DNA from: a virus | Reading direction: 5' to 3' (one strand) | Length of the DNA: 64,000 nucleotides | Virus record (IMG/VR): IMGVR_UViG_3300035703_000038 | Location: 1-64,000 of that record | Shown: piece by piece, positions 1 to 64,000 of the stretch | Layout of the letters: every line of letters begins with the position of its first letter | Numbering within the stretch: the first letter of the stretch is position 1 | Position numbers and translations under genes: made by a program | The notes under the pieces: model-generated | The model's database searches: none | Seen by the model: only the letters and a program-made list of their open reading frames with translations | Told to the model about the DNA's origin: nothing

Positions 1-1
1 A

Positions 2-97
2 TCAATTATCAAAGAGTGTGCCGACATTGCCTCAATAAACCAACATCAATATGAAAGTGTTGGCAAGTATGTACTAGAACATTTTGGAATCAAGTGA
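2..97 (+). CDS. 5'-truncated small phage protein of the 'MNERI...IIKE..HFG' type
   Basis: Frame 2 reads SIIKECADIASINQHQYESVGKYVLEHFGIK*, similar to the C-terminus of 285..509. Its TGA overlaps the next ATG. Confidence 0.6.
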   Translation, partial: SIIKECADIASINQHQYESVGKYVLEHFGIK

Positions 98-288
98 TGA
101 ACGAACGAATCAAACAATGGATTGATGCTGCCACTTATCAAGACCTGTTGCGTAAGTGGCGGTTTGCTTCTGTAGGCGATCCTATGTTCCAAGGGGAAAT
201 CGGTGAATATTACAGCAAGGTAATGGCAGAAAAAAGAAAAACTGCCGATCACATTCAAGCAAGCAAAAATGTAGGATGGGACAAATGA
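97..288 (+). CDS. hypothetical protein
   Basis: ORF starting MNERIKQW, with stop/start overlaps on both sides. Confidence 0.7.
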   Translation: MNERIKQWIDAATYQDLLRKWRFASVGDPMFQGEIGEYYSKVMAEKRKTADHIQASKNVGWDK

Positions 289-509
289 ACGAACGAATCC
301 GAGAACTTGCTGAAGAGGCTACTAAACACTATCCAGCAACAGAATCATCAGGCGAGTTTTGGACTTTTGACAAAGAAAAATTCGCCGAGTTGATTATCAA
401 AGAAGCGATTGATGTAGTCAATAAACGATACATGGGCGATAACAATCGTGAGGACTTTGAAGTCCGTCGTTGTGTGGAAGATTTGAAAAAGCATTTTGGA
501 GTTGAATAA
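285..509 (+). CDS. hypothetical protein ('MNERIRELAE...FAELII...KHFGVE' type)
   Basis: ATGA overlap with the upstream stop; looks paralogous to 2..97. Confidence 0.75.
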   Translation: MNERIRELAEEATKHYPATESSGEFWTFDKEKFAELIIKEAIDVVNKRYMGDNNREDFEVRRCVEDLKKHFGVE

Positions 510-883
510 TGGGCACTAATTATTATGTTGTTGAGAATGTTTGCGAATGCTGTAAGCGATATGATGAAAAATATCACATCGGCAAGAGTTCGTATGGTTG
601 GGCATTCTCTTTCCAAGGTTACAAGCACGATGGTCTGACCACTTGGCAAAAGTGGAAAGAGTATCTTGCTGACAAAATCATCTATAATGAGTGTGGTGAC
701 AAAATAGATTATACAGAATTTGTCAACTTGATTGAAACTTACAAAGGACCAAATCATATTCGTGCAGATGGTAAGAAAAATCTTGTCCACAATGTAGAAG
801 GTCGTAAGGAAGGCTGGTTCAATCCAGAGTATGATTGGGATGACCCAGAAGGGTTTTCTTTCTGTTCAAGAGAGTTTAGTTAG
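509..883 (+). CDS. hypothetical phage protein (MGTNYY...CxxC...HIGKSSYGW)
   Basis: 124-aa ORF with TAATG coupling. Confidence 0.75.
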   Translation: MGTNYYVVENVCECCKRYDEKYHIGKSSYGWAFSFQGYKHDGLTTWQKWKEYLADKIIYNECGDKIDYTEFVNLIETYKGPNHIRADGKKNLVHNVEGRKEGWFNPEYDWDDPEGFSFCSREFS

Positions 884-893
884 CAAGAATTGC

Positions 894-922
894 TTTACTT
901 TTTATTCTTGTTAGTATATAAT
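894..922 (+). promoter_or_regulatory. sigma70-type early promoter
   Basis: TTTACT-N17-TATAAT; the ATG at 929 follows after a 6-nt gap. Confidence 0.7.
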
Positions 923-928
923 GGATGT

Positions 929-1387
929 ATGAATACAATGTTTATCAAAACACCTGAAGATGGTTGCCATTTCATCGATGAAGAAATTGCTGTCATCGCC
1001 AAGCACTATGGTGCCAAGTATATGGGTCCATGGTCAATCCTACGACAGTCTGGTTGGTCTATCGATCCTGTTGATGTTTTCTATCAACCGAATCCTGATG
1101 TGAGCAAAGGGCATTCGCAATACTTTGGAATGTTTCGAACTTTCGAAGGTCAATCGATGATCACTGATGCTGCAAGTGCATTCAGCGAACCGATCACTGG
1201 CTTACTAACTGATGATGGTGAGGTTCTTGTAAGTCGCTATCGGCATGATTATGTCGAGAAAGGACCATACATGATTGATGGCGGTCGCGACTATTTGCGC
1301 ACAAGCGGCAGCAACGCTGATGGTAAGTTGGTCAAGGTGACTGTTGTCGATGGTGAGTTTCAGTTTGAGGTCTATGGTGAAGTTTGA
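929..1387 (+). CDS. hypothetical protein (SRYRHDY...IDGGRDYLR motif)
   Basis: ORF; ATG 929 just downstream of the promoter is preferred over TTG 890. Confidence 0.75.
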   Translation: MNTMFIKTPEDGCHFIDEEIAVIAKHYGAKYMGPWSILRQSGWSIDPVDVFYQPNPDVSKGHSQYFGMFRTFEGQSMITDAASAFSEPITGLLTDDGEVLVSRYRHDYVEKGPYMIDGGRDYLRTSGSNADGKLVKVTVVDGEFQFEVYGEV

Positions 1388-1388
1388 T

Positions 1389-1505
1389 ATGCATTGGGTC
1401 AAGCAATGGTCATTCGGATCAACAACGCGATTCAATAATGGAAATCCTTATCGTGACTTTCGCATTGGACCAATTATGATTCGATGTTTTTGGAGAAAGC
1501 AATGA
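1389..1505 (+). CDS. small hypothetical protein (38 aa)
   Basis: MHWVKQWSFG...FWRKQ* fills the gap and has an ATGA overlap with the next gene. Confidence 0.5.
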   Translation: MHWVKQWSFGSTTRFNNGNPYRDFRIGPIMIRCFWRKQ

Positions 1506-1810
1506 ATCGTGTTTGCTATTCGACAAACTTGATGGGACCAATTAACCTTGAGTGGATAAAGCAACACGGTGAAGGTTGGTGCGCTGGTCGCATTGACATT
1601 TACGGTGAGGGATTGTATCCTGATGAAATAGGATTGCCACCCATGAAGTCAGAGGACTGGGGTCGTTTTAGTAATTGGTTGGATACTTTTGAAACTGATT
1701 ATATGTGGACTCTTAGAATGTTGGTTTCTGAATACGAGAAAACAAATCCTAAGATTCAATGGCACCATACACCAGAATGGGAGATGTATAATGATAAAGA
1801 ATCTGAGTAA
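1502..1810 (+). CDS. hypothetical protein
   Basis: ORF starting MNRVCYSTN. Confidence 0.7.
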   Translation: MNRVCYSTNLMGPINLEWIKQHGEGWCAGRIDIYGEGLYPDEIGLPPMKSEDWGRFSNWLDTFETDYMWTLRMLVSEYEKTNPKIQWHHTPEWEMYNDKESE

Positions 1811-1946
1811 CACACAGAAGAAAATTTTTGCTGGGATTATTACAATCACATTCCCTATTTGGATGCTTGCCCTTCCATTTGTTATGTTAGTTGCAATGAT
1901 AGCAATTTTGTATGCGGAAATTACTTATGCGCTTGGAGTAAAGTGA
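1791..1946 (+). CDS. small membrane protein
   Basis: MIKNLSNTQKK followed by a long hydrophobic stretch. Confidence 0.6.
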   Translation: MIKNLSNTQKKIFAGIITITFPIWMLALPFVMLVAMIAILYAEITYALGVK

Positions 1947-1947
1947 T

Positions 1948-2130
1948 ATGTATGATGATAAACACTATTATGTAGTTCCAATTATTGTGCTTGCTGTATT
2001 TCTGTTTGTTTTGGGATATCTGCTTGGATTCACTCTTACTGAGAAAAGAATCTATAACAATTGTCTCGAAACCAATGCAACGATGATTCATCAAGATGCA
2101 GTTGCAAAGTGTAGAGAGTTAATAAAATGA
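1948..2130 (+). CDS. small membrane protein
   Basis: N-terminal hydrophobic helix plus two Cys. Confidence 0.65.
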   Translation: MYDDKHYYVVPIIVLAVFLFVLGYLLGFTLTEKRIYNNCLETNATMIHQDAVAKCRELIK

Positions 2131-2591
2131 GTAGATATAAAGAACATGCTTTAGAAGAATTTCGTGCCGCTGGTTGGACTGACGAAAACGGAAAGTTCCG
2201 CGATGAGTGGCAAGAAGAAATTTGCAATCACATTTTGGATTTGCTTGCTGCGTTTGCCAAAGGAGATCACTCTGGCACAACTGCACCATACACTGTCCGT
2301 TTGTTTGAGAAACTGGCACTGTTTCAACCCATCGCACCGTTGACTGGTGAGGATTGGGAATGGATCGATGTTGCCGAACGTGATGGTGGGCGTGTCTATC
2401 AGAACAAACGCGCAAGCCATGTGTTCAAAGATGATAATGGTGCATATGACATTAACGGAATCATTTTTTACGAATGGCTTACTCGTGAAGATGGTACGCA
2501 ATTCAAGAGTTACTTCACGAGTGAAGGAAGTCGCGTTCCTGTGACTTTCCCATACACTCCGACTTCTGTTTATAGAGAAATGAAATTATGA
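2127..2591 (+). CDS. hypothetical phage protein
   Basis: 154-aa ORF (HSG..APY, PLTGEDWEW, QNKR), ATGA-coupled. Confidence 0.75.
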   Translation: MSRYKEHALEEFRAAGWTDENGKFRDEWQEEICNHILDLLAAFAKGDHSGTTAPYTVRLFEKLALFQPIAPLTGEDWEWIDVAERDGGRVYQNKRASHVFKDDNGAYDINGIIFYEWLTREDGTQFKSYFTSEGSRVPVTFPYTPTSVYREMKL

Positions 2592-2875
2592 ACAGAGAAA
2601 AGATCTTTCGTAAACTCTATCAAAATCAAGTTGACAGAGAAAAGTGGCTGAACAGTGTTCCATCAGAAATTCAGATGGTTTTCTGGAACACACCGTATAT
2701 TGACTCATGCATTCGTGATCGTAATATGATGGTGGAATATGTTTTCGGAGAGCATCTCGACGCAATCGATTGGTTTCTGTATGACTGGCAACCTGGATAT
2801 GAAGTCGATGGAACACCAATTCGAGACATCGATCATTACATTGAGTTCCTAAAACAGACACAGGGGTTTGAATGA
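2588..2875 (+). CDS. hypothetical protein
   Basis: ORF, ATGA-coupled. Confidence 0.7.
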   Translation: MNREKIFRKLYQNQVDREKWLNSVPSEIQMVFWNTPYIDSCIRDRNMMVEYVFGEHLDAIDWFLYDWQPGYEVDGTPIRDIDHYIEFLKQTQGFE

Positions 2876-2878
2876 AAT

Positions 2879-3247
2879 ATGAAAAGTGAAGAACAAGTGA
2901 GAGAACATATGCAAGCAAAGCGCGAACTGGAATGGTGGGAACATTATCCGCTACACAAGTGGTGGTGTAATGATCTCTGTCCTATCGTTCCTCGATTTCA
3001 TTATCGAAAGGGTGACAAATATAGTTCTAATGCTTACAGTTTGCAATGGCTGCTCCTTCATGTTTGGTCGATGGATCATGTGAGTTTCGGTGTAGATGCT
3101 GAAGTGGGGTTTTCAACTATAAGAGTCGGAATAAGTCTCCCATACTTACGAATCAATATCGGATTCTTGCATGTGTATAGTGGATGGAATTGGAAACTTG
3201 ACCGATTTTTCTCTCGCCGACCTAAAATAGAAATGGAACAAGAATAA
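2879..3247 (+). CDS. hypothetical protein
   Basis: 122-aa Trp-rich ORF. Confidence 0.7.
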   Translation: MKSEEQVREHMQAKRELEWWEHYPLHKWWCNDLCPIVPRFHYRKGDKYSSNAYSLQWLLLHVWSMDHVSFGVDAEVGFSTIRVGISLPYLRINIGFLHVYSGWNWKLDRFFSRRPKIEMEQE

Positions 3248-3250
3248 CCC

Positions 3251-3279
3251 TTTACTTGTAACTCTTGCTAGAGTATAAT
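3251..3279 (+). promoter_or_regulatory. sigma70-type early promoter
   Basis: TTTACT-N17-TATAAT; the ATG at 3286 follows after a 6-nt gap. Confidence 0.75.
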
Positions 3280-3285
3280 AAAAGT

Positions 3286-3525
3286 ATGAAAAACGAACAT
3301 GGTCATTGCCCAAATTGCAATGCGAATCTTGATGGTGGTTCTATTTGGGAACACTTCTTCAAGGAAACTGGAGACGAGCGAGAAGCAACAAGAGTTGCCG
3401 ATATGTATGGTGCCACTCGCGAAAAAGGTCAGTGGGGTCGTGCGATTGCATTATATGATCGTGATGAAGACCGAACTGTGGCTTGGAAGTGTCCCGATTG
3501 TGGACACGTATGGGAGAGAACATGA
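3286..3525 (+). CDS. zinc-ribbon protein
   Basis: CPNC...CPDC pairs. Confidence 0.7.
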   Translation: MKNEHGHCPNCNANLDGGSIWEHFFKETGDEREATRVADMYGATREKGQWGRAIALYDRDEDRTVAWKCPDCGHVWERT

Positions 3526-3752
3526 ATAGGAAAGTGTCTGTTGAACTTGAATGGGACGCTGTAGATAGTATCGCTGTCTTTTCAATGAAGAGTACTCTAG
3601 AGAATCTTGAGATCCGTCTTCAAGAACGAAATGATGATTCTGGTATGGCAGTCTTCGTTGCAGAGAAAGAGTTCGATGTGCTGCTTCTAGAAAAGCACAT
3701 AGAAGCCTTAAATTTACTTTTGAAGTATTATGGGGAGAATGTAAGTGAGTAA
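3522..3752 (+). CDS. hypothetical protein
   Basis: ORF starting MNRKVSVELEW, ATGA overlap. Confidence 0.65.
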   Translation: MNRKVSVELEWDAVDSIAVFSMKSTLENLEIRLQERNDDSGMAVFVAEKEFDVLLLEKHIEALNLLLKYYGENVSE

Positions 3753-4032
3753 AGCATTTGTGGATAAGGATGGAAAGATCTTTGCAGCTTTCGACAGGTT
3801 TGAGTTTGAAACTCAGATTATGTCTTGCTGGGGTGTAACAACAGACATCAAGGATCTTTCTGAAGAGGTCTTAGAGGGTGACCTAACAAAAGATCAAATC
3901 ACCAATGTTCTTATTGGTATTGAACAGCTATATAATATTCGGTTCGAGAAGTTGTTCCGTCAGTTTGAGCAATTGCTCCGTGAGCATGCCCGAACCCTTG
4001 ATAAGTTACCAGAGGTCGATAAGGTTGATTGA
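3745..4032 (+). CDS. hypothetical T4-like phage protein
   Basis: GTG start after GGAG; DRFEFE..IM.CW...D motif. Confidence 0.7.
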   Translation: MSKAFVDKDGKIFAAFDRFEFETQIMSCWGVTTDIKDLSEEVLEGDLTKDQITNVLIGIEQLYNIRFEKLFRQFEQLLREHARTLDKLPEVDKVD

Positions 4033-4054
4033 TATAGATTCAATTGTTTACAAT
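4025..4054 (+). promoter_or_regulatory. sigma70-type promoter
   Basis: TTGATT-N18-TACAAT; the ATG at 4061 follows after a 6-nt gap. Confidence 0.55.
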
Positions 4055-4060
4055 AATACA

Positions 4061-4654
4061 ATGTGTAGCAAGAAGCGAGTAGAAGCGCTTGCTAGAGCTA
4101 TTCATTATGTTGTGGATAACAATATACCTGGTGACTTTGTGGAATGTGGCACATGGAGAGGTGGCCTAGCGGCTTTGATGCTACACAATATTACCATGCA
4201 TTGTTTAGACAAGAAGATCTACATTTATGATACATTCGAAGGAATGCCAGAACCAGGTGAAAATGATTGTGGCACTTCTAAGAGAATGTATGAAGAGAAT
4301 AAAGGCGATTGGTGTAAAGCTGGACTAGATGTTGTACAATCAGTATTAGAAGAGATTGCTCTTACATATAATCACTACTGTAGATTTGTTGTTGGTAAGG
4401 TTGAAGATACTTTAGACACAACACATCCAGGTACAATTGCTCTAGCTAGATTAGACACCGATTGGTATTCTTCTACTAAGAAGGAATTAGAGGTTCTATA
4501 TCCACTGGTGGTCAGTAATGGATTTGTTCTTATTGATGACTATTCAGATTGGAATGGATGTAAGCAGGCTGTGGATGAATACTTCTCTACTATTCACCAA
4601 GCTACATATACTAAGTCAATCGTAGATGGATCACTGGTGATACAAAAGAAATGA
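4061..4654 (+). CDS. TylF/MycF/NovP-family O-methyltransferase
   Basis: Family motifs PGDFVECGTWRGG, YDTFEGMP, RLDTDWYSST and GFVLIDDY. Confidence 0.85.
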   Translation: MCSKKRVEALARAIHYVVDNNIPGDFVECGTWRGGLAALMLHNITMHCLDKKIYIYDTFEGMPEPGENDCGTSKRMYEENKGDWCKAGLDVVQSVLEEIALTYNHYCRFVVGKVEDTLDTTHPGTIALARLDTDWYSSTKKELEVLYPLVVSNGFVLIDDYSDWNGCKQAVDEYFSTIHQATYTKSIVDGSLVIQKK

Positions 4655-5235
4655 AAACATATTCCATAAAAGAAGGCTACAAGGTTCGTTTGAACAACAT
4701 GTTCTATAACGACACTGGAATGAAAGACGAGTGGCAGAAAGAAGTGTATGTGTATGCTCGCCAGCAGTTTGATATTCACAAGCTAACAAGTGTATGGGAT
4801 ATTGGTACTGGGTCTGGTTTCAAACTACTTAAGTACTTTGATGATGTTAAGACACTTGGCACTGATCTTACACCAACTGTTGATTGGTTGAAGAAGACAT
4901 ACCCAGATAAAGAATGGTCTGACAGCTTTGATGTCTTCCATGGATATGATATGATCATCTGTTCCGATGTCATCGAACACATTCTAGATCCAGATCCTCT
5001 TTTAGATACAATCGAAGCTGCTAACCCTAAATTGATCGTATTCTCTACTCCTGACCGTATGCTCTTTCCAAAAGGCCATGATGGTCCTCCAGATAACATT
5101 TGCCATGTAAGAGAGTGGACGACGTTTGAATTTGGAGATTACATTAGTTCTAGGTTCCAGGTCCTGGACCACTTCATATCTAATGAAAAGCAGGCTACCC
5201 AATGCCTTTTGGCCTGCCTAAAACCGCAATCCTAA
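4651..5235 (+). CDS. class I SAM-dependent methyltransferase
   Basis: VWDIGTGSG motif I; YDMIICSDVIEHI.DP; FSTP. Confidence 0.85.
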   Translation: MKTYSIKEGYKVRLNNMFYNDTGMKDEWQKEVYVYARQQFDIHKLTSVWDIGTGSGFKLLKYFDDVKTLGTDLTPTVDWLKKTYPDKEWSDSFDVFHGYDMIICSDVIEHILDPDPLLDTIEAANPKLIVFSTPDRMLFPKGHDGPPDNICHVREWTTFEFGDYISSRFQVLDHFISNEKQATQCLLACLKPQS

Positions 5236-5247
5236 AAAGTCCTGTAG

Positions 5248-5310
5248 AATCAACAAGTTACGAATCCTTAAAAATCAAGGAGTTACGTGAAATACTGTAA
5301 CCCCTTGATT
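5248..5310. promoter_or_regulatory. three IHF-consensus (WATCAANNNNTTR) sites
   Basis: AATCAACAAGTTA at 5248-5260 (+), AATCAAGGAGTTA at 5273-5285 (+), TAACCCCTTGATT at 5298-5310 (-). Confidence 0.65.
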
Positions 5311-5317
5311 CTACGTG

Positions 5318-5345
5318 TTGCCTTTGCTAACCATTCGCGTATAGT
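5318..5345 (+). promoter_or_regulatory. sigma70-type promoter
   Basis: TTGCCT-N16-TATAGT upstream of ATG 5354. Confidence 0.55.
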
Positions 5346-5353
5346 GGACGCAT

Positions 5354-5518
5354 ATGGAAACAACTGCAATTGAACAAGAGGTCTGGAACGAGTACGAACT
5401 CGTCCAGGGTGTTATGGACGCCGAGCAAGAGGAGCAAGAGCTGCTTGCTTGGATCGAGAGCCGCCTTGGTGGCTACGATGATGCCTGTGATGGTATCGAT
5501 CCTAGGGAGTGGAAGTAA
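5354..5518 (+). CDS. small acidic protein (54 aa)
   Basis: METTAIEQEVWNEYELVQG...DPREWK*; TAATG overlap with the next gene; not in the ORF track. Confidence 0.65.
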   Translation: METTAIEQEVWNEYELVQGVMDAEQEEQELLAWIESRLGGYDDACDGIDPREWK

Positions 5519-5742
5519 TGAACATCGATGATCGTCATGGTAGTCCCTATGATCGTGGTCGCGCTGATAGTTACTATCGTCGTGGTCGTAGACCCCATTA
5601 CATGGAAGCTGACATAAACGGCTACGTTACTTTCAACAGTAAGGAGATTACTCAAGAGCATATGACATCTCAACAGATTGCTGAGTATCATTTTGGCTTT
5701 GATGAGAATGAAGCTGACCAGAACTTTAAGGAGTGGGAATGA
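5518..5742 (+). CDS. hypothetical protein (RHGSPYDRG.ADSYY.R...PHY motif)
   Basis: ORF coupled to the upstream stop. Confidence 0.75.
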   Translation: MNIDDRHGSPYDRGRADSYYRRGRRPHYMEADINGYVTFNSKEITQEHMTSQQIAEYHFGFDENEADQNFKEWE

Positions 5743-5743
5743 G

Positions 5744-5980
5744 ATGAAAAACATTAGTTCAGAACTCAATGAGGCTTCTCTTCAACAACTGTTCGATGCT
5801 CTCGAAGCTCGAGGTGGCAAAGACTACACTCTTGGCTACGTCTTTAGCATGATGCATCGTTTCATGAACGACAATCCGAAGCTTCGGAAAGACATCGAAC
5901 ATAGTATCAACAACATTCATAAACTTAACAAGACGAGCCCTTGGCTTGCAAAGGAGATTAAAAATGGGTTTCTTCAGTGA
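5744..5980 (+). CDS. hypothetical protein
   Basis: ORF starting MKNISSEL. Confidence 0.65.
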   Translation: MKNISSELNEASLQQLFDALEARGGKDYTLGYVFSMMHRFMNDNPKLRKDIEHSINNIHKLNKTSPWLAKEIKNGFLQ

Positions 5981-6182
5981 AATTGATATTGAAATCAACG
6001 ACATGATCGCCGAAGGCGCAACTCGTAGTGAAGTACTCGCAAAGTACTCGTTCCTAACCGAACGTGAACTTGAGGCCTACTTCAACCGAGACTTCGACTA
6101 TAGCCATCAAGATGGTGATGTTGTAAGTTATGATGATCTAGTCAGCGAACCAGAAGACACTTGGATTGAAGAGCATTATTAA
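5964..6182 (+). CDS. acidic hypothetical protein
   Basis: AAGGAG RBS before MGFFSEIDIE. Confidence 0.7.
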   Translation: MGFFSEIDIEINDMIAEGATRSEVLAKYSFLTERELEAYFNRDFDYSHQDGDVVSYDDLVSEPEDTWIEEHY

Positions 6183-6183
6183 T

Positions 6184-6426
6184 ATGTTAACTCATAGAGA
6201 AGTAAGAGAGATTGTCCGTACAATTTCTGGTACTAAGGATTATGGTTATATGGATAAGAGTAAGACTGATCCAAGTTTGTACAATCTTGCATTCTGTAAA
6301 ACTGGTACGTGGGAACCTGATCTGGTTGATGCTATCAAAGAGGCGTTGACTGCAGCTGGTCATACTGACCAAGTTAAGGTAACTGGTAATGGTCATTACT
6401 TAAGAATACACCGTACTGGAGTTTGA
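6184..6426 (+). CDS. hypothetical protein
   Basis: ORF starting MLTHREV. Confidence 0.65.
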   Translation: MLTHREVREIVRTISGTKDYGYMDKSKTDPSLYNLAFCKTGTWEPDLVDAIKEALTAAGHTDQVKVTGNGHYLRIHRTGV

Positions 6427-6427
6427 T

Positions 6428-6844
6428 ATGATCTTTAGAGAAGACATTAACACTCGTAAGATCTATAAGTTTGAACGAGAGTACTTCTGGGGCGAGCCTT
6501 CACTTCCGATGAAGATGCTCCAGGATCTTGCAAACAAGATCTGGGAGTCAGAAGGTAAGGAAGATCCATTGCCTCGTGTTGTCTCTGGCAAAGGAACCAA
6601 GTATAATGGACGGTACTTCTCTTACTTCGATGGCGAGAAGGTTGAGCTTGCTCGGTCTGAGCGTAAGAGAACTGTCTTAATACATGAGATGGTTCATGCG
6701 CTTGGATATGATGAGCATGATGATGGGTTTGCCTGTAAGTACTTCGAACTGCTAGAGCAGTTTGCTGGTTACAGTTACAGAGATCTTCTGTACATTGGAA
6801 TTGAATACAAGTTGGTTGAGGAACCGGAAGCAGATATATGGTAG
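6428..6844 (+). CDS. zincin/SprT-like metalloprotease domain protein
   Basis: VLIHEMVH (HExxH) followed by H..F. Confidence 0.65.
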   Translation: MIFREDINTRKIYKFEREYFWGEPSLPMKMLQDLANKIWESEGKEDPLPRVVSGKGTKYNGRYFSYFDGEKVELARSERKRTVLIHEMVHALGYDEHDDGFACKYFELLEQFAGYSYRDLLYIGIEYKLVEEPEADIW

Positions 6845-8157
6845 ATTCGATTTTCAATCAGTTGGCAGCAACATCTTCTCGTTTGGAGAAGGAGGCTATC
6901 TTGACTGCCAATAAGGATAACGAAGTTCTAAAGCGTACATGCTTCTTGGCTCTTGATCCTTTCATTAACTTCTACATCCGGAAGATTCCAAAGTATAAGA
7001 CCGATGTTGGCCCATATGTGTCACTAGCACAAGCACTTGAAGACCTCTTGCCTCTTTCAACAAGAGCTGTAACAGGCAATGCTGCCATTGATTATCTAAC
7101 CAATGTTCTCAAGAACCTTGAGCCAGAAGATGCTAAGGTTGTTGAGCGAGTGATTGAAAAGGATCTACGCTGTGGTGTATCAGAGGCCACAGTCAATAAG
7201 ATTTGGCCTGGTCTGATTGCTACGTATCCTTGTATGCTTGCATCTGGATATGAGGACAGGCTCGTAAGTAAGATTACATGGCCTGCCAATGTCCAATTGA
7301 AGTTGGATGGTATGAGATTCAATGCTATTGTAAAGAATGGCTCTGTAGAGTTTCGTTCTCGTAATGGTAAGTTGTTGAATCTTCTTGGTCAGCTTGAGCC
7401 AGAGTTCTTGGCCATTGCTGGTAGCGACAATGTCGTGTTTGATGGCGAACTTAATGTCATGGATAATGACACAATGCAGTTCATGCCTCGTCAGATTGGC
7501 AATGGTATTCTCTCCAAGGCTCAGAAAGGAACTTTGACTCTTGGTGATGCTGCTCTCATCCATGCAACAGTTTGGGATTGGATTCCGTATGAGGACTTCC
7601 TAAAAAGCGAATGCTCGATGCCCTATCGTATGCGACTGAATTCACTATTCTCTTCAATGGACAATGCTGCCTACGAGAAGAACGAATTCCGAGTTGGCAA
7701 GGTTCATAAGGTTTGGAACAAGGATGTTAACAACATCGAAGAGGCGCAGGCTATGTTTGAAGAGTTGTTGGGCGAGGGCCAGGAAGGCATCATCCTAAAA
7801 GATTTGATTTCCAAATGGGAAGATAAGAGAGCGAAACACCAGATCAAATTCAAGGGAGAACTGGAATGCGATCTAATGTGCGTCGATTGGGTCGAGGGTA
7901 CTGGTAAGAATGCCGGTCGCTTAGGTGCCCTGGTTCTTGAGTCAGCTTGCGGCAAGATTAAGGTGAACGTAGGCACTGGGTTTACGGACTATGATCGTAA
8001 TAAGATCACTAAGGACGTTGTTGGTAAAGTAATCTCCATTAAGTATAATGGTAGGATTGTTGACCAACGAACTGGTGTTTCGAGTCTCTTTCTTCCTGTG
8101 TTCATTGAGGTTAGGGAAGATAAAGATACAGCGGATGACTCCAAAAACATTAAATAA
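6838..8157 (+). CDS. gp30: ATP-dependent DNA ligase (T4 gp30-like)
   Basis: KLDGMR adenylation motif, FDGEL, EGIILK, and C-terminal LFLPVF...R.DK. Confidence 0.95.
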   Translation: MVDSIFNQLAATSSRLEKEAILTANKDNEVLKRTCFLALDPFINFYIRKIPKYKTDVGPYVSLAQALEDLLPLSTRAVTGNAAIDYLTNVLKNLEPEDAKVVERVIEKDLRCGVSEATVNKIWPGLIATYPCMLASGYEDRLVSKITWPANVQLKLDGMRFNAIVKNGSVEFRSRNGKLLNLLGQLEPEFLAIAGSDNVVFDGELNVMDNDTMQFMPRQIGNGILSKAQKGTLTLGDAALIHATVWDWIPYEDFLKSECSMPYRMRLNSLFSSMDNAAYEKNEFRVGKVHKVWNKDVNNIEEAQAMFEELLGEGQEGIILKDLISKWEDKRAKHQIKFKGELECDLMCVDWVEGTGKNAGRLGALVLESACGKIKVNVGTGFTDYDRNKITKDVVGKVISIKYNGRIVDQRTGVSSLFLPVFIEVREDKDTADDSKNIK

Positions 8158-8160
8158 CTG

Positions 8161-8189
8161 TTGATGTTTGGATGTGATTCAGCTATAGT
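8161..8189 (+). promoter_or_regulatory. sigma70-type promoter
   Basis: TTGATG-N17-TATAGT in an intergenic gap. Confidence 0.55.
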
Positions 8190-8225
8190 GATGGCTAAAT
8201 ATTTTATATCTAAGGAGTGATATTA

Positions 8226-8444
8226 ATGGCTGACCAAAAATTAACGCTAGTGTTAAGTGTAGAGGATGTTAACCTCGTACTTAATGCTCTTGCAGAACTA
8301 CCTGCTAAGGTTTCTATGAATTTGATTAACAATGTTTCGGTACAGGCACAGAAGCAGCTCCAGGCTACCCAACAGGCACCTAGTATGGCCGAAGCTTCTA
8401 GAGCTGTAACGAATGATATTCGTGATATTGAGGTTAATAACTAA
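8226..8444 (+). CDS. hypothetical protein
   Basis: AAGGAG RBS; L.VEDVN..L.AL.ELP motif. Confidence 0.7.
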   Translation: MADQKLTLVLSVEDVNLVLNALAELPAKVSMNLINNVSVQAQKQLQATQQAPSMAEASRAVTNDIRDIEVNN

Positions 8445-8445
8445 T

Positions 8446-8655
8446 ATGGCTAACAGAAGTGACTTTCAATCCGACTTCCCTCGTTCGTTGAAGCGTATGC
8501 TTGCAATGGAGTCAGCTTATGGTTGGATTGAAAACAACCAACAGCGTGGTGAGCTGAAACGTATCTGGAGAACTGCTCATAAGCACCATCGCGATTACAT
8601 TAATAAGCGTGGGACGATGGCTGTTGGCCAGAATGTAGACGAGACTAGTGAATGA
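8446..8655 (+). CDS. hypothetical protein
   Basis: GAGG RBS; starts MANRSDF. Confidence 0.7.
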   Translation: MANRSDFQSDFPRSLKRMLAMESAYGWIENNQQRGELKRIWRTAHKHHRDYINKRGTMAVGQNVDETSE

Positions 8656-8993
8656 ACACCATCGACTACTTCGGTAAAGAGTTAGTACTCAAACCTATCA
8701 ATAAGGTTCGCGTCCGTGTGATTGACGGAAAGTGGAATGTTGAGTATCGCTCTAAGAAGTGGTTGTTTAACTTTTGGAATGTTGAAGGTCAATACCGTGA
8801 CTTCGTTGATGCCAAAGCTAAGGCAGAGACATTGAAGGCACAAGGTGGATTCTTCACTCTAAAAGATATGGTCATTGAGATGGATGTCAATACTGATGTC
8901 GTGGAAGAACCACAGGCAGAAGACTTTGACACTGGTGTGCAAGCAGAGCCTCCTAAGAGAAGTTGGTTTGCACGAATATTCAAAAGGTCCTAA
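8652..8993 (+). CDS. hypothetical protein
   Basis: ATGA-coupled ORF. Confidence 0.7.
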   Translation: MNTIDYFGKELVLKPINKVRVRVIDGKWNVEYRSKKWLFNFWNVEGQYRDFVDAKAKAETLKAQGGFFTLKDMVIEMDVNTDVVEEPQAEDFDTGVQAEPPKRSWFARIFKRS

Positions 8994-8999
8994 CACAAA

Positions 9000-9075
9000 G
9001 GGCCTATAGCATAACGGTTAATGCAGAGGACTCATAATCCTTTGACTGTAGGTTCAAATCCTACTGGGCCCACCA
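9000..9075 (+). tRNA. tRNA with CAU anticodon, probably tRNA-Ile2 (lysidine); elongator Met is the alternative
   Basis: Acceptor stem GGGCCTA/TGGGCCC, anticodon arm GAGGA-CTCATAA-TCCTT, T arm GTAGG-TTCAAAT-CCTAC, encoded ACCA end. Confidence 0.92.
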
Positions 9076-9085
9076 ATTTAATATT

Positions 9086-9322
9086 ATGGATTCACGACAA
9101 CAAACAATTCAATACTTAATGCTCGAGGCTAGCGAACTTTCTAAAGTTTGCGCTGAAGCTTTGATGGCTGTCAATAGAAATAAGGCAGACATTAAGGTTG
9201 AACAACAAGTTGGTGTTATCCTTAACGCAATCAAAGAAGCAACTACCCAACTTAACTTTTCAGAAGATAGGTTAATGGTTGCTGTTGAGAAAGAACAAGT
9301 AAGACGGGAGAAGGAATTATGA
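9086..9322 (+). CDS. hypothetical helical protein (possibly degenerate MazG-like)
   Basis: LMLEASEL...AL pattern, only weakly MazG-like. Confidence 0.55.
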   Translation: MDSRQQTIQYLMLEASELSKVCAEALMAVNRNKADIKVEQQVGVILNAIKEATTQLNFSEDRLMVAVEKEQVRREKEL

Positions 9323-9630
9323 TCGATGATATTGATCCAAAGACATACTTCAGTTTGTCTATGCGTAGAGATGGTAAGGATGTTAACGTCAACTTCGACG
9401 GTGTCGATGTTAGAGTACCCCAGGTGCTTGAAGAAGTTCTTCATTTTATGAAGGCCTGTGGTTATTGCTTCGATATTGATGATCGTATTGAAGTTGTAAA
9501 TGATTTCAGGTTTGAGGATAGTACACAGAAGCCAGAGCTCGATCTGTCGTGGTTGGATAACTACCCTGATCCTGAAATGACTAACTTTGATCACAATAAT
9601 CCAAACCACATTATTAAGCCAGAGGGTTAA
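9319..9630 (+). CDS. hypothetical protein
   Basis: AGGA RBS; F..ACGY motif. Confidence 0.7.
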   Translation: MIDDIDPKTYFSLSMRRDGKDVNVNFDGVDVRVPQVLEEVLHFMKACGYCFDIDDRIEVVNDFRFEDSTQKPELDLSWLDNYPDPEMTNFDHNNPNHIIKPEG

Positions 9631-9634
9631 TACA

Positions 9635-9724
9635 ATGCCAGCTAAAACAGGTACTAAAGGATTTGGCAAGGGCCGGGCTAAGTTAGGTTCTAAGAAGCGA
9701 AAGGCACGTCGTAAGAAAAGCTAA
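9635..9724 (+). CDS. 29-aa highly basic peptide
   Basis: MPAKTGTKGFGKGRAKLGSKKRKARRKKS*; GAGG RBS; TAATG overlap with the next gene. Confidence 0.65.
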   Translation: MPAKTGTKGFGKGRAKLGSKKRKARRKKS

Positions 9725-10488
9725 TGAAAGTTTATATTGGTCCATACACTAATTGGTTCGGCCCATATCAGTTGGCCGAGAAGATCCTTTTTTGGAAGGA
9801 AAGAGGTGACGATAGCGTTCACCAATTGGGTGAATGGTTAGCCTATGGTACAAATAAACCTAAGGATGATCTGAAGCCCAGCACAACTGTGGCTAGCCTT
9901 ATGTCTTCTGTTGAAGAAAGAGAGCAACATGGAACCTGGCTGTATAAGTTGTTATTATGGATTGAATCTAAGAAGAAGCGTGCTGTTAAGGTTAAGATTG
10001 ATAAGTACGATACTTGGTCAATGGACCATACACTATCGTATATCATTCTTCCAATGCTTAAGCAGCTGAAAGAAACAAAGCATGGTGCTCCTAATGTTGA
10101 TGATTGTGATGTACCTGAAAACATTCGCTCCACATCTGCTCCTCCTAAAGAAAATGATTACGACGTGGATGCATTCCATTTTGATCGTTGGGACTATGTT
10201 CTTGATGAAATGATTTGGGCATTTGGTCAAAAGCTCACGGATTGGGAAAGACAATACTATAGTGGCGAGGCTGACTACTACCATCAAGCCTATGATGAGA
10301 ATGACCAGAAAGTTGGTGACCCATACAAGTGGCCTCAGAAGGGCCCTAAGGGTTTCAAGTATAGTCAGCTCATTCCTGGTCCAAACCATACATTCAAAAT
10401 GGATATGGAAGGCTTGAAGGCTCATGATGAGCGTATAAAGAATGGCTTCAAGTTATTTGGTAAGTACTATAACGGTCTTTGGAATTAG
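9724..10488 (+). CDS. conserved hypothetical T4-like phage protein
   Basis: KIDKYDTWSMDHTL..II.PML.QLK and LFGKYY.GLW motifs. Confidence 0.8.
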   Translation: MKVYIGPYTNWFGPYQLAEKILFWKERGDDSVHQLGEWLAYGTNKPKDDLKPSTTVASLMSSVEEREQHGTWLYKLLLWIESKKKRAVKVKIDKYDTWSMDHTLSYIILPMLKQLKETKHGAPNVDDCDVPENIRSTSAPPKENDYDVDAFHFDRWDYVLDEMIWAFGQKLTDWERQYYSGEADYYHQAYDENDQKVGDPYKWPQKGPKGFKYSQLIPGPNHTFKMDMEGLKAHDERIKNGFKLFGKYYNGLWN

Positions 10489-10489
10489 T

Positions 10490-10768
10490 ATGAAGCGTCA
10501 ATGGCGATGTGCGGATAAGAACAATCACTACTATTTCCAAGTTCATGATGGAAAGGTAGTTGGTCAGGTGTACAATCTTGCCCATACTATCATCTGGGGT
10601 GCTAAGATTCCTGTTAGTGCTACAGAAGATAAGATTCTTGGTCAGTATGTTGAGATGGAATTTGCTAAGAGAGCAGTAGAAGACAATTGGGATGAGATAG
10701 ATAGAACAATAGATGCTATCTTCCCTGATCACCAAAAGCAGTTAACCAAGCATACAGATGGAATTTAA
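10490..10768 (+). CDS. hypothetical protein
   Basis: ORF starting MKRQWRC. Confidence 0.7.
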   Translation: MKRQWRCADKNNHYYFQVHDGKVVGQVYNLAHTIIWGAKIPVSATEDKILGQYVEMEFAKRAVEDNWDEIDRTIDAIFPDHQKQLTKHTDGI

Positions 10769-11297
10769 GATCCATAGAAACTTTATTACTGAAGAAGAAA
10801 GGCTGCATCTTAAACATTATGCAGATACCCACTTTCAAGGTGGACGCTTCTGGCCAAACCATGTTTACTCAAAGAGATGGATTCTCGTTCTTAAAAGATC
10901 GCCTCAGACAGACCACAATGGCGCATACTATACAAATGAAATTCACAATTTGTATATGCGGATTCTCTCCACTCTAGATATACCTGATGGCAACATTGAC
11001 CCTCGGCTTGGAATTCTAATTTCCTATATTGAGCCAGGTGGTTTTATTCACAAACATAGAGATATCTACTCAAGTCCTGATTGGAAAGATAAGTTCAACT
11101 ACAGATTCAATATTGTTGTTGACAGAGGATCAGATCCATCGTATAATCCAGTTATTGAGGATATATCATACGACATTGGTAAAGGTGACGCTTGGTCGTT
11201 CAATGCAACTACCGATCTTCACTACACGCTACCGATAGCTGGACCAGAGAACAGAATTGTCTATCAATTTGGATTTGCCATTTCCAAAGAGATGTAG
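10758..11297 (+). CDS. 2OG-Fe(II) oxygenase superfamily protein
   Basis: PGGFIHKHRD (HxD), distal H (DLHYT), and RIV. Confidence 0.75.
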   Translation: MEFKIHRNFITEEERLHLKHYADTHFQGGRFWPNHVYSKRWILVLKRSPQTDHNGAYYTNEIHNLYMRILSTLDIPDGNIDPRLGILISYIEPGGFIHKHRDIYSSPDWKDKFNYRFNIVVDRGSDPSYNPVIEDISYDIGKGDAWSFNATTDLHYTLPIAGPENRIVYQFGFAISKEM

Positions 11298-11303
11298 TAT
11301 AAT
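11275..11303 (+). promoter_or_regulatory. sigma70-type promoter
   Basis: TTGCCA-N17-TATAAT; the ATG at 11310 follows after a 6-nt gap. Confidence 0.75.
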
Positions 11304-11309
11304 ACACTC

Positions 11310-11924
11310 ATGAACATTTTTATAGTTGACCGTAACCCTGTTGTAGCAGCTCAGATGCTATGTGACCAGCATGTTGTTAAGATGGTTACAGAGAGTGTTC
11401 AAATGCTATCAACGTGTCATAGGGTGTTAGATGGTAAGATGGAAATTGCGCCGTCCGTATCCGGTAAGAGAAATGTTCCTCGATATCGTTTGGATGATGG
11501 TCGTAATGGTGTCCTCTATCATGCTGTCCATTTCAACCATCCTTGTAACATTTGGATTCGCGATGACATTGTAAACTACGATTGGTTAGTTGCCCACACC
11601 TATGCTCTATGTGAAGAGTATACATTGCGGTACAATAAGAAGCATGCTTGCGAGAGCATACTCGAGTACATGATTGGTGTTGGCGCGCCGAAGAATATTC
11701 CTAACTACAATCCACGTAGAACACAGCAGTTTGTTCAGGCAATGCCAGACGAGTATAAGGATGCTGACCCCGTTAAGGCATATAGAAATTTTTACGTTGG
11801 TAGCAAGTCTAAATTTGCTCGCTGGCGATTTGTAAATCCTCCTAAGTGGTATATCGATGCAACTACAAAGTCCATACGAAGCGTATCAACTTTACGTAGC
11901 AATCAAGAATCACTTTCATACTAG
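11310..11924 (+). CDS. pyrimidine-dimer DNA glycosylase / DenV-related protein
   Basis: MNIF.....P..AAQ..CD.HVVKM..E..QMLST.H; NHP..IW; EY..RY.K.H; QAMPDEYK..D.V.AYR.FY. Confidence 0.75.
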   Translation: MNIFIVDRNPVVAAQMLCDQHVVKMVTESVQMLSTCHRVLDGKMEIAPSVSGKRNVPRYRLDDGRNGVLYHAVHFNHPCNIWIRDDIVNYDWLVAHTYALCEEYTLRYNKKHACESILEYMIGVGAPKNIPNYNPRRTQQFVQAMPDEYKDADPVKAYRNFYVGSKSKFARWRFVNPPKWYIDATTKSIRSVSTLRSNQESLSY

Positions 11925-12441
11925 TTACGACTTCTTCAAATATAATGGCAAAGTCAAGGTTCAGTTCACTTCTTTTGAGGTTCGCAAGGACAAGTATTTC
12001 TTTTCGAAGCTTCAGAAACATTCTGATCCTCTTGGGTTGCTTGTATCTAATTTTGTTGATGATCCAAATATTTGGATTGGAGATATTGTTTCCTTCGATA
12101 CTAGCCAAGAAGTCTATCTAAAGTGGAAGAAGAGACAAGATGCAATCTCTTACACTTATCAAGAAGACATAAAGAAGTTAGCCCACGATCCAGATGAATC
12201 GCTAAGAGTGGCTAATGGTCAACATCCTAAACTATTAAAGATGCTGATCGGGACTACTATTTATCCAGAAACGGTGATCTTGCTAAATTCCCAATTGAAC
12301 TTCTTCCCTTATTGGGAAAGTGAGATTATGGATCCGGCAATATGGCCAGTTCAATACAATAAACTACAAAAGTACAAACCATTCATCAAGTACGATAAAG
12401 TAAAAATTAAGAAGTTAACTGTTGACTATTTCGATCTTTAA
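11857..12441 (+). CDS. gp59: helicase loader (T4 gp59-like)
   Basis: Y..Y.AIK.HF...YDFFKYNGK, RKDKYFF.KL, KYKPF; lies directly upstream of gp32. Confidence 0.85.
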   Translation: MQLQSPYEAYQLYVAIKNHFHTSYDFFKYNGKVKVQFTSFEVRKDKYFFSKLQKHSDPLGLLVSNFVDDPNIWIGDIVSFDTSQEVYLKWKKRQDAISYTYQEDIKKLAHDPDESLRVANGQHPKLLKMLIGTTIYPETVILLNSQLNFFPYWESEIMDPAIWPVQYNKLQKYKPFIKYDKVKIKKLTVDYFDL

Positions 12442-12455
12442 TGGTATTATAAATA
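12422..12455 (+). promoter_or_regulatory. overlapping sigma70 promoter and T4 late promoter for gp32
   Basis: TTGACT-N17-TATTAT (12422-12450) overlapping TATAAATA (12448-12455). Confidence 0.75.
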
Positions 12456-12519
12456 GTGTATATTATGTTTAATTGTGAACAAACTAATACACTATACATC
12501 TATACGGAGATACAATTAT

Positions 12520-13443
12520 ATGGCAAATGCATTCGATCAACTAAAGCGCAATCGTAAGACCGACTTTGATAAGTTGGCAGATACAGTAAAGAAGATCAAC
12601 GATAAGCAAGGCGGTGGTAACGAGGATAATCGTTTCTGGCAGCCTGGCGTTGACCAAGCAGGGAATGGCTTTGCAGTCATTCGATTCCTTCCTGCTCCTG
12701 CTGGTGAAGACAATCCTTTCGTTCGCGTATTCTCTCACGGCTTCCAAGGTCCTGGTGGTTGGTTCATTGAGAACTGCCCAACGACTCTTGGTGATAAGTG
12801 CCCAGCATGTGAAGAGAACACTGTTCTTTGGAATAGTGGTGTTGATGCAAACAAGAAGATTGTTTCAGCTCGCAAGCGTAAGCTCAACTTCATCTCGAAC
12901 ATCTATGTTGTTCGTGATCCTAATAATCCTTCTAACGAAGGTAAGGTATTCCTCTTCAAGTATGGTAAGAAGATCTATGATAAGATCAACAATGCCATGT
13001 ACCCAGAGTTTGAAGATGAGAAGTCTGTCAACCCATTTGATATGTGGGAAGGTGCTGACTTCAAGTTGAAGATTCGTAAGGTTGAAGGCTACCGCAACTA
13101 CGATAAGTCTGAGTTCGATGCACCAGCTGCATTGCTCGATGATGATGGTAAGTTGGAGAAGGTATGGCAGTCGGAACATTCTCTTGCTCAATTTGTTGAC
13201 AAGAAGGAGTTCAAGAGCTACGATGACTTGAAGGTTCGCTTGGCTAAGTCACTTGGCCAGAGTGCTCCAATGACTCGTGCTACTGAGGAAGAAGAGGATG
13301 AGGTGGCAGCTCCTGCCTATCGTCCTAAGGCTGCAGCACCTAAGGCACAAAAGGAGAGCTGGAACGAGAGTGATGATGTATTCACGCCTTCGGATTCAGA
13401 AGATAACCTTCCAGACTTCTTTAAAAAGTTAGCTGAAGAATAA
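12520..13443 (+). CDS. gp32: single-stranded DNA-binding protein (T4 gp32)
   Basis: AVIRFLP, HGF.GPGGWFIENCPTT...CPAC, KYGKKI, PFD.W.GADFKLKI, acidic tail; GGAG RBS. Confidence 0.97.
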   Translation: MANAFDQLKRNRKTDFDKLADTVKKINDKQGGGNEDNRFWQPGVDQAGNGFAVIRFLPAPAGEDNPFVRVFSHGFQGPGGWFIENCPTTLGDKCPACEENTVLWNSGVDANKKIVSARKRKLNFISNIYVVRDPNNPSNEGKVFLFKYGKKIYDKINNAMYPEFEDEKSVNPFDMWEGADFKLKIRKVEGYRNYDKSEFDAPAALLDDDGKLEKVWQSEHSLAQFVDKKEFKSYDDLKVRLAKSLGQSAPMTRATEEEEDEVAAPAYRPKAAAPKAQKESWNESDDVFTPSDSEDNLPDFFKKLAEE

Positions 13444-13484
13444 TATCATTGGTGAGCGTGTAGACGCATCGATTAGTGATATGG

Positions 13485-13515
13485 AGGGGCCAGGAAACTG
13501 GCCCCTTTCTTTTTT
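13485..13515 (+). terminator. rho-independent terminator after gp32
   Basis: AGGGGCCAG-GAAA-CTGGCCCCT followed by a T-rich tract, between convergent genes. Confidence 0.9.
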
Positions 13516-15298
13516 AGAATCCAAACATTGGTTGGCCGCCACCAAAGAAGCTTGCCTGCATACCAAATACTGGTGTGGCTGAAGTAGGCATGCTAATGTT
13601 CTGACTACTACTTTGGTTGACGTTTGTTGTTGTTACTGGAGCGACAACACTTTGTGAACTTGATCCACCTGCTGCACCACCGGCGCCAGCAACTCTCTGT
13701 GACTCGTTGGCTAAAGCCTGTCCTGCTGCTGGTTGCTGAGCAACTGGTGTAATTGTACCTGGCTTAACTTGACCTGGTGCAGCTTGTTGGGCAGGTGGCT
13801 GCATTGCTGCTGGCTTAGCCTGACCAGGTGTAGCAGGTGTAACAGCTTTAGCTTGTTCTGGTTTTGATTGCTGTTGCTTAGCTTTCTCTTTCTCTGCCTT
13901 TTGCATTGCCATGTCTGCATCCGACTTGGCAACTTCCTTTTGCATTTGACCAGTACCAACCAACTTACCTAGCAACGTGTCAGGTGGTGCAAGGGCGATC
14001 AGAAGTTTCTTTGCCAAAGCAGCAAGGTCAAAGTTGAATATCTCTTTGATAGCATCACCAAGTGCCTTGAATGGAGCTATAATCATATCTGTCAAGCCAC
14101 CAAGGATGTCGCCTGACATGATCTTAGTAAATGCATCACCTATACTTCCAACAAATGCCTTTAGTGTATCAAATATTGTTTGGATTGCGTTGTTTAAGAA
14201 CTCAGTGAAGTTGAATTCGCCAATCTTAGCAGCTAGTTCTTCAAATCCTAGCATACCAAGTAGTTTACTTAGTAGCCATGAGCCTAGATCACCAATCCAA
14301 CCAACCAAGCCAGAAATTATACCAGATGTGAATCCCTTGATGGCACCAAACACACCCTCTTCATCAAAGCCCTTAAATGCTTGAGAGATACCTTTGAATA
14401 GAGCCATGATAGTTGATATGACAACACCAATAGGACCTAGGAATCTACCAACAGCCCCTAGCATCTTACCAACTACACCAGCTGCCTTAGCACCAGCAGC
14501 AAAAAACTTTGACAATCCTTCGATGGCTTTGGTTACAATAGAACCGCCCTTGCCAGCCATACCAGCAATCTTGCCAATCATACTAAAGAATTTACCAACC
14601 TGTCTGAATGCATCTAGTACGCCATCAACAATCTTGGCGAACTTACCACCTGAAAATACTTTTGTTATTCTTTCAATCTGAGAGGAGTATGCAACAAGCA
14701 CGCCCCTGAATTCGTTGATTAGTCTGCCAGCTAGCTGGGCAACTTTACCACTTATTGATGGAAACTTGGCTGCAAGGCCTTTGAATGCTTTAGTTAGAGA
14801 GTTGATAGCATTACCAATTGCTGTCTTTAGGAAGCCAGCCATGAATGCTATAATCTTCGGCAGCTCCTTGAGAACTGACATAATTTGCTTTCTGAAAACA
14901 AGAACGAGAGCAGCAATTAAACCAAGCTCTTTCTTCAATCCTATGAAGAAGCCAACAATGAATGGAATAAGAATATTGATTAGCCCTTCAAAGAAGTCAA
15001 TCAACTTTTGGAATGGATTTTTCTTATCCTTCATCTCGCCAGGCTTCTTATCTTTTTCTCTAGATGCTTCTAATTGCTTAGCCTCATCTGGAGCCATCGC
15101 CTTCAGCGCTTCTTCAGTCTCTCTGAGAGAAGTTAACTGGGCACCCATAAACCCAGTCATGTTGTATAAGTTATCTGAGATGTTAGTTGCCAATACAACC
15201 AATCTCTCAATAGCCTTAAATTGAGGTTGCTCTAATTTAACAAGTACAGCTGATCTTGCAGCTGCATCATTGACTATTGGTAGTGGTTTATCTGCCAT
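13514..15298 (-). CDS. baseplate hub / tail tape-measure protein (gp29-like)
   Basis: 594 aa of amphipathic helical G/A/F/I repeats; located next to gp51 and gp26. Confidence 0.65.
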   Translation of the reverse strand: MADKPLPIVNDAAARSAVLVKLEQPQFKAIERLVVLATNISDNLYNMTGFMGAQLTSLRETEEALKAMAPDEAKQLEASREKDKKPGEMKDKKNPFQKLIDFFEGLINILIPFIVGFFIGLKKELGLIAALVLVFRKQIMSVLKELPKIIAFMAGFLKTAIGNAINSLTKAFKGLAAKFPSISGKVAQLAGRLINEFRGVLVAYSSQIERITKVFSGGKFAKIVDGVLDAFRQVGKFFSMIGKIAGMAGKGGSIVTKAIEGLSKFFAAGAKAAGVVGKMLGAVGRFLGPIGVVISTIMALFKGISQAFKGFDEEGVFGAIKGFTSGIISGLVGWIGDLGSWLLSKLLGMLGFEELAAKIGEFNFTEFLNNAIQTIFDTLKAFVGSIGDAFTKIMSGDILGGLTDMIIAPFKALGDAIKEIFNFDLAALAKKLLIALAPPDTLLGKLVGTGQMQKEVAKSDADMAMQKAEKEKAKQQQSKPEQAKAVTPATPGQAKPAAMQPPAQQAAPGQVKPGTITPVAQQPAAGQALANESQRVAGAGGAAGGSSSQSVVAPVTTTNVNQSSSQNISMPTSATPVFGMQASFFGGGQPMFGF

Positions 15299-15302
15299 TA
15301 AC

Positions 15303-15491
15303 TTATACGTCCGTAATACCTTGTTGCCTTAATCGTTCTTTCTCTTTCTCGATATAATCAATCAATAGTGTAATATAGATATCACGTTCATATGGTATTA
15401 GATCTTCAACATCACTAATTGAATATTTATGATGTTGGCAAAGTGCAAATACCGTCTGATAATAATTGGCCAGGTTGTTATACCCAGCCAA
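15303..15491 (-). CDS. gp51: baseplate hub assembly catalyst (gp51-like)
   Basis: L.NYY.T.FAL.QHHKYS..D.E.LIPYERDIY..LL. Confidence 0.8.
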   Translation of the reverse strand: MAGYNNLANYYQTVFALCQHHKYSISDVEDLIPYERDIYITLLIDYIEKEKERLRQQGITDV

Positions 15492-15493
15492 TA

Positions 15494-16183
15494 TTAGAAA
15501 AAATTGTCGATGCCCTCTATAACAACGTCCTTGATAGTACCATCCTTCATCATATACTTGCTCTTGGCAACAATCTTTGGCATAGATTCAAAGAATACCT
15601 GAATCTGTTCCATCTGCTGCTTATTCAATGAAAGGATAAACTCATCAAGCTCTTTAGCTGTATAGTTGGCTACATCAAACACCTCATCACCTTCATAGAT
15701 CTGGGTGATGCAGCCTCTTAAAATACTTAGGATGTCAACCTTGTCACTATTGTTATTAACTAATGTTTCAAATGTTGGATACTTTAGTACAACACCAATT
15801 GTATCCGTTAACTTGATATTATTTGTCACACCTTCTTTCTTCACAACCTCAATCTTATCAAGGTTGAATTCAACTTCATACTGCTGCCCATCATCCTCAT
15901 TGTTGATTAGTACTTTGGCAATGTTAGATACTGACTTAGCTCTTAGGTTGATAAAGAAATATTCAATATCAAATGATGCCAAACCATCTACATCTACTGG
16001 ATCGATGCAGCAGTTGTTAATTAGTTGTTTGTATGTGTTAATGATATCTTTACGTTCACCAGACTCTTGAGCAATCATCAAAAGCTTTTCTTCTCTGACA
16101 GTGAATGGTCTGAACCTAATAGTCTTACCAGTTGATGGTAATGTTAAAGAGAAGATTGGTTGACTAATTTTTGGTAGTGGCAT
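15494..16183 (-). CDS. gp26: baseplate hub subunit (gp26)
   Basis: MPLPKI..P...L.LPSTG..I.FRPF.V.EEK.L; LRAKSV; FFESMPK. Confidence 0.9.
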   Translation of the reverse strand: MPLPKISQPIFSLTLPSTGKTIRFRPFTVREEKLLMIAQESGERKDIINTYKQLINNCCIDPVDVDGLASFDIEYFFINLRAKSVSNIAKVLINNEDDGQQYEVEFNLDKIEVVKKEGVTNNIKLTDTIGVVLKYPTFETLVNNNSDKVDILSILRGCITQIYEGDEVFDVANYTAKELDEFILSLNKQQMEQIQVFFESMPKIVAKSKYMMKDGTIKDVVIEGIDNFF

Positions 16184-16203
16184 GATTCACCTCAATTGTT
16201 AAT

Positions 16204-17193
16204 TTAGAAAATATTCTTTAAGCTCTTGCCGCCAGTGACAGATCTCAGTTGATTCTTCAAGTCATTCTTGAATGTATTGTTTAAGTTTCTTAGAATGCCA
16301 AGAGTTTTCTTAACATCACTAACAGCACCAACAACATTCTGGGCAGTCTTAATGTATTCATTATTATAGATTGTACTTTCAACATCCTTCAATGTTGATA
16401 CTGATTGTGTTCTAATTCTCTGAGAGTTTTCTCTCATGTTTGTAGCAAAACTATTCAGCCTACTTAGGCCACTTTCAACGCCACCCTTAGGATCAAATTG
16501 TGGTGGCTTATATGTGAGATCAATTGGACCGGCATTGATCAATTGAGGAGCATTAACGCCCTTCAGTGCTGTGGAGTCTGCTGCAGATCCTAGGATCTTA
16601 TATTCAAAACTCCTATATGTAAATGTGACATTGAATGCCATTACTTCGTTACCTGCCTGCCAGTCTAGGGCTGTCTCAGACATTGTAACTGGGAATGCAT
16701 CATATAGAGTGAAGATCATTAGAGAACCATCTTGCGGATCAGATCCCTTTGATCTTAGCTTATCTTGATATAACATAATATCAATTCTAGTTGCATAATC
16801 CTGTCTATAAGATATCTGGTTACTGAACGCACCAGATCTAACCTGGCCTTGATCATGGCTCAGGTTAACAATATTTCTTAGCCAATCATAGAAATAGGCC
16901 ATTGATTGGCCAGTTGCATCAGCATAGAACTTTAGATTGATATCTGTCACGCCAATGTCATATGGCATCTTAACCATTGGACCTTGGCCATAGATCTTGT
17001 TTTCTGTTGTGAGAATCTGGACTCCTGGTAGTGATGTTGCAGCAGCCAGGTACGCTAGGTCTGGTCCCCCTGAGCCTTGCATGCCATTTTCTCTCATGGC
17101 CCAGGCTGGTGGATATACGTAAACCAAGAAGTTTGATGGTCTTAGAAAACCAACTTCTGTTGAAGATTTCCAATCTTGTATGCTAAATGCCAT
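16204..17193 (-). CDS. tail tube initiator / tube-like protein (gp54-like)
   Basis: LPG...T.E; L.DAFP......LDW; F.VTFTY; adjacent to gp2. Confidence 0.7.
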   Translation of the reverse strand: MAFSIQDWKSSTEVGFLRPSNFLVYVYPPAWAMRENGMQGSGGPDLAYLAAATSLPGVQILTTENKIYGQGPMVKMPYDIGVTDINLKFYADATGQSMAYFYDWLRNIVNLSHDQGQVRSGAFSNQISYRQDYATRIDIMLYQDKLRSKGSDPQDGSLMIFTLYDAFPVTMSETALDWQAGNEVMAFNVTFTYRSFEYKILGSAADSTALKGVNAPQLINAGPIDLTYKPPQFDPKGGVESGLSRLNSFATNMRENSQRIRTQSVSTLKDVESTIYNNEYIKTAQNVVGAVSDVKKTLGILRNLNNTFKNDLKNQLRSVTGGKSLKNIF

Positions 17194-17801
17194 TAGATTA
17201 TAGACCTATATGAATCTTGCCAGACGTTTCTCTTATTCTCTTTTCTAAACTGCTCAGAAGGAACAAATAAAGCTAGGTTCCATTCTGTAGGTTCAATATA
17301 AACTAATGTTGATTGCATACGCTCGTTGAGATAATGCTTTACGCAAGGCTTGAACCATCTATATTTAGTTGAATTATTTAACAGGTCATAAGTGAATCGT
17401 AGACGAGTTGTTTCGTCAAACTTAGTGTTATTCAATAGATTATACAGCTGGTCCATTAGAATAGCTCTATACTTTGGAGCCAGGTAGTGAAGGTTAATGC
17501 CATAGAATCCACCAGTTACTCTTCTAAATGGAAAGACAAGAGGAAACCTATCATAGTATGGTAGTTCCTCTTTGTACTTTGGATTGTATAGAAACATATA
17601 CATTCTACCAAGTAGAGGTACCTTACGACGGCGTTCTGTTTCAGTCAAAAACTTCCTCTCCATAACATCTACAGGTCTGATTGTACCGTATTTGTTTCTT
17701 AGCCATTCCAATGATTCTCTAGAATTATCAAGTATAATACCATCAGCTTCTGCCTGCTGCAGCAACTTAACAAAACCAGGTATATTAGTATTTGTAACCA
17801 T
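17193..17801 (-). CDS. gp2: DNA end protector protein (gp2)
   Basis: GRMYMF.Y.PKYK..LPYYDRFPL; GINLHYL; C.KHYL. Confidence 0.92.
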   Translation of the reverse strand: MVTNTNIPGFVKLLQQAEADGIILDNSRESLEWLRNKYGTIRPVDVMERKFLTETERRRKVPLLGRMYMFLYNPKYKEELPYYDRFPLVFPFRRVTGGFYGINLHYLAPKYRAILMDQLYNLLNNTKFDETTRLRFTYDLLNNSTKYRWFKPCVKHYLNERMQSTLVYIEPTEWNLALFVPSEQFRKENKRNVWQDSYRSII

Positions 17802-18228
17802 TGATTTCTCGTTCTGTTAGGATCTGGAACTTCCACTTTCTCTCATCGCAGAACTCTTGACAGGCTTTCCACTTAGCGTTATTGATACCCCAGTTCTTAA
17901 CATCGTGAATGTATCTTGGCGTCATTCTGCTTTTCTTTTCTGGTGGCTTAGTTTGTGATGATGGTTTAATCTCGATCACAATCTTATCAATATTGCCATT
18001 CTTGTCACGTCTTTTGATACTGAAGTCAGGGAAGTATCTATGGTATCTACCATCAATTGGCGAGATGTAAGGCACAAAGAACTCTTCACTAGACCACTCT
18101 AATACATCTGGATGCATATCCAAATAGTTCATCAATTTAAGCTCTAAAGATGAACGATAAATAACATTGGTGGGGTCACCTCTGTATTTTTGTGGATTTT
18201 TGACTTTATAACGCCCCTTATAACTCAT
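17785..18228 (-). CDS. gp4: head completion nuclease (gp4, TnsA-like)
   Basis: YKG.Y...NP.KY.GD...VIYRSS.E; WSSEE; YFPDF; EIKP; N.AKW.A. Confidence 0.93.
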   Translation of the reverse strand: MSYKGRYKVKNPQKYRGDPTNVIYRSSLELKLMNYLDMHPDVLEWSSEEFFVPYISPIDGRYHRYFPDFSIKRRDKNGNIDKIVIEIKPSSQTKPPEKKSRMTPRYIHDVKNWGINNAKWKACQEFCDERKWKFQILTEREINGYKY

Positions 18229-18233
18229 ATAGG

Positions 18234-18241
18234 TATTTATA
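18234..18241 (-). promoter_or_regulatory. T4 late promoter
   Basis: TATAAATA on the minus strand just upstream of gp4. Confidence 0.75.
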
Positions 18242-19206
18242 TGGCCGGACCAACAAGTAGAAACCATCCAGCTCTTGCGCTTTCACAGAAGAAAGGTGAT
18301 GGTACGAGATTAGCTGACCTTGTGTTTCCTACAGGGGATGGTAAGCTTGGAATGGGTATGTTGTTTAAGTTTGTTGAGTTTGAGCAGTCATTCAGTAGAG
18401 CTTCAAGTGGCTCTGTATCATCAAAAAACATTACGCAAGCTCACGTTGCTTTACCACTACCAGAGAACCTACAAGAGACATTGAATCTACAATATGATAC
18501 AGTAGACCTTGGTGCTGTTATGGCCGGCATCAAAAGTGGTGAAGCAGTTAGTGATGCTTTGTCAAAAGGTGGCCCTGGTAGTGCTCTAAGCACATTTGCT
18601 GGACGCTTACCCGGTGATGCTGAATTCCTAGCCAGAACATTGGCCCAAATTTCAGGTGGTGTAGGTGGTGCATTAAACATTGCTGCTGGTAATGTTCCAA
18701 ACCCATTTACAACAACAGTATTTAAAAACGTTGAGTTAAGAAGACACAATTTCAACTTTAGACTCGTACCTGAGACACCAGAAGACTCACAGGTAATTCA
18801 GAACATTATTAACACATTTAAAAAACAATCACTACCTACAAAGCAAGGTAATTTTTTAAAAATGCCTAAGGAAGTTGAGATTGAATTCTTTGGTACAAAC
18901 GCATTGTTTGGTTTTGGTAGATGTGTTCTTCAAGGTGTCACTGTCAACTATGCTCCTTCAAACCAGCCTGCATTCTTTAAGAACACTGGGGCTGGACTAA
19001 TTGGTGCTCCGCAAGCTGTTGAACTGCAACTACAACTAAGTGAAATTGAACAGCTGCTTGGCGATAGCTTCGATGCATATGGTGGTAATAGTGACCTTGG
19101 CGGCCGCACTTCACCAATTGGTGCTGAGTCCCAAGCTCGTGGTGAGAGACAAGGTAACCAGCTAAGAGACAATATCACCAATCCTGTTAACAAGTACGGA
19201 AGATAA
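18241..19206 (+). CDS. gp48: baseplate tail tube cap (gp48-like)
   Basis: LPLP.NL; NP.....F..V..R...F.F.L.P....DS..I..II..FK; C.L..V.VNY.P; L.L.E.E.L. Confidence 0.85.
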   Translation: MAGPTSRNHPALALSQKKGDGTRLADLVFPTGDGKLGMGMLFKFVEFEQSFSRASSGSVSSKNITQAHVALPLPENLQETLNLQYDTVDLGAVMAGIKSGEAVSDALSKGGPGSALSTFAGRLPGDAEFLARTLAQISGGVGGALNIAAGNVPNPFTTTVFKNVELRRHNFNFRLVPETPEDSQVIQNIINTFKKQSLPTKQGNFLKMPKEVEIEFFGTNALFGFGRCVLQGVTVNYAPSNQPAFFKNTGAGLIGAPQAVELQLQLSEIEQLLGDSFDAYGGNSDLGGRTSPIGAESQARGERQGNQLRDNITNPVNKYGR

Positions 19207-19208
19207 CA

Positions 19209-19745
19209 ATGGCTGACAAATATTTTAAAAACTTTCCTCTTGTTCAATATGGTGAGCATAGTGTCAGAAACATTATTCTCAAGGCTAAGCTTGCCAAGGA
19301 TGTTCTCGATAGATTTGACAACTTCTACCCATATACTGTAAAGGAAGGTGAGAGAATAACTGAAGTGTCATATGATTATTATGGCTCGATTGATTATGTC
19401 TGGTTAATCATGGCTTCTAATAGTTTAGTTGATCCATATTATGATTGGCCTCTCACCCAATCAGAATTTGATGGATATATTGTCAAAAAGTACGGTACAA
19501 TGGAAGCAGCTATGAATATCAACAATGCTAGCTACTACCGTAATCCAAATTACTCTTATTGGATGACAAAGACAACATACGACAATTCCAATGCAACTCA
19601 AAGATCAGGCTGGCAGGCAGTTGATAATTACACGTACGAGATTATTAAGAACGAAGAAAAAAGAAAGATACGTCTATTAGATAGAACATTTGCCCTAGAT
19701 GTATCTATTGAGCTTGAGAAATTATTCAAGAAGGTCAACTTTTGA
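19209..19745 (+). CDS. gp53: baseplate wedge subunit (gp53)
   Basis: YF..FP...Y; GER....S..YYG......WLI...N...DPY.DWP; YE...NE.KR.I.LL. Confidence 0.9.
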   Translation: MADKYFKNFPLVQYGEHSVRNIILKAKLAKDVLDRFDNFYPYTVKEGERITEVSYDYYGSIDYVWLIMASNSLVDPYYDWPLTQSEFDGYIVKKYGTMEAAMNINNASYYRNPNYSYWMTKTTYDNSNATQRSGWQAVDNYTYEIIKNEEKRKIRLLDRTFALDVSIELEKLFKKVNF

Positions 19746-21106
19746 TGAGTAGCCAACAGAACCTAGCTACATCATTCTTTTCCAATAAAGGTCAGGTAGA
19801 CCAGTTTGGTTATAAGATAATTCTAAGAAAGAGAACAAATAAGTCAGCCACAGAGACTGGCTTTGCAACCTACGTCAGACACTTTAGATTGTATGAGTCA
19901 TTGTTCTCAAAGTTCATGTATGTAGAGGGGCTAATTGTTGATGGTGGTGGCATGGTCCAACGTCTTGGTATCCAGCCAGGCGACATTATGGAGATTGACA
20001 TCTATAAAGATCCAAGTGATGAGAAAGAGATTAAGATCTCAAAAGAGTTTATTATCGAGCAGCTTGGTGGCCAGGATAGATCTGATGGACAAAAGAGCAC
20101 ACGCTATACATTCAGAGCAGTGTCTAATATTGGTTACCAGGGTCTAAAAAATAAAGTTAAGAAGGTGTTCAATAATAGAGGTAGCGAGATTGTAAAGGAA
20201 ATTGCCTCAACATATCTTCAAGTTGAACCAGGTACATTACAGGCAAACAATATTACAGACACATTTGGTGAGATTAATTATATTGCATCATCCGTAACAC
20301 CATTTGAGGCAATAGAGCATATTGCAGTTCAATCTATTGCAAAAGACAATCCAAATGACACCAACTTCTTCTTCTATGAAACTAGAGATGGTGTATACTT
20401 TAGGTCATTAGAAAAGATTGTGCAATCAGCAAACGCCTTCCCATACATCTTTGCTGTGCTAAAGAATAGAGATGATCAAACAGCATCTAAGGATTATTTT
20501 AGAATTAAAGAGTTTACCCATCATAATTCTATAGATCAAAGAAAGAATGTTGCTAATGGTTTACTAAAAAACAAGACAGTTGTATTCAATCCAATATCAA
20601 GAACAGTTGATGAAACAATCTTCAATCTAAAGGAAGAATACAAAGATATTATCCAGCTAGGTCCCCATTTGCTAATGGATAATGAAGAGATAGATAATTA
20701 TGTGGATGAAGACAATAGATTTACTGACGAAGAGCAGTCATTGTTTGTCAGATGTTCTGATGAAAGTTATGATAAGCCACAGGACTATATTTCATCTGCA
20801 AGACCAGTTCGCCAGGCTCAAAAGCTTCTAATGAACCAAACCGTAATGACTGTTACATTGTACGGTAACCCAAGAATCAAGCCAGGTGATATTATTGAAT
20901 TGGATGTTAACCAAGCAGCTGGCGACTCATCCCAGGAAAAAGACTTTGTGTTGAGTGGTAAGTTTATTGTTGGTAGCTGTGTCCATTCAATCACTGATTT
21001 GAATTCTTATGTAACAATTTGTGACATATTCAAGGATGGTTACGAAAGAAGTATTACAGATTATAGACGTGATATTAATTCACACTTTGTAAAGCCAAGA
21101 GCATAA
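19745..21106 (+). CDS. baseplate hub protein (gp27-like)
   Basis: YESLF, FFFYET..G..F.S.E, GNP....GD.I, LSGKF.V....H; lies between gp53 and gp5. Confidence 0.6.
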   Translation: MSSQQNLATSFFSNKGQVDQFGYKIILRKRTNKSATETGFATYVRHFRLYESLFSKFMYVEGLIVDGGGMVQRLGIQPGDIMEIDIYKDPSDEKEIKISKEFIIEQLGGQDRSDGQKSTRYTFRAVSNIGYQGLKNKVKKVFNNRGSEIVKEIASTYLQVEPGTLQANNITDTFGEINYIASSVTPFEAIEHIAVQSIAKDNPNDTNFFFYETRDGVYFRSLEKIVQSANAFPYIFAVLKNRDDQTASKDYFRIKEFTHHNSIDQRKNVANGLLKNKTVVFNPISRTVDETIFNLKEEYKDIIQLGPHLLMDNEEIDNYVDEDNRFTDEEQSLFVRCSDESYDKPQDYISSARPVRQAQKLLMNQTVMTVTLYGNPRIKPGDIIELDVNQAAGDSSQEKDFVLSGKFIVGSCVHSITDLNSYVTICDIFKDGYERSITDYRRDINSHFVKPRA

Positions 21107-21107
21107 T

Positions 21108-22763
21108 ATGTCTAAGATTACTGATGGTAGATCACAATTTAGTTCAATGACATGGTTCATTGGTGTTGTCGAAGATGTTAATGATCCTCTACTGATCAAT
21201 AGAGTCAGAGTTCGTTGCATTGGCTATCATCCTAAGGATAAAGCCCTACTCCCTACTGACAAATTGCCATGGGCTCCATTCATCTCATCTACAGCTATAA
21301 TGTCAGCTCCAATGGTCAACCAGGGCGATTGGGTTGTTGGCTTCTTTATTGATGGAGTCTTGGCTCAGCAGCCTGTTGTCATTGGATCATATATTAGTAT
21401 TCCAGAAACGCAAGCAAATGTTAATGATGGGTTTAATGATCCATCTGGCATCCATCCAAGACTGATTGGCGAAGGGACAAACTCTAGACATGCAAGAGGT
21501 GAAGAAGGCACGCCAGATAGAAATGCTGTAGCCTATACTAAGTCTTCTGCAACTGCAGCTGTACCAGTTGCAGATGGTACAAAGTTTACTGAACCACTCT
21601 CGCAGTTTGATGCAAGGTATCCGTATAACCATGTTCTGGAAACAGACCGTGGCCATGTGTTTGAGTTAGATGATACACCTGATGCAGAAAGAATCCAAGT
21701 GTTCCATAGGAAGGGATCATTTGTTGAATTCCATCCAGATGGCACTGTGGTTCATAGAGCAGTCAATAACAAATATCAGATTACATTAGAAGCAGATAAC
21801 ACATATGTTGGTAGCAACATGAATATGTCTGTTGTTGGCTCTGTTAATATTATTGCTGGTGCAAACACTAACATCTCAACAGTAGGAGATGCCAACTGGA
21901 GAGTTGGCGGTAATATGAACATTGATGTTGGTGGTAACTTCAATGTGGCAGTTGCTGGTGACACTAACATCGATACAGGTGGCACGACGATTGTATACTC
22001 TGAGAATAATGTCGAACTACAAGGCAACCAGGTCCACTTCAATAAGCCAACACCTAAACCACTTGGTGCTGTAAAGGAACCAGAGCTAATTGCTAAATCA
22101 TCTGGTGGTCCAACTGTATTTGAGATTCTGGCTACAGAGGATGATGTTGAGAAGTCTCTGGATGATCTCAATAAGATCAGAACTGATGCTGGCTTACCAC
22201 CAGCAAACAATGCTGTCAAGGAAGGCCAATCATCTACACCAGATGCAGGTGGTACAAATAAAGACATTAAGTGTGGCTCCGTCCAACTAAAAGATGATTA
22301 TAAGCAAGTTAAGATTTCAAAGAACTTCACATTAGCTGATATGACCCAGGGTGGTTCAAGAAAGCTCAAAGCTGCTGGTGGAGTCAAGGAAGAGGACATT
22401 CTATGTAACCTAGTTAAGTTAGCAGAAAATATTCTTGAGCCACTTAAAGCAGCCGGTTTCAAATTTACTATTACATCAGCCTATAGACAGGGTTCTGGCA
22501 AATCAGATCACGATGTTGGTAGAGCTGTAGATATTAAGGTCCATGGTTTAACCAACTTCCAGGCAGCTGAAAAGGTATATGCTGTCGTTGGTGCAATATC
22601 AAAGCAATTTCTTTTAGAGTATACAACAAATGGTGGTTCTGGTTGGATTCACATTGCCTATAATGGTGGCTCTAAGAGCGCTCTACCAATGGCTACATTC
22701 AACAACCATAGCACCTACGCAAGAAACAAGTTTGTAGACCTCAAGCCATCGGCGGTAGCATAA
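21108..22763 (+). CDS. gp5: baseplate spike gp5 with C-terminal M15-type peptidase domain
   Basis: OB-fold WF.GVVED..DP...RVRVR; YPYNHV..T..GH..E.DDTP..ERI; beta-helix repeats; C-terminal ISKNFTL...TSAYR...SDH..GRAVD...WIHI. Confidence 0.92.
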   Translation: MSKITDGRSQFSSMTWFIGVVEDVNDPLLINRVRVRCIGYHPKDKALLPTDKLPWAPFISSTAIMSAPMVNQGDWVVGFFIDGVLAQQPVVIGSYISIPETQANVNDGFNDPSGIHPRLIGEGTNSRHARGEEGTPDRNAVAYTKSSATAAVPVADGTKFTEPLSQFDARYPYNHVLETDRGHVFELDDTPDAERIQVFHRKGSFVEFHPDGTVVHRAVNNKYQITLEADNTYVGSNMNMSVVGSVNIIAGANTNISTVGDANWRVGGNMNIDVGGNFNVAVAGDTNIDTGGTTIVYSENNVELQGNQVHFNKPTPKPLGAVKEPELIAKSSGGPTVFEILATEDDVEKSLDDLNKIRTDAGLPPANNAVKEGQSSTPDAGGTNKDIKCGSVQLKDDYKQVKISKNFTLADMTQGGSRKLKAAGGVKEEDILCNLVKLAENILEPLKAAGFKFTITSAYRQGSGKSDHDVGRAVDIKVHGLTNFQAAEKVYAVVGAISKQFLLEYTTNGGSGWIHIAYNGGSKSALPMATFNNHSTYARNKFVDLKPSAVA

Positions 22764-23089
22764 TGCCAGCTATTGCCAGAAAAGATGACTTAGTTAAATC
22801 GCCAACTGGTGTCGGTAGTCAATGCGCTAGCCCCGTTGATACAGCTGTTGGTGAGGTGAATTCAAACTCAGTATTTGCCAACAATAAACTGATACCAGTT
22901 AAGGGTAACAAGGTTGCACCACACAACTTGAAAGGGTGCAAGCCAGATGAATCTACTCTCGACAAATACTCACCAAATGTGTTTATTGGCAATAAAGAGC
23001 TTGGTAGAATTGGCGATGAATATGCTACTGGTACTACAGAAGCCAATGTGATCACAAAAGGCTCACCAAATGTATTTGCAAATGGGTAA
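22763..23089 (+). CDS. PAAR spike tip protein (gp5.4-like)
   Basis: MPAIAR..D; SPNVF repeats; RIGD; GSPNVFANG. Confidence 0.85.
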   Translation: MPAIARKDDLVKSPTGVGSQCASPVDTAVGEVNSNSVFANNKLIPVKGNKVAPHNLKGCKPDESTLDKYSPNVFIGNKELGRIGDEYATGTTEANVITKGSPNVFANG

Positions 23090-23097
23090 TATAAATA
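23090..23097 (+). promoter_or_regulatory. T4 late promoter
   Basis: TATAAATA upstream of gp25. Confidence 0.8.
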
Positions 23098-23116
23098 ACT
23101 GGTAGAGAGGGGATCC

Positions 23117-23539
23117 ATGTCAAGTTATATCAAGAATACATCAACATTTGCAAAGAAGAATGCGAGATATTCTGATATCAGTATTGGCTTTGGCTTGAAT
23201 CCTTTCAATGAAGATGTAACAAGAATAACTGATGTAGATGCTGTTAAGAGATCTGTTAAGTCATTAGTAATGACAAACAAGTATGAGCGTCTGCTAGATC
23301 CAGTGATTGGTGGTAATATTAGAGCTCTATTATTCGAGCCAATGTCGCCATTAACTGAAAGTATTCTTGAAGATTACATCACCGAAACTATCAAAAACTA
23401 TGAGCCAAGATGCATTCTAGAGAGTGTGATAATCCAGGCAAACTATGACAATAATGCCTATAATGTCACAATTACATTCAGAGTTGATACTTCTGAAAAC
23501 CTTCAAACACTAGATTTTCTATTAGAAAGAGTAAGATAA
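23117..23539 (+). CDS. gp25: baseplate wedge subunit (gp25)
   Basis: YSD; AVKRSV..L..T...ER...P..G..I..LLFE; YEPR; LERVR. Confidence 0.93.
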   Translation: MSSYIKNTSTFAKKNARYSDISIGFGLNPFNEDVTRITDVDAVKRSVKSLVMTNKYERLLDPVIGGNIRALLFEPMSPLTESILEDYITETIKNYEPRCILESVIIQANYDNNAYNVTITFRVDTSENLQTLDFLLERVR

Positions 23540-23540
23540 C

Positions 23541-25340
23541 ATGGCTAATGGATTCCTTACAACATCGGAACTAGATTTCCAAAACTACAAATCAAGCCTA
23601 AAAACATTCCTATCTCAGCAGGATGTGTTTAAGGATTACGATTTTGAAGGATCTAACATGGCTGTGTTGCTGGATCTGCTAGCATATAACACCTACATGA
23701 ATGGTGTCTACCTAAACATGGTAGGCAGTGAAATGTTCTTAGACACTTCTCAACTACGCGAATCAATCGTTTCTCATGCTAAAGAGTTAAACTATACACC
23801 ACGTTCTAGAACAGCTGCTACTGCATTTGTTGATATTACAATTACACCATCTGATGCACCTGATTCAATTACAATTCCAAAGTACTACGAGTTGAATGGT
23901 AGAACAGAAGATAACACAACCTACTACTTTACAACTGACGAAGCTGTAGTTATTAGAGCAAACAATGGTGTGTATAAGGCTGCCAATGTTGCTGTATACG
24001 AAGGTAACATTGTAAGAGAAGTATTTGTTGCCAATGCATCAACTCGCTATCTATTACAATCAGCCAATGTTGATATTCAATCAGTAGATGTCACTGTTAA
24101 GGATTCAGCTGCTGCTACAGAAGAAGTCAAGTGGAATAGAGAGACATTCTTGTTTGGATTAGATAACACAGATAATGTGTACTTCATCCAAGGTGCAGAA
24201 GACCACTTGTTTGAGCTTGTATTTGGTAACGGTGATATTGGTAAGTCGTTGGTGGATGGCAATGTTGTTACTGTCAACTATAGAGAAACAAATGGTTTAG
24301 ATGCCAATGGTGTTGAGACATTTACAGCACCTAATGCAATTCAAGGCTATACAAATATTTCTATTGCTACAGTTGTAGCAGCTGCATCAGGCTCCGAACA
24401 TGAGACGGATGAAGAAATCAAATTTAATGCTCCTAGATACTTCCCAACACAAAATAGAGCTGTAACAGTTGAGGATTATATTGCGTTAACAAAGCAAGCA
24501 TTCCCATCTCTAGAAGTTGTTACAGCATATGGTGGTGATGAGGTAGAGCCAAAGCAGTACGGTAAAGTTATCGTTGCTGCTAAGCCAGTTGGTGGCACGA
24601 AGCTCTCTACACCTCTAAAGACTCAGATGTACAACTATCTGAAAGAGAGATCATCTATCTCTATTGACCCAGTTATTGTGGATCCAGAGTACTTCTTTGC
24701 AGAAGTTGTTACTGAAGTTCTATACAATATTAACCTAACAGCGAGATCAGCAAGAGATATCCAGGCTCTTGTGGAAGAAACTATTGCCACATGGGGTAAT
24801 GATAATCTTGAGAAGTTTGGTTCCGATCTAAGATACTCAAAGCTAGTTAGAGCAATCGATGATTGCGAAGATGCTATCATTAGTAATAACACTGAATTGA
24901 GATTGTTCAAACTAATTGAAGTCGATACAGGCATCCCATTCAGAATTTCTCTATCATTTGAAAATGAGCTGAAGCAAGAAATATCCTCGACAAGAAAGAT
25001 TTACGAAGATACAACATCAACAATTGAAACATCACTGTTTACATACAACTTAAACAATGTAGATTATCTTGCCAAGATTAAGGATGACACACAGGGTAAC
25101 CTTGTCCTCGTATCAACTGTTAATGGCCAGGTTCAATTGTTGAAGGATAAGATTGGTACTATTAATTATTTGACTGGTGAACTATCAATTGGTGAGCTAG
25201 TATATGAGGATGTTGGTACCAATGGCGAGCTTGAAATCTACGCAAGAACAAAAAAGCTTGACCTAGAAACAAAAGCCAATAAGATTCTACAAATTGATTC
25301 TGCTCGTCTTGTTGTTACTGTAAATGGTATTAGAGAGTAA
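23541..25340 (+). CDS. gp6: baseplate wedge subunit (gp6)
   Basis: LDF...K..L..FL..Q..F.DYDFEGS....LLD.LAYNT; QNRAVT..DY. Confidence 0.95.
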   Translation: MANGFLTTSELDFQNYKSSLKTFLSQQDVFKDYDFEGSNMAVLLDLLAYNTYMNGVYLNMVGSEMFLDTSQLRESIVSHAKELNYTPRSRTAATAFVDITITPSDAPDSITIPKYYELNGRTEDNTTYYFTTDEAVVIRANNGVYKAANVAVYEGNIVREVFVANASTRYLLQSANVDIQSVDVTVKDSAAATEEVKWNRETFLFGLDNTDNVYFIQGAEDHLFELVFGNGDIGKSLVDGNVVTVNYRETNGLDANGVETFTAPNAIQGYTNISIATVVAAASGSEHETDEEIKFNAPRYFPTQNRAVTVEDYIALTKQAFPSLEVVTAYGGDEVEPKQYGKVIVAAKPVGGTKLSTPLKTQMYNYLKERSSISIDPVIVDPEYFFAEVVTEVLYNINLTARSARDIQALVEETIATWGNDNLEKFGSDLRYSKLVRAIDDCEDAIISNNTELRLFKLIEVDTGIPFRISLSFENELKQEISSTRKIYEDTTSTIETSLFTYNLNNVDYLAKIKDDTQGNLVLVSTVNGQVQLLKDKIGTINYLTGELSIGELVYEDVGTNGELEIYARTKKLDLETKANKILQIDSARLVVTVNGIRE

Positions 25341-27334
25341 TGAGACAACTAGAAAGTTACATTTCACCATTTATTGCTGATCAGTTTCCTTCAATCTATA
25401 AGGAAGAAGGTCCTCTATTCATTGCTTTCGTCAAGGCATACTTTGAGTGGCTAGAATCAAATGGTCAAGTTGTAAATGATTCAAGACGCTTGCTCGAATA
25501 TAGAGATATTGATAAGACAGTAGATGAATTTGTCAACCAATTTAAAAAGAAGTATATGTTCCCTATCCCAGAAGATATTGCTGGTGATAAGAGACTACTA
25601 CAGAAGCACATCAAAGAAGTATACGGATCAAAGGGTACAGAACGTGGCTTGAAGCTTCTGTTCCAGCTACTGTTTGGTGATTCAATCAGTGTCTATAGAC
25701 CTGGCGATGATGTTTTCAGATTATCAGATGGTGATTGGAGTAGAGACATCTACCTCGAGGTTGCCTATAAGCCATTCAATTCACTATTTGTTGGTGAGTT
25801 TATCAGAGGACGTATCTCTGGTGCCCGTGCCTATGTTGCAAGCTTCCAGACAAAATATGTTAATAATAAAAACATTAACATCTTCTATTTAACTGATGTT
25901 CAAGGCAACTTCCTATACGATGAAGTAGTTCTTATTGATGAAAATAGATTGGCACCAGGCGTTGCCCCAGCTGTATCTGCTGTCAACTCACCAAAAATTA
26001 TTGGCTCACTAACAGAAGTAGATGTAACAAATAGATCATCTCCATTTGGATACACAGTTGGTGAACAACTTGAAGTCCAAGGCTCAGGCAAAGGTGGTAA
26101 GGTTGTTGTTACGAGTTTGCAAGAGCTAGATGGTACTGTATCATTTTTCCTAAAGGATGGTGGTTCAGGTTATACAGTCAACACAACAGTATTCACAATA
26201 TTTGGTCCAGTCACAGGTGTTGTGGTAGAGGCTGGTGGCTCAGGATACGCAAATTCTGACTACCTAATATTTTCTAATGGCACATCACTTGGATATGCCA
26301 ATCTTGTAACGAATAGCTCTGGTGGTATTCTCAATAATACTGCAACTGGCCAGACATACTTCTCAGTCACCAATGGTGGTAACGGATTCCAAACAGCACA
26401 GACATCCGTTGTAGTTACCATTGCCAACTCAACTGGTGGTGTATCAGGTGGTGTTGGTGCCAATCTAGTACCTACAATTGCTGGTGGTGGCGATGGCGCT
26501 GCTCTGAGAATTGGTGGGCTATCAGATCTTAAAAGTATATTTGGTTCCATTGTAAAAATTAATGCTATTGGTCAAACTACAACATATCTTCCTACAGCAA
26601 ACAGTTATGATGATATGGTTATTGGTACACCATCCTACCCAACAGGCACAGGCTATGGTTTGTCATCCAACGTTGCTGCTGGCTTTGATACAATCTTGGC
26701 CGATGCATTGGATTACAAAATCTACGAAGTTGGCACAATATCTAAAATCTTTACTGTCAATCCAGGTTCTGATTATACAACAAACTTGACTGTTACTGCT
26801 GTGGATACATTAATTAGTCAGTTTAAATTTTCCGACCAAGAACATCCTGCCGGTAGAGGACCAACTGGTAGTGGTAGACTTGGTAATAATGCCATCGTTA
26901 CGGCTGTTACAGGATTTGGTTCAGATGCACTTGGTTCTGTTAAAGTAATTGACTCAGGCTTAGGTTATGAGCAAAATGAAGAAGTAACTCTTGTATCTCT
27001 TTCAAATACAAACCTTGTTACCTCTGGTACAGCTCTACTTTCAAAGCAGGGTCAAGGTCAAGGTGAGTTCAAATCAACAAGAGGGTTTTTGAGCTCAGAT
27101 AAGTACATACATGACAGTTTTTATTATCAAGACTATTCGTACGAAGTTAGATCGTCAATTGTGTTTAATAAGTACAGTGATCTGTTAAGAAAATTATGGC
27201 ATCCAGCAGGTGTAGAGAAATTTGGTCGCGTGTTGGTAAGTAGTGAAGTAACAGTTGCCACTCCAGATATCAATACACAAGGATATGTTGGTGATGGTAG
27301 CACAACAACGTTTGGCATTCCTGGTGGGGCATGA
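25340..27334 (+). CDS. gp7: baseplate wedge initiator (gp7-like)
   Basis: QFP.......P.F..F..AY..W; Y.SKGT...L..LF; DS.YYQDYSY; HPAG...FG; follows gp6. Confidence 0.8.
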   Translation: MRQLESYISPFIADQFPSIYKEEGPLFIAFVKAYFEWLESNGQVVNDSRRLLEYRDIDKTVDEFVNQFKKKYMFPIPEDIAGDKRLLQKHIKEVYGSKGTERGLKLLFQLLFGDSISVYRPGDDVFRLSDGDWSRDIYLEVAYKPFNSLFVGEFIRGRISGARAYVASFQTKYVNNKNINIFYLTDVQGNFLYDEVVLIDENRLAPGVAPAVSAVNSPKIIGSLTEVDVTNRSSPFGYTVGEQLEVQGSGKGGKVVVTSLQELDGTVSFFLKDGGSGYTVNTTVFTIFGPVTGVVVEAGGSGYANSDYLIFSNGTSLGYANLVTNSSGGILNNTATGQTYFSVTNGGNGFQTAQTSVVVTIANSTGGVSGGVGANLVPTIAGGGDGAALRIGGLSDLKSIFGSIVKINAIGQTTTYLPTANSYDDMVIGTPSYPTGTGYGLSSNVAAGFDTILADALDYKIYEVGTISKIFTVNPGSDYTTNLTVTAVDTLISQFKFSDQEHPAGRGPTGSGRLGNNAIVTAVTGFGSDALGSVKVIDSGLGYEQNEEVTLVSLSNTNLVTSGTALLSKQGQGQGEFKSTRGFLSSDKYIHDSFYYQDYSYEVRSSIVFNKYSDLLRKLWHPAGVEKFGRVLVSSEVTVATPDINTQGYVGDGSTTTFGIPGGA

Positions 27335-30300
27335 GCAATATAACGGTTAAAGTAAATGGAGTACTTCAGGTGCTTGGCACCGATTACACCATTTCTGGTA
27401 ACAATGTTGTATTTACGACAGCACCCGCTGCCAATAGTAAAATTGAAATTCGTAAAGAAGCAGAAAGAACTGCAATTGAAACAAGCTTCAAGATCCAGCA
27501 GGTATTCTTAACTCAGCTTGTAACTTCCTATGCAACAGAAACAACTGTTACAACTACATTTGCTACAGCAACTGGCCAGGTCACACTCACAGCTTATGTT
27601 ACTGATGTAGATACATCTAGAACAACCAACTCAGTATTTGGCACTAGCAAATCAACATCAACTAGCTACCCAACAGTATTTAATACTGCATATGGAACAA
27701 CAAAGAACACAGCTTCTCAGTATGTAACGGCTTACGAATCTGGATTCCAAACAGTGACTGTATTTGATACAGATATCAATACGGCTGTTGACACAACAAG
27801 AACAACCAATACAACATTCCCAACCTCTTTGGCTACTGCCACATCACAATCAACAGTTACGGTTGTTAACTTTAACACAACATACAGTACAGACCAGACA
27901 ACAACCACTGCATTTGAGACAGCTTATAGCACGGTATTTAATACAACAACTGCATACGAAACAAATAGAACAACTGTCTTTGATACAAACCTATTAACAG
28001 CAACATCTAGACAGACAGATACATCTAAGCAAACATCTAGCGTATATGACACTACATATTCGTCTTTCTATGCTACAAGTACTACATTTGACACAGTTAT
28101 CAATACAGCTGTCAACACATCCAAGTCAACAGATACAAGCCAGGCTACAAGTAAGTCAACAAATACGACTACAACATTTGTAACTATTTTTGAAACAGCT
28201 GGCTCAACATCAAGAAACACAGCCACTGTATATGACACAGTGTTTGATACAAACAGGTTGACTGGTACAACAATCAATACAACATTTGATACTATTATTG
28301 GCACAAGTAAGGCCACAAGCACATCTAAATCAACAACATCTGTATTCAACACATCAACAACATTTGATACAGTGTTTGATACTGGCTATGATACATCCAA
28401 GTCAACTACATCAGTATTCAATACAACAACGTCATTCAATACTGTATTTGAAACAAACTTTGGCACTACGACTGCTTTTGATACAAACAGAGCTACAGAC
28501 ACATCAAAAAATACTGCTACTAGTAAAAGTACAACAACAGCCTTCAATACAATTACATCTTATGATGTAACTACAACATTTGTTACTGCCTATAATGCTG
28601 CAACTGTTTATATTACGACACAGGGTGCTGACACTGCTAGATCAACAAGCAGAATAACAGATACAAATAGATCCACAACAACTGCTTTTGATACTACAAC
28701 AACTTATGGTACAACATTCTATTTTATTACCAGCAAGCAGACAGATACTAGCAGGCAAACAGATACAAGCAAGAGCACATCAACTGTATTCAATACTATA
28801 ACAGCATACGATACGTTAGTTGCAACTGCTGTTACTAAGAGTACTACAACATCTTTCAATACAATAACAACGTTCAATACAACGTATGATTCCACATACA
28901 ACACAACTTATTCAACAGACTCAGGAACTACACAGCAGACAGACACATACAATAGTGGATCTGGTAACGTAACTGCTCCAGCTGGTGCCACATCCGTAAC
29001 TATCAAGGTTTGGGGTGGCGGTGGTGGCGGTGGCTGTGGTGAAACGCGTAGTGCCGGCGATCTTGGCGGCGGTGGTGGTGGCTCAGGTGCCTATGTTGAG
29101 AAGACAGTTTCTGTAACTGGTGGCTCAACATCATTTTCATATTCTGTTGGTTTAGGTGGTGGTGGATTTGGTAACCCTCCAGGTGCCAATGATGACGATT
29201 CGTTTGCAACAGGTGATGCTGGTGGACAGTCAACTGTAACTGGTACTGGCGTCAACATGGTTGCTCCAGCAGGTAATGGTGGCCAGTGTGCTTATTATGA
29301 TTCATTTGGTGATATTGTAACTGGCGGTGTAGGTGGATTTGGTGGCTTTGGCGCTAGTGGCGGTGATACAAACACGGATGGTAATGCAGGTAACCAGGGT
29401 GGTATAAACTTTGGTGGCCAAGGTGGTAGTGCTCCAAGTGGTGGCACTGGTGGTGCTGGTGGTACAGGTACTGGTGATGGTTCAACTGGTGGCGCTCCAG
29501 GTGCCGGTGGTGGCGGTGGCGGTGAGAATGATGGTAGTGGTGGTAATGGTGCTGATGGTCGCGTTGAGTTTGTTTGGACTATCTCCACAACAACAATCAC
29601 AACAAGATCAACAAGTGTATCGACATCAAAGTCTACAACACTATCAACTGGCACATCTGCATCTACAACAACTGCTTATAGTGTTGACACAGCCTACCCA
29701 ACAAGTAGAACAACATCCACATCTAAGTCAACAACTACTGTATTCCAGACCGCAACTACATTCCAGACAATAACATCATTCAATACTGGTCTTGGTGGTA
29801 CAACAAGCAGGGCTACTGGCACAAGCAGATCAACAGTATCTGTATTCCAGACAACATCGACATATGATACCTCATATGGTACTACATTCTACTTCAACAC
29901 GAGTAAGGGCACCACATTCTACTTTAATACAAGTAGAGCAACTACTGTAGCCCAAGCAACAGGTACAAGTAGAGGCACAACAACTGTATATGATACAAGC
30001 ACAATATTCCAAACATCCACTATATTTGGTACAAGTGCTGCAACCACAACAGTGTTTAATACAGCTAGAGGCACAAGTGCTGTAACAGCAACATCAAAAT
30101 TAACAACAACAGCCTATAATACTGTTGTTGCCACATCTCTTGCAACCAGCAGAACAACAGCAACATCTAAATCAACTACAACTGTATTTGATACTACAAC
30201 TGCATTTGACACAGCTTATGCTACAAGTAGATCAACTGTTAAGAATACAACAACTACATTTGAAACAAACATCAGCACAAATAAGCAGACAGCTACAACA

Positions 30301-33300
30301 TTTACTACAACATTTAATACTGCAGCTGCCACAGGTTTAGCAACATCAACAACTACAACCTATTCAACTGTTTATTCTACAACAACAACTTATAACACAG
30401 GTTACGATACTGCATTTGCAACAAATCGTAATACCGACACATCTGTAATTACAGTTAAATCGACAAGTAAACAAACAGCCTCTGTATTTCAGACTGCTAC
30501 CACATTTGATACAAGCACTGCATTTGAGACTTCTAGATCAACAGTATTTGACACTCTAATTGCTACTAGCACGTCGCGCGATACAGTTATTGGTACTGCT
30601 AGAAGCACACTATCAGCATTTGAAACAACTATTGGTACATCTTCAAATAAGTCAACAACAACTGTCTATAATACAACAACAATCTTTGACACATCAAGAC
30701 AGACAACATCTATATTTGTAACTGGCTATAACACTGCATACGCCACAAACAAGCTAACCAACACGAGTGTGTTCACTACAGGCGTAACAACAATAATTAC
30801 ATCTACGGCATTTGATACTGTGTATGAAACTAACAGAAACACAGCAAGAAACACCACAACTGCCTATGATACAAATTTTGACACAACAACTGCATTTGAA
30901 ACAGTTGTTGATGAATCTAGAAACACAGCCACTGTATTCAATACAAATACATCCTCATCTCTACAAAGAAATACAGATACAGCAATTCTGACTGAATATA
31001 GAATTCTTGCTACACAAACCGTGTATAGCTCAACATACCAGACATTCTATGAAACTATTGCTGGTGTGCTAACATCTGTTGATACAAATGTTACGACAAG
31101 TAAGGTAACAGATACTGCTTATGTTGCTCAGAATAGAAACACGTTACGTGACACAGCATATCAAACAACAAACCCTACTGTAGTTCAGACAAGCACTCTA
31201 GGTAACACAAGTGCCACTGTCATTTTTAACACGACATTTGTAACATATGACACAGCCTTTGCAACTAGCAAGTCAACTACGTCTGTATTCAGCACATCAT
31301 ATGAAACTGTAGCTGGTACATCCAAGTCAACATCGACTGTTTACGATAGTGTATTTGATACAACAAAACAAACAACAATTACGACAGATACAGCTTCACC
31401 AACATCTAGATTGACAGCTTATGGTACAGGCACAAGCAGAACAACAACATCCGCTTTCTCTACAGTCATAACAACGACATATGGAACAGGTTATAATACA
31501 TCTAAGACAACCGATTCTGTCTATGTGACAGCATTCTTAACTGTATCAACATTTCAAACATCACCTCTTACTTCAGTATCTACATTACTGTCTAAGACAA
31601 CAGAGACATCAACGTTCTTTGCTACATCACAAGCAACAGATAAGAATACACTAACAAGCAGATCAACAGTTTATGTAAGTGGTGTATCGACAACTTCTCG
31701 TACAACAGAGTTTGCTACAGCAACATCAATCAATACAAGCTATGATACAAGAAGAGGTACTGATACTACAACTCAATATGAAGGTACGACTGTATTTGCT
31801 ACTGTATATGATACAAATCTAAATGTTGGCACAACAAGAATAACAGATGTTGCTACCTCAACAGCATACAACACTGTTATTAATACAGCAAGAGATACAG
31901 AAGTTGCTACAAGTAAGAATACAACAACAGCATTTGATACTGATACAGCAATACAAACATCATTTGATACAACAATTGCTACACAGTCAAGTTCTAGCAC
32001 TGCCTATGCCACAAACATTAGTACAAGTAAGTCAACAAGCTCAGTATTTGATACAACTTATGAAGTCAATACATCAACTAGCAAGTCAACGACTACTGCT
32101 TATCAAACAATATTCCAAACATCTAGAAATACAAGCACTGCTTATCAAACACTATTCAATACAGTGTATAGGGATACTGCTCTAGATACTGATGTAACCA
32201 CAACTACCGCTAAGGCAACAACTGGTGTAACAGGCACATCCACTATATCTGCAACATCAAGGACAACGACATATATTACAGAAGCACTGACAGATACGAC
32301 GTATCTAATGTCGAGCTCATATGCCACATCTACTGTATTTGAAACAGTTGTAGGATCTTATTACTTGACAGTGTTTGATGGTACGACAACATACGACACC
32401 AACTCTGGTGCTGGTACAATGAAGTCTACTTCTAAAACAACCAGCCTATCAAGAGCTACATCAACATACTTTGAATCAGCTTATGTAACATTGTTCCAAT
32501 CAACAACAGTGTTTGCAACTGATATCACAACAACAGGTATTAAGTCAACAGCAAGCAGATACCAAACAGACCTAGGCCTAGGTACTCTAAGAGACACAAT
32601 TGTCTTTACAAATGTCTACACCTCAACAAGTAAGACAACTGCAACAGGTACTGGCTTCAATACAACAACGACATATGATACTGGTATCCAAGCTGTTACA
32701 GATGTGCTGACTGCCGAAACAAAGAATACATCATATGATACTCTAACAAGATATGATACAGTTATCAACACAACAACATCATATCTATCATCATACTCAA
32801 CAATTGTTGATACGTCAAGAACTACATTAACTTCGACTGCCTTTGATACTTCTAGGGCAACTGCAACCATCTTCCAGACTGACTCTGGTGCTGGTACATT
32901 GCGTAACACATCTTTAAGTACAACAACAGCATTTGAAACTGTGTTTGTAATTACTCAATCATCTAAGTCAACTACAACAACATTCAATACAATTTCAAGA
33001 TATGACACAGCTCTTGATACAGATGTTTCTACAGCTACAAGCAAATCGACAGTTAGTGCTTATACAAGATTTGAAGGTGGTAGAACAACATCAACCGTAT
33101 TCAATACAGGGTATGAAACATTACCATTAGCCATCACAGTTGTTGGTACAACAAGATCAACAGCAACAGTTATTGTTACTGCATACCAAACATCATCTGC
33201 TACAGCTTATGATACAACTAGAGCAACAAACAAAACAACAACTACTGCATTTGAAACAACATACGGTACCGGTATCTTAACGGCAAGAGACACTTATACG

Positions 33301-34158
33301 TCTACAACAACTTCAACTGCATTCTTAACAGAATCAGCAAGATTGACCAATACTGTTTATAAGAACACTGCATTTGATACAGATGTGACAACTGCCACAA
33401 TTACTCAATTTGCTACAGAAACATCAAGAAACACAGCTACTGTTATCTCAACTGATACAACAATATCTACAACAACGGCTGGTGGTGCTACAACATCAAC
33501 TTCGTTCCAAACTGCAACACTAACATCCACATCATTCTATACAACTACTATAACGATTTCTGACTTGTTAACATCTAAGACAACAACAACAGGCTATGAG
33601 ACATCTTCATATATTGATACAACAATAGCAACTGTTTACCAAACATTAACACAAGTAGCCACATTAATTAATACAGTTGGCGTAACTCAGTTTGACACAT
33701 CTAGAACGACAGATGTTGAAATTGACTTCTCTGTTAGAGCAACAAGCTTCCAAACATTGACAGTTGTAGATACGTCAACAGCCTATGTCACCGGTAGCAG
33801 AATCACTCAGCGTTCTACAACAACATTGAGAAATACTGATACAGTTGAATATGTTAGAGATACAACAAGAACATCTGATCCAAATACAGTATACCAGACT
33901 AGCACAGTGTTCCTAACAACTACAGGCTCTGGTCTAGATACAGATAAGGTAACATCAAGACAGACTGACACAGAAAGATCAACATCATTTGTAACGGCCT
34001 TTGATACAACTACAACTTACCAGACAGATTCTGGTGCTGGTACAATGAAGTCAACATCCAAGGCTACAGCAACATCCAGAGCAACTGACCAGCAAGTTCA
34101 GACAAGCTATGATACTGCTATTCAGACAACATATGAAACTGTTTATATAAATAATTAA
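27331..34158 (+). CDS. giant Thr-rich self-complementary fibre protein with an internal glycine-rich head (possibly a C-terminal extension of gp7)
   Basis: 2275-aa ORF built from T-x-[FY]-x, T-x-[KR]-x and T-x units; Gly-rich domain at residues ~530-752; located between gp7 and gp8. Confidence 0.85.
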   Translation: MSNITVKVNGVLQVLGTDYTISGNNVVFTTAPAANSKIEIRKEAERTAIETSFKIQQVFLTQLVTSYATETTVTTTFATATGQVTLTAYVTDVDTSRTTNSVFGTSKSTSTSYPTVFNTAYGTTKNTASQYVTAYESGFQTVTVFDTDINTAVDTTRTTNTTFPTSLATATSQSTVTVVNFNTTYSTDQTTTTAFETAYSTVFNTTTAYETNRTTVFDTNLLTATSRQTDTSKQTSSVYDTTYSSFYATSTTFDTVINTAVNTSKSTDTSQATSKSTNTTTTFVTIFETAGSTSRNTATVYDTVFDTNRLTGTTINTTFDTIIGTSKATSTSKSTTSVFNTSTTFDTVFDTGYDTSKSTTSVFNTTTSFNTVFETNFGTTTAFDTNRATDTSKNTATSKSTTTAFNTITSYDVTTTFVTAYNAATVYITTQGADTARSTSRITDTNRSTTTAFDTTTTYGTTFYFITSKQTDTSRQTDTSKSTSTVFNTITAYDTLVATAVTKSTTTSFNTITTFNTTYDSTYNTTYSTDSGTTQQTDTYNSGSGNVTAPAGATSVTIKVWGGGGGGGCGETRSAGDLGGGGGGSGAYVEKTVSVTGGSTSFSYSVGLGGGGFGNPPGANDDDSFATGDAGGQSTVTGTGVNMVAPAGNGGQCAYYDSFGDIVTGGVGGFGGFGASGGDTNTDGNAGNQGGINFGGQGGSAPSGGTGGAGGTGTGDGSTGGAPGAGGGGGGENDGSGGNGADGRVEFVWTISTTTITTRSTSVSTSKSTTLSTGTSASTTTAYSVDTAYPTSRTTSTSKSTTTVFQTATTFQTITSFNTGLGGTTSRATGTSRSTVSVFQTTSTYDTSYGTTFYFNTSKGTTFYFNTSRATTVAQATGTSRGTTTVYDTSTIFQTSTIFGTSAATTTVFNTARGTSAVTATSKLTTTAYNTVVATSLATSRTTATSKSTTTVFDTTTAFDTAYATSRSTVKNTTTTFETNISTNKQTATTFTTTFNTAAATGLATSTTTTYSTVYSTTTTYNTGYDTAFATNRNTDTSVITVKSTSKQTASVFQTATTFDTSTAFETSRSTVFDTLIATSTSRDTVIGTARSTLSAFETTIGTSSNKSTTTVYNTTTIFDTSRQTTSIFVTGYNTAYATNKLTNTSVFTTGVTTIITSTAFDTVYETNRNTARNTTTAYDTNFDTTTAFETVVDESRNTATVFNTNTSSSLQRNTDTAILTEYRILATQTVYSSTYQTFYETIAGVLTSVDTNVTTSKVTDTAYVAQNRNTLRDTAYQTTNPTVVQTSTLGNTSATVIFNTTFVTYDTAFATSKSTTSVFSTSYETVAGTSKSTSTVYDSVFDTTKQTTITTDTASPTSRLTAYGTGTSRTTTSAFSTVITTTYGTGYNTSKTTDSVYVTAFLTVSTFQTSPLTSVSTLLSKTTETSTFFATSQATDKNTLTSRSTVYVSGVSTTSRTTEFATATSINTSYDTRRGTDTTTQYEGTTVFATVYDTNLNVGTTRITDVATSTAYNTVINTARDTEVATSKNTTTAFDTDTAIQTSFDTTIATQSSSSTAYATNISTSKSTSSVFDTTYEVNTSTSKSTTTAYQTIFQTSRNTSTAYQTLFNTVYRDTALDTDVTTTTAKATTGVTGTSTISATSRTTTYITEALTDTTYLMSSSYATSTVFETVVGSYYLTVFDGTTTYDTNSGAGTMKSTSKTTSLSRATSTYFESAYVTLFQSTTVFATDITTTGIKSTASRYQTDLGLGTLRDTIVFTNVYTSTSKTTATGTGFNTTTTYDTGIQAVTDVLTAETKNTSYDTLTRYDTVINTTTSYLSSYSTIVDTSRTTLTSTAFDTSRATATIFQTDSGAGTLRNTSLSTTTAFETVFVITQSSKSTTTTFNTISRYDTALDTDVSTATSKSTVSAYTRFEGGRTTSTVFNTGYETLPLAITVVGTTRSTATVIVTAYQTSSATAYDTTRATNKTTTTAFETTYGTGILTARDTYTSTTTSTAFLTESARLTNTVYKNTAFDTDVTTATITQFATETSRNTATVISTDTTISTTTAGGATTSTSFQTATLTSTSFYTTTITISDLLTSKTTTTGYETSSYIDTTIATVYQTLTQVATLINTVGVTQFDTSRTTDVEIDFSVRATSFQTLTVVDTSTAYVTGSRITQRSTTTLRNTDTVEYVRDTTRTSDPNTVYQTSTVFLTTTGSGLDTDKVTSRQTDTERSTSFVTAFDTTTTYQTDSGAGTMKSTSKATATSRATDQQVQTSYDTAIQTTYETVYINN
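34146..34153 (+). promoter_or_regulatory. T4 late promoter
   Basis: TATAAATA upstream of gp8. Confidence 0.8.
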
Positions 34159-34180
34159 ACTATAGGATCCAGGACCTCAA

Positions 34181-36229
34181 ATGTTAACAAGATTCAAGCG
34201 CAATATTGTTGATTGTTTTATAGGCTCAGTGAGTAATACGCTGAGCGTTGAGCTGTCTGGTACTGTAACTGTCAATAGCTCTTGCACAACTGTAACAGGC
34301 ACAGGAACCAATTTCACATCTGATTTTGGTCTAGAAGATAGAATCTATATTGGTTCGCAATCTAGACAAGTAGTTTCAATTGCCAACGATACATTAATGA
34401 CAGTTGGCACACCATTTAGTACAAATGCAGCAGCCAACGTTTACCAAAAGGGTAAATTAGATAATAATGGTTATTATGTTTTTGCAGCCAGACAATCACC
34501 ATATCTAAATGACGATGTTGCCGCAAATACAATTGATAATGATTATGAAGGACAAACATTCCTACATGATGAATTGATGTTTGGTAGGAAGATTACTGAT
34601 ACTGATGTTGTACCAGTAGTTTCAAAAAAGAGCTGGCAGTCAAATACAATCTATAGCATTTACGATGATAAAGATACATCATTAATAGAAAAGAATTTCT
34701 ATGTTATTACATTTGAAAATAAAGTATACAAATGTATCTACAATAACAATGGCTCATCTTCTATAATTGAGCCAAGCCACACGCAGACAGGATTCCCTCC
34801 AGCTGAATCGGATGGATATAGATGGTTATATCTTTACCAGATAACAAATGATCAGCTATTAACATTTGGCACGGATAATTACATTCCTGTATTTGAAAAT
34901 ACAGATGTTAAGAAAGCTGCCATTGATGGTTCTATTTTTAATATCGCTGTAGAAGCTAATGGTTCTGGTTATCCAGCACATAGTGGTGTTATTGGTACGA
35001 CAAGCAATACGCAAATTGTAAAAATTAGCGATAATGCATCAACAGCTAATGATTTCTTTAGCAACTGTGCTATTACAATTACTAACGATTCAACAAACTA
35101 TACGTATGTAAAGGAAATCAGAGATTATGTTTCCAATAATAGTGGTAAGTTTGTTGTTGTAAAAATTCCATTTGCTAATGGACAGATTGCTAACAATAAT
35201 CCATATTCGATTGCACCATATATTAAGATTGAATCAAAGACTGGTTCAAACTGCGTAGCATATGCTGTCATGCAGAATGTTTCAAATACAACATTTGTTG
35301 GTAGCATAGAGTCAGTTGAGATTCTAAGTCCAGGCAGAAATTATAGACAAGCCAATGTAACAGTACAGACATCTGTTGGCTTTGGTTCTGGCGGTGAGGT
35401 TAGAGCAATCATATCACCACCTGGTGGCCATGGGCATGATGTTAAGAATGAGCTATACTGCCAAGCCGTTGGTATTGGTGTTGAGTTCTCAAACTCAGCA
35501 TTGCTAAATTTCTCATCTGATGTAGAATTTAGAACAGTTGGTTTGATCAAGAACCCATTATCAGCTAACACATTAATAACACCAGATGGTGTGGTTAATC
35601 TTGTTGCTAACAGTTTAAATGTTACTGGTTCCCAAACTAAGTTCACCCAGCAAGTAAACATTGGCGATTATTTAATCTATGCAGATGAGGAGAAAGAAGT
35701 TGCTGACATTACTAGCGACACTGCTCTCACATTAAAATCACCATTCTCGTATACAGTAGTTGCTGAATCATACGACGTTAGAAAGAGATATTCAAACTCA
35801 TATTTCAATCAAACTGTGTATGTTACAGCATCCAACACTACACCAACTCTACTCCAGGTTGGAGAGTTTGTGGTTGGTTCAGATGGCGCTGGTGGCGGCT
35901 CTCAGTCGAGGGGTAAGGTTGCATTTGCCAACACTTCTAAGATAGTTCTAACAGGACTAAATAAGAGTGAGACTCGTGGCTCAGCCAATGCAAAGATATT
36001 TGTAAATGACACACTAGTTGAGGGTGTTGGGTATGATGTTACATCAACTGCAACACCATTCATCGCTGCGTCAGGAGCTAAATACTCTAAGGTAGCAGGA
36101 AATAACTACATCACAAGAATACCTGATGTCAAATTATATTCTGGTGAGATTCTATATGTTCAGAATCTACTACCAGTACAAAGATCAAATACAACTAATG
36201 AACAAATTAGATTGATTATTAAGTTCTAG
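34181..36229 (+). CDS. gp8: baseplate wedge subunit (gp8-like) with inserted beta repeats
   Basis: W.....Y..YD; NFYV......VYKC..N; DGY.W.YLY; PPGGHG; YSGEILY..N..PV.R....EQI.LII.F. Confidence 0.88.
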   Translation: MLTRFKRNIVDCFIGSVSNTLSVELSGTVTVNSSCTTVTGTGTNFTSDFGLEDRIYIGSQSRQVVSIANDTLMTVGTPFSTNAAANVYQKGKLDNNGYYVFAARQSPYLNDDVAANTIDNDYEGQTFLHDELMFGRKITDTDVVPVVSKKSWQSNTIYSIYDDKDTSLIEKNFYVITFENKVYKCIYNNNGSSSIIEPSHTQTGFPPAESDGYRWLYLYQITNDQLLTFGTDNYIPVFENTDVKKAAIDGSIFNIAVEANGSGYPAHSGVIGTTSNTQIVKISDNASTANDFFSNCAITITNDSTNYTYVKEIRDYVSNNSGKFVVVKIPFANGQIANNNPYSIAPYIKIESKTGSNCVAYAVMQNVSNTTFVGSIESVEILSPGRNYRQANVTVQTSVGFGSGGEVRAIISPPGGHGHDVKNELYCQAVGIGVEFSNSALLNFSSDVEFRTVGLIKNPLSANTLITPDGVVNLVANSLNVTGSQTKFTQQVNIGDYLIYADEEKEVADITSDTALTLKSPFSYTVVAESYDVRKRYSNSYFNQTVYVTASNTTPTLLQVGEFVVGSDGAGGGSQSRGKVAFANTSKIVLTGLNKSETRGSANAKIFVNDTLVEGVGYDVTSTATPFIAASGAKYSKVAGNNYITRIPDVKLYSGEILYVQNLLPVQRSNTTNEQIRLIIKF

Positions 36230-36240
36230 AGGTTCAAAGA

Positions 36241-39200
36241 ATGTCGCTTGATATCGCAAATACAGTTCTAAATGCTTCTCCATACTTCGATGATTTCAAC
36301 GAGGATAAGAAGTTTCATAGAATTTTGTTCAGACCTTCTGTTGCCGTTCAAGCTCGTGAACTAAATCAACTTCAGTCTATTCTTCAGAACCAAATTGAGA
36401 GATTTGGTAACCACATCTTCAAAGATGGTTCAATTATTAAGGGTTGTGGTCTATCATTCCTTGCTCCAAATACAGCTCAAGCAATCGAGTTTGTTTCGAT
36501 TAATGACCAGTTCAACACAAACACATCGCTATCATCAACCAACACACAGTTTGCCAATGCAATTGTTGTTGGTAATACATCAGGCGTTGTTGCTCAGATT
36601 ATTTCAGCAAGAGAAGGCTTCAAAGCATCTTCTACACCAGCTAGATTCTTTATTAAGTATACCCAGCCAGCTGCAAATGGCCAAAGAACATTCTCAGAAG
36701 GTGAAGTTCTAAACATCTACCAGCCTGGTAGTCATTCATTGATAAAGTTATTCTTACAGTTAATACAGCTGTAACAGTAAACACAACAAACTTTCCAAAT
36801 GGCTCTAAGATTATTAACGACGTATCCCAAGCTCGTGGTTTTGTTGTCAATGCATATTCAAATACACTTGGTGACTTTGTTGAACTAAGAAATGTCAGAA
36901 AGACATTTGTTGCTGGTGACACAGTTACACTATCAACAGATGCAGGTATAACAGCAAGCATTCTAGATGTTGATTATATCAGCTTTGCCAACTCATTTAT
37001 TGACTCCGTAAATGTATTACCATCCAATGGCGTCCTTTATGGTAACTCATTGGGCTTTGCCTACGGTGTCACAGTATCACCTGGTGTAGTATTCCATAAG
37101 GGCCACTTCATTAAGGTTAGCGAACATACAACAATTGTTAATGAAAATAATGGTGATCCAGCTGGTAAGGTTTTATACTTCAACACCGACGAAGTTGTAG
37201 TTAAGGAAACTGACGATGCATCATTGTTTGATAATGCTTCTGGCACAACAAACATCAACGCACCTGGCGCTCATAGATTAAAACTTGTATCAACACTTAT
37301 TGCAAGAGATAAGGTTGGTGCCAACGCTATTTCAAATACCGATATTGCATTCCCAATTGTTGAGTTTGGAAACAATGGTCCAATCTTCCAAAGAACAAAC
37401 ACAGAGTATAACCTACTAGGTGAAGAGCTAGCTAAGAGAACATTTGAAGAGTCCGGCCACTATATTGTCAAACCATTCAACCTAACAACCAAGCCTCATG
37501 AAAATGATACAACAAGATTGTTCTATGATGTAAGCCAAGGTTTAGCTTATGTCAAGGGTCAAAGAAGAGAATTCATCAATAGACAAAATGTTCCAGGCAG
37601 AAGAGGTGTTGATACAATCAGCCGTGACCAGGCTATCACATCAATGTCATTTGGCAACTACACCCTTATAAATGATTTGAAGGGTTATTTCCCTGTAGAT
37701 CAGTCAAGCGAAGTTGTATTCTATAATGCTGAGCAAAATGCTGTATCTGGTACTGCATACAGAGAACCAGGTTCAACAGCAAACGGCACAATCGTTGGCT
37801 ATGCTAATATTAGAGCAATTAAGTACGTTGACTCAACAACAGCATTGAAGGGTGACCCTTCTGCAGTCTATAGATTATACATTTTTAACTACAGACCAGT
37901 TGGTACCTATACATTCCAAGATGCAAGATCAGTTGTTTACCACTCAGGTGTTGCAAACTCTACAAATGCAGAAGCATTTGCCGATCTAATTCTAAACACA
38001 AATAATGTCCCTACAATCTTTGAACAATCATTAACGCCACTACTATTCAGTTTGAATACGACAGCTGTTAAGGATCTGAGAAATGCTAATGGTGTCTACG
38101 ATACAAACTATTTCTATACAGCTGCTAATACTGCTGCAACTCTCTCAGAAGCAGGTGTAATTACATTTGGTATTGGCGCCCAGCAAGGTATTCTAGGATT
38201 TAGTAACGGCTCCTCAATTGAGGAAGCCTTGGTGGATGTGGTAGTTGAAGCAAACTGTACTACAAATAACTTAGTAGGTACAATCAGTTGTAACAGCACT
38301 AGTACGACTGTAACAGGATCATCTACAACATTCACGCAAGACTTTGTTGTTGGTGAACATATTACTCTACCTTTCCATAGCCAGACTAGAAGAATCACAG
38401 CAATTGCTAGTGACACTTCGTTGACAGTCAATTCAGTATTCTCTACTAGTGTCGCCAACAACTACCAAAGAACACACGTTAAGGGTTCAATTATTGCACT
38501 AAACCCAACAAGTGGTACAAAGAGAGTACTTGATCCATCTGAAGATCAAGAGTCAGCAACAATTAACTTATCATCAGTATATAATGGTCAGACAGCAGTT
38601 ACAGTTAGATTCTACGCATACAATAATGATGGTGCTACTCTAAAGAAAGAAATCACAAGAAATTCTCTTGTAATTATCAACACTGCCAACAACATTGCTA
38701 ATAGCGCTACTGGCCCATGGAATTTGGGTGTACCAGATGTATTGAAGATTACAGGCGTATATGTTGGTACAAACTCATCAAACTTTATTCTAGATGTCAA
38801 CAAGGCATCAGAGTTTGTTCTTGATAATGGTCAGCGCGACACACATTACGACCATGCTAAGATTTCATTATCACCTGAATCTTCAATGAACCTTGCTAAC
38901 AACTGGCTACTAGTTCAGTTTGATTGCTTTACAGTAAACTCATCTGTTGGCCAAGGGTTCTTCTCTGTAGAATCATATCCAGTAAATGATCAGTTGAATG
39001 CAAACGTACAGACATATATCAAGACATACGAGATTCCAAGCTACACTGTAACAGTTGGCAATACCCCAGTCAAGTATGATCTAAGAGATGTTGTTGACTT
39101 TAGACCATATAAGTCTAACACAGCTGCAGTCACTACTTCATTCACTGCTGCAACTATTAACCCTTCAGCAACAAATACATTCCAGACCAAGACTACAGAA

Positions 39201-42062
39201 TATAATCCATGGCCTGGCTCTACAATGCAAACAAACTTCACCTACTACCTAGGTAGAAAGGATAAGTTGGTATTGACAGCCGAAGGACAGTTTAAGGTAG
39301 AAGAAGGTATTCCAGATATTCTACCAAGAGCACTTCCAAATAGTCCTGAAGTGTTAACAATTGCTGATATTACAGTCCCTCCATATCCTTCATTGACAGA
39401 TACTGAGAAGTTGTTCCTACAAAGAACTGACTATAACATCAAGTATGATATTCTATCTCATAAGCGCTTCACAATGAAGGACATTTCGGTTCTTGAGAAG
39501 AGAATTGAGAGACTGGAATATTATACAACACTGAATATGCTAGAGAATCTAGCACTACAAACAACGATTGCTGATAGTAATGGCGACCAAAGATTCCAGA
39601 ATGGCTTCTTTGTTGATCCATTCAACAATCACGTGTTTGGTAGAACAGATGATGCTGAGTATAAGATTGCTATCGATGAAAAGAATGGCCTACTAAGACC
39701 AGCATTTGACCCAGAAGTTATTGAGATGGAGTTTGATACAGACACATCATCATACGCTAATGTTCAGATCACAGGCTCAATGGTTACACTTCCATATACA
39801 GAAGAAGTATTCATCGACCAACCATACGCTTCCGATGTTGTAAACATTTCAGGTTCACCTATCAAGTGGGTTGGTACAATTGATGTAAGACCTAAGGTTG
39901 CCAACGATATTGAATACTTGGCAAGAGCAGTTGCAGTTGGTAGTACATCATCTGTAGCTCAGGCTTATGAAAACATGAAGTCTGTAACACCAGGTACAGC
40001 TCAGTATGGCTGGTGGAGAGATAATGTTCAGACATCTGCCGACTTCAATCCAGGTGCCGCAGCCAATGATGCAAGAGACAGAACAACAATCTCTGCTCAA
40101 TCTGGCACATCTGTAACAACAGAAACAGGTGAGAAGGTTACAGCTGGTATTATCTACTACTCGAAGGAAAGAGTATATGGATTCAAGGCAGTTGGCCTAA
40201 AGCCAAATACTATCCACTACTTGTTTGTCAATGATAATGAAAACTCACAGCTAGCAGCATTGGGTGAGCTAAGCGCAAATCCAAATGCTTCTGATGAAGG
40301 CTTTGTTACAAGAACGACAACATGGGGTACACCACTCGAGTCTGACTCACGCGGTGAAATTATTGGTAAGTTTATTGCACCAGCATTCTCATTGAAGTCT
40401 GGTACACATAGACTATCACTAAGAGATAGAAGAACAAGAGCAACTGGCTTAGATACATCATATGCTGATGCATACTTTGTGTTGGATGTTACAACACAAG
40501 ATCCACCAGACATCGTCGAGCCACCTCCTCCTCCTCCTCCACCACCACCTCCTCCTCCGCCACCAGGCAACACAACTCCACGTCCAAACTTGGATGCAAG
40601 ATTTGTTGTAACTGGCAACACTACGATTTATGCTGAGGCAAATTCAACCGGTGGAATCCCAAGTGGTACATTTACGCTAACATTCACAAATGATAGCACC
40701 ATCTCAAATGGTACCATCACAGGATATAATTGGAACTTTGGTGCAATACCAGGATCTGTAACGTGTTCATTGAATACAGCTGCAAATGCTGGTCCACATA
40801 CAGTTAACATTACGCCAATTAATTCTGTTCAAGATATTAATGTATCGTTGATTGTAACAGACAACACATCTCAGACGAAGGAACAAGTACAAACAATTAG
40901 ACTAACTAAGCTACCTAAGGCTTCTCCACCATCCGCAAATGTTGTTCCAGGTAACACAAGCCCAGAAGGTATGAAGTTAACATTGTTTGCTTCAGTACTA
41001 AACCAGTTGTCAGACTCACTCGTATATAACGATCCAGCTCTAAGACCTGACTTCTACACAAACTGGAACCCAGGTATTTCTGGATTTACTGATGCACAAT
41101 TGTTGTCGCTAACATATGATACTGCAGCATCTCTTGGTACTAACACAGCACTAAGAATTATTGCTAAGCCAGAATATGATTATGAGGGTAATGTTGTTTG
41201 GACAATCACAAGTTCATCTGGTCCAGCTCTAACAAACTACTCATACGCTAACGTAACACAAATGTATGTTACAACTAGCGGTTCTGGTTATTCAAACAAT
41301 GATACAATCAAGCTATCAAATGGCCAGGTAGATGCTACTGCAACATTGTTTACTGATTCATCTGGTGGTATCATCTATGTCAACTTGACATCAAGAGGTA
41401 ACTTCTCTAATGGTGCAGTTGCCAATACTGAATCATTTACAGCAAATAGCACTGTAAACAATAACTTCACAATGAATAGAAGTGTTTCAAGCAACACAGA
41501 TATTCAGGTTGCAGTTAATGGTCTACTACAAACACCAACAACTGATTATGGTGTAAGTGGCTCAACATTGACATTCCCAACTAACCTAACAGTATCACCA
41601 AGTCCAGACATTGTACAGGTGACACACCTTGCATCGTTGACACCTGGTACTGGTTTGTTGGATGCAAGTCAAATTAGAGTCCAGGTTGCCAACTCAACTG
41701 CTCCTGCCAATAGCACAAACGGTAATACATCAGGTGGTAGTGGAGCTCAGTTTGCGATCATCCTTGGTGGAACAGCAAACTCCATTTCATCATCACCTAA
41801 GGTAACAAACGACACATTCACGTTGTACTCAAGCAGTACATCGAATGCTGAGTCTACTGTTACAGTCCGCGCCCAGTTCTACCTAGCTAATGGCTACGCA
41901 AATGTTGTTGGTACAGCAGAGCAGTCATTCACACTAAGAAACACTGCTGCAGTAACGCCAACTGCTCCAAACCCAGGTGGTGGTTCAACAGGTGTTGGAT
42001 CTGGTAGCAATGGTGGTGGAGCTGGTAAGCGTGACGAAAGAGTTAATGTGAAGAGAAATTAA
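36241..42062 (+). CDS. large virion structural protein (DUF4815/VrlC-like), interrupted by a -1 frameshift at ~36731-36770
   Basis: SPYFDDF...K.F.RILF.P...VQARELNQLQSILQNQIE.FG start; the -1 frame is open from 36732 into ORF 37050..42062 (APGAHRL, LA.RT.EESG.Y, RI..LEYYT.L, NGFFVD.F). Confidence 0.8.
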
Positions 42063-42075
42063 TTGAGGAACGATA

Positions 42076-43797
42076 ATGTCTGATCCAACATCTACAAAGT
42101 ATACAAGTTTAACACAGGTCTTTAGAGTAGCAGCACCAACTGGTATTCCAGGTGTGTTTGTCTCAAAGATTGGCTTGTATTTCAAAGCGAAATCAGATTC
42201 GCTTGGTGCTCAGGTGTTTCTTGTTAGACTAACAAATGGTTTACCAGATCAGGATAAGATTCTTCCAAACTCACTTGTTACAGTTAACCCAGAAGATGTT
42301 AATGTTTCAGCAGATGGTACTGCTGAGACAGTATTTACATTCCCACAACTACAATATCTCGAGTCAGCACAAAGCTATGGCTTCTGTGTAAGACCAATTG
42401 GTAACTCACCAGATTATCTACTATGGGTGGGTGAGCTTGGTGGTCGTGATATTGGTGACGATAAGCCAATTGGCTCTAATCCATTAGTCGAGCAAGCTTA
42501 TTATGCTGGTAACCAGCAAAGATATGCCGACATGATTAACCAGGATATTAAGTTCAAGTTATATAGAGCTAAGTTCTCATCAACCTATGGCACAGCAGCA
42601 ATTAGAAATAAGAATACAGACGTATTCTCAATTTCATCACTATCAACATTGACAGGTGTTGTTGGTATTAGGGCTGGTGATCAATTGTTTGGTTGGTCAA
42701 ATGGGTTTGTCAATACTGCAATCAGTGGTACTGTAAGCAAACTAGACTTGACAAACAGCCTAGTCTACATTAAGAACTCAACTGGCAACTTTACTGCAAA
42801 TAGTGATGTTGCATTTGTGAGAACTGGTAATGAGGAAGATACAGCGCTTTCAAATACAGCCGGTATTCTAGGCTTAGCTAAATTAGCTGCTGCTTCAAGC
42901 AATGGTCTTTACAAATTTAATTATCATGCAATTGTTCCAAAGTTAGGTATTGTCAAGACTCCTCTAACAGATATCACCTTGACGTATAAAGGTGCAATCT
43001 ATAATGGTGCTGCCTACACTCAAGATACAAAAACATTCCGTGTTGATAATGATATTGAATACGAATTCCAAGATGCCACAAGAGTATGGCTTGGTGAGTC
43101 GGAAGAAGTCAATGCTGTAAACCAATTTAGAACTGGTGTTACACCATCTGGCCTACAGTGTACAAATTCATCAATCATAATCGAAGCAACACTTTCATCA
43201 AACAATAACTTCATCTCACCTGTTATTGATCTAAGAAAGAATAATGTTGTGTTGCTACGCAATCTAATCAATGCAAATACAACAAATGAACATACTAGAA
43301 CTGGTGCGGCTGCATCCAAGTATGTTTCAAAGATTGTTACACTTGAAGATCAGATGGAAGCTGAAGATCTAAAGATCTACATTACAGCCAACAAGCCAGC
43401 TAACACAGACATTAAAGTTTACACTAAGGTGTGGAATGCTGCTGACCCAGAATCGTTTGATTCAAAGGTCTGGTCACTAATGGCTCTAGAGAATATTGAA
43501 GGTTCTAGAAATACCAACTCACCAGACGAATATATTGAATATGTTTACTCGTTTGCTAATTCAGCAAGTGCTGCTGGTAATGCATTAGCTGCCTACCAGG
43601 CTAACAATTCAGTTCCTGTTGTTTATTATGCTGCCAACTCAACTGGTGGCGTAACAGGTGGTCCATTCTACGGTGGCGATGGATACGATAGAGTAATTAA
43701 GAAGTTTGCTGTCAAGTTAGTACTAACAGCAGATAGTGGTAAGGAATATGTTTATCCTAAGGTTAATGATCTAAGAGTAATTGCATTGCAGATATAA
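42076..43797 (+). CDS. virion structural protein (resembles the C-terminal region of DUF4815/VrlC-type proteins)
   Basis: L.Q.F; G.FVS.I.LYF..K; D.KF.LYRA.F; SPVID; SKYVSK.V.L; P...DLR.IAL. Confidence 0.75.
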   Translation: MSDPTSTKYTSLTQVFRVAAPTGIPGVFVSKIGLYFKAKSDSLGAQVFLVRLTNGLPDQDKILPNSLVTVNPEDVNVSADGTAETVFTFPQLQYLESAQSYGFCVRPIGNSPDYLLWVGELGGRDIGDDKPIGSNPLVEQAYYAGNQQRYADMINQDIKFKLYRAKFSSTYGTAAIRNKNTDVFSISSLSTLTGVVGIRAGDQLFGWSNGFVNTAISGTVSKLDLTNSLVYIKNSTGNFTANSDVAFVRTGNEEDTALSNTAGILGLAKLAAASSNGLYKFNYHAIVPKLGIVKTPLTDITLTYKGAIYNGAAYTQDTKTFRVDNDIEYEFQDATRVWLGESEEVNAVNQFRTGVTPSGLQCTNSSIIIEATLSSNNNFISPVIDLRKNNVVLLRNLINANTTNEHTRTGAAASKYVSKIVTLEDQMEAEDLKIYITANKPANTDIKVYTKVWNAADPESFDSKVWSLMALENIEGSRNTNSPDEYIEYVYSFANSASAAGNALAAYQANNSVPVVYYAANSTGGVTGGPFYGGDGYDRVIKKFAVKLVLTADSGKEYVYPKVNDLRVIALQI

Positions 43798-43798
43798 T

Positions 43799-44014
43799 AT
43801 GGAAAAAGAAATAGTTTATAGAGTGCAGGAAAATCCTGACTACATAAAGGATCAAACAACTGGTGCTATATTAAATACTAATGTAGCTAAGCTGAGAGAT
43901 TACAAGTTGAGAAAGAAACAAGGTCAAAAGATAGAAGACCTTCGAGAGGAAGTAGAGGAGCTAAAGAACCTGCTTAGACAGGTACTTGAGGAAAGAAAAT
44001 GGCAAAATCAATAA
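43799..44014 (+). CDS. small coiled-coil virion-associated protein
   Basis: KD..TGAI.N followed by a coiled coil. Confidence 0.75.
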   Translation: MEKEIVYRVQENPDYIKDQTTGAILNTNVAKLRDYKLRKKQGQKIEDLREEVEELKNLLRQVLEERKWQNQ

Positions 44015-45129
44015 ATTCAGTTGATGCAAATGCAGACTCGTTTGCTACGTGGGTAAACATTACCAACGAATTGGCAAATGCAGTTAGCACTGTGGTCTTG
44101 ACAGCCGGCAACTCTAGCGTCGAAGGTGTCACTGGATCCTCATCAAATAATCTTAACTCTAAGTTGTGGGGCCAGTTTGCGGCCAACACAATTCTAGTTG
44201 GCAACACAATTACATCAAATGTGACAGGTGCCAATGTTGCAATTGAAGCTAACCTAGAACTCAAGACAGCATATAAACTATACACAGTTGGTGATGTTAA
44301 TATTAAAGGCAACTTTGTTGTCGACACAGTAACAAAGATTAAGATTTCCGATAGAACATCACTACCAGGTAGTGGTACAACTGGTTGGTTAAAAGCAAAC
44401 ACAACAGGCTTTTTACAATTTGCCAACTTGGCAATCAAGGGCTCTGACTTTGATTCATCAGAGTTTATATGGACTGGTGCTATTGGTTATGCTAACTCAA
44501 CAAATTCACAATATGATGTTCTAGTATATGACACAGCATCTAGCGCCTGGTTAAGAACAAGATTGACACATTTAGTGACCCAAGAAATTGATACGCTGAC
44601 TCTTGGAACAGTAGTAGCTAATTCTTCTGGTGTTGTAACCCACAATGCTAATACAAGATTTGGTAATCCATCATCTCCATCTTTATTTGTATCTAACACA
44701 ACACAAAGAGTTGGTGTAGGTGGCATTACAGCACCAGCTGCAGCGCTACATGTAAATGGTGCCATCTACTCAACAGGTGATGTCACAACATTCTATACAT
44801 CAGATAAGAATTTGAAGAAGAATGTTGAAAGAATTCCAGATGCTCTAGAAAAGGTTCGCTGGCTAAATGGCGTCTCTTTTGAATGGGATCAGGAAAAGAT
44901 TGGTAATCTATCATTTGTTGGCCCAAAGCCTGACAAGGATATTGGTTTGATTGCCCAGGATGTCGAAAAGGTATTCCCTGAAGCTGTTATGTTAAGAGTT
45001 GATGGGTATAAGGCAGTTGATTATAGCAGGCTAGTACCTGTATTAATTGAGGCTATTAAGGAGCTCAGCTACAGATTAAATATCGTAGAAGCTGAGTTGG
45101 AAGACAAGTACCGCAGCAGTAGTAGGTAA
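43999..45129 (+). CDS. fibre protein with C-terminal intramolecular chaperone (peptidase S74)
   Basis: N-terminal DSF..W...TN; C-terminal SD..LK.N...I..AL.KV..L.GV.F.W, G.IAQDVE.VFPEAV, Y..L...LIEAIKEL. Confidence 0.85.
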   Translation: MAKSINSVDANADSFATWVNITNELANAVSTVVLTAGNSSVEGVTGSSSNNLNSKLWGQFAANTILVGNTITSNVTGANVAIEANLELKTAYKLYTVGDVNIKGNFVVDTVTKIKISDRTSLPGSGTTGWLKANTTGFLQFANLAIKGSDFDSSEFIWTGAIGYANSTNSQYDVLVYDTASSAWLRTRLTHLVTQEIDTLTLGTVVANSSGVVTHNANTRFGNPSSPSLFVSNTTQRVGVGGITAPAAALHVNGAIYSTGDVTTFYTSDKNLKKNVERIPDALEKVRWLNGVSFEWDQEKIGNLSFVGPKPDKDIGLIAQDVEKVFPEAVMLRVDGYKAVDYSRLVPVLIEAIKELSYRLNIVEAELEDKYRSSSR

Positions 45130-45130
45130 A

Positions 45131-45457
45131 ATGGCGACTAAAGTTAATCTGGTTGTAGACCAAGGCACAACATTTACTACATCTATTACCTTCAATGATG
45201 AGAATGGTAATACGATTAACTTTTCTACTTATTCTGGTGCTGCTCAAATGAGAAAGCACTTCACATCATCCAACTCAGTTACTTTTACTGTAGGATTAAC
45301 ATCTAATGGTGTTGTTACATTAGGCTTGACTGCAAACCAAACAGCAAACTTAGTAGCTGGTAGATATGTTTATGATTTGGAGGTAACTGATTCCTCTAAT
45401 CAAATTTCAAGATTAATTGAGGGTATCGTTACTGTTACTCCAAACGTAACTCGTTAA
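45131..45457 (+). CDS. virion adaptor protein (BppU N-terminal-like)
   Basis: NL..DQG.TF; AQMRK; L.A.QT..L.AGRYVYD.E; R..EG..TV.P.VT. Confidence 0.75.
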   Translation: MATKVNLVVDQGTTFTTSITFNDENGNTINFSTYSGAAQMRKHFTSSNSVTFTVGLTSNGVVTLGLTANQTANLVAGRYVYDLEVTDSSNQISRLIEGIVTVTPNVTR

Positions 45458-45460
45458 AAA

Positions 45461-45468
45461 TATAAATA
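45461..45468 (+). promoter_or_regulatory. T4 late promoter
   Basis: TATAAATA in an intergenic gap. Confidence 0.8.
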
Positions 45469-45483
45469 GAATAGTAGACAAAA

Positions 45484-45765
45484 ATGGCTATTATCACAAA
45501 AGTAACAGTTGCCAATCAAAGATTGAATGGTGCTGTTACAGTCAAAAATGTAAACGGCGGTCTACAACAAACTAATAAGGTCAATCCTATTAGTGTTGTA
45601 ACTGGTGCTGCCGGTACAAGTGGTAATAGGTTTGATGAGCTACTCGACGTGACTGAAGGTACACCCGCCAATGGCGATGTTGTCGTATATAATGCTTCAA
45701 ATGATAAGTACGAAGTAAAAAGTTTAAGCAATACGTCAATAACGCTTGACGGAGGCACGTTCTAA
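45484..45765 (+). CDS. small fibre connector protein ending in LDGGTF
   Basis: L.DV......G..VVYN....KY fibre motif; C-terminal LDGGTF. Confidence 0.75.
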   Translation: MAIITKVTVANQRLNGAVTVKNVNGGLQQTNKVNPISVVTGAAGTSGNRFDELLDVTEGTPANGDVVVYNASNDKYEVKSLSNTSITLDGGTF

Positions 45766-45766
45766 A

Positions 45767-48187
45767 ATGGCAAATATAATCAAGATCAAAAGAAGTGCGG
45801 CAACGGATGCACCAACAAGTCTGAATGAAGGCGAGTTAGCATTTTCGTACTTATCAGGCAAGCTGTTTATTGGTAATAGCTCAGCTGTAATCCCAATTGG
45901 TGGTACACACAGCCCTGGTATCTTGACAGCTAACCAAGCGTTGGTAGCAAATGCCACAAGCGGCATTGATAAAGTAATTGTCGCTAACCTAGTACCGACA
46001 TACTTATTTGCCAATGGTGCATCTGGTCAGGCTGGCCAGGTTCTTCTATCAAATTCAACTGGTGGTGTGTATTGGGGTGCCGCTGCTAGCGCACTCGATG
46101 ACCTAACAGATGTCACGCTTTCTTCTGTCGCTAATAACGACTTACTAATTTACGATGCTACTGCTGGCCAGTGGGAAAACCATACTGTCAGCGGTAACGG
46201 TGGCCAGGTTAATGTTGCATTTGCCAGCCAAGACATCACAGTATCGTTGGCACCAGACGTAATTATTGATACAACTCTAACAGTTGGCAACTCTACCGTC
46301 AACTCCGTAGTTAACTCAACAGCTGTATCTACAAACACATTCAATATTACTGGCGGTATTACAGTTGGCCAAAACGTGTCGATCAATACATCGACAATCT
46401 TTATTGGCAACTCAACTGTTAACACAACGATTCAAGCTGGCAATATTGCCCTACGTGGTACACAGATTTCGATTGGTCCAGATCTAGTTATTGATGGCAA
46501 TACAATTATCGTTGGTAACTCAACTGTTAATACAGTTATCAATTCATCATCGATTAGTGTTGATGGTGAAGTAACATCCGGCAATACCAATATTACGGGC
46601 TTCATCAATGTTACATCAACAGCAAACATTGGTGGCGTAATTACTGCAAGAGCTAATGTAACAGTTAATGGTGCATTGCTTGTTGCTAATACAGCTGATC
46701 TTGGTAACACGACTATTACCGGGTTTGCCAATGTTCATGGCAGCTTAAATGTCAATGGTAGTGTTGTAATTGGTGATGATGCATTGGTTGATCTTGTAGC
46801 ATTCAATGCAACCGTAAACACAGACTTCGTATCAGCTGCAAACAACCAGCACAAATTAGGTCTGGCTGATAAGAGATGGGGTGAAGTTAATACTGATAAG
46901 TTGCTAGCAACTAATGGTGCATTTGATACTACAGTAACAGTTGGTTCAAATGTTGTACTAACAACATCAACATTAACTGTTGGCAACTCAACTGTTAACT
47001 CAGTAGTCAACTCAACAGCAATTGATGTAATTACTGTCAATGCTGACACTGCAAGCCTTGGCAACACCACAATTACTGGCTTTGCTAATATTGTCGGCAA
47101 TGCAATTATACATGGCAATGCTGAGCTAGGCAACAGCTTTGGCGTAGATGTTGTATCATTCAAGTCTACAGTTAATACAGAAATCTCTCCATCGGCTAAT
47201 AACCAATATCAATTGGGTCGTGCAGATCTAAGATGGGGTGAAGTAAACGCTAACAATATCCTAGCAACAAATGTTGTATCAGATGGTACAATATCTGTTG
47301 GCTCAAATGTTGTATTGTCTACAGCAACATTGTCAATTGGTAACTCCACTGTCAATACTGTTGTTAACTCAACAAGTGTTACAACTGGTTCCCTAGGCGT
47401 TGCCAACCTAACAGTAAGTGGCGATCTAACAGTACAAGGTAACACTGCTCTAGGCAATGCTGTCACTGATGTTATTTCAATCAATGGTGTTGTCAACACT
47501 AACATCATTCCATCAGCTAACCTAACATATAGCTTAGGTAATAACACTCTATATTGGGCTGAAGTTCACACTGGCAATGTCCATGCTGATTATGGCTACT
47601 TCCAGCATGATGTTGCAATCTACGGCGATTTGACAGTAACAGGCAATCTTGTTACAACAAACGTCCAATCGGTTGTTATTTCTGACCCATTAATCCAGCT
47701 AGCTGCCAATAACGATACATCAGATCTAGTTGACATTGGTTTTGTTGGTCACTATCACACCGGTGGTGCCAATCTCCATACAGGTTTGTTTAGAGATGCA
47801 TCGGTTGATGAGTACTACCTATTTAAGGGGTTAACGCAAGATCTGTTTGGTGTATTGACAGTAAATGTTGCAGATCCAACATTTGCTCTAGCTGACTTAA
47901 ATGCATGGTTGCTATCAGGTGCATTAGTATCCAATAGCACCACTGTAACAATCACAGCTAACTCAACTGTTAATGTCAACATCACTGCAAACAGCTTGTC
48001 ACTATCAACAGCCCTAGATGTTCCATCTGGTGGTACTGGTGTTGGAACATTTACAACTCATGGCATCTTGTTTGGTAACACAACAGGTCCACTAGGCGTA
48101 ACTGCAGCTGGTACAAATGGTCAAGTTCTTCAAGCAAACTCAACTGGTGGTCCAGTATTTGCTGATCTTGATGGAGGCACTTTCTAA
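45767..48187 (+). CDS. tail fibre protein
   Basis: N-terminal IKIKRS....P..L..GELA; GNSTVN repeats; LG..D.RW repeats; C-terminal LDGGTF. Confidence 0.8.
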   Translation: MANIIKIKRSAATDAPTSLNEGELAFSYLSGKLFIGNSSAVIPIGGTHSPGILTANQALVANATSGIDKVIVANLVPTYLFANGASGQAGQVLLSNSTGGVYWGAAASALDDLTDVTLSSVANNDLLIYDATAGQWENHTVSGNGGQVNVAFASQDITVSLAPDVIIDTTLTVGNSTVNSVVNSTAVSTNTFNITGGITVGQNVSINTSTIFIGNSTVNTTIQAGNIALRGTQISIGPDLVIDGNTIIVGNSTVNTVINSSSISVDGEVTSGNTNITGFINVTSTANIGGVITARANVTVNGALLVANTADLGNTTITGFANVHGSLNVNGSVVIGDDALVDLVAFNATVNTDFVSAANNQHKLGLADKRWGEVNTDKLLATNGAFDTTVTVGSNVVLTTSTLTVGNSTVNSVVNSTAIDVITVNADTASLGNTTITGFANIVGNAIIHGNAELGNSFGVDVVSFKSTVNTEISPSANNQYQLGRADLRWGEVNANNILATNVVSDGTISVGSNVVLSTATLSIGNSTVNTVVNSTSVTTGSLGVANLTVSGDLTVQGNTALGNAVTDVISINGVVNTNIIPSANLTYSLGNNTLYWAEVHTGNVHADYGYFQHDVAIYGDLTVTGNLVTTNVQSVVISDPLIQLAANNDTSDLVDIGFVGHYHTGGANLHTGLFRDASVDEYYLFKGLTQDLFGVLTVNVADPTFALADLNAWLLSGALVSNSTTVTITANSTVNVNITANSLSLSTALDVPSGGTGVGTFTTHGILFGNTTGPLGVTAAGTNGQVLQANSTGGPVFADLDGGTF

Positions 48188-48197
48188 GGAGTAGATA

Positions 48198-48416
48198 ATG
48201 GAAAATAATGAATTTAGTGAGAAATTGATTGCTGCTTATAGAGCTAACTGGCTGGAAACAATGGCCCAGCTAGTTGTTCTAAAGACACAACTAGATATAG
48301 TAACAGATAAACTAACTGCTAGTAGTAAGCTGGTAGAAGAATATCAAAAGCAGATACAGATTGAAGCAGCAAAAGCTAGACCTGCTCAGCAGGCACCAAA
48401 ACAAGAACAGAAATAA
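48198..48416 (+). CDS. small coiled-coil protein (possible fibre chaperone)
   Basis: AAGGAG RBS; heptad pattern; follows a fibre gene. Confidence 0.65.
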   Translation: MENNEFSEKLIAAYRANWLETMAQLVVLKTQLDIVTDKLTASSKLVEEYQKQIQIEAAKARPAQQAPKQEQK

Positions 48417-48434
48417 GCTTCAAATCTCAACTAG

Positions 48435-48467
48435 GGCTACGTATAAATAGATACGTAGCCTTTTTTT
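48435..48467 (+). terminator. intrinsic terminator containing a T4 late promoter
   Basis: GGCTACGTAT-AAATAG-ATACGTAGCC-T7, with TATAAATA at 48442-48449. Confidence 0.85.
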
Positions 48468-48479
48468 ATAGGGTTTGAA

Positions 48480-51400
48480 ATGACCACCCCACAAGTACCT
48501 GGCAATCAGCTAAGCGCATCAGATATTTCAGATGAAATTAACCCTTCTGGTTATGTGCAGGGTGAACAGAGTATTGGGTCAAATGTAGTCATTAGAAAGC
48601 TTTCTGGTGACTTTGAAAAGTTTAGATCCAATACAGTTGAATTATCATTTGGCGATCTATCCAACAAGACAGCATTCTCAGAAATTATCGCTACATCAAC
48701 ATCTAACACTCAGAGTGGTGTTAGTACCGTTGCTAATCCAGTTGCAGCAACTCTCACATTAACTGCTAACAGTGATATGGTTGAACCAGTTATTAACTGG
48801 TCATATGAGTTTTTACCTGGATCAACAGCTACTGCTGATGACATCACAATTACAAGAAACATTGTATTTGCTCCTAATGGTAGACCATCTAGCAAGAGTG
48901 CTAATGTAAAGCTAACATCGCTGAGTGGAGATAAACACGCCAATGTTAGAATCACAGCACAAATGGTTGTTCCAAACTATGATGCCCAAGGATTATTTGA
49001 AACTGGTAACCATATTGTCAATACATGCACCAAGGACGTTAAGTTAACTGTTGCTGCTGTCAATACAGCATTCCAAGTTACAGCAACGCCAAGCTTCACA
49101 GTTAACGCATCAGGTGTATCTGCACAGACAGCAACAATTACTGTTAAGGCGTCTGCAAATAGTTCTCTCAATCAATCGTTTGTATTCACTCCAACATTTG
49201 TTTCTGGTACAGGTGCATTGACACCTGTTATTGGACCTGACTCAATTATATTCACAGCAACTGCACCTAGACCATTAACTAATTCAGCCATCTATAGTCT
49301 ACTAACAGAATTTTATTCAGATGGTAAACTAGTTGCATCAAACACATCAACAGTTGACTTGAGAGCACAGTTTATTGATAGACAGATCACCAGCTTCACC
49401 GCAGCTGCTACAACAAACAACCAATTCACAAATGCAGCTAGCCAGTATGCTACAATTGATGTCACAGCAGTACACAATGCTGTCGCACCTGGCTTCCCAC
49501 AAGGTACAGTAACAGTCACAGTGGAGACTGTTGGTGATGCAGTTACAACTCAAACAATTAGTTCAAACACATCTGCTAAGGTAGAGAGAATTTCTCTATT
49601 CCACGACTTTGCTACAGATGGCTTTGGATTTAAGAAAGCAGTTGTAAATGTTGTAGCCACTTTAAGATCACCAGACAACACAATTATGGACCAGAAGAGA
49701 ATTACTGGTCTAGTACTAAGAGCTGGTGCATATGGCTTAGATGTCAAAGCACCAGCATCAAATACACAAAGTGGCTATGCAGCTCAGACTGCTGTCACAT
49801 CTGGCTCAGCTACATGGAGAGCTACAGCAGCATCATTCAGATGGACATCAAGACAGTTCAACGGTTCAGGTCCTATAACAGTAATTGATAATGCTCCTAC
49901 ATCAGCAACTATTAACATTACTGCTACAACGCCAACTGGTAAAAATAGATCTCAGAGTATTTCAAATACATCCAACTATGATCTAACTGGTACATTAACA
50001 TTTGATGGTGTGACAATAACAACAATTACACTAAGTGATATTCTTGTTAAGGCTGAATCCCTACCATACACATTCTCTGTTACACCAGCTGCTACTTCCA
50101 ATGTACAAGTTGATGCAACAAATGCAACTACAGCATCACTACTAGTAACAGGCGCTGCTTCTATTGGTACTATTGCCTGGACAAAAAATAATGGCGATGT
50201 TGGTATTACAACAACATCTACCACAGCCAATGTGTTTGTTGTATCATCAGCATCTGGTGGATCTAATAATCAAAATGTTATTGTGACAGGCACATTGTCT
50301 GATCCAGGTGCAAGAGTAGTTGAAGCTATTCCAACTGATGTTTTAAATATTGACGCAACAACAGCTGAATTGCAAATACTTGGTGCCAATGTTTCTATTA
50401 GTACAGATCAAAAGACAGCAACAGCCACTGGTATCTTTGAATCAACAGCTGTTGTAGGAACACATTCATTAATATTTCCACCTACGAAACAATCTGGCGA
50501 TGACTTAACATTATTAAAAGATACTGATCAAAAGATTACTATCCAAGCAACAGCAACACAGTCATCTAAGTCTGGTGTGTATAGAATTACAGGCCAGGTT
50601 ATATATAGAGGGATTACAAGAACAACAACAAAGGATGTCAGCGTTGCAGTCAGTGCTCTTGCTCCATCACTAACTGCAACTAAGACGCAGTACAGTTATC
50701 TACAATACTCATCTATTTCCGGTGTCGACTTTACTGGCTTTGGAGGCCAGGTTATTGGTATTGGTGGCGAGACAGTACCTATTCAGATAACAGGAGAAGA
50801 TGTTGTTGTTCAATCAGATTATCCTGGTACTATTAATGTTGATTATGAGATTAGAAGAACAAACACAATAGTTGGTAAATTTGGTGAGGCTGAAACAACA
50901 ACAGTCACTGGCCCATTCTATAATCAGGCTGCAAACACAAACCCTGCTCCAGCTGGATTTCCTGCATCTATTAACAAAAGAAGAGATAGATTTGAAATTG
51001 TACCATTTATTGGTTTATTGTTAGATTATGATGCTACGTACGAATTATATGCACCAGCTGGTCCAAATGGTATATTCTTAAAAGATTTAAATGTAACAAG
51101 TAGGATTGGAGTACCAGCATCTGGTGCTGATGTAACATTGAAGTTTGATAATGTTACTGGTAAGACATTCACAGTTACAGATAAACCTCTTAATAATAAT
51201 GGCTATAATGAACCTTATCCATTATCAGTAGAATATACTCAAAGAGCAGATTATACAGCAACATTTATAACGCAGCTAGCTCTAGATACACCAAGGTTTG
51301 TCTTTAGTACAGTTGCCACAGGTGGTATTAATGCACCTGTTGCAGCAGCTGGTGATATTACCGTTACATCTAATCCTGTTAATGGCCAGGCTAATGTTCT

Positions 51401-52286
51401 TGTAAAATCTATTTACTACGATCCAGGATCTAATTTTAACAATCCTCTTCCAACTATTACGGATTCAAGTGGTGGTGTTGGTTTACAAGCCCAGTTAACT
51501 GCATTAGATAATGGTACACTTAGATTTGTAAGTAAACCAGTAACGCAGTCACGCAATTTTGAGCTTCCAATGCCACGTGGCCGATGCTATAGATTGGCAA
51601 CATTCTCAGCTGGTGTTAGACAGTTTGATACTAGAGATGTATTTGGTAATGATAATGAAGTAATTGATTATGGACGTATACCTTCAAGTGGTTCACTAGA
51701 TGGTCCTGAGACAAAGTGGATTGGTTTCCATGATGGTTCAAGAATTTACGAACAGTCAAACAGACCACTATATGCAAATGATGCACAGAGAACAAGATAC
51801 TATAGTAGTGCTGGCCATAGATCTGCTCACCATGCTCAGTTTCCAAAGGAAGCCAATTTTCCAAATCAGGTAATCCCAGCAAATTATTTCATGATCCTGT
51901 CATTCTCTGAAACTGGTACTCCATCAATTGGACAAATAACATTGCTTGGTTCAGATAATAACACATATGTGCTACCATCGCAGCCATGGGCATTTGGCAA
52001 TCAAGATGATACAAGCAGAAGCAACTCTCAAAAGTTCCATTGGATAATATATGCATGGTCGCCTCCTGCTGGCGTAACATTTAGCTATGCATTTGTTTCA
52101 AATATTGGTGGTTCTGAGCCACCTCCACCACCTCCAGTACTACCACTAACATTTATTAAGGGTAACCCTGGATCTGCTTTATTAGCTGAAGATGTTAACG
52201 TGGACATTGGTACAGTATCTGGTGGATTTATTATTGAAGGTGATTCGCAAGATGATCCAGATAGACTACGCGATTTGGTTTCGTAA
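48480..52286 (+). CDS. large beta-rich virion protein (tandem Ig-like domains)
   Basis: 1268 aa, T/S/A/V-rich ~100-aa modules; N-terminal LS.SDI..E....L......SF.DL motif. Confidence 0.65.
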   Translation: MTTPQVPGNQLSASDISDEINPSGYVQGEQSIGSNVVIRKLSGDFEKFRSNTVELSFGDLSNKTAFSEIIATSTSNTQSGVSTVANPVAATLTLTANSDMVEPVINWSYEFLPGSTATADDITITRNIVFAPNGRPSSKSANVKLTSLSGDKHANVRITAQMVVPNYDAQGLFETGNHIVNTCTKDVKLTVAAVNTAFQVTATPSFTVNASGVSAQTATITVKASANSSLNQSFVFTPTFVSGTGALTPVIGPDSIIFTATAPRPLTNSAIYSLLTEFYSDGKLVASNTSTVDLRAQFIDRQITSFTAAATTNNQFTNAASQYATIDVTAVHNAVAPGFPQGTVTVTVETVGDAVTTQTISSNTSAKVERISLFHDFATDGFGFKKAVVNVVATLRSPDNTIMDQKRITGLVLRAGAYGLDVKAPASNTQSGYAAQTAVTSGSATWRATAASFRWTSRQFNGSGPITVIDNAPTSATINITATTPTGKNRSQSISNTSNYDLTGTLTFDGVTITTITLSDILVKAESLPYTFSVTPAATSNVQVDATNATTASLLVTGAASIGTIAWTKNNGDVGITTTSTTANVFVVSSASGGSNNQNVIVTGTLSDPGARVVEAIPTDVLNIDATTAELQILGANVSISTDQKTATATGIFESTAVVGTHSLIFPPTKQSGDDLTLLKDTDQKITIQATATQSSKSGVYRITGQVIYRGITRTTTKDVSVAVSALAPSLTATKTQYSYLQYSSISGVDFTGFGGQVIGIGGETVPIQITGEDVVVQSDYPGTINVDYEIRRTNTIVGKFGEAETTTVTGPFYNQAANTNPAPAGFPASINKRRDRFEIVPFIGLLLDYDATYELYAPAGPNGIFLKDLNVTSRIGVPASGADVTLKFDNVTGKTFTVTDKPLNNNGYNEPYPLSVEYTQRADYTATFITQLALDTPRFVFSTVATGGINAPVAAAGDITVTSNPVNGQANVLVKSIYYDPGSNFNNPLPTITDSSGGVGLQAQLTALDNGTLRFVSKPVTQSRNFELPMPRGRCYRLATFSAGVRQFDTRDVFGNDNEVIDYGRIPSSGSLDGPETKWIGFHDGSRIYEQSNRPLYANDAQRTRYYSSAGHRSAHHAQFPKEANFPNQVIPANYFMILSFSETGTPSIGQITLLGSDNNTYVLPSQPWAFGNQDDTSRSNSQKFHWIIYAWSPPAGVTFSYAFVSNIGGSEPPPPPPVLPLTFIKGNPGSALLAEDVNVDIGTVSGGFIIEGDSQDDPDRLRDLVS

Positions 52287-52297
52287 GGAGTAGGGTA

Positions 52298-54787
52298 ATG
52301 GGATATCAATGGAACGTAACAGGTAATCTACCAGATGGCTTAAAGCTGGTAACCGTCAATGGCGGTAGAAAAGGTTACCTTCAAGGTAAACCAACAAAGG
52401 TTGGTACGTTCAATTGGTCTATAACTGTTAGCGACGACTCTTCACCAGATCCTCAGACAGCCACACAAAACTATTCAATGAGTATTTCATCTGCTTTGTA
52501 CCTTGTTGGCTTTTTGGTTGATAGCTTTGGTCAGCTACCAAATGCAGTTAAGGGCGTAGCACTAAACACTGCATTCAATAGTAATAGATTGTCAGTACAA
52601 GAACTTGGCACTCACAATAGTGCATTTAGCGTGTCAGTTGTTAGAGGTACTGCACCTGCATGGATGACAATTACAGCTGGTGCCACAACTAACTATCAAG
52701 GTGATGGCGTTGGCCCAGCATTTAAATACTGTGCAGCTCCAATCACGTTTAATGGAACACCAACTACTGTAGGATTGTTTTCATTCACTATTAGAGTTTC
52801 ATCATCAACAACAGCGTTCCAGGATTTAGATGTCACGCTTGCTGTAGAGGAGCCAGGTACACAAGTAGAAAAGCTTGGCAATCTCTATATTCTCTCTGCT
52901 GAAAAGTCAGGCGTAAGTGAAGGTGAAACAATTAGAGTATATTTAAGAACAACCAACTTGACTGATGGTGCTACTGTTCCTTATAGAATACGTGGCATCA
53001 ATGGTTTCACAGCACAAGACATTAATGTTGCTCTTGATGGAAACTTCACAGTAACATCCACTGTATATAGAGAGCCAATATTTGTTACAATTGGTGGTAT
53101 CCTGTCAGAACAAATTGTGGGATATAAAGAAACGGTATACTACGATGGTTATATTGATATAACTGCTTCTGCTGATCTAACAACAGAAGGTGTTGAAACA
53201 TTTAATATTGATTTACCTACAATCACTACACCTGAAATAGGTTGGGTAACAGTACTACCAATTCAGATTTATGATACATCATTATCACCTGTTGTTAAAA
53301 CTTTAGTACCATCTGTAACAACTGTCCAGGAAGGTGGTTCATTTAATATTACACTAACCCACACTGGTGCATCACAAGGTACACAATTCTTCTATACAAT
53401 TGAAGGCGTATCATCTACTGATCTATTTGGTGAACCTCTTGGTGGAGAGTTTGTAATTGGTTATGATAATGGCCAGTTAATTATTCCAACAGGCAGCCAG
53501 ACAGCTGTAAAGACATTTAGAATCAAGCCAAATGGTATTGTTGATAACAATAGACAATTCAGAATTAGAATACCAGGCCTTGGTTTAAGTACAGTTGTTA
53601 GCATTACTGATGCCAACCCAACATATAGTCTATCATCAACATCGGATGAGATTAAGGAAGGCCAAACGGTAACATTCACTCTATACACATCTACTGTGGC
53701 TGATGGTACAACAATTCCTTATTCTATAACAGGCGTATCATCAACTGATGTTGGTGATTCTCTTGGCAACCCAATATCACTAAATGGATCGCTAACAATT
53801 AATAACAACTTAGCTGCCATAACAGTTAAGGCATTAGAGGATCTAACAACTGAAGCTGGCACTGAGACATTAACATTTAGCATCCCATCACTTGGCCTCA
53901 TTAAGCAAGTTAATATTATTGATACATCAACAACACCTGATCCTATTAATTATACAATGACGTTGTTGAAATCAAATGGCACTCCACTTGATGCATCTGA
54001 CACATTAACAGAAGGTGACACATTCTTTGTACAGATTGACTCTTCTGTCAATGCTATTGGTTCTGGTGTAAGATATGCAATCACTGGTCTAACAGACGCA
54101 GTTCTTGATACAGCTAACCCAACACCTGGACAGGTCACAAGCCTGACAGGCACATGGCTAATGTATGAAAGAGAGTTCTTAGGGTTTGCATCATCTTGGT
54201 ATATTGCTGTAGTTAAGACTAAGTCGGATGGTGGTGTTAATAATCTAAGAACGGTTACTGTATCGCTACCAGATATTGGTAAGCAAGCATCATTTAAGTT
54301 GAAGAGTGTTGCTGCCCCTATACCTCCAGCACCTCCTCCTCCGCCTCCTCCTCCACCGCCACCTCCTCCTCCACCATCTGTGGATCCAGTTGAGTTGGTG
54401 ATTGCGGCAACGCCAAAAGGATATGTTGGTGTCAACTATGGTATTGCAGGTCAGCCAATCTACGTATCGTATACTGGTGGTACTGGTCCATTAACATGGT
54501 CCGTATCATCTGGTTCATTGCCAACAGGTATGACTGCCGCCACAGAAAATAATAACAATATTGGACACATTTATTATCTAAGTGGTGCTCCAACAACTGT
54601 AGGCACATACTCATTCCAGATTACTGGCACTGATACACTAAGCGTATCAGATACATTATCACTATCCATTGTTGTAGAAAATCCACCAGCAGATGGTGGT
54701 GGAGACAATCCTGGTGGCGGTGGTACAATTCCTGGTGGTGGCGAAAATACACTGGACCAGAATATTGATGACCTGTTTGATAGGTAG
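52298..54787 (+). CDS. putative Ig-domain / Calx-beta-like repeat virion protein
   Basis: G.LP.G...G.PT..G.F motifs; EG....L.T....DG...PY.I.G....D repeats; Pro15 linker. Confidence 0.75.
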   Translation: MGYQWNVTGNLPDGLKLVTVNGGRKGYLQGKPTKVGTFNWSITVSDDSSPDPQTATQNYSMSISSALYLVGFLVDSFGQLPNAVKGVALNTAFNSNRLSVQELGTHNSAFSVSVVRGTAPAWMTITAGATTNYQGDGVGPAFKYCAAPITFNGTPTTVGLFSFTIRVSSSTTAFQDLDVTLAVEEPGTQVEKLGNLYILSAEKSGVSEGETIRVYLRTTNLTDGATVPYRIRGINGFTAQDINVALDGNFTVTSTVYREPIFVTIGGILSEQIVGYKETVYYDGYIDITASADLTTEGVETFNIDLPTITTPEIGWVTVLPIQIYDTSLSPVVKTLVPSVTTVQEGGSFNITLTHTGASQGTQFFYTIEGVSSTDLFGEPLGGEFVIGYDNGQLIIPTGSQTAVKTFRIKPNGIVDNNRQFRIRIPGLGLSTVVSITDANPTYSLSSTSDEIKEGQTVTFTLYTSTVADGTTIPYSITGVSSTDVGDSLGNPISLNGSLTINNNLAAITVKALEDLTTEAGTETLTFSIPSLGLIKQVNIIDTSTTPDPINYTMTLLKSNGTPLDASDTLTEGDTFFVQIDSSVNAIGSGVRYAITGLTDAVLDTANPTPGQVTSLTGTWLMYEREFLGFASSWYIAVVKTKSDGGVNNLRTVTVSLPDIGKQASFKLKSVAAPIPPAPPPPPPPPPPPPPPPSVDPVELVIAATPKGYVGVNYGIAGQPIYVSYTGGTGPLTWSVSSGSLPTGMTAATENNNNIGHIYYLSGAPTTVGTYSFQITGTDTLSVSDTLSLSIVVENPPADGGGDNPGGGGTIPGGGENTLDQNIDDLFDR

Positions 54788-54789
54788 AT

Positions 54790-54797
54790 TATAAATA
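54790..54797 (+). promoter_or_regulatory. T4 late promoter
   Basis: TATAAATA upstream of the fibre gene at 54863. Confidence 0.8.
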
Positions 54798-54862
54798 ACT
54801 GAAAGGGGTCTATATAGACTCCATTATATCCCAGTACATACTGGTTACAATTTGAGGGCCAC

Positions 54863-57800
54863 ATGGCAACAAAGTTTCAGATTAAAAGAACGTCTGTATC
54901 TGGACGTACGCCTAACACAACAAATTCTGCAAACTCATCTTATATTGCAGCAGGCGAGCTTGCCTTAAATTTAACTGATAAGAAGATGTATTCTTCTAAT
55001 GGTACCAATTATTTTGAGATTGGTGCTTTCAAAGTTGAACTAATTAATTCTACTTCAAATGTCTCCACATTCACTGAGATTTCAACACTCCAGTTTGATG
55101 AGGATAGTGGCTTTGATGTAACAAGCCCATCAGCTGGCGTCGCCAAAGTTGCGATGAATAGCACATTCAAGTACTGGCAGGTTGATGGCACAACAGAGCT
55201 TACAGCAACTGGATTAGATACTGTAAACTTCATTAGTGGTGATAATATTACTATCACTGCAAATGGTGCCAACACTCCTCAGTCAATTGCATTCTCGACA
55301 TCACTTACACCAACATTTACATCACTAACTGTCGGCAATAGTACTGTTAACACTGTCGTCAACTCTACGGCGATTGCTGTATCTAAGATCTTTGCCAATG
55401 GTGGTGTTGGTTCAAGTGGCCAGGTTCTAACATCCAATGGTACTGGTATCTATTGGGAAGATAGTACTGGTGCTGCATTTTCCGTATCAAGTGAAACATT
55501 TAATGCTAATGGCTCAAACACCCAGTTTACATTAGCACAGACAACAACATCACTTGAAACATTTGTGTTCTTAAATGGTGTTGCCCAAATACCAACAACA
55601 GATTATTCCATATCTGGTACAACTCTAACATTTGTAGTAGCACCATCAAATGGTGATGTTATTGAAGTTAGAACAATTAACATTCCTACTGTATCAGGTA
55701 TTACATTTACATTAGATAGTTTTACAGGTAATGGTAGCAATACAAACTACACATTATCTACAGCATTATCGTCTAACACAACTACGTTTGTTTATTTGAA
55801 TGGTGTCGCTCAAGTACCAACTACAGATTATGGTGTAAGTGGTTCAACGTTAACCTTTTTATCGGCACCGCCAAACTTGGAGCAGATTCGCGCATTAACT
55901 ATTAATCCAACTGGCGATTATGCATCTGATTCATTTACTGCAAATAGTACAGTTAATAATAATTTTACATTATCTATTCCAACAACAACATTTAGAACCT
56001 TAGTATTCATTAATGGTGTTGCCCAAGCTCCATCTATAGATTATATTGTAAGTGGATTGACATTATCATTAACAAATAATGCCGCCGCCAATGATGTTGT
56101 TCAGGTAAGATCATTTTATGAAGAACCAAGTGCTAGTGGTGCCAATACAACAATCCAATATAATGCATCAAGCAGACTAAAAGGTTCACTTGGATTTACA
56201 TTTAACGAAACAACAAATAATGTAACAATTGGTAACACACTAACTGTTCCAAACCTAAGAATTAATGCATCAAACCCTCCAGCAAATTCAACTTCAACCG
56301 GCTCTACTGGTACAGTTGCATGGGATAGTGATTATCTATATGTTGCAGTAGGAACAAATACTTGGAAGAAAACACCAATTACAACTGATGGTGCCGGTGG
56401 TGGTGGAGGCAGTGCCAACACAGCTGGTGCCAACACAGAAATCCAATTTAACGATAGTGGAGTACTTGGCGCTAATAATAAATTTACATTCAATAAAGAT
56501 ACATCAACACTAGCTGTTGGTTCAAATGTAACTGTTAACACAAGCACCATCTTTATTGGTAACAGCTCTGTTAATACTACAATCACTGCTGGTAATGTTC
56601 ATCTACAGGGCACCCAGCTAACAGTTGGTAATGTTGTATTAACTGGCGAACAAATTACTATTGGTAATAGTACAGTGAATACTGTATTTACAGCCAACTC
56701 ATTTGGCCTTGGTATGGCAAGACAGTCATTTGCTGGCAATGGTTCAAACACGCAGTTCACCCTGTCGGCAGAACCAACAAATGAAAGTCATACTCTTGTG
56801 TTTGTTGATAGAGTAATTCAAAGAGATTCTGATTATAACATTGCAGGTGCAGTACTAACATTTACATCAGCACCAGATAATGGATCTGATATTGACGTTT
56901 ATGTGGCACGTGCTGGTGTATCAGCAGGTCCAAGTGTTGGATATAGTGTAACAAGAAATGAATTCACTGGTAATGGTTCTAATACAAACTTCTCATTATC
57001 GGCAGCTCCGCAGTCTGAGTCCCATGTATTGGTATTTGTTGATGGTATGATTCAAAGGGATTCAGATTTTACTATATCTGGATCAACACTAATATTTGTG
57101 GCAGCACCAGATAATGGATCTGAGATTCAAACATTTGTATATCAGAGTGCAGTTGCTCTTGCTGGTGGCTCAAATACAAATATTGTATTTAACGACTCAA
57201 CAGCAGCTAATGGTTCAGCTGGCTTTACATTCAACAAAACAACAAATAATGTTACAATTAGCAACACATTAAGTGTTGGTAATAGTACCGTCAACACAAC
57301 CATACGTCCTAATGGTGCAACATTCAGTGGTGATCTAATGCCATCTGCTAATGTTACCTATGATATTGGTAACTCATCAATGAGATGGAAAGATTTGTGG
57401 TTATCTGGTTCAACAATCAATCTTGGTGGTGCTTCCATTAAGACTGACACTGATACTGGTGCCATTGCTCTCATCCCAAAGCCAACTGTTGCTAATCCAG
57501 ATCCAGTTGCTATGGTCGTATCACCAACCGGTGGTATTACATCTGTACCAACAACAGGGGGTGTTCCGGCAGCAAATGCTGTTGCTGAGGCTGCAGAGTC
57601 TAATACAGCATCTCCTGTTCCAATTGATATCACGTCCACAGCACCAGCAAATGGTCAGGCTCTAATTTGGAGTTCGTCTGCTAATACATTTGTTCCTGGT
57701 AATGTTGCAGCAGGCGGTGCTTCATCCGATATTCCAAAGATTACTGGTCTTGTATATCCTAGTGATGATACTGCTGCCAACACATCTGGCGGTCAGACAG

Positions 57801-60184
57801 TGTATATTAGCGGATCTAACTTTGCTGCAAACTGTGTTGTGTATATTAATGGATCAGCTGCACCATCAATTTCTTTCATTAGTTCGAGCAATGTTGGCTT
57901 TACTACTCCGGCACTATCAGCTAACATATATCCAGTATATGTAATTAATCCAGGCGATGGTGCAACTGCAATCCACATTCCTGGGTTGAATGTATCTGGT
58001 GTACCTAACTGGTCAACTGCAGCTGGCAGCCTTGGAGACGTGGATGCAGCCAGCTCCTGGAGCTTCAGCGTATCTGCTACAAGTGACTCAAATGTTACAT
58101 ATACATTAGCTGGTGGCAGTTCGTTGCCAACTGGTATTACTCTAGCATCTAATGGTCTAATTAGTGGTACAATGTCATCGCCACCTGGATCTGAAACAAC
58201 GTACAATTTCAGTGTTGTTGCTACGGACGGTGAAAACCAGGATGCTTCAAGATCATTTAGTGTGACTGTATCATTATTAGATCCATATTTTTACTTAACC
58301 ACTTTGCTTGTCCACGCAGATGGTACCAATAATCAAAACAACCATGCCTTTGTAGAGTCCACAGCTAATAATTTAACCATTACACGAACAGGCACTCCAA
58401 CACAGGGAAGCTTTAGTCCATTTAGTCAGACTGGATGGGGTGCATATTTTGATGGAACTGGTGACTATATTAGAAAATCAGGTAGTGGTGTTTTGACAGA
58501 TTCTGGTAATGTTACAATTGAATGCTGGGCCTGGCCATTAACTTCGTCTGTTATAGGATTGTTTGATGGTGGACCTGGTCAAGCAACCATCTTAAGAAAT
58601 TATCCTGCAAACAATATTGGAAAGCAGGGTGGCAATACCATCAGTTTTACAATGACGCAAAACGCTTGGAATCATTTAGCTTTGACTGTTACTAGTGGTG
58701 GCACTGCAACACTGTATATTAATGGAGCAAGCGTAGGGACATCATCGTTTGGGTCTTATAGTGGTGGTAGTAATTTTGATATAGGAACTATTAATGGTGG
58801 TGGCGATGGCGCCTTCAATGGGTTTATTTCAAACTTTAGAGTAACTAAATCCATCGTTTACAGTGGAAACTTCACACCCTCGACCACTCCTCTAACTGCA
58901 ATCTCTAACACATCACTATTAACCTGCCAGTCTAATAGAGTTATCGATAACTCTACAAACACATACGCGTTAGCTCGTAATGGTGATACTAAGATAATTC
59001 CATTCTCACCATTTGCTCCATCGGCTGCATACACTGGAGCAGGTATTGGTGGCTCCGTCTATATTCCTGCAGGTACAAATGGATTAACTGTAGCAAGCGT
59101 TCCAACAATTGGATCAGGAAACTTTACTGTTGAGGGTTGGTTCTGGCCAACTAATGATACTGTTCGTTCAGAATTTGACTCTGCATGGTGTACAAATGCT
59201 GGCAACTTCAATGGTACAGACTCAATGCAAGGAGCTGTGAGAAGTAACCATGTAATTTTCAGATCCAATGGCACATCCGATATAACAGCTTCTGTGTCAA
59301 TAGCAAATCAATGGAGTCACATTGCATGGGTCAGAAATGGCACAACAGTAACCATATATGTAAATGGTACATCAGTGGTATCTGGAACATACAGCAATTC
59401 GTTGGCTGGAGGAAATCTTTTCATTAGCCGTCCTGACTCAAATCAATTCAGGTTTAATGGTTGGATTTCCGGATTCAGAATTTTAGCTGGAACTGCACTA
59501 TATACTGGAAACTTCACGCCACCAACTTCTCCACCAACAACAATTGCTAATACTATTGCATTACTCAACTTCACCAACGCAGGCATCTTTGATCAAACAG
59601 CGAAGAACGTTCTTGAAACAGTTGGCGATGCAAAAGTCAGTACAGCACAGTACAAGTATGGTACTGCATCGATGTATTTTGATGGGACTGGTGATTATTT
59701 AAAAATTCCAAATACACCAGCATTTAACCTTTCTGCTGGAGATTGGACAATTGAGTGCTGGATAAATTTATCTGCCCTCACCGCAGAAGCGCGTATATGG
59801 TCACTTGGAACATATGGATCAAATCCTGAAGTTGCTTTGCTTATCGGTGGTGGTGGTGCTGGTGGAAGTTCGAACGATCTTCAATTTAATTACCTTGGAA
59901 ACTCAACCTTAATAACTGCATCTAGTGTTAATTCTACAGGCGTATGGATGCACGTTGCTGTTGTCAGATATTCAGGAACTACAACACTGTATGTAAACGG
60001 AGTTTCTAAAGGAACAACTGCAACAAACCCCTGGACTTCTTCATCGACGAGTTTTTGGATTGGCGGTTGGTCACAAAACAATAACCAAATGACTGGATAC
60101 ATTGACGATCTTCGCATCACCAAAGGTTATGCTCGCTATACATCTAACTTTACACCACCAACATCAGCATTCAAGAATAGGTAA
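54863..60184 (+). CDS. long tail fibre / receptor-binding protein with IPT-Ig and three LamG (concanavalin-like) domains
   Basis: IKR...GELA N-terminus; five F.GNGSNT.F.L...V..NG..Q..DY...G..LTF repeats; YFDGTGDY, TIECW, W.H.A.VR and GYIDDLRITKG.ARY LamG motifs. Confidence 0.85.
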   Translation: MATKFQIKRTSVSGRTPNTTNSANSSYIAAGELALNLTDKKMYSSNGTNYFEIGAFKVELINSTSNVSTFTEISTLQFDEDSGFDVTSPSAGVAKVAMNSTFKYWQVDGTTELTATGLDTVNFISGDNITITANGANTPQSIAFSTSLTPTFTSLTVGNSTVNTVVNSTAIAVSKIFANGGVGSSGQVLTSNGTGIYWEDSTGAAFSVSSETFNANGSNTQFTLAQTTTSLETFVFLNGVAQIPTTDYSISGTTLTFVVAPSNGDVIEVRTINIPTVSGITFTLDSFTGNGSNTNYTLSTALSSNTTTFVYLNGVAQVPTTDYGVSGSTLTFLSAPPNLEQIRALTINPTGDYASDSFTANSTVNNNFTLSIPTTTFRTLVFINGVAQAPSIDYIVSGLTLSLTNNAAANDVVQVRSFYEEPSASGANTTIQYNASSRLKGSLGFTFNETTNNVTIGNTLTVPNLRINASNPPANSTSTGSTGTVAWDSDYLYVAVGTNTWKKTPITTDGAGGGGGSANTAGANTEIQFNDSGVLGANNKFTFNKDTSTLAVGSNVTVNTSTIFIGNSSVNTTITAGNVHLQGTQLTVGNVVLTGEQITIGNSTVNTVFTANSFGLGMARQSFAGNGSNTQFTLSAEPTNESHTLVFVDRVIQRDSDYNIAGAVLTFTSAPDNGSDIDVYVARAGVSAGPSVGYSVTRNEFTGNGSNTNFSLSAAPQSESHVLVFVDGMIQRDSDFTISGSTLIFVAAPDNGSEIQTFVYQSAVALAGGSNTNIVFNDSTAANGSAGFTFNKTTNNVTISNTLSVGNSTVNTTIRPNGATFSGDLMPSANVTYDIGNSSMRWKDLWLSGSTINLGGASIKTDTDTGAIALIPKPTVANPDPVAMVVSPTGGITSVPTTGGVPAANAVAEAAESNTASPVPIDITSTAPANGQALIWSSSANTFVPGNVAAGGASSDIPKITGLVYPSDDTAANTSGGQTVYISGSNFAANCVVYINGSAAPSISFISSSNVGFTTPALSANIYPVYVINPGDGATAIHIPGLNVSGVPNWSTAAGSLGDVDAASSWSFSVSATSDSNVTYTLAGGSSLPTGITLASNGLISGTMSSPPGSETTYNFSVVATDGENQDASRSFSVTVSLLDPYFYLTTLLVHADGTNNQNNHAFVESTANNLTITRTGTPTQGSFSPFSQTGWGAYFDGTGDYIRKSGSGVLTDSGNVTIECWAWPLTSSVIGLFDGGPGQATILRNYPANNIGKQGGNTISFTMTQNAWNHLALTVTSGGTATLYINGASVGTSSFGSYSGGSNFDIGTINGGGDGAFNGFISNFRVTKSIVYSGNFTPSTTPLTAISNTSLLTCQSNRVIDNSTNTYALARNGDTKIIPFSPFAPSAAYTGAGIGGSVYIPAGTNGLTVASVPTIGSGNFTVEGWFWPTNDTVRSEFDSAWCTNAGNFNGTDSMQGAVRSNHVIFRSNGTSDITASVSIANQWSHIAWVRNGTTVTIYVNGTSVVSGTYSNSLAGGNLFISRPDSNQFRFNGWISGFRILAGTALYTGNFTPPTSPPTTIANTIALLNFTNAGIFDQTAKNVLETVGDAKVSTAQYKYGTASMYFDGTGDYLKIPNTPAFNLSAGDWTIECWINLSALTAEARIWSLGTYGSNPEVALLIGGGGAGGSSNDLQFNYLGNSTLITASSVNSTGVWMHVAVVRYSGTTTLYVNGVSKGTTATNPWTSSSTSFWIGGWSQNNNQMTGYIDDLRITKGYARYTSNFTPPTSAFKNR

Positions 60185-61095
60185 CTGAAATATGGCTCGT
60201 AAGTTTCCAGGTAGAGCATTTGATCCTAACTCATCAATAACAGTCACATCGATTGTAGTTGGTGGCGCTTCGATCCAAACAGATAGTAACACTGGTGCTA
60301 TTGCTCTAATACCTAAGCCAACAGATTCCAACCCCAATCCAGTTGCAGCAGTCGTCGCTCCAACCGGTGGTATCACTACCGTTAACACAACAGCAGGTGT
60401 TGCTGCCACAAATGCTATTGGTGCTGCGGCAGCTGCCAATACAGCATCTCCAGTTGCTATTGATATAGCAACATCTGCTCCTGCAAATGGTCAAGCTTTA
60501 GTCTGGAATGCATCTGCTAGTAAGTTTGTTCCCGGCAACGTTGCAAGTGGTGGATCTGATATACCAAAGATTACTGGTCTTGTATATCCAGACGATGATA
60601 CTGCAGCTAACACCTCAGGTGGCCAAACAATTTACATAACGGGCAATAACTTTGTAAGTAATTGCAAAGTTTACATTAATAATACACTAGCACCATCCAT
60701 AACATTTGTCGGCTCTAGCAATGTTGGATTTACAACACCTGCCTTATCTGTTAACACATATCCATTGTATCTTGTAAATCCAGATGGTGGTACTGCAGTG
60801 TTTATTCCAGGCTTGGATGTGTCGTCTTTACCTACATGGGTAACAAGCTCAGAACTTACTAGTTTTGGTGCCTCTGCTACAATTACCCGTACACTTGAGG
60901 CAACTAGTGATTCAACGGTTACATATTCACTAGCTGGTGGCAGCAGCTTACCGTCTGGTTTAACATTAGCATCTAATGGTGTATTGAGTGGAACATTAAC
61001 ATCCCCGCCGGCGTCTGCGACAACATATAATTTTAGTGTTGTGGCAACAGATGAAGAGATGCAAACAGCTACAAGAGCATTTAGTATTACAGCAA
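57425..61095 (+). repeat. diverged ~0.85-kb direct duplication (~57425-58270 vs ~60261-61095)
   Basis: GGASI.TD..TGAIALIPKPT...SDIPKITGLVYP.DDTAANTSGGQT...ATSDS.VTY.LAGGSSLP occurs in both genes; shared DNA includes ccaaagattactggtcttgtatatcc. Confidence 0.85.
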
Positions 61096-61949
61096 CAGTT
61101 TATGACTTTGCAATTAGTCCTTCCGTTGGAGGTGTCTCTAACTGGACATTCGCAACAGACGGAAATCTAATATTGACTGACCCAGGTGAGTACACATTAA
61201 CATTTGCAGCAAGTGTCACAAAAAATGTTAAGATGTGGGGTGCCGGTGGTAAGGCAGGTAGTGGTGGTGTTGATGGTTGGGGTAACGGTGGTGCTGGTGG
61301 TGCCGCAACTGGTAACGTAAGTTTTGCTTCTGGTAGCAGCTATAAAATTAGAGTTCCTGCTGCTGGTGCAACAGGAAATGCTCCAGCATTAGCATATGGG
61401 GCTGGTAATGGTGGTGGTGGTAGTTATGGTTGTGGATCTGCTGGCTCGGGTGGTGGTTATGCAGGTATATTCCTATCAAGCGTCACACAGGGCAATGCAA
61501 TATTGATGGCTGGCGGTGGCGGTGGTGGCGCAAGTAGTAGAGGCGACTGTCGAGGCGGCCGTAGTGGTATGGCGGGTGGTGGTACTGCAGGACAGACAAA
61601 TCCCGATGGATACCATGGTACACCAGGAACTCAGTCAGCAGGTGGTTCGGCCGGTGGCGGTGGCACAGCCGGCTCAGCGCTACAAGGTGGCAATGGTGGC
61701 ACCGGTGGTGGCGGTGCTGGTGGTGGTTATTATGGTGGTGGCACAGGAACAAACGCCAGCAGCGATGGTGGCGGTGGTGGAGGCGGTGGATCCGGTTATT
61801 TCAACCCAAGCCTCGTCTCAAGTGCTACCCTATATACAGGGTCTGGCACTACTCCAGGAAACAATAGTGATGGTAATAGGGGTACTGCAGGTGCTTCTGG
61901 AGTAGGCGGTTCAACACCAACAAACGGTAAAGTGGTTATTACCGCGTAA
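60192..61949 (+). CDS. fibre/adhesin protein with IPT-Ig modules and C-terminal glycine-rich domain
   Basis: Shares a module with the upstream fibre; VKMWGAGG...GGGG...NGKVVI Gly-rich domain. Confidence 0.8.
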   Translation: MARKFPGRAFDPNSSITVTSIVVGGASIQTDSNTGAIALIPKPTDSNPNPVAAVVAPTGGITTVNTTAGVAATNAIGAAAAANTASPVAIDIATSAPANGQALVWNASASKFVPGNVASGGSDIPKITGLVYPDDDTAANTSGGQTIYITGNNFVSNCKVYINNTLAPSITFVGSSNVGFTTPALSVNTYPLYLVNPDGGTAVFIPGLDVSSLPTWVTSSELTSFGASATITRTLEATSDSTVTYSLAGGSSLPSGLTLASNGVLSGTLTSPPASATTYNFSVVATDEEMQTATRAFSITATVYDFAISPSVGGVSNWTFATDGNLILTDPGEYTLTFAASVTKNVKMWGAGGKAGSGGVDGWGNGGAGGAATGNVSFASGSSYKIRVPAAGATGNAPALAYGAGNGGGGSYGCGSAGSGGGYAGIFLSSVTQGNAILMAGGGGGGASSRGDCRGGRSGMAGGGTAGQTNPDGYHGTPGTQSAGGSAGGGGTAGSALQGGNGGTGGGGAGGGYYGGGTGTNASSDGGGGGGGGSGYFNPSLVSSATLYTGSGTTPGNNSDGNRGTAGASGVGGSTPTNGKVVITA

Positions 61950-61966
61950 TTTAAAAGGATTATCAA

Positions 61967-64000
61967 ATGGCAGGCAAATTACCAGGTAGAGCGTTAGATC
62001 CAACAACAACAATAACGATTAATAATATATCGTTTGGGGATAATGTTGCTGTTAATTCATCTGTCGTTGTCTTAGGCAACTCTACAGTTAATACTGTAGT
62101 TAACTCTACAGCAGTTGTCACACCATCAGTCAATGTTGGTTCTAATGTTTTTGTCAACACAAGTACTATACATCTTGGCAACTCTACAGTCAACACTGTC
62201 ATTCATACAACAGGCTTTACTGGTAATGGTGCTGGCTTACATAGTGTCAATGCTGCAGCACTAGAAGGGAACACCGTTGCCAATATTTTAACATCTGCCA
62301 ACACTGCTGCTAATACTTTGGCATCTGCTGCGTTCACTAATGCAGCCTCTAGAGCCGACTCAGCATATTCCAATGCAGCATCATATGCTGACACAAAGGC
62401 TGGTCAAGCATTTACTAATGCTGTATCCTATGCTGCATCCAACACATATGTCAATAATACATTCCTACCTCTTGCTGGTGGCACATTAACTGGCAATCTA
62501 ACTGTCAATGCAACGGCTAATATTGTTTCTAACTTATCAGCTAATAATGTTACATTTAGAGGTGATGTTCAGATTGATGGTAACTTAGTTGTATCTGGTA
62601 CAAGTGTTACATTGAATGCTGCTAGCTTAGCTATTGAAGATAATATGATCTATTTAAATAATGGATCTCAAGTTACCCACCCCGATCTTGGCTTCGCTGG
62701 TAACTATAATGACGGCAGCTACAAGCACGCTGGCTTCTTTAGAGATGCCACAGATGGCGTTTGGAAAGTATATGATGGATACACTCCAGAGCCAGATGCT
62801 TCTGCATATATTGATACAAGTAATGCCTCATTTAGAATTGCTGATTTTACTGCCAACGTTGTAACAGCGGCAAGTATTAATGTTGTAAGTGGAGCATTAA
62901 CAACTATTGCGGCAGGTAATACTACCATTACTGGTTTTGCTAATGTAATAGGCGTAAGTAACACAGATGGTTTGAGAGTAGTAAGAAATGCTGGCGTTAC
63001 GTCGCAGTATATAGAATTGAATACAAATGCTAGTGCAGCTTATGTTACCTTTAATTCTAGTGCTAGTAACCCTAAAGATGTTTATTATGATATACCACCA
63101 GCTAATAACACATCTGATATATTCCACATGTTTAGAGTTAGCGCTCTAGATAAACTTAAAGTCAATACTTCTGTTGTAACTGTAAATGCACAATTATCTG
63201 CTGGTAATACTACTATTACTGGTTTGGCTAATGTATCAGGCAATGTAACAGTATCAGGTTCATACCTGTTTGTAGGTCAAGATGTAAGATCTAATGGTCA
63301 AATTAGAGCTACTGGTTGGTATAACACACCATCATCCTCCAGAGATGGACCAGCCATCGAGATAGGTATATCAACCCACGGGTACATTCTATCATATGAT
63401 AGAGACACATCAGCGTATGGTAGAATGTATTTCAACGCCAACAGCTTTTATATACAAACCCAAGGTACACAAGATGGTACCTATATTGGCAATAGTGGTT
63501 CAACCCATGCCTACTTTGCATCCAACGGTAATGTGGGTATTGGTAATACAAGTCCAATTGATAGATTAGTAATTAGTGATACTAATACAATTATAGTTAG
63601 ACCTAATTTTGCTGGCACGACTGGAATTCCAGCTGGTGTACTGTTTGCTAGCAGAAATACCGCTAACTTAACATTTGCTGCTGACAGTTCCTCAGGGGCA
63701 GCTGGCCAAGGTATAAACATTTCTGCTTATGGTGGCAGCCAATGGTATCGTGGTCTAACATATAACAACAAATCTGGAACACCAGATCTCATATTACAAC
63801 AGGATGGTGGTAATGTTGGTATTGGTAACACAGCTCCTGCAGAGAAGTTAGTAGTAAATGGTCTGACCAGGTTAGGAGGTAATGTTGTTATAACATCCGC
63901 TGGCACACAATGTAAAATAGATTTTGGTAGCGCAACCCAAACACAATGGACTGATTTGATTCTTAAAACAGATACTGGAACAGGTGAAATTTTCCGTGGC
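61967..64000 (+). CDS. tail fibre protein (3'-truncated by the window end)
   Basis: AAGGA RBS; starts MAGKLPGRALDP; GNSTVN and GNVGIGNT.P repeats; frame appears open to the window end. Confidence 0.8.
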   Translation, partial: MAGKLPGRALDPTTTITINNISFGDNVAVNSSVVVLGNSTVNTVVNSTAVVTPSVNVGSNVFVNTSTIHLGNSTVNTVIHTTGFTGNGAGLHSVNAAALEGNTVANILTSANTAANTLASAAFTNAASRADSAYSNAASYADTKAGQAFTNAVSYAASNTYVNNTFLPLAGGTLTGNLTVNATANIVSNLSANNVTFRGDVQIDGNLVVSGTSVTLNAASLAIEDNMIYLNNGSQVTHPDLGFAGNYNDGSYKHAGFFRDATDGVWKVYDGYTPEPDASAYIDTSNASFRIADFTANVVTAASINVVSGALTTIAAGNTTITGFANVIGVSNTDGLRVVRNAGVTSQYIELNTNASAAYVTFNSSASNPKDVYYDIPPANNTSDIFHMFRVSALDKLKVNTSVVTVNAQLSAGNTTITGLANVSGNVTVSGSYLFVGQDVRSNGQIRATGWYNTPSSSRDGPAIEIGISTHGYILSYDRDTSAYGRMYFNANSFYIQTQGTQDGTYIGNSGSTHAYFASNGNVGIGNTSPIDRLVISDTNTIIVRPNFAGTTGIPAGVLFASRNTANLTFAADSSSGAAGQGINISAYGGSQWYRGLTYNNKSGTPDLILQQDGGNVGIGNTAPAEKLVVNGLTRLGGNVVITSAGTQCKIDFGSATQTQWTDLILKTDTGTGEIFRG

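Follow-up and report, generated by a model that had tools for sequence, protein, structure and literature searches.

A mirror-coded, threonine-rich protein at the gp7 position of a phage baseplate module: most likely a very long two-stranded beta stalk

In the needle of the T4 long tail fibre protein gp37, three intertwined chains form a trimer that is held together by His-coordinated iron and measures roughly 20 nm. Hairpin stalks with a head at the tip are found in streptococcal antigen I/II, where an alpha helix runs with a polyproline helix, in colicin Ia and in the antiparallel coiled coils of SMC/Rad50, while the single-layer beta sheet of OspA and the G5-E repeats of SasG/Aap are thin beta rods without a hydrophobic core. 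To our knowledge the well-studied phage fibres are all trimers, and we know of no precedent for a free two-stranded ribbon of hundreds of residues. The needle/tip domain of gp37 (PDB 2XGF) was reportedly described by Bartual et al. in 2010, and the needle and its iron sites are mentioned in PMC6957217.

We analysed a window of 64,000 nucleotides of viral DNA (the whole stretch IMGVR_UViG_3300035703_000038:1-64000) carrying a Thr-rich ORF, P0001, whose product would share with the gp37 needle a chain that runs out to a receptor-binding tip and back, with both domain ends together, in a thin beta rod. The needle, however, is devoid of a Thr-rich mirror code and shows no sequence similarity to P0001 (no PDB match). 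A preliminary description of this locus had set the protein apart from trimeric T4-type fibres, a distinction that holds for scale, strand number and code but not for topology alone, as the gp37 needle also runs out and back. With antigen I/II, colicin Ia and SMC/Rad50 the proposed structure would have in common a single out-and-back chain, in-register arms, an apical domain and co-varying arm lengths, but those stalks are helical, at most ~50 nm long and governed by heptad or PPII rules, whereas P0001 has the two-residue periodicity typical of beta strands and its ribbon would be about three times longer. OspA and SasG/Aap are, like the proposed structure, monomeric, elongated beta structures with both faces solvent-exposed and rich in Thr/Lys/aromatic cross-strand pairs, but they are built either from many short strands lying crosswise to the long axis or from small domains in repeat, and have no sequence mirror, whereas the P0001 model has two continuous strands along the axis. 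The TxT beta-solenoids of antifreeze and ice-binding proteins also have Thr at alternate positions and a flat Thr-rich face, but they need a fixed coil length, whereas P0001 is aperiodic and the partner of each Thr would lie on the mirror strand, hundreds of residues away. A literature search for an equivalent structure yielded nothing relevant.

The fibre ORF in the baseplate module

The genes are arranged in the order gp6-like, gp7-like core, fibre ORF and gp8-like, which gives the fibre ORF the gp7 position within a T4-like baseplate module. The relevant features are as follows.

25340..27334, + strand: gp7-like baseplate wedge protein of 664 aa, restricted to the N-terminal core (PF23786, phrog_17744)
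27331..27334, + strand: ATGA overlap of the gp7 TGA stop and the fibre ATG start, as read from the sequence
27331..34158, + strand: Thr-rich fibre ORF P0001, 2275 aa, 31% Thr
27331..27465, + strand: N-terminal anchor, residues 1-45, second half of a domain split with gp7

P0001 itself matched neither PF23786 nor any PHROG, the gp7 core being encoded by the upstream ORF 25340-27334 instead. An ATGA-type gp7/fibre overlap is also present at the orthologous loci according to their ORF maps. The two proteins share a split domain of ~75 aa, the first strands of which are formed by the last ~25 residues of gp7, whereas the fibre N-terminus completes the rest; once joined, the two ends match, over the junction, a domain that is intact and repeated in ORF 54863-60184 (E 4e-9) and whose copies match Pfam Phage_T7_tail and DUF4183. 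Outside the tip domain, P0001 had no fibre repeat or domain family match in Pfam, PHROG or PDB sequence searches, the arms described below had no match in Pfam, PHROG, PDB (sequence search) or the literature, and neither a trimerisation nor a chaperone domain was detected in Pfam and PHROG searches. A Peptidase_S74 domain is encoded in ORF 43999-45129, not in the fibre ORF. Comparison with a phage collection gave no match to the DNA or protein of the locus, probably due to the low-complexity filter, and no second Thr-rich protein that could act as a partner in trans was found within the window.

Mirror arms and pairing code

The protein comprises two predicted mirrored hairpins, the first of which encloses the tip domain, and a C-terminal third.

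27511..28917, + strand: hairpin 1 arm 1, outward, residues 61-529 (best-scoring core 79-513)
28918..29598, + strand: tip insert, residues 530-756, with a Gly_rich_2 domain at 543-749
29599..31005, + strand: hairpin 1 arm 2, return, residues 757-1225 (core 773-1207); residue j pairs with 1286-j
31246..31674, + strand: hairpin 2, arm running outward, residues 1306-1448; i+j=2905 scores 63 without gaps
31675..31698, + strand: hairpin 2 turn, eight residues, 1449-1456; surroundings conserved across 14 sequences
31699..32127, + strand: hairpin 2 return arm, residues 1457-1599
32128..34155, + strand: C-terminal third, residues 1600-2275, with the same unit alphabet as the arms

The gap-free mirror of residues i and 1286-i, claimed in the preliminary description, was borne out. 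The anti-diagonal i+j=1286 contains 53 aromatic:Lys/Arg pairs, as compared with 25 in the runner-up among ~4500 anti-diagonals. The gapless local mirror score is 248 (79-513 against 773-1207) versus maxima of 25-49 in 20 unit-shuffled proteins, and gapped Smith-Waterman alignment recovered the same segment with 0 gaps. In the true register (61-528 versus 757-1225) the arms form 126 Thr:Thr and 50 cation-pi pairs, the next-best arm registers reaching 86 and 22, and the maxima among 2000 unit shuffles being 79 and 18 (z = 20.7 and 30, respectively). The shuffle comparison, which had been suggested together with the claim, thus left a unique anti-diagonal peak, and confirmed that the mirror is real and far beyond chance. 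An earlier hand count, in which about 50 of ~52 Lys/Arg faced Phe/Tyr and none faced another Lys/Arg, agrees with the computed values (50 of the 54 arm Lys/Arg residues and 0). The two irregular 6-mers noted previously lie opposite 6-mers as stated (461-466 versus 820-825 and 177-182 versus 1104-1109), and a sparser pairing continues to ~529/757 at the tip and to ~51-65/1221-1235 at the base.

Thr:Thr and aromatic pairs are confined to one residue parity, i.e. to one face, with 113 Thr:Thr pairs on one parity and 8 on the other over 435 residues, and such a single parity throughout would be expected of an unbroken strand with two-residue periodicity. The opposite face is also partner-selective (aliphatic:small, z = +5.2; small:small, z = −4). 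When the register is shifted by +4, each protein keeps roughly half of its aromatic:basic pairs, and a shift by −4 brings about aromatic:aromatic clashes. Parallel Thr:Thr pairing has maxima at numerous even offsets (4, 10, 14, 18, 6, 22, 50 and others), and no period dominates. The constant coil length of a TxT antifreeze-like beta-solenoid is therefore absent, as is also evident from the irregular DNA repeat spacings. At the DNA level, short similar units repeat diffusely and at irregular spacings. A DNA palindrome as the cause of the mirror was rejected, since the eight short imperfect inverted repeats detected (18-28 nt) do not include any at mirror positions.

Hairpin 2 recurs, together with its turn, in the orthologues. 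The C-terminal third revealed recurring SGAG-type turns and no long mirror above noise, its short candidate hairpins being at noise level only. AlphaFold2 prediction of hairpin 2 alone from the single sequence gave a pLDDT of 31 and no strands; with a 14-sequence alignment the pLDDT was 32, and this model, which is not trustworthy, was all-beta, its strands lying in approximate symmetry around the predicted turn.

Orthologues, fused gp7 relatives and tips

Nine further full-length orthologues, ~50% identical, were found at the corresponding gp7/gp8 position, each with its own gap-free mirror. The arms of the ten full-length proteins are 293, 408, 413, 427, 433, 435, 467, 473, 479 and 507 residues long and, despite many indels between the proteins, are equal and gap-free inside each of them. 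Equal arms of differing lengths in 10/10 orthologues and in ~12 relatives in which the hairpin is fused to gp7 demonstrate that the mirror code is conserved through paired indels. When seven orthologues were pooled, the 1514 Thr-face pairs included 771 Thr:Thr, 358 aromatic:basic, 134 aromatic:aliphatic and 0 basic:basic pairs, counts which are not independent samples as the orthologues are mutually related. Seven double changes that exchanged Thr:Thr for an aromatic pair or vice versa were seen at the true register and 0-1 at shifted registers, and the aromatic:basic orientation was almost never flipped. The comparison of homologues, for which compensatory aromatic/basic swaps and paired indels had been anticipated, thus provided the indels and some double changes but hardly any swaps; as a consequence, residue-level covariation is modest and the indels are the main evolutionary evidence.

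An own mirror hairpin is present in each of the fused gp7 proteins P0002-P0008, P0010, L026, L027, L030 and that of Stenotrophomonas phage DLP6. Their mirror scores range from 115 to 160, versus 248 in P0001, and their indels lie at mirrored positions, e.g. four residues at 216 (arm 1) and 213 (arm 2). The DLP6 protein (AMQ65900.1, 1288 aa), which comes from a cultured phage with the gene order gp6, gp7, gp8, pairs residues 716-966 with 983-1233 (score 160); the paper on DLP6 (PMC5349666) makes no mention of this feature. The fused proteins show a weak though significant resemblance to the arms, with E values of 4e-13 to 1.7e-4 (31-40% identity), and BLASTP of the arms against P0003 gave E 5e-25, all of these values being soft owing to composition bias. 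The unit alphabet, the Thr:Thr and aromatic:Lys/Arg code and the baseplate position are common to P0001, DLP6 gp7 and its environmental relatives (P0002-P0011, L026, L027 and L030). In the fused proteins, the hairpin occupies the C-terminal half, is joined to the gp7 core after a domain of ~125 residues, and has arms of 180-485 residues and a small turn of ~17-50 residues with no head, whereas P0001 is encoded separately from gp7, has a split anchor domain and carries two long hairpins as well as a Gly-rich head. The mirror feature is absent from the gp7-position proteins of phiM12, Cr30 and HTVC008M, and when 1.8 billion representatives were searched with a fused-gp7 hairpin in a profile-free manner, only four matches were obtained.

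The tip of P0001 matches Gly_rich_2 (PF21722) with 31.7 bits versus a cut-off of 24.3, over profile positions 4-225 of 226, and with 43.1 bits in a six-frame search. In an Atlas look-up only this Gly-rich tip was recognised, its nearest clusters being viral Gly_rich_2 proteins. The domain shares the profile of its family, but is here internal, at the hairpin apex, and is missing from most orthologues. Glycine-rich domains are also found in T-even gp38 adhesins and in ALK/LTK and are possibly analogous to the tip. BLASTP revealed no similarity to the Gly-rich C-terminus of ORF 60192-61949, and a literature search on PF21722 returned nothing relevant. Across the orthologues, the tips are unrelated or nearly absent, vary in length between 39 and 259 residues and are Gly_rich_2 in some cases only, and the arms still match, so that the code is conserved through tip swaps as well; in the orthologue L003 the arms are separated by just 39 residues. 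As the head is optional, the stalk is the conserved invention, not a device for this particular head.

A proposed self-zipped ribbon and its alternatives

Based on these sequence patterns and on the evolutionary evidence for the pairing, the baseplate fibre attached to gp7 is probably an intrachain, in-register, antiparallel two-stranded beta ribbon with an apical tip, and most likely represents a previously undescribed kind of very long two-stranded beta stalk. From a small N-terminal anchor domain the chain would run outward for ~450 residues, form the tip (here Gly_rich_2) and return antiparallel beside itself in exact register. One face would present a continuous Thr:Thr ladder, broken at intervals of 4-10 residues by an aromatic residue over which a Lys/Arg or aliphatic residue of the opposite strand lies, and the other face would carry small and polar residues; a second hairpin of 143 pairs would follow the first. 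The aperiodic order of 2- and 4-residue units may serve as a barcode for zip-like closure, as its irregularity would make the correct register far better than any other. Since the arms are matched in all relatives, the chain most likely zips back on itself, and the short loops (eight residues in hairpin 2, ~17-50 in fused gp7) favour pairing within rather than between chains, presumably in beta conformation. The fold-back with antiparallel in-register arms, as envisaged in the preliminary description, is thus supported by the shuffles and the paired indels, but the head placed at its tip turned out to be optional in orthologues. In T4, gp7 is present in one copy per wedge. Together with the completion of a gp7 domain by the fibre N-terminus and the location of the hairpin within gp7 in relatives, this argues for one chain per fibre, which would be attached 1:1 to gp7 and hence be monomeric, with six per baseplate if the gp7 stoichiometry assumed from T4 applies to this phage. 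Such a ribbon may be free-standing, extend to ~150 nm and serve in host reach and binding via its tip. The full proposal, i.e. a free-standing single-chain two-stranded ribbon of ~450 pairs and ~150 nm, six per baseplate, with its register set by barcode and pairing code and evolving as an RNA stem does by compensated indels and apical domain swaps, is put forward tentatively, at somewhat short of an even chance.

Both edges of a ribbon of this kind would be unsatisfied and one semi-hydrophobic face would be exposed. Burial of the edges and of the aromatic-bearing face would be gained if in-register hairpins formed but three (or six) of them packed laterally to give a closed tube or bundle of many strands, in the manner of the three out-and-back chains of the gp37 needle, and such an oligomeric fibre would conform to the trimeric nature of known phage fibres. 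The register +4 signal could then reflect a second, sheared interface, but it may simply be motif grammar. We consider this arrangement unlikely, as the hairpin is covalently within gp7 in relatives, gp7 of T4 being present once per wedge, as Pfam and PHROG searches detected no trimerisation or chaperone domain in P0001, and as the two faces (Phe/Tyr/Lys/Arg on one, Asp/Asn/Gln/Ser on the other) are unlike the lining of a narrow barrel. Mirrored residues might also touch in a ribbon that takes a compact or wrapped form, by winding, folding or lying along the baseplate or tail, and does not project 150 nm. A two-stranded ribbon of that length seems mechanically fragile, gp7 extensions could serve as a belt or brace, and the tip-less orthologues argue that head presentation is not the sole role. 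This is nevertheless rather improbable, because there is neither a regular turn signal nor a single period (Thr:Thr peaks at 4, 10, 14, 18 and so on), parity is never broken, and arms varying from 293 to 507 residues among close relatives would be easy for a free stalk but hard for part of a fixed scaffold.

A domain-swapped antiparallel dimer or chain, in which arm 1 pairs with arm 2 of another molecule, has a very low probability. With a large tip insert (259 residues here) the mirror alone cannot separate intrachain from interchain pairing, but hairpin 2 has a turn of eight residues and the fused gp7 proteins have turns of ~17-50 residues with pairing right up to the turn, and these short connections, like the 39 residues in L003, strongly favour intrachain closure. 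The probability that the mirror is structurally meaningless, and that it arose as a side effect of Thr-rich repeats of low complexity or of a disordered, mucin-like linker, is practically negligible. The 31% Thr content, the short similar units and the diffuse DNA-level repetition would be compatible with such an origin, but unit shuffles never came near the observed score, a single register stands out and no DNA palindrome is present. Moreover, the register-specific mirror, with arms kept equal through many paired indels in more than 20 proteins, rules out a disordered mucin-like Ser/Thr-rich linker.

If the self-zipped ribbon is correct, it would constitute a novel principle for assembling long protein fibres, from one chain zipped by a readable pairing code instead of three wound together, and would account for a long receptor-seeking fibre on a baseplate protein that occurs once per wedge. 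The protein would evolve by compensated indels as RNA stems do, and would be an analogue of base-paired helices. The code itself (Thr ladder, aromatic-cation rungs and aperiodic unit order) would amount to a natural rule set for designing beta rods that are rigid or addressable, have a chosen length and bear a cargo domain at the tip. For a clade of T4-like phages, the locus would represent an unannotated host-recognition module with predicted swappable tips, and as this clade includes the cultured therapeutic candidate DLP6, experiments are possible now.

Mirrored arms of the Thr-rich fibre ORF

The window derives from a 101-kb IMG/VR virus record that is ~56% complete, and carries a T4-like baseplate module that includes the fibre ORF and its two mirrored hairpins.

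Baseplate module and hairpin 2 in the window
21108-22763, gp5-like hub
23541-25340, gp6-like wedge
25340-27334, gp7-like core (PF23786)
27331-34158, + strand, fibre ORF, 2275 aa
31246-32127, hairpin 2, a gapless mirror of 143 pairs in the same protein as hairpin 1
34181-36229, gp8-like wedge

With a Thr content of 31%, the fibre protein is the only one of such composition within the window. When residue i of hairpin 1 (arms 61-529 and 757-1225) was printed over residue 1286-i, Thr stood opposite Thr and Phe/Tyr opposite Lys/Arg through the full length of both arms, and the irregular six-residue units said in the preliminary description to face each other did so. Aromatic:basic pairs on anti-diagonal 1286 numbered 53, the runner-up among all anti-diagonals having 25. 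Using a mirror score (+2 for Thr:Thr, −3 for Thr:non-Thr, +4 for aromatic:basic and −4 for basic:basic), the gapless local segment 79-513/773-1207 reached 248, as against 25-49 in proteins whose four- and two-residue units had been shuffled (n = 20), and gapped alignment of the fibre ORF recovered the same path with 0 gaps. Arm against arm, the true register gave 126 Thr:Thr and 50 cation-pi (aromatic:Lys/Arg) pairs, the next-best registers 86 and 22, and the maxima in 2000 unit shuffles were 79 and 18 (z = 20.7 and 30, respectively); the peak proposed at i+j=1286 thus stood out clearly from shuffled sequences. Fifty of the 54 Lys/Arg in the arms lie opposite Phe/Tyr and none opposite another Lys/Arg.

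Thr:Thr and aromatic pairs were confined to one residue parity (113 vs 8), unbroken across 435 residues, and make up a single face of a strand whose periodicity is two residues. As no inverted repeat links both arms at the DNA level, the mirror exists at the protein level only, and as a sequence phenomenon it is established. In every protein tested (window 27565-30951 and relatives), register +4 retained about half of the aromatic:basic pairs and register −4 led to aromatic:aromatic clashes, an asymmetry that may reflect the motif grammar or a second interface.

Hairpin 2 of the same protein pairs 1306-1448 with 1457-1599 around an 8-residue turn (score 63) and is kept, turn included, in 14 orthologous sequences. 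The C-terminal third (window 32128-34155) is built from the same units, and a search for mirrors there returned no long one, only short candidate hairpins with scores at noise level. The turn motif T-[DN]-S-G-A-G-T-[ML]-[KR] was found several times in this region.

Orthologues and fused gp7 relatives

Using the gp7-like neighbour and hairpin 2 as queries against IMG/VR and metagenome contigs, nine further full-length orthologues (~50% identical) were recovered, all of them located between gp7 and gp8. Each has its own gapless mirror (scores 116-234), with arms of 427, 413, 507, 293, 467, 479, 473, 433 and 408 residues that are always equal on both sides. Indels in arm 1 relative to the window protein were matched by counterparts at mirrored positions of arm 2, bearing out the expectation of compensated indels; in the orthologue L014, deletions of 32 residues stand at both 429 and 831, and the 10 residues at 362 are answered by 6 + 2 near 914 and 898. 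The tips vary: three proteins carry Gly_rich_2 domains, others hold unrelated stretches of 62-103 residues, and in L003 the arms are joined by just 39. In the relative L121 (1290-7436), the part near the tip shows an alternative register displaced by 16 residues.

Thr-face pairs pooled from seven proteins (n = 1514) comprised 771 Thr:Thr, 358 aromatic:basic, 134 aromatic:aliphatic and 25 aromatic:aromatic pairs, and no basic:basic pair. The opposite face carries small and polar residues; partner preferences are genuine there too, if less marked (aliphatic:small, z = +5.2; small:small, z = −4). The compensatory residue changes expected among homologues were only partly borne out: seven double changes from Thr:Thr to an aromatic pair occurred at the true register, compared with 0-1 at shifted registers, but the aromatic:basic orientation was conserved and residue-level covariation was modest.

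In the databases, only gp7-like proteins (1250-1416 aa) are related to the arms; the C-terminal half of each holds a mirror hairpin (714-970/999-1255 in P0002, 716-972/1000-1256 in P0004). Here too, an indel in one arm has its mirror-image partner in the other (4 residues at 216/213, 10 at 203/223 and 4 at 136/140). The arms of a larger fused gp7 of 1840 aa (L027, 1486-7005) reach 485 residues and meet at a tight turn; this protein has a variant of the code, in which Phe:Phe inside identical TFNT units replaces aromatic:basic in many rungs. In L030 (3214-5706), one 2-residue register shift, a natural bulge, separates two gapless blocks (i+j 882 and 880). Stenotrophomonas phage DLP6, the nearest cultured relative by gp6 (47.6% identity), shows the mirror over 251 pairs of its gp7, at 716-966/983-1233 (score 160), a feature that goes unmentioned in its published description (PMC5349666). 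The mirror is absent from phiM12, Cr30 and HTVC008M, and no Pfam family spans the fused gp7 hairpins. Between gp7 core and hairpin (residues ~580-705; DLP6 gp7, L001:15777-19643, and P0002-P0010) lies an unassigned domain of ~125 residues in which Trp, Gly and Tyr positions are conserved and which has no Pfam match.

A predicted beta ribbon and its alternatives

These comparisons show that selection has kept a register-specific antiparallel correspondence of the arms while indels arose and tips were exchanged. A meaningless compositional artefact is excluded by the far lower scores of unit shuffles and by the equal arms of the orthologues. Physically, the correspondence would be most simply explained if the two arms touch directly as the strands of an intrachain two-stranded beta ribbon. 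The side chains on one face of an antiparallel pair share one site class, hydrogen-bonded or not, and the strict segregation of the code to one face fits this geometry. Neither face resembles a buried core, which fits, without proving, a ribbon exposed to solvent in the manner of single-layer sheets. Structure prediction was of no help here.

Of the explanations considered, we favour the intrachain ribbon, which is fairly probable. Pairing of arms swapped between chains would give the same mirror, but turns of just 8 and ~17-50 residues speak for closure within one chain, and swapping appears very improbable. With each pair adding ~0.33 nm, the predicted lengths are ~145-155 nm for hairpin 1 and ~47 nm for hairpin 2; the chances of a free-standing, monomeric 150-nm form seem roughly even. 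Bundling of the hairpins into an oligomer is unlikely, and a ribbon that is wrapped or compact in its course is less likely still.

The arms had no Pfam, PHROG or PDB match, and no paper describing such a structure was found. Known analogues each share single aspects with the mirror-coded hairpin. The T4 gp37 needle has a similar out-and-back topology but, unlike the predicted ribbon, is trimeric and short; antigen I/II, colicin Ia and SMC combine a hairpin stalk with an apical head, although their stalks are helical; and OspA and SasG are thin beta rods, but built from short cross-wise strands.

Other fibres and the junction with gp7

Several conventional fibre genes lie downstream of the baseplate module. 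The ORFs at 43999-45129 and 54863-60184 show ordinary hallmarks (a Peptidase_S74 chaperone domain; Laminin_G_3, TIG and T7-tail-fibre-like repeats), and the phage thus bears ordinary fibres besides the mirror-coded one. A 585-aa protein (60192-61949; 20% Gly) combines a TIG domain with a match to the ALK/LTK glycine-rich domain that stays below threshold (E 4e-4); BLASTP detected no similarity between it and the Gly_rich_2 tip of the fibre.

The gp7-like ORF ends in an ATGA overlap (27331-27334) with the fibre ORF start, an arrangement common to the orthologues. When joined, the last ~25 gp7 residues and the first ~45 fibre residues form one ~75-aa domain (window 27250-27465). ORF 54863-60184 contains this domain intact and in tandem; the alignment to these copies, which match Phage_T7_tail and DUF4183, spans the junction (E 4e-9). 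This suggests that one fibre is linked to one gp7, either by strand complementation or as a fusion product; the latter may arise by −1 frameshift, and no canonical slippery site was seen at the junction. In T4, each wedge contains one gp7. Taken with the split domain and the fused relatives, this rule points by analogy to a single chain per fibre.

Follow-up and report, generated by a model that had tools for sequence, protein, structure and literature searches.

The window analysed here is a 64,000-nucleotide stretch of viral DNA, taken from a 101-kb IMG/VR virus record (IMGVR_UViG_3300035703_000038) which is estimated to be 56% complete. Pfam and PHROGs typing of the genes surrounding a giant ORF showed that they are ordered as in the baseplate module of a T4-like myovirus. 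A gp6-like wedge protein (23541-25340), with 47.6% identity to its counterpart in Stenotrophomonas phage DLP6, is followed by a gp7-like baseplate wedge protein of 664 aa (25340..27334, plus strand; phrog_17744, 6e-136; Pfam PF23786). The giant ORF (27331..34158, plus strand) was found in the ORF list and its translation; it encodes a protein of 2275 aa and lies between this wedge gene and that of a gp8-like protein (34181-36229), which was identified by the same typing. Threonine accounts for 30% of the residues of the giant protein, and a PHROG search with the whole of it returned no match. It possesses a small beta domain at its N-terminus, next to the gp7-like protein. No match to a Tfa-type chaperone was obtained with Pfam or PHROGs among ten neighbouring large ORFs. 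The gp7-like stop codon and the start codon of the giant ORF overlap (ATGA), and this ORF boundary is common to relatives of the locus. That the junction of the 664-aa and 2275-aa proteins might be due to a frameshift or a misassembly was considered and rejected, as most relatives match all 664 residues with an identical end point.

The giant protein contains a glycine-rich domain, which the sequence-only reading had located at 28918-29586; these coordinates are accurate and correspond to residues 530-752 of ORF 27331-34158. Glycine makes up 35% of this segment. AF2 modelling and superposition on the fibre protein gp24 of cyanophage Pam3 place the limits of the domain, referred to here as the head, at residues 533-753 (28927..29589, plus strand). 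The excised head matches Pfam family PF21722 (Gly_rich_2) over residues 543-749 with 43.5 bits (E 4.9e-11), well above the gathering cut-off of 24.3 bits, and the match covers profile positions 4-225 of 226. The proposal that this is a member of a glycine-rich family is therefore confirmed. A six-frame scan of the 101-kb record identified 28957-29577 (43.1 bits) as its sole PF21722 match. The head also matches phrog_863 (1.6e-15), while the ALK/LTK glycine-rich family (PF12810, ALK_LTK_GRD) gave no match to it at E<=1.

A phmmer search with the head against 1.84 billion cluster representatives identified 447 proteins at E<=1e-3. The closest of these share 55-57% identity with it (E down to 2.5e-42); they are short, are not threonine-rich and differ at their N-terminus, which fits module shuffling. 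Alignment of 64 family members revealed 21 glycine columns that are nearly invariant, and among the three heads compared the glycine motifs are invariant and the segments between them variable. No PDB entry was matched by the head sequence at E<=10. No match was obtained in a phage collection, either by megablast with the region or by tblastn with the head, the low-complexity filter being the likely cause of the tblastn miss. A search for related loci with the head alone recovered none, and with an alignment of three heads it recovered only two contigs that had already been found. The head is thus a real domain and belongs to a described family.

For structure prediction, AF2 was supplied with an alignment of 64 sequences, consisting of window residues 500-790, two head-bearing relatives and 61 family members. 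The resulting model has a mean pLDDT of 85.8 and a pTM of 0.81, with core blocks at 94-99 and confidence dropping below 50 about 20 residues beyond the head; no helices are predicted in its flanks. The model was compared by VIA-align with all 48,161 representative chains, the best fifty matches being considered. Pam3 gp24 (7ypx_A, residues 76-278) gave a Z score of 22.2 (rmsd 2.4 A over 196 aa, 26% identity; model residues 34-254, equivalent to 533-753 of the protein), and chain Q of the Bxb1 tail tip (9d93) one of 18.6 (197 aa, 32% identity). Lower scores were obtained for the ALK/LTK glycine-rich domains (Z 8.4-9.6), the Obg N-terminal domain (Z 5.7) and TNF-family ligands (BAFF, EDA and TNF; Z about 4). 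Foldseek likewise ranked Pam3 gp24 first (E 1.6e-7), and the two structure searches are mutually consistent. On the strength of the model, the fold of the head is TNF-like plus glycine-rich, of the Pam3 gp24 type. The sequence-only reading had compared the domain with the gp38 adhesins of T-even phages. It is correct that the domain is of the glycine-rich kind found at fibre tips, but the family is that of Pam3 gp24 and Gly_rich_2, and gp38 (6F45) was not recovered by Foldseek, by VIA re-alignment or among the best fifty of the 48,161 chains searched with VIA-align. The relation of the head to gp38 is limited to the general idea of a glycine lattice, by way of a remote likeness that has been reported for Pam3 gp24 (PMC9608196).

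A second glycine-rich domain occurs in the window, at the C-terminus of ORF 60192-61949 (residues 325-585; 61164..61946, plus strand). With hmmscan it reaches 20.8 bits against PF12810, under the cut-off of 24.5 bits, and a PF12810 scan of the window's genome gave no match; relatives of the domain carry PF12810, some of them PF21722 as well. Its AF2 model (pLDDT 95.2) matches ALK/LTK (Z 16), Pam3 gp24 (Z 12.9) and Bxb1 chain Q (Z 11.3); the head hits these three groups too, but in another order. BLASTP found no match between the two domains, which are linked by profile and fold comparison only; hhalign of the head family with this domain gave a probability of 97% (E 1.3e-10) over just 63 columns. 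The architecture that had been described as common to both is shared at the level of the fold, and the domain of 60192-61949 belongs to a different, ALK/LTK-like subfamily.

Such domains had also been described as normally terminal. Full-length copies were located in the top 150 representatives, many of which are proteins from contig fragments, and the 114 copies comprised 35 N-terminal, 30 C-terminal, 26 stand-alone and 23 internal ones. The description is only partly right, as with about 20% (23/114) an internal position is not rare; one protein, P0004, carries three internal copies between other repeats. The domain itself is a known, common and widespread phage fibre-tip fold, of which the head is an ordinary member.

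What sets the head apart is its position between two long threonine-rich arms. The N-arm (residues 75-528; 27553..28914, plus strand) runs outward to the head, and the C-arm (residues 758-1211; 29602..30963, plus strand) runs back from it in mirror register, such that residue i corresponds to residue 1286-i; beyond the C-arm the chain runs on for 1064 residues. When each residue was scored as threonine or not, the two arms agreed at 383 of 454 gapless positions (84.4%, z about 7.5), compared with a mean of 55-56% (sd about 4%) and a maximum of 67.8% among 1172 other registers. Pairs of an aromatic residue in one arm and a basic residue in the other are about 9-fold enriched (50 observed, 5.8 expected), and these pairs are complementary rather than identical. 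One face of the corresponding ribbon is almost pure threonine, and the other holds the aromatic-basic pairs. A forward-order dot plot only hinted at the mirrored order of blocks, whereas the residue-level mirror test was decisive.

The structural limits of the head add up to the mirror sum of the arms (533+753=1286), and the head is therefore centred on the mirror axis to the residue. Given this sum and the outlying score of register 1286, the placement of the domain exactly at the apex of a hairpin holds good in sequence terms. In two relatives, the conserved head anchors QTDTY and GRVxFxW add up to the mirror sums of their own proteins (1236 in L009 and 1321 in L017), and these sums are exact although the length of the head is 220 aa in L009 and 197 aa in L017, against 213 aa in the window. 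In the window protein itself the anchors lie one residue off the arm register, for which a bulge would be needed. When the head was modelled with stubs of 30 residues, AF2 predicted two long strands, 522-540 and 744-763, and in the mirror register these coincide almost exactly. These strands probably pair with each other, since the model contains no other strand long enough to partner them. In a TNF-type jelly roll the first and last strands are expected to be adjacent, and a domain of this type therefore fits into a hairpin without strain.

Relatives of the locus were gathered by means of the gp7-like protein, at 24 viral and 20 metagenome loci, and yielded ten distinct full-length giant proteins (that of the window and nine others) together with an informative fragment, L030. 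The giant proteins are about 50-55% identical among the six that were aligned. By the threonine-pattern score, every full-length protein possesses gapless mirror arms of its own, of 273-482 aa, and its own axis; the shorter scored runs (273-339 aa) are those of L014, L015 and L035. The two arms of one protein match each other over longer runs than arms taken from different proteins. The run is 324 within L015 compared with at most 53 across proteins, and 482 within L020 compared with 70-73 against L009 and L004. It follows that an indel in one arm was accompanied by a corresponding indel in the opposite arm. Such matched indels are the strongest sequence evidence from which to infer that the arms pair physically.

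In every relative a compact non-repeat element occupies the axis, either the head or an element of 35-151 aa by the loop criterion. The glycine-rich head is found in the window protein, L009, L017 and the fragment L030. An unrelated module of about 80 aa (…GYFKGIPLYSYYE…QCQQPIG) takes its place in L014, L034 and L035 and, in diverged form, in L029. L004, L020 and L015 have other loops, which are short (35-110 aa). The head is missing from 7 of the 10 distinct full-length proteins and is therefore dispensable for the fibre. L004, which carries a short loop, can be aligned with L009 and L017 along the arms until about 10-20 residues remain before the head. In a maximum-likelihood tree of the gp7-like proteins, L004 and L029 are sisters (support 98/99) despite their short loop and 80-aa module, respectively, and nest with the head-bearing L017 and L030 (clade support 99/99). 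L009 joins one node further out with weak support (81/82), and the head-bearing protein of the window forms a separate branch. As near relatives on this tree differ in apex type, the apex is a site of exchange. The suggestion that homologues swap the head and keep the arms is borne out by the alignments, the apex types and the tree, and cassette exchange at the apex has taken place among these relatives.

These observations are probably best explained by a head that is an exchangeable cassette, inserted where a very long stalk folds back on itself, and that most likely serves as a tip for binding to the host surface. In this arrangement the chain would leave the baseplate end, with its small N-terminal beta domain beside the gp7-like protein, and extend outward over about 454 residues. 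The head would then form, after which the chain would return over 454 residues in exact antiparallel register. The neighbouring first and last strands of the head would continue straight into both arms and leave the stalk undisturbed, and the glycine-rich 'brush' would point off the stalk as far as about 150 nm away from the baseplate, a distance that corresponds to a fully extended ribbon (454 x about 3.3 A). Binding to the host surface would be mediated by the variable segments between the glycine motifs. A receptor-binding role is most likely by analogy with Pam3 gp24, gp38 and the tip of T4 gp37. We infer the orientation and stoichiometry of the head; display as a monomer, as put forward in the sequence-only reading, would agree with a probable 1:1 attachment to the gp7-like protein, but gp24 is a trimer, which casts doubt on it.

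The proposal can be taken further, albeit tentatively. The stalk would then be a single-chain, two-stranded beta-ribbon of approximately 150 nm, present once per wedge and held in register by a code of Thr-Thr and aromatic-basic pairs. Its apex would act as a universal socket, and the head would belong to a set of at least three tips with adjacent termini that are swapped by recombination, displayed as a monomeric receptor-binding domain on a stalk of a design present in no solved phage fibre. It is also possible, though doubtful, that the head occupies the same apex but several fold-back chains form a bundle, with heads trimeric like those of Pam3 gp24 and a multivalent tip. A lone two-stranded ribbon would expose both its threonine face and its aromatic-basic face to solvent, which favours such a bundle. 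The closest solved relative, Pam3 gp24, is a trimer, and in T4 gp37 the tip subdomain is nested in a fold-back stem inside a trimer (PMC6957217). Trimerisation of the Pam3 protein, however, occurs mainly through an N-terminal helical bundle, with loose contacts between the heads (PMC9608196). The giant protein has no such N-terminal bundle, and the junction sequence, in which an N-terminal half-domain appears to complement the gp7-like protein, suggests attachment at a ratio of 1:1. The ALK/LTK domains of this fold are monomers in structures from 2021 and T4 gp7 is present as one copy per wedge, both of which count against a bundle.

Other explanations dispense with receptor binding or with the hairpin itself. 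It is conceivable, if unlikely, that the head helps the arms to fold, as a nucleus or as a clamp that fixes their register, or that an assembly factor docks on it. The compact element on the axis of every relative fits the need to form a turn, and threonine-rich arms with near-degenerate repeats would otherwise mis-register. On the other hand, a loop of 35 aa suffices in L004 and L015, so that a domain of 221 aa would be superfluous for a turn; the apex types change among near relatives as host-range cassettes do, and the known roles of the fold are in binding (PMC9608196, PMC12892980). It is highly improbable that the mirror pattern is a relic of repeat evolution without physical pairing, the protein being a linear fibre with the glycine-rich domain as a side knob. 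Internal Gly_rich_2 copies flanked by other repeats do occur elsewhere, as in P0004 and among the 23 internal copies, but a relic would not maintain gapless arms of equal length in ten diverged proteins by way of matched indels, nor would it produce complementary aromatic-basic pairs in place of identical ones, and AF2 sets both strands flanking the head as long partners.

If the head is indeed an exchangeable tip, it gives a functional logic to the mirror-coded stalk and illustrates how nature can insert a domain by way of termini that lie side by side. It would also offer a short defined construct (about residues 520-765) for host-binding tests in an uncultured phage lineage. Should the stalk truly be a single-chain ribbon, it would represent a new fibre design that could serve to display monomeric binding domains at a set distance. 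The nesting of such a domain at the axis of a mirror-coded stalk of 2 x 454 residues, with a socket for alternative tips, was not found in the literature; it is the presentation that is unusual and not the domain.

Of the known systems, gp24 of cyanophage Pam3 (7YPX, 7YFW) is the closest to the head. Both are phage fibre proteins that share a fold by prediction, and both possess conserved motifs of the GGGGxGG type with variable segments between them. In gp24 a helical shaft precedes a TNF-like domain whose strands extend into a glycine-rich lattice, and the distal glycine-rich loops have been proposed as the receptor site; likeness to ALK (2.6 A over 125 CA) and a remoter one to gp38 of phage S16 (2.7 A over 52 CA) have also been described for this protein (PMC9608196). 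Its domain follows a helical trimeric shaft at the C-terminus and requires the chaperone gp25 (PMC9608196), whereas the head is internal (residues 533-753 of 2275), is flanked by threonine-rich beta arms and lacks a helical shaft. Chain Q of mycobacteriophage Bxb1 (9D93), the second-best structural match, is a polyglycine-rich 'brush' from the tail tip of a siphophage, for which a role in binding lipid-rich envelopes is discussed (PMC13252515, PMC13243795). The extracellular domain of ALK/LTK (PF12810; 7LS0 and 7NX1, among others) shares the fold superfamily but belongs to animal receptor kinases. In gp38 of Salmonella phage S16 and T2-type phages (6F45; PMC12892980), glycine-rich motifs frame hypervariable receptor loops at the fibre tip; however, gp38 combines a beta-helix with a three-layer PGII sandwich in place of the TNF-like one, and it is a small protein of its own that caps the gp37 trimer by means of an N-terminal attachment domain, unlike the head, which lies within a chain of 2275 aa. 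No sequence relation was found between the giant protein and gp37 of T4, the needle of which (2XGF; PMC6957217) nonetheless shares the same topological logic, in that a subdomain at the tip is enclosed by a stem that folds back on itself. The stem arms of gp37 comprise about 50 residues and form an iron-binding trimer with a tip of 28 residues (PMC6957217), while the arms of the giant protein extend over 454 residues and its head is an autonomous domain of 221 residues.

The giant protein, a threonine-rich product of 2275 aa encoded between the genes for gp7-like and gp8-like baseplate wedge proteins, contains only two cysteines, at residues 569 and 653 (window positions 29035-29037 and 29287-29289). 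Both are located within the head, the domain of TNF-like plus glycine-rich type at the apex of its two mirrored arms, and neither is conserved in the head-bearing relatives L009 and L017. The closest relatives of the head among database proteins (P0007, P0008 and P0010) have in common an N-terminal tag, M[AP]ITAPVSLTKI..EF. In four head-less relatives (L014, L034, L035 and L029), a second apex module of approximately 80 aa, unrelated to the head, was identified on the mirror axis; in the L014 protein, for example, the apex loop that holds it spans residues 574-664. The module displays the sequence pattern …TVVGYFKGIPLYSYYETSKNT…TFYGQTLTVWEE..FDQCQQPIG.

A scan of all registers of the giant protein identified a second gapless mirror pair between residues 1306-1446 and 1459-1599 (window positions 31246-32127; sum 2905), with arms of 141 aa, a loop of 12 aa and 84% agreement in threonine pattern. 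The motif T[DN]SGAGT[ML][KR] is repeated at residues ~1692, ~1851 and ~2233 (window positions 32398-34053), with TDLGLGTLRD as a variant, and these repeats may represent tight turns in shorter hairpins.

The end of the 664-aa gp7-like ORF and the start of the giant ORF, which overlap at ATGA, fall within what appears to be a single small beta domain (window positions 27270-27456; ...YVGDGSTTTFGIPGGA before the boundary and MSNITVKVNGVLQVLGTDYTISGNNVVF.... after it). An assembly error at this junction was ruled out, as relatives keep the same ORF boundary. This type of domain recurs uninterrupted in ORF 54863-60184.

Elsewhere in the window, three consecutive ORFs (36241-36774, 37050-42062 and 42076-43797) cover successive stretches of a single PHROG, phrog_358 (DUF4815; positions 3-152, 174-1233 and 1424-1628, respectively), and may constitute a gene that has been split or interrupted. 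A long block (…IALIPKPT…, with TIG and Ig-like domains) is common to ORFs 54863-60184 and 60192-61949, but their terminal heads differ, the former possessing three laminin-G/ConA-like domains and the latter a glycine-rich domain. This pair looks like another instance in which tips are exchanged while the shaft is shared.

Follow-up and report, generated by a model that had tools for sequence, protein, structure and literature searches.

Nearly all phage fibres of solved structure are trimers. The needle of the T4 gp37 fibre (D10-D11; PDB 2XGF) is an intertwined homotrimer with seven iron ions coordinated by the histidines of HxH motifs, and has a fold-back topology in which the chain runs to the tip and returns, bringing early and late residues next to each other, with D10 comprising residues 811-881 plus 1010-1026 (PMC6957217). 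The gp37 protein needs the chaperones gp38 and gp57A (PMC6957217, PMC3004832). The Thr-rich protein described here resembles this needle in its path to a tip and back, which we read from sequence, and would likewise be an elongated all-beta rod, at the end of a T4-type tail that faces the host. It differs from gp37 in having arms without His, in lacking sequence similarity to the solved needle, and in a residue-by-residue pairing code that extends over arms of 143 residues in the stem analysed here (stem 2) and 456 residues in a longer one (stem 1).

The central sheet of Borrelia OspA is a single-layer beta sheet without a hydrophobic core. The G5-E repeats of SasG from Staphylococcus aureus form long, thin, monomeric beta rods that also have no buried core (PMC4458895). 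Such rods are held by cross-strand side-chain contacts and a high beta propensity, and offer a physical precedent for a ribbon both of whose faces are polar; they are non-viral, and consist of small domains in series whose sheets are three-stranded and whose hairpins are local. Stem 2 would be unlike them in being a single hairpin whose partners lie up to 293 positions apart, and it is not homologous to them: G5 and E domains are absent from the protein, in which Pfam recognizes Gly_rich_2 alone (residues 543-749). A further point of comparison is gp7 of the T4 baseplate, a monomer present in 6 copies per tail (PMC3004832, Table 1); the T4 review makes no mention of repeats of the kind described below in gp7 (PMC3004832).

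The window, the whole stretch of DNA analysed here, comprises 64,000 nt (positions 1 to 64,000) of IMGVR_UViG_3300035703_000038, from an uncultured T4-like phage, and contains the tail and baseplate module of this myovirus. The genes are arranged in the order gp5-like hub/lysozyme (21108-22763), gp6 (23541-25340), a gp7-like baseplate wedge ORF (25340..27334, + strand), an ORF encoding a Thr-rich, baseplate-associated fibre protein of 2275 aa (P0001; 27331..34158, + strand, as are all of its parts given below), gp8 (34181-36229) directly after it, and DUF4815/VrlC-like proteins. Judged by gp6, the closest cultured relative is Stenotrophomonas phage DLP6, with 47.6% identity. The gp7-like ORF is homologous to the N-terminal part of T4 gp7 (PF23786, phrog_17744), while Pfam finds no PF23786 (Baseplate_wedge) match in the 2275-aa protein, which was defined by translation and by orthologues at the same place in eight IMG/VR loci. 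The stop codon of the gp7-like ORF overlaps the start codon of the 2275-aa ORF as ATGA, preceded by GGTGGGG. This overlap is kept in six orthologous loci, which implies that the split between the two ORFs is real and that both proteins are probably made in step through translational coupling. Residues 1-78 (27331..27564) constitute a non-repeat domain with 62-70% identity in the orthologues, and are presumed to be the attachment domain. A tblastn search of cultured phages with the whole 2275-aa protein, limited by the low-complexity filter, returned no match, and neither did megablast with the neighbouring genes.

A sequence-only reading of this region, starting at base 31240 (residue 1304 of the ORF), had described a second long self-complementary stem in the protein, in which residues 1304-1449 mirror 1455-1600 without gaps at i+j=2905 around a tight turn. 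In our analysis the mirrored arms span residues 1306-1448 and 1457-1599, within two residues of those limits and 143 residues each, and form an ungapped mirror at i+j=2905 across a loop of 8 residues. With a local score of +1 for T/S:T/S, +4 for K/R:aromatic and -3 for like:like pairs, stem 2 reaches 52 and is the second-best anti-diagonal of the entire protein. Stem 1 alone scores higher (196); no other anti-diagonal exceeds 34, and no parallel diagonal exceeds 30. We also ran an unbiased scan, in which K/R versus F/Y/W facing pairs were counted on every anti-diagonal i+j. The peak anticipated at i+j=2905 is present, and is the protein-wide maximum of K/R:F/Y pairs, with 16 (mean 1.6, sd 1.6; next-best 10). 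Allowing gaps left the alignment of the two arms unchanged.

The mirror in stem 2 appears as one sharp peak without a periodic series of peaks. Shuffles of residues 1296-1610 by residue, by dipeptide block or by unit order gave maxima of 22-25, compared with the observed 52, and nine other large ORFs of the window had mirror scores of at most 18. The match extends beyond residue identity. The T/non-T status on the Thr face agrees at 64 of 72 positions, whereas 5000 unit-order shuffles averaged 35.6 (sd 6.0) and reached 58 at most, and shifted registers gave 9-53; units of 2 and 4 residues thus follow an aperiodic order that is itself mirrored, as proposed when 2-mers were said to face 2-mers. 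Cross-stem scores of no more than 26, which is background, ruled out that the two stems pair laterally, and a parallel or solenoid repeat was ruled out because it would predict parallel diagonals, none of which exceeds 30.

The outgoing arm of stem 2 (residues 1306-1448; 31246..31674) has Thr on even positions throughout and the returning arm (residues 1457-1599; 31699..32127) has Thr on odd positions throughout, and the Thr phase does not slip along either. Between them lies the turn, residues 1449-1456 (VSGVSTTS; 31675..31698), and the register would permit pairing to within 2-4 residues of its centre. The 16 K/R:F/Y pairs run from Y1448:R1457 out to Y1306:R1599 and are accompanied by 34 T:T pairs. 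Thirteen K/R/F/Y residues have no complementary partner, most of them aromatics facing I/V/L, and the sole like:like pair is F1310:F1595. Proline makes up at most 1.4% of the arms, and T, S, V, I, F and Y together account for about 60-70% of each. By sequence, both faces of stem 2 are mostly polar. Neither His nor Cys occurs in any of the four arms of stems 1 and 2 (0.0% His).

In stem 1, an outgoing arm (residues 79-534; 27565..28932) and a returning arm (residues 752-1207; 29584..30951) of 456 aa each mirror without gaps at i+j=1286, the anti-diagonal that scores 196. The pairing code is looser in stem 2, with its 13 unpaired K/R/F/Y residues, than in stem 1. The apex of stem 1 bears a Gly-rich head (residues 535-751; 28933..29583; PF21722, E 2.1e-07; 35.5% Gly). 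A linker of 98 residues (1208-1305; 30952..31245) separates the two stems, and a Thr-rich C-terminal third (residues 1600-2275; 32128..34155) follows stem 2. Neither segment contains a mirror signal above the null: the best score in the linker is 9, where shuffles reach 13, and in the C-terminal third 17, where shuffles reach 23. The short hairpins that the sequence-only reading had placed in both segments therefore score no better, ungapped, than shuffles, and by this measure the protein has exactly two long stems.

Viral-contig searches with the gp7-like protein and with the stem 2 alignment identified eight orthologues of full length, all of them immediately following a gp7-like ORF; a viral-contig pattern search with the single stem 2 sequence gave no match, where the alignment-based search succeeded. 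In all eight, the top anti-diagonal corresponds to stem 1 and the second to stem 2 at the homologous site. The scored stem 2 arms measure 139, 141, 79, 81, 139, 103, 139 and 143 residues, with L013 and L014 displaying a clean mirror code over only about 80 residues per arm, and among the nine proteins only L036, with a scored loop of 4 residues, departs from a loop of 8. The turn has the consensus S-[G/D/N]-x-x-T. The stem 2 regions align ungapped over 306 columns, with the orthologues 46-51% identical to P0001. Conservation is highest within about 60 residues of the tip (column identity 0.76-0.82), lower in the middle (0.56-0.67), and about 0.7 at the base. Stem 1 behaves differently: its arms vary from 283 to 491 residues in the orthologues, always equal and ungapped, and its apex varies from 31 to 226 residues and bears different domains. 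The joint change in arm length implies selection on pairing, and we regard it as the strongest evolutionary argument that the arms would pair. The nine proteins do not differ by indels in stem 2, which restricts this covariation to stem 1, and what stem 2 offers is conservation together with a few swaps.

In stem 1, the mirror register (register 0) holds 499 complementary pairs and 18 clashes, compared with at least 594 clashes at each of the other even registers. In the nine-row alignment of stem 2, complementarity holds in every sequence at six sites, two sites swap orientation (of the type F:K to K:F), and mispaired cells number 169 at the mirror register versus 310-432 at shifted registers. 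Summed over seven proteins, K/R:F/Y pairs in stem 2 number 109 at register 0 versus at most 40 at any shift, although the orthologues are related and such sums do not count independent events. Over nine proteins, the observed (expected) pairs are 47 (5) for F:R, 41 (6) for F:K, 23 (3) for K:Y, 20 (2) for R:Y, 267 (125) for T:T and 52 (14) for D:S. The four cationic-aromatic combinations are thus enriched about 7- to 10-fold, T:T 2-fold, and D:S and N:S 2- to 3.6-fold. The same code operates in both stems, as the sequence-only reading had maintained, and pair preferences are found on both faces, as would be expected for lateral neighbours in a sheet.

Word-indexed and exhaustive profile searches recovered four further proteins only (P0002-P0005), all of them gp7 N-terminal domains fused to Thr-rich tails. 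Mirror stems of 151, 252 and 237 residues per arm, with scores of 83-98, are present in P0002, P0004 and P0005, and that of P0003 is weak (score 33). A profile search of 1.84 billion representatives gave three matches only, a number probably limited by composition correction. The gp7 of the cultured phage DLP6 (AMQ65900.1, 1288 aa) contains an ungapped mirror of 226 residues per arm with a score of 123; the DLP6 genome paper makes no mention of such hairpins (PMC5349666). In these relatives, the Thr-rich hairpin is the C-terminal part of gp7 itself. Since T4 gp7 is a monomer, a stoichiometry known for T4 and not for this phage, the hairpin would most simply be a single-chain structure. Separately, the 188-kb contig of orthologue L028 carries a second Thr-rich ORF (L035) that consists of one hairpin with 625 residues per arm.

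Structure prediction was applied to residues 1300-1605. AlphaFold2 with no alignment gave a pLDDT of 31 and no strands. With the nine-row alignment the pLDDT was 29.8, and the model contained long strands (E139-151/E154-166, E59-86/E218-251 and E10-47/E257-297) arranged symmetrically about local residue 153, the predicted turn; this layout is weakly suggestive of a hairpin. Complex prediction with the arms as separate chains (alignments A3 and A4), run without controls, gave a score of 0.01, which speaks neither for nor against pairing. A profile of the nine orthologues searched against all PDB chains returned a chance match only, to a spider-silk domain (E 0.36), and the ESM Atlas returned unnamed viral clusters and no named family. 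We found no description of Thr-rich mirror hairpins in the literature, and could find no counterpart of the proposed ribbon fibre in papers or among solved structures. We know of no solved precedent for a free two-stranded ribbon of such length without a hydrophobic core.

We propose that residues 1306-1599 probably form one intramolecular antiparallel two-stranded beta ribbon, in effect a very long beta hairpin. In-register antiparallel pairing is the only arrangement we found that would explain an ungapped mirror of aperiodic unit order, and the combination of this mirror with complementarity on both faces, a central turn, a beta-prone composition and an unbroken phase points to such a ribbon. 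Each arm would be an unbroken strand built only of even-length units (T-x and T-x-X-x), and the even length would give one face on which Thr alternates with K/R or F/Y and another of small polar and aliphatic residues. At i+j=2905, Thr would face Thr and K/R would face F/Y in cation-pi or aliphatic-aromatic cross-strand pairs, with an aromatic sometimes opposite I/V/L and, on the other face, D and N opposite S. The aperiodic order of the units leaves only one mismatch-free register, and the fold would thereby be determined much as an RNA stem is by its base pairs. At about 0.33 nm per residue pair, the roughly 147 pairs would give a ribbon of 47-49 nm.

A more trivial origin of the mirror has to be considered in a protein as repetitive as this one, where a perfect T-x-K-x-T-x-F-x array would peak every 8 residues. 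The symmetry could then be chance, or a by-product of low-complexity periodicity, DNA inverted repeats or tandem duplication that has no structural meaning. We reject this explanation as extremely improbable. The peak is single and sharp, unit-order shuffles that preserve composition and units reach at most 23-25 versus 52, parallel diagonals stay at or below 30, and the stem persists in eight orthologues that are about 50% identical. An origin of the mirror in DNA inverted repeats is ruled out by the presence of a single 13-nt inverted repeat in 918 nt, and Thr codons, when reverse-complemented, do not encode Thr.

The number of chains is a more demanding question, as complementarity in sequence does not by itself separate pairing within a chain from pairing between chains. 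The trimeric state of nearly all solved phage fibres and the fold-back topology of the gp37 needle both recommend a needle like the gp37 tip, in which three intertwined chains would run out and back as a six-stranded rod and the mirror register would reflect just one of two strand interfaces; the 2275-aa protein is also a separate ORF, whose copy number need not equal that of gp7. We nevertheless consider a trimeric needle unlikely. The absence of His and Cys from every arm means that gp37-type HxH iron sites are missing, there is no second consistent register that could serve as the inter-chain interface, two polar faces leave no obvious core, and the sequence matches no solved chain. The hairpin is moreover fused to gp7 in relatives, and the link to a protein that is monomeric in T4 points to a single chain, unlike the gp37 trimer. 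The same antiparallel register could instead be satisfied between molecules, in a swapped dimer or in a lattice across wedges with stem 2 as a cross-brace, a role for which a stem that lacks a head and is conserved in length and at its tip would be suited. We judge this to be quite improbable, since in eight of nine proteins the mirror centre coincides exactly with a turn of 8 residues (4 residues in L036) that has G/D/N at its start, and such a conserved central turn is needed by an intramolecular hairpin and not by a swapped dimer. Local concentration would also strongly favour the partner within the chain.

The single-chain ribbon has consequences for the architecture of the whole protein. 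The absence of complementarity between the two stems suggests that they would leave a common hub as separate arms, this hub being composed of the N-terminal domain, the linker and the C-terminal third. On this topological reasoning it is reasonable to describe the 2275-aa protein as branched, as the sequence-only reading had done. Made in step with the gp7-like wedge protein, it would probably be seated on that protein with one copy per wedge. Stem 1 would present its exchangeable head, likely for receptor binding. Stem 2, headless and of the same length in nine proteins, may act as a fixed-length strut or probe, and its conserved tip may touch a conserved partner, either on the virion or at the cell surface. 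A broader reading, to which we give slightly less than an even chance, is that a nucleic-acid-like code of two letter classes (T:T; K/R:F/Y), written on aperiodic units, allows one monomeric chain to form a number of independent two-stranded beta ribbons, each of defined length. In the 2275-aa protein the ribbons would be an arm of 150 nm that carries an exchangeable head and a headless arm of 48 nm, both branching off one hub and present six times per baseplate, and they would represent a new class of fibrous fold in which arm length can evolve by paired insertions.

If the ribbon exists as proposed, a single chain uses a pairing code, readable from its sequence, to specify a rod with a length of tens to hundreds of nanometres. 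Stem 2 is an internal replicate of that code within the same chain, and indicates that several independent stems are possible in one protein. The two stems also separate their roles, stem 1 having a variable length and an exchangeable head, and stem 2 being fixed and headless with a conserved tip. Because the design is linked to gp7 and also occurs in DLP6, a phage in culture, the idea can be put to a direct test. Such a structure would provide a natural template for designed beta-ribbon nanomaterials, and would change the annotation of baseplate-attached fibres in the large cyanophage-like branch of the T4-type phages.

The gp7-like wedge ORF and the fibre ORF that follows it overlap as ATGA in the window (27328-27334) and in five orthologous loci (L003, L008, L013, L014 and L016), with GTGA instead of ATGA in a sixth, L019; a GGTGG(A/G)G motif ahead of the overlap is kept in all seven sequences. 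Because the overlap is conserved in the window and six orthologous loci, we conclude that the gp7-like and fibre ORFs are genuinely split. A fused gp7-fibre form is found in more distant relatives.

The C-terminal third of the fibre protein (residues 1600-2275, window 32128-34155) is 32% threonine, a content equal to that of the stems, and its mirror signal is not above that of shuffled sequences. Loops of the form T-[DN]-S-G-A-G-T-[ML]-[KR] recur in this region, and the best parallel match within it pairs residues 1686-1730 with 2208-2252. Over window positions 30001-34000 GC skew is strongly negative (-0.21 to -0.24) and AT skew is positive (+0.19 to +0.20). The skewed stretch coincides with the region of the fibre ORF that is rich in Thr and its ACN codons, so the skew reflects the composition of the protein rather than a replication signal. 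Further downstream, a DUF4815/VrlC-like protein is split over two window ORFs, with the 177-aa ORF (36241-36774) matching the start of the profile and the 1670-aa ORF (37050-42062) the remainder.

An ungapped mirror hairpin is also present in a cultured phage, in gp7 of Stenotrophomonas phage DLP6 (AMQ65900.1; KU682439.2; L001:15777-19643), where arms 707-932 and 1017-1242 flank an apex of 84 aa (score 123); the DLP6 genome paper does not describe this hairpin. Ahead of the main hairpin lies a short Thr-rich stem with an inserted domain of about 130 aa. A non-repeat domain of about 110-130 aa occurs at residues ~575-705 of DLP6 gp7 and ~590-700 of the gp7-fused relatives P0002, P0004 and P0005, immediately after the conserved gp7 part and flanked by two short Thr-rich segments. 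It carries the motifs NGxF...W...WD...LWDNISVK and resembles a further head borne on a short stem.

A second Thr-rich ORF of about 1320 aa (L035:2806-6771), on the 188-kb IMG/VR contig it shares with the fibre orthologue L028, is essentially a single hairpin, its ungapped arms of 625 residues each (52-676 and 698-1322) being joined by a loop of 21 (score 219). Partial relatives, in the same gene context, were seen in L033, L034 and L037.

The window (28933-29583), L008, L016 and L036 carry a Gly-rich head of about 215-226 aa at the stem-1 apex; the apexes of L003, L013, L014, L019 and L028 are unrelated and 31-123 aa long. The stem-1 arms are matched whatever the apex, and the apex domain is exchangeable among the window and the eight orthologue loci.

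What the first reader, a model, noticed from the sequence alone, without database searches (positions are those of the whole stretch)
32350..34158. RNA-like multibranch region: short protein stem-loops capped by a recurring 10-residue loop T[DN]SGAGT[ML][KR][SN]
The C-terminal third uses the same unit alphabet but in short stems. The loop occurs at 32398-32427 (TNSGAGTMKS), 32878-32907 (TDSGAGTLRN) and 34024-34053 (TDSGAGTMKS), with a variant at 32566-32595 (TDLGLGTLRD). The three main copies are flanked by complementary units: TVFD-GT-TTYD[loop]TSKT-TS-LSRA; TSRA-TA-TIFQ[loop]TSLS-TT-TAFE; TAFD-TT-TTYQ[loop]TSKA-TA-TSRA. A second motif, TA[LF]DTDV, recurs three times (the first copy, at ~32175, lies just upstream of this interval). 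Inference: these are standardised turn caps, analogous to RNA tetraloops, in a cloverleaf-like base. Segments I could not pair may pair at long range or between chains.
Basis: partly seen in the sequence, partly recalled or inferred. Interest (0 to 1): 0.75.

Follow-up and report, generated by a model that had tools for sequence, protein, structure and literature searches.

The report
Standard hairpin caps in phage fibre
The last third of a 2275-residue, one-third-threonine baseplate fibre protein of an uncultured T4-like phage carries two recurring turn motifs. They most likely cap short fold-back beta hairpins, because relatives lengthen or shorten both arms of a hairpin by the same number of residues.

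Summary
All four T[DN]SGAGT-type motifs and all three TA[LF]DTDV motifs lie at the stated coordinates, in one ORF (27331-34158, +) between gp7-like and gp8-like baseplate genes.

Evidence that the motifs cap short antiparallel stems:
- I trained a residue-pair matrix only on the protein's long mirror arms (T:T, Phe/Tyr:Lys/Arg). With it, each main motif is closed by a T:T pair followed by 11-14 scoring pairs.
- Only this register scores positive. Cognate arms beat non-cognate arms.
- In about 20 relatives the motif is conserved. Arm lengths of the last hairpin co-vary exactly: (9,12), (13,16), (15,18) seven times, (19,22), (21,24).
- TA[LF]DTDV replaces the SGAGT cap at one orthologous site. 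In a close relative it caps a 20-pair stem that this window has deleted.
- AlphaFold2 on 28 aligned cap modules gives one long hairpin (pLDDT 84).

Not shown:
- No long-range stem closes a "cloverleaf".
- The excess of local hairpins over unit-shuffled sequence is modest (z about 2.4).
- AlphaFold2 fails on the whole region.
- How the hairpins pack is unknown.

The scan found the same motif before on other DNA (note e1-5812057). No paper or solved structure I found describes it.

The parts
27331..34158 (+). ORF of 2275 aa, 30.5% Thr: giant fibre protein encoded directly after the gp7-like baseplate wedge gene and before the gp8-like gene
32350..34158 (+). C-terminal third (residues 1674-2275), the interval of the finding. 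Collinear with the C-terminal thirds of relatives at about 40% identity.
32368..32460 (+). Hairpin module 1: 5' arm 32368-32397, cap TNSGAGTMKS 32398-32427, 3' arm 32428-32460. 11 pairs, 9.8 bits.
32551..32613 (+). Variant cap TDLGLGTLRD (32566-32595) with a weak 6-pair stem (7.4 bits). It lies in a window-specific insertion relative to most relatives.
32845..32943 (+). Hairpin module 3: 5' arm 32845-32877, cap TDSGAGTLRN 32878-32907, 3' arm 32908-32943. 12 pairs, 9.6 bits. The basic and aromatic residues are swapped between arms (R:F) relative to modules 1 and 4. Five relatives and the fragment P0003 have TAAGGGTL or a similar variant at this site.
33985..34095 (+). Hairpin module 4 (the last cap): 5' arm 33985-34023, cap TDSGAGTMKS 34024-34053, 3' arm 34054-34095. 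14-15 pairs, 14.3-16.0 bits. The orthologous hairpin in relatives shows matched arm-length changes.
32164..32205 (+). Second-motif cap, copy 1 (VYRDTALDTDVTTT), closed by T:T, x, F:K, x, T:T. It lies just upstream of the given interval.
32992..33036 (+). Second-motif cap, copy 2 (ISRYDTALDTDVSTA). It occupies the alignment position where five relatives carry TDSGxGTL. Stem of 17 pairs, 10.1 bits.
33355..33396 (+). Second-motif cap, copy 3 (VYKNTAFDTDVTTA), a window-specific insertion. The failed whole-region AlphaFold2 model placed its only hairpin turn here (block pLDDT 59).
33466..33501 (+). Degenerate cap (..TTAGGATT..) that aligns with TDSGAGTLV of the relatives
33874..33993 (+). Window/L073-type insertion on the 5' side of the last hairpin. 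It holds a cap remnant, TTGSGLDTDKV, where relative L073 has a complete 20-pair hairpin capped by VGRDTALDTDVTTA.
34108..34155 (+). Near-invariant C-terminal tail YDTAIQTTYETV[YI]INN, shared by nearly all relatives found

Best explanation
The C-terminal third is built from short intrachain two-stranded beta hairpins. Each hairpin apex is set by one of two standard cap sequences:
- a 9-residue cap, [DN]-S-G-x-G-T-[LMF]-x-x, between two closing Thr residues;
- a 13-15-residue cap around [KR]-D-T-A-[LF]-D-T-D-V-T-T.

The arms use the same cross-strand rules as the protein's long stalks: Thr opposite Thr, Phe/Tyr opposite Lys/Arg or an aliphatic residue, and small polar residues on the other face.

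Inferred mechanism: the Gly-rich cap forces chain reversal and fixes the register of a quasi-repetitive sequence that would otherwise have many near-equivalent alignments. The arms then zip outward from the cap.

Hairpins are gained, lost, lengthened and shortened as units during evolution. Both long stalks return to the N-terminal, gp7-attached end, so this region sits at the base of the fibre (inferred).

Shown: motif recurrence and conservation, arm complementarity, and matched indels. Inferred: the physical hairpin, its exact register, its role in folding and its location.
For: 1. Independent pair matrix. It was trained only on residues 48-530 against 756-1238. T:T occurs 128 times against 57 expected; Phe/Tyr with Lys/Arg 51 times against about 6 expected.
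2. Position of the stems. Stems at the three main caps lie in the top 0.7-2.7% of T:T-closed positions.
3. Instances in relatives. In 28 cap instances from 7 proteins, the pairs are T:T at k=0 (26 of 27 unique), aromatic:basic or aliphatic at k=2 (18 of 27), T:T at k=4 (24) and at k=6 (19). Ten of the 28 have p <= 0.022.
4. Register control. Only shift 0 is positive: +5.2 bits over 8 pairs in 14 of 14 classes. The next best shift gives -0.7.
5. Cognate versus non-cognate arms. k=0-6: 5.28 against 2.54 bits (none of 5000 permutations as high). k=7-12: p = 0.006. k=7-18: p = 0.011.
6. Compensatory indels at the last cap. 5' and 3' arm lengths are (9,12), (13,16), (15,18) seven times, (19,22) and (21,24), with a constant difference in all 11 sequences that lack the extra insertion. 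At the first cap, L033 has (19,15) against (29,25) in five others.
7. Caps are interchangeable. TALDTDV in the window and L033 aligns with TDSGxGTL in five relatives. In L073 it caps a 20-pair stem of 21.3 bits, which the window has lost on both arms.
8. Second protein family. The same cap sits at the apex of a stem of at least 23 pairs (20.5 bits) in another Thr-rich protein family.
9. AlphaFold2 on 28 aligned cap modules (A2) gives strands 2-26 and 32-56 with the turn at SGAGT, pLDDT 84.1.
10. Strand length. Thr parity coherence decays by about 25 residues here but persists in the long arm, as expected for short strands.
11. Copy number. T4 gp7 is a monomer with 6 copies per tail (PMC3004832). 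A gp7-attached chain is therefore likely to pair with itself (inference).
Against: - Within the window alone the signal is modest. Caps 1 and 4 are paralogues. The summed local-hairpin score is only z = 2.4 above unit-shuffled sequence. No single stem exceeds the shuffled maximum.
- The unit grammar T-x-aromatic/basic-x-T is itself nearly palindromic, so part of the T:T symmetry comes for free.
- In about half of the cap classes the arms stop matching after about 7 pairs.
- AlphaFold2 on the whole region failed (pLDDT 29.6).
- The good 59-residue model comes from a paralogue alignment. Only one of its five models exceeds pLDDT 80. I ran no shuffled control. Its strand ends imply a register two residues off the T:T register.
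- Isolated two-stranded ribbons are rare. The nearest solved shapes are hairpins inside oligomeric barrels (best Z 4.7).
- There are no experimental data.
Confidence: 0.65

Rival explanations
1. The hairpins are real but not free branches. Successive hairpins lie side by side as a beta meander, single-layer sheet or compact sandwich domain. This conserved C-terminal domain would dock on the baseplate or on the foot of the stalk, and the caps would be ordinary turns of that domain.
For: - Overlapping candidate hairpins share a strand, for example 1680-1690:1700-1710 and 1693-1711:1719-1737.
- Many invariant non-repeat motifs and an invariant C-terminal tail suggest a specific domain.
- Strand coherence of about 20-30 residues.
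- No long-range closing stem.
Against: - AlphaFold2 found no compact fold.
- There is no Pfam, PHROG or PDB sequence match outside the Gly-rich domain.
- Hairpin lengths vary from 9 to 39 pairs among relatives. That is hard to fit into a fixed sheet.
Confidence: 0.3
2. The chain reverses at the caps, but the arms pair mainly between chains. The region would be part of a trimeric or higher oligomeric beta prism or barrel, as in known phage fibres.
For: - Known phage fibres are mostly trimers (established knowledge).
- The closest solved shapes to the model are hairpins inside oligomeric barrels or rings.
- The T4 gp37 needle is a trimer in which each chain folds back (recalled from the literature, not tested here).
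Against: - The protein follows gp7, which is a monomer with 6 copies per T4 tail (PMC3004832).
- Some relatives are fused to gp7.
- Equal arm lengths and cognate-arm specificity are most simply intrachain.
- The protein has no histidine, so gp37-type HxH iron sites are absent.
Confidence: 0.15
3. There are no hairpins. The motif is only the conserved core of a duplicated sequence module. The apparent complementarity would be a by-product of a palindromic low-complexity grammar.
For: - Caps 1 and 4 are an 86-nt duplication.
- T positions at -6, -4, 0, +10, +14 and +16 are part of the conserved motif.
- Stems in the window do not exceed the shuffled maxima.
Against: - Matched indels of five different sizes.
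- Cognate arms beat non-cognate arms outside the conserved core.
- R:F and F:R swaps occur.
- A different cap sequence occupies the same place.
- A whole stem has been lost on both sides at once.
Confidence: 0.1
4. The Gly-rich loops are functional sites, such as receptor-, glycan- or ion-binding tips, rather than structural caps.
For: - They would be exposed at hairpin tips.
- A chance identical nonapeptide, TDSGAGTMI, occurs in acetylglutamate kinase 3zzf (E = 1.2).
Against: - Receptor-binding loops of phage fibres are usually variable. These are the most conserved residues of the region (S, G, G and T invariant at cap 1).
- They are repeated up to six times per chain.
- An unrelated motif replaces one of them.
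Confidence: 0.05

Closest known systems
Thr-rich C-terminal extension of fused gp7 baseplate wedge proteins, for example Stenotrophomonas phage vB_SmaS-DLP_6 (P0012, about 1288 aa)
   Same: Same genomic role (gp7-linked), the same Thr-rich T-x-aromatic/basic-x-T unit alphabet, and a detectable HMMER match to the window protein (E 4e-6).
   Different: About 1000 residues shorter, fused to gp7, and without a single T[DN]SGxGT or TA[LF]DTDV cap. The capped C-terminal third is specific to the clade of uncultured phages found.
Needle domain of the T4 long-tail-fibre tip protein gp37 (PDB 2XGF; recalled from the literature, not examined here)
   Same: A phage fibre in which the chain runs out, reverses and runs back, giving long thin antiparallel beta structure.
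   Different: gp37 is an intertwined trimer held by HxH-iron sites. This protein has no histidine, no sequence match to any PDB chain and probably one chain per wedge. gp37 has no repeated standard caps.
Elongated single-layer beta proteins: SasG/Aap G5-E repeats and the OspA single-layer sheet (recalled; Aap 8deo_B appears at Z 2.1)
   Same: Monomeric, thin, core-less beta structures stabilised by cross-strand ladders of polar and aromatic residues.
   Different: Three-stranded or multi-stranded domains of fixed length. They have no mirror pairing code, no standard Gly-rich caps and no sequence similarity. The Z score is too low to mean anything.
RNA hairpins closed by tetraloops (analogy only)
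   Same: Variable stems with a pairing rule, a small set of recurrent cap sequences, compensatory changes (F:R to R:F, matched indels) and insertion or deletion of whole hairpins.
   Different: This is a protein. Each strand has two pairing edges, so structures need not be nested. No closing stem or multibranch junction was detected.

Membership tests
gp7-linked giant Thr-rich fibre clade of uncultured T4-like phages (IMG/VR and metagenome contigs) | Gene lies directly downstream of the gp7-like baseplate wedge gene | tested here: met
   Window ORF order is gp6, gp7-like, giant, gp8-like. The six full-length relatives found with the gp7 query have the same arrangement.
gp7-linked giant Thr-rich fibre clade of uncultured T4-like phages (IMG/VR and metagenome contigs) | Collinear C-terminal third with T[DN]SGxGT caps and the tail YDTAIQTTYETV[YI]INN | tested here: met
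   About 40% identity, collinear. Alignment A1. One to six caps per protein, with the tail present in nearly all.
T4 gp37-type fold-back needle | HxH motifs that coordinate iron along the needle axis | tested here: not met
   The composition of the 2275-aa protein contains no histidine.
T4 gp37-type fold-back needle | Sequence or fold similarity to a solved needle | tested here: inconclusive
   Profile searches of PDB sequences gave only chance hits. The structure search of the 59-aa hairpin model gave Z <= 4.7 to unrelated long hairpins.
Beta-solenoid / beta-helix repeat fibre | Direct repeat with a constant period of one rung | tested here: not met
   Autocorrelation of Thr, aromatic and basic residues shows only even-lag (strand) periodicity and no longer period up to lag 40. 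The direct DNA repeats are irregularly spaced.
Pfam PF21722 Gly_rich_2 | HMM match above the gathering score | tested here: met
   31.7 bits against a cut-off of 24.3, but at residues 543-749. That is the tip domain of the long stalk, outside this finding. The caps themselves match no Pfam or PHROG family.
RNA-like nested secondary structure (analogy, not a family) | Stems with complementarity, recurrent caps and compensatory changes | tested here: met
RNA-like nested secondary structure (analogy, not a family) | Multibranch junction closed by a long-range stem | tested here: not met
   The best gap-free mirror segment inside the C-terminal third scores 19.6 bits against 19.6 +/- 2.2 in unit shuffles.

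The most novel reading that the evidence does not exclude
This protein family folds by an RNA-like grammar. Thin two-stranded beta stems would be specified by a residue pairing code, closed by a small set of interchangeable standard caps, and inserted, deleted and resized as whole hairpins. The base of the fibre would then be a bush of free-standing hairpin branches on a single chain. No solved structure or paper I searched describes such a fold class.
Probability: 0.3. Interest if true: 0.85.

Novelty: new variant of a known kind. Interest (0 to 1): 0.6.

Why it matters
If the hairpins are real, this family shows how a very long, low-complexity beta fibre solves its register problem. Strong turn-forming caps would fix the apex, and an irregular sequence of units would act as a barcode for the arms. 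That gives protein designers a natural rule set for long two-stranded beta ribbons: a pairing code, caps, and tolerated unit insertions. For phage biology, it describes an uncharacterised appendage on the baseplate of a widespread group of uncultured T4-like phages. The matched-indel series makes the hypothesis testable with short peptides.

Tried and rejected
Searches that found no relatives or no match:
- Megablast of the interval against phage records: no match.
- Word-indexed protein search restricted to residues 1674-2275: nothing.
- tblastn against phage records and a peptide-pattern scan of viral contigs with the C-terminal third: nothing.
- Exhaustive HMMER search of 1.8 billion representatives: one 91-aa fragment only. 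Compositional filtering probably hides relatives. They were found instead through the neighbouring gp7 gene and a degenerate DNA pattern for the cap.
- Loci found with the gp8-like neighbour carry no Thr-rich gene.
- ESM Atlas: no hit above 0.81.
- PDB sequence profiles: chance hits only.
- Three literature searches found no description of such fibres or caps.

Structure prediction that failed:
- AlphaFold2 on the whole 675-aa region with 7 sequences: pLDDT 29.6, unusable.

Readings tested and rejected:
- The mirror symmetry comes from DNA inverted repeats: none flank the caps.
- The region is a beta-solenoid with a fixed period.
- An alternative register closing a 5-residue DSGAG loop with T0:T6: -0.7 bits against +5.2.
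- Long-range stems inside the C-terminal third.
- The 31-bit match of 258-304 with 1809-1855 as a structural partner. That arm is already paired in the long stalk, so paralogy is the simpler reading.


Full report
Context. The interval 32350-34158 is the last 602 codons of one ORF (27331-34158, +; 2275 aa; 30.5% Thr, no His). The ORF lies in a T4-like baseplate module. A gp6 homologue is at 23541-25340, a gp7-like wedge protein at 25340-27334, and a gp8-like wedge protein at 34181-36229. The only Pfam match in the giant protein is the Gly-rich domain PF21722 at residues 543-749, outside this finding. The window is part of a 101-kb IMG/VR virus record.

The observation. All four loop motifs and all three TA[LF]DTDV motifs are at the stated coordinates, and the quoted flanks are exact. 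The three main loops share a 28-nt core at 82-89% identity. Loops 1 and 4 lie in an 86-nt direct repeat (72%), so they are paralogues and count as one observation. No DNA inverted repeat flanks any loop, so any mirror symmetry exists only at the protein level.

An independent pairing rule. The antidiagonal i+j = 1286 stands out in the whole protein: 131 T:T coincidences. On it, residues 48-530 mirror 756-1238 without a gap. I trained a log-odds pair matrix on that stretch only. T:T occurs 128 times against 57 expected. Phe/Tyr opposite Lys/Arg occurs 51 times against about 6 expected. Phe/Tyr opposite Ile/Leu/Val, and Asp/Asn/Val opposite Ser, are also enriched. The C-terminal third was not used for training.

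Stems at the loops in the window.
- The best register pairs the first T of the motif with the T after it, so the cap is 9 residues.
- Gap-free stems of 11, 12 and 14 pairs follow, scoring 9.8, 9.6 and 14.3 bits. The variant loop has 6 pairs and 7.4 bits.
- Among all T:T-closed positions with a 9-residue loop in residues 1240-2275, these rank in the top 2.0%, 2.7%, 0.7% and 8%.
- Module 3 has the basic residue on the 5' arm and the aromatic on the 3' arm, the reverse of modules 1 and 4.
- The window-only evidence is modest. The summed score of non-overlapping local hairpins is z = 2.4 above a null that shuffles Thr-initiated units (1 of 60 shuffles as high). No single stem of any span exceeds the shuffled maximum.

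Relatives. Direct searches with the C-terminal third failed. The exhaustive HMMER search returned one fragment. Searching with the neighbouring gp7-like protein gave six contigs with a full-length giant gene directly downstream, of 1709-2279 aa. Each carries one to six T[DN]SGxGT motifs, all in the C-terminal third. Their C-terminal thirds are collinear with the window's at about 40% identity. A degenerate DNA pattern for the cap found further members in viral and metagenome contigs. It also found a second Thr-rich protein family with a single cap at the apex of a stem of at least 23 pairs, 20.5 bits. The other Thr-rich ORF of this genome (68544-72059) has no cap.

Tests across 28 cap instances (27 unique, 14 classes at 60% identity).
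- Pair positions: k=0 is T:T in 26; k=2 is aromatic with basic in 15 and with aliphatic in 3; k=4 is T:T in 24; k=6 is T:T in 19. At k=8 both orientations occur (aromatic:basic 5, basic:aromatic 3).
- Sliding the 3' partner: only shift 0 gives a positive mean (+5.2 bits over 8 pairs, all 14 classes positive). The next best shift, -4, gives -0.7.
- Pairing each 5' arm with the 3' arm of another class lowers the score. For k=0-6 the means are 5.28 against 2.54 bits (none of 5000 permutations as high). For k=7-12, outside the conserved core, they are -1.29 against -4.11 (p = 0.006). For k=7-18, p = 0.011.
About half of the classes stop matching after about 7 pairs.

Compensatory indels are the strongest evidence.
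- At the last cap I measured the 5' arm from the conserved DTTRT to the closing T, and the 3' arm from the closing T to the conserved tail YDTAIQ.
- The pairs are (9,12) in L038, (13,16) in L050, (15,18) in seven sequences, (19,22) in L069 and (21,24) in L032. That is five arm lengths with an identical difference every time.
- The outer pairs ([VI]:K, then T:T) stay in register through these changes.
- At the first cap, L033 has (19,15) against (29,25) in five others.
- The window and its nearest relative L073 are exceptions. They carry an insertion on the 5' side only.
- In L073 that insertion is itself a complete hairpin of 20 pairs (21.3 bits, three F:K pairs) capped by VGRDTALDTDVTTA. The window keeps only a remnant, TTGSGLDTDKV, so both arms were lost together.

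The second motif.
- TA[LF]DTDV is the core of a longer motif, roughly [VT]-Y-[KR]-D-T-A-[LF]-D-T-D-V-T-T. Among the seven full-length proteins scanned for it, it occurs three times each in the window and in L033; it is also seen in L073.
- Four or five of the six copies in the window and L033 are closed by the same pairs as the SGAGT caps: T:T, x:S, F:K, x, T:T.
- In alignment A1 the window's second copy and an L033 copy occupy the place where five relatives have TDSGxGTL.
- It is therefore an alternative, longer cap.

Structure prediction.
- AlphaFold2 on the 675-residue region with 7 sequences failed (pLDDT 29.6). Its only strands form a hairpin whose turn falls on the third TAFDTDV copy.
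- On an alignment of 28 cap-centred 59-residue modules, with the window's last module as query, the best model has pLDDT 84.1. The other four models have 75, 66, 59 and 58.
- The best model has strands 2-26 and 32-56 with a coil at SGAGT.
- The symmetric strand ends imply i+j = 58, with D opposite M. That is two residues off the T:T register (i+j = 60). Both registers put the same residues on the same face, so the pairing code could act through directly opposite or diagonal neighbours.
- A structure search of this model returns only generic long hairpins from pore toxins, the phi29 tail and flagellar rings (Z <= 4.7). The Aap B-repeat scores Z 2.1.

What is not supported.
- No long-range stem closes a multibranch junction.
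- The best cross-match between the C-terminal third and the long arm (258-304 with 1809-1855) scores 31.3 bits against a null of 23.0 +/- 2.3. It is most simply paralogy, because that arm already has a partner.
- Overlapping candidate hairpins that share a strand, many invariant non-repeat motifs and an invariant C-terminal tail leave open a sheet-like or compact foot domain rather than a bush.
- Thr parity coherence decays within about 25 residues here but persists across the long arm. This fits short strands and excludes a fixed-period solenoid.

Mechanism.
- Shown: recurrent, conserved caps; complementary cognate arms; arms that change length together; whole hairpins gained and lost.
- Inferred: each cap forces chain reversal and sets the register of a quasi-repetitive sequence, the arms zip outward, and the hairpins sit at the base of the fibre next to the gp7 anchor.
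- T4 gp7 is a monomer with six copies per tail (PMC3004832), and some relatives are fused to gp7. This favours intrachain pairing, but the copy number of this protein is untested.

Comparison and novelty.
- The closest relatives by sequence are the Thr-rich extensions of fused gp7 proteins such as that of Stenotrophomonas phage DLP6. They lack both caps.
- The closest functional analogy among phage fibres is the fold-back needle of T4 gp37 (recalled from the literature). Its defining HxH sites are absent here.
- I found no paper or solved structure describing these caps.
- The scan had already noted the same DSGxG motif in a 2035-aa protein of another genome (note e1-5812057) and the long mirror arms of this protein (e1-6063792, e1-6063793). 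I re-derived the arms and tested the caps independently.
- I rate this a new variant of a known kind: beta-hairpin turns in a phage fibre. There is a real chance that the whole design is a new fold class.

Noticed in passing
L045, L047, L053, L055, L063, L072 (for example L045:1-5178:+): A second family of Thr-rich proteins, with a different C-terminus (...VYDTVVNTEPT), carries one identical cap, TDSGAGTLIN. It sits at the apex of a stem of at least 23 pairs (20.5 bits), and the T:T register persists for about 57 residues.
   Followed up: partly
L073 residues 1542-1595, compared with window 33874-33993: L073 has a perfect 20-pair hairpin (three F:K pairs) capped by VGRDTALDTDVTTA. The window keeps only TTGSGLDTDKV there, so a whole hairpin was lost on both arms at once.
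   Followed up: yes
window 28102-28242 (residues 258-304) versus 32755-32895 (residues 1809-1855): A 47-residue antiparallel match of 31.3 bits between the long stalk arm and the C-terminal third, above the unit-shuffle null (23.0 +/- 2.3, maximum 27.5 of 30). Probably paralogy with the arm's true partner, but a third strand on the stalk is not excluded.
   Followed up: partly
window 32404-32418, 32884-32898, 34030-34044: The five codons for SGAGT are identical (TCT GGT GCT GGT ACA) in all three main caps, although the flanking codons differ. This could reflect codon preference or gene conversion.
   Followed up: no
window 32428-32640: Relative to five orthologues, the window's first hairpin has a 5' arm 14 residues shorter, and its 3' side carries a long insertion that contains the variant cap TDLGLGTLRD. 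The arms are not matched here, so this part of the window protein has been rearranged.
   Followed up: partly
G000:C1:68544-72059 (beyond the window): A second Thr-rich ORF of 1172 aa (36% Thr) in the same genome has no SGAGT-type cap at all.
   Followed up: partly
window 32299-32364, 32764-32808, 32941-32964, 33547-33579, 33715-33744, 33847-33876: Short motifs that break the Thr-unit grammar are invariant or nearly so across relatives: YLMSSS..TVFETVVG, INTTTSYLSSYS, ITQS, TISDLLTSK, IDFSxR, VxDTTRT. Their role (junctions, other turns or docking sites) is unknown.
   Followed up: no
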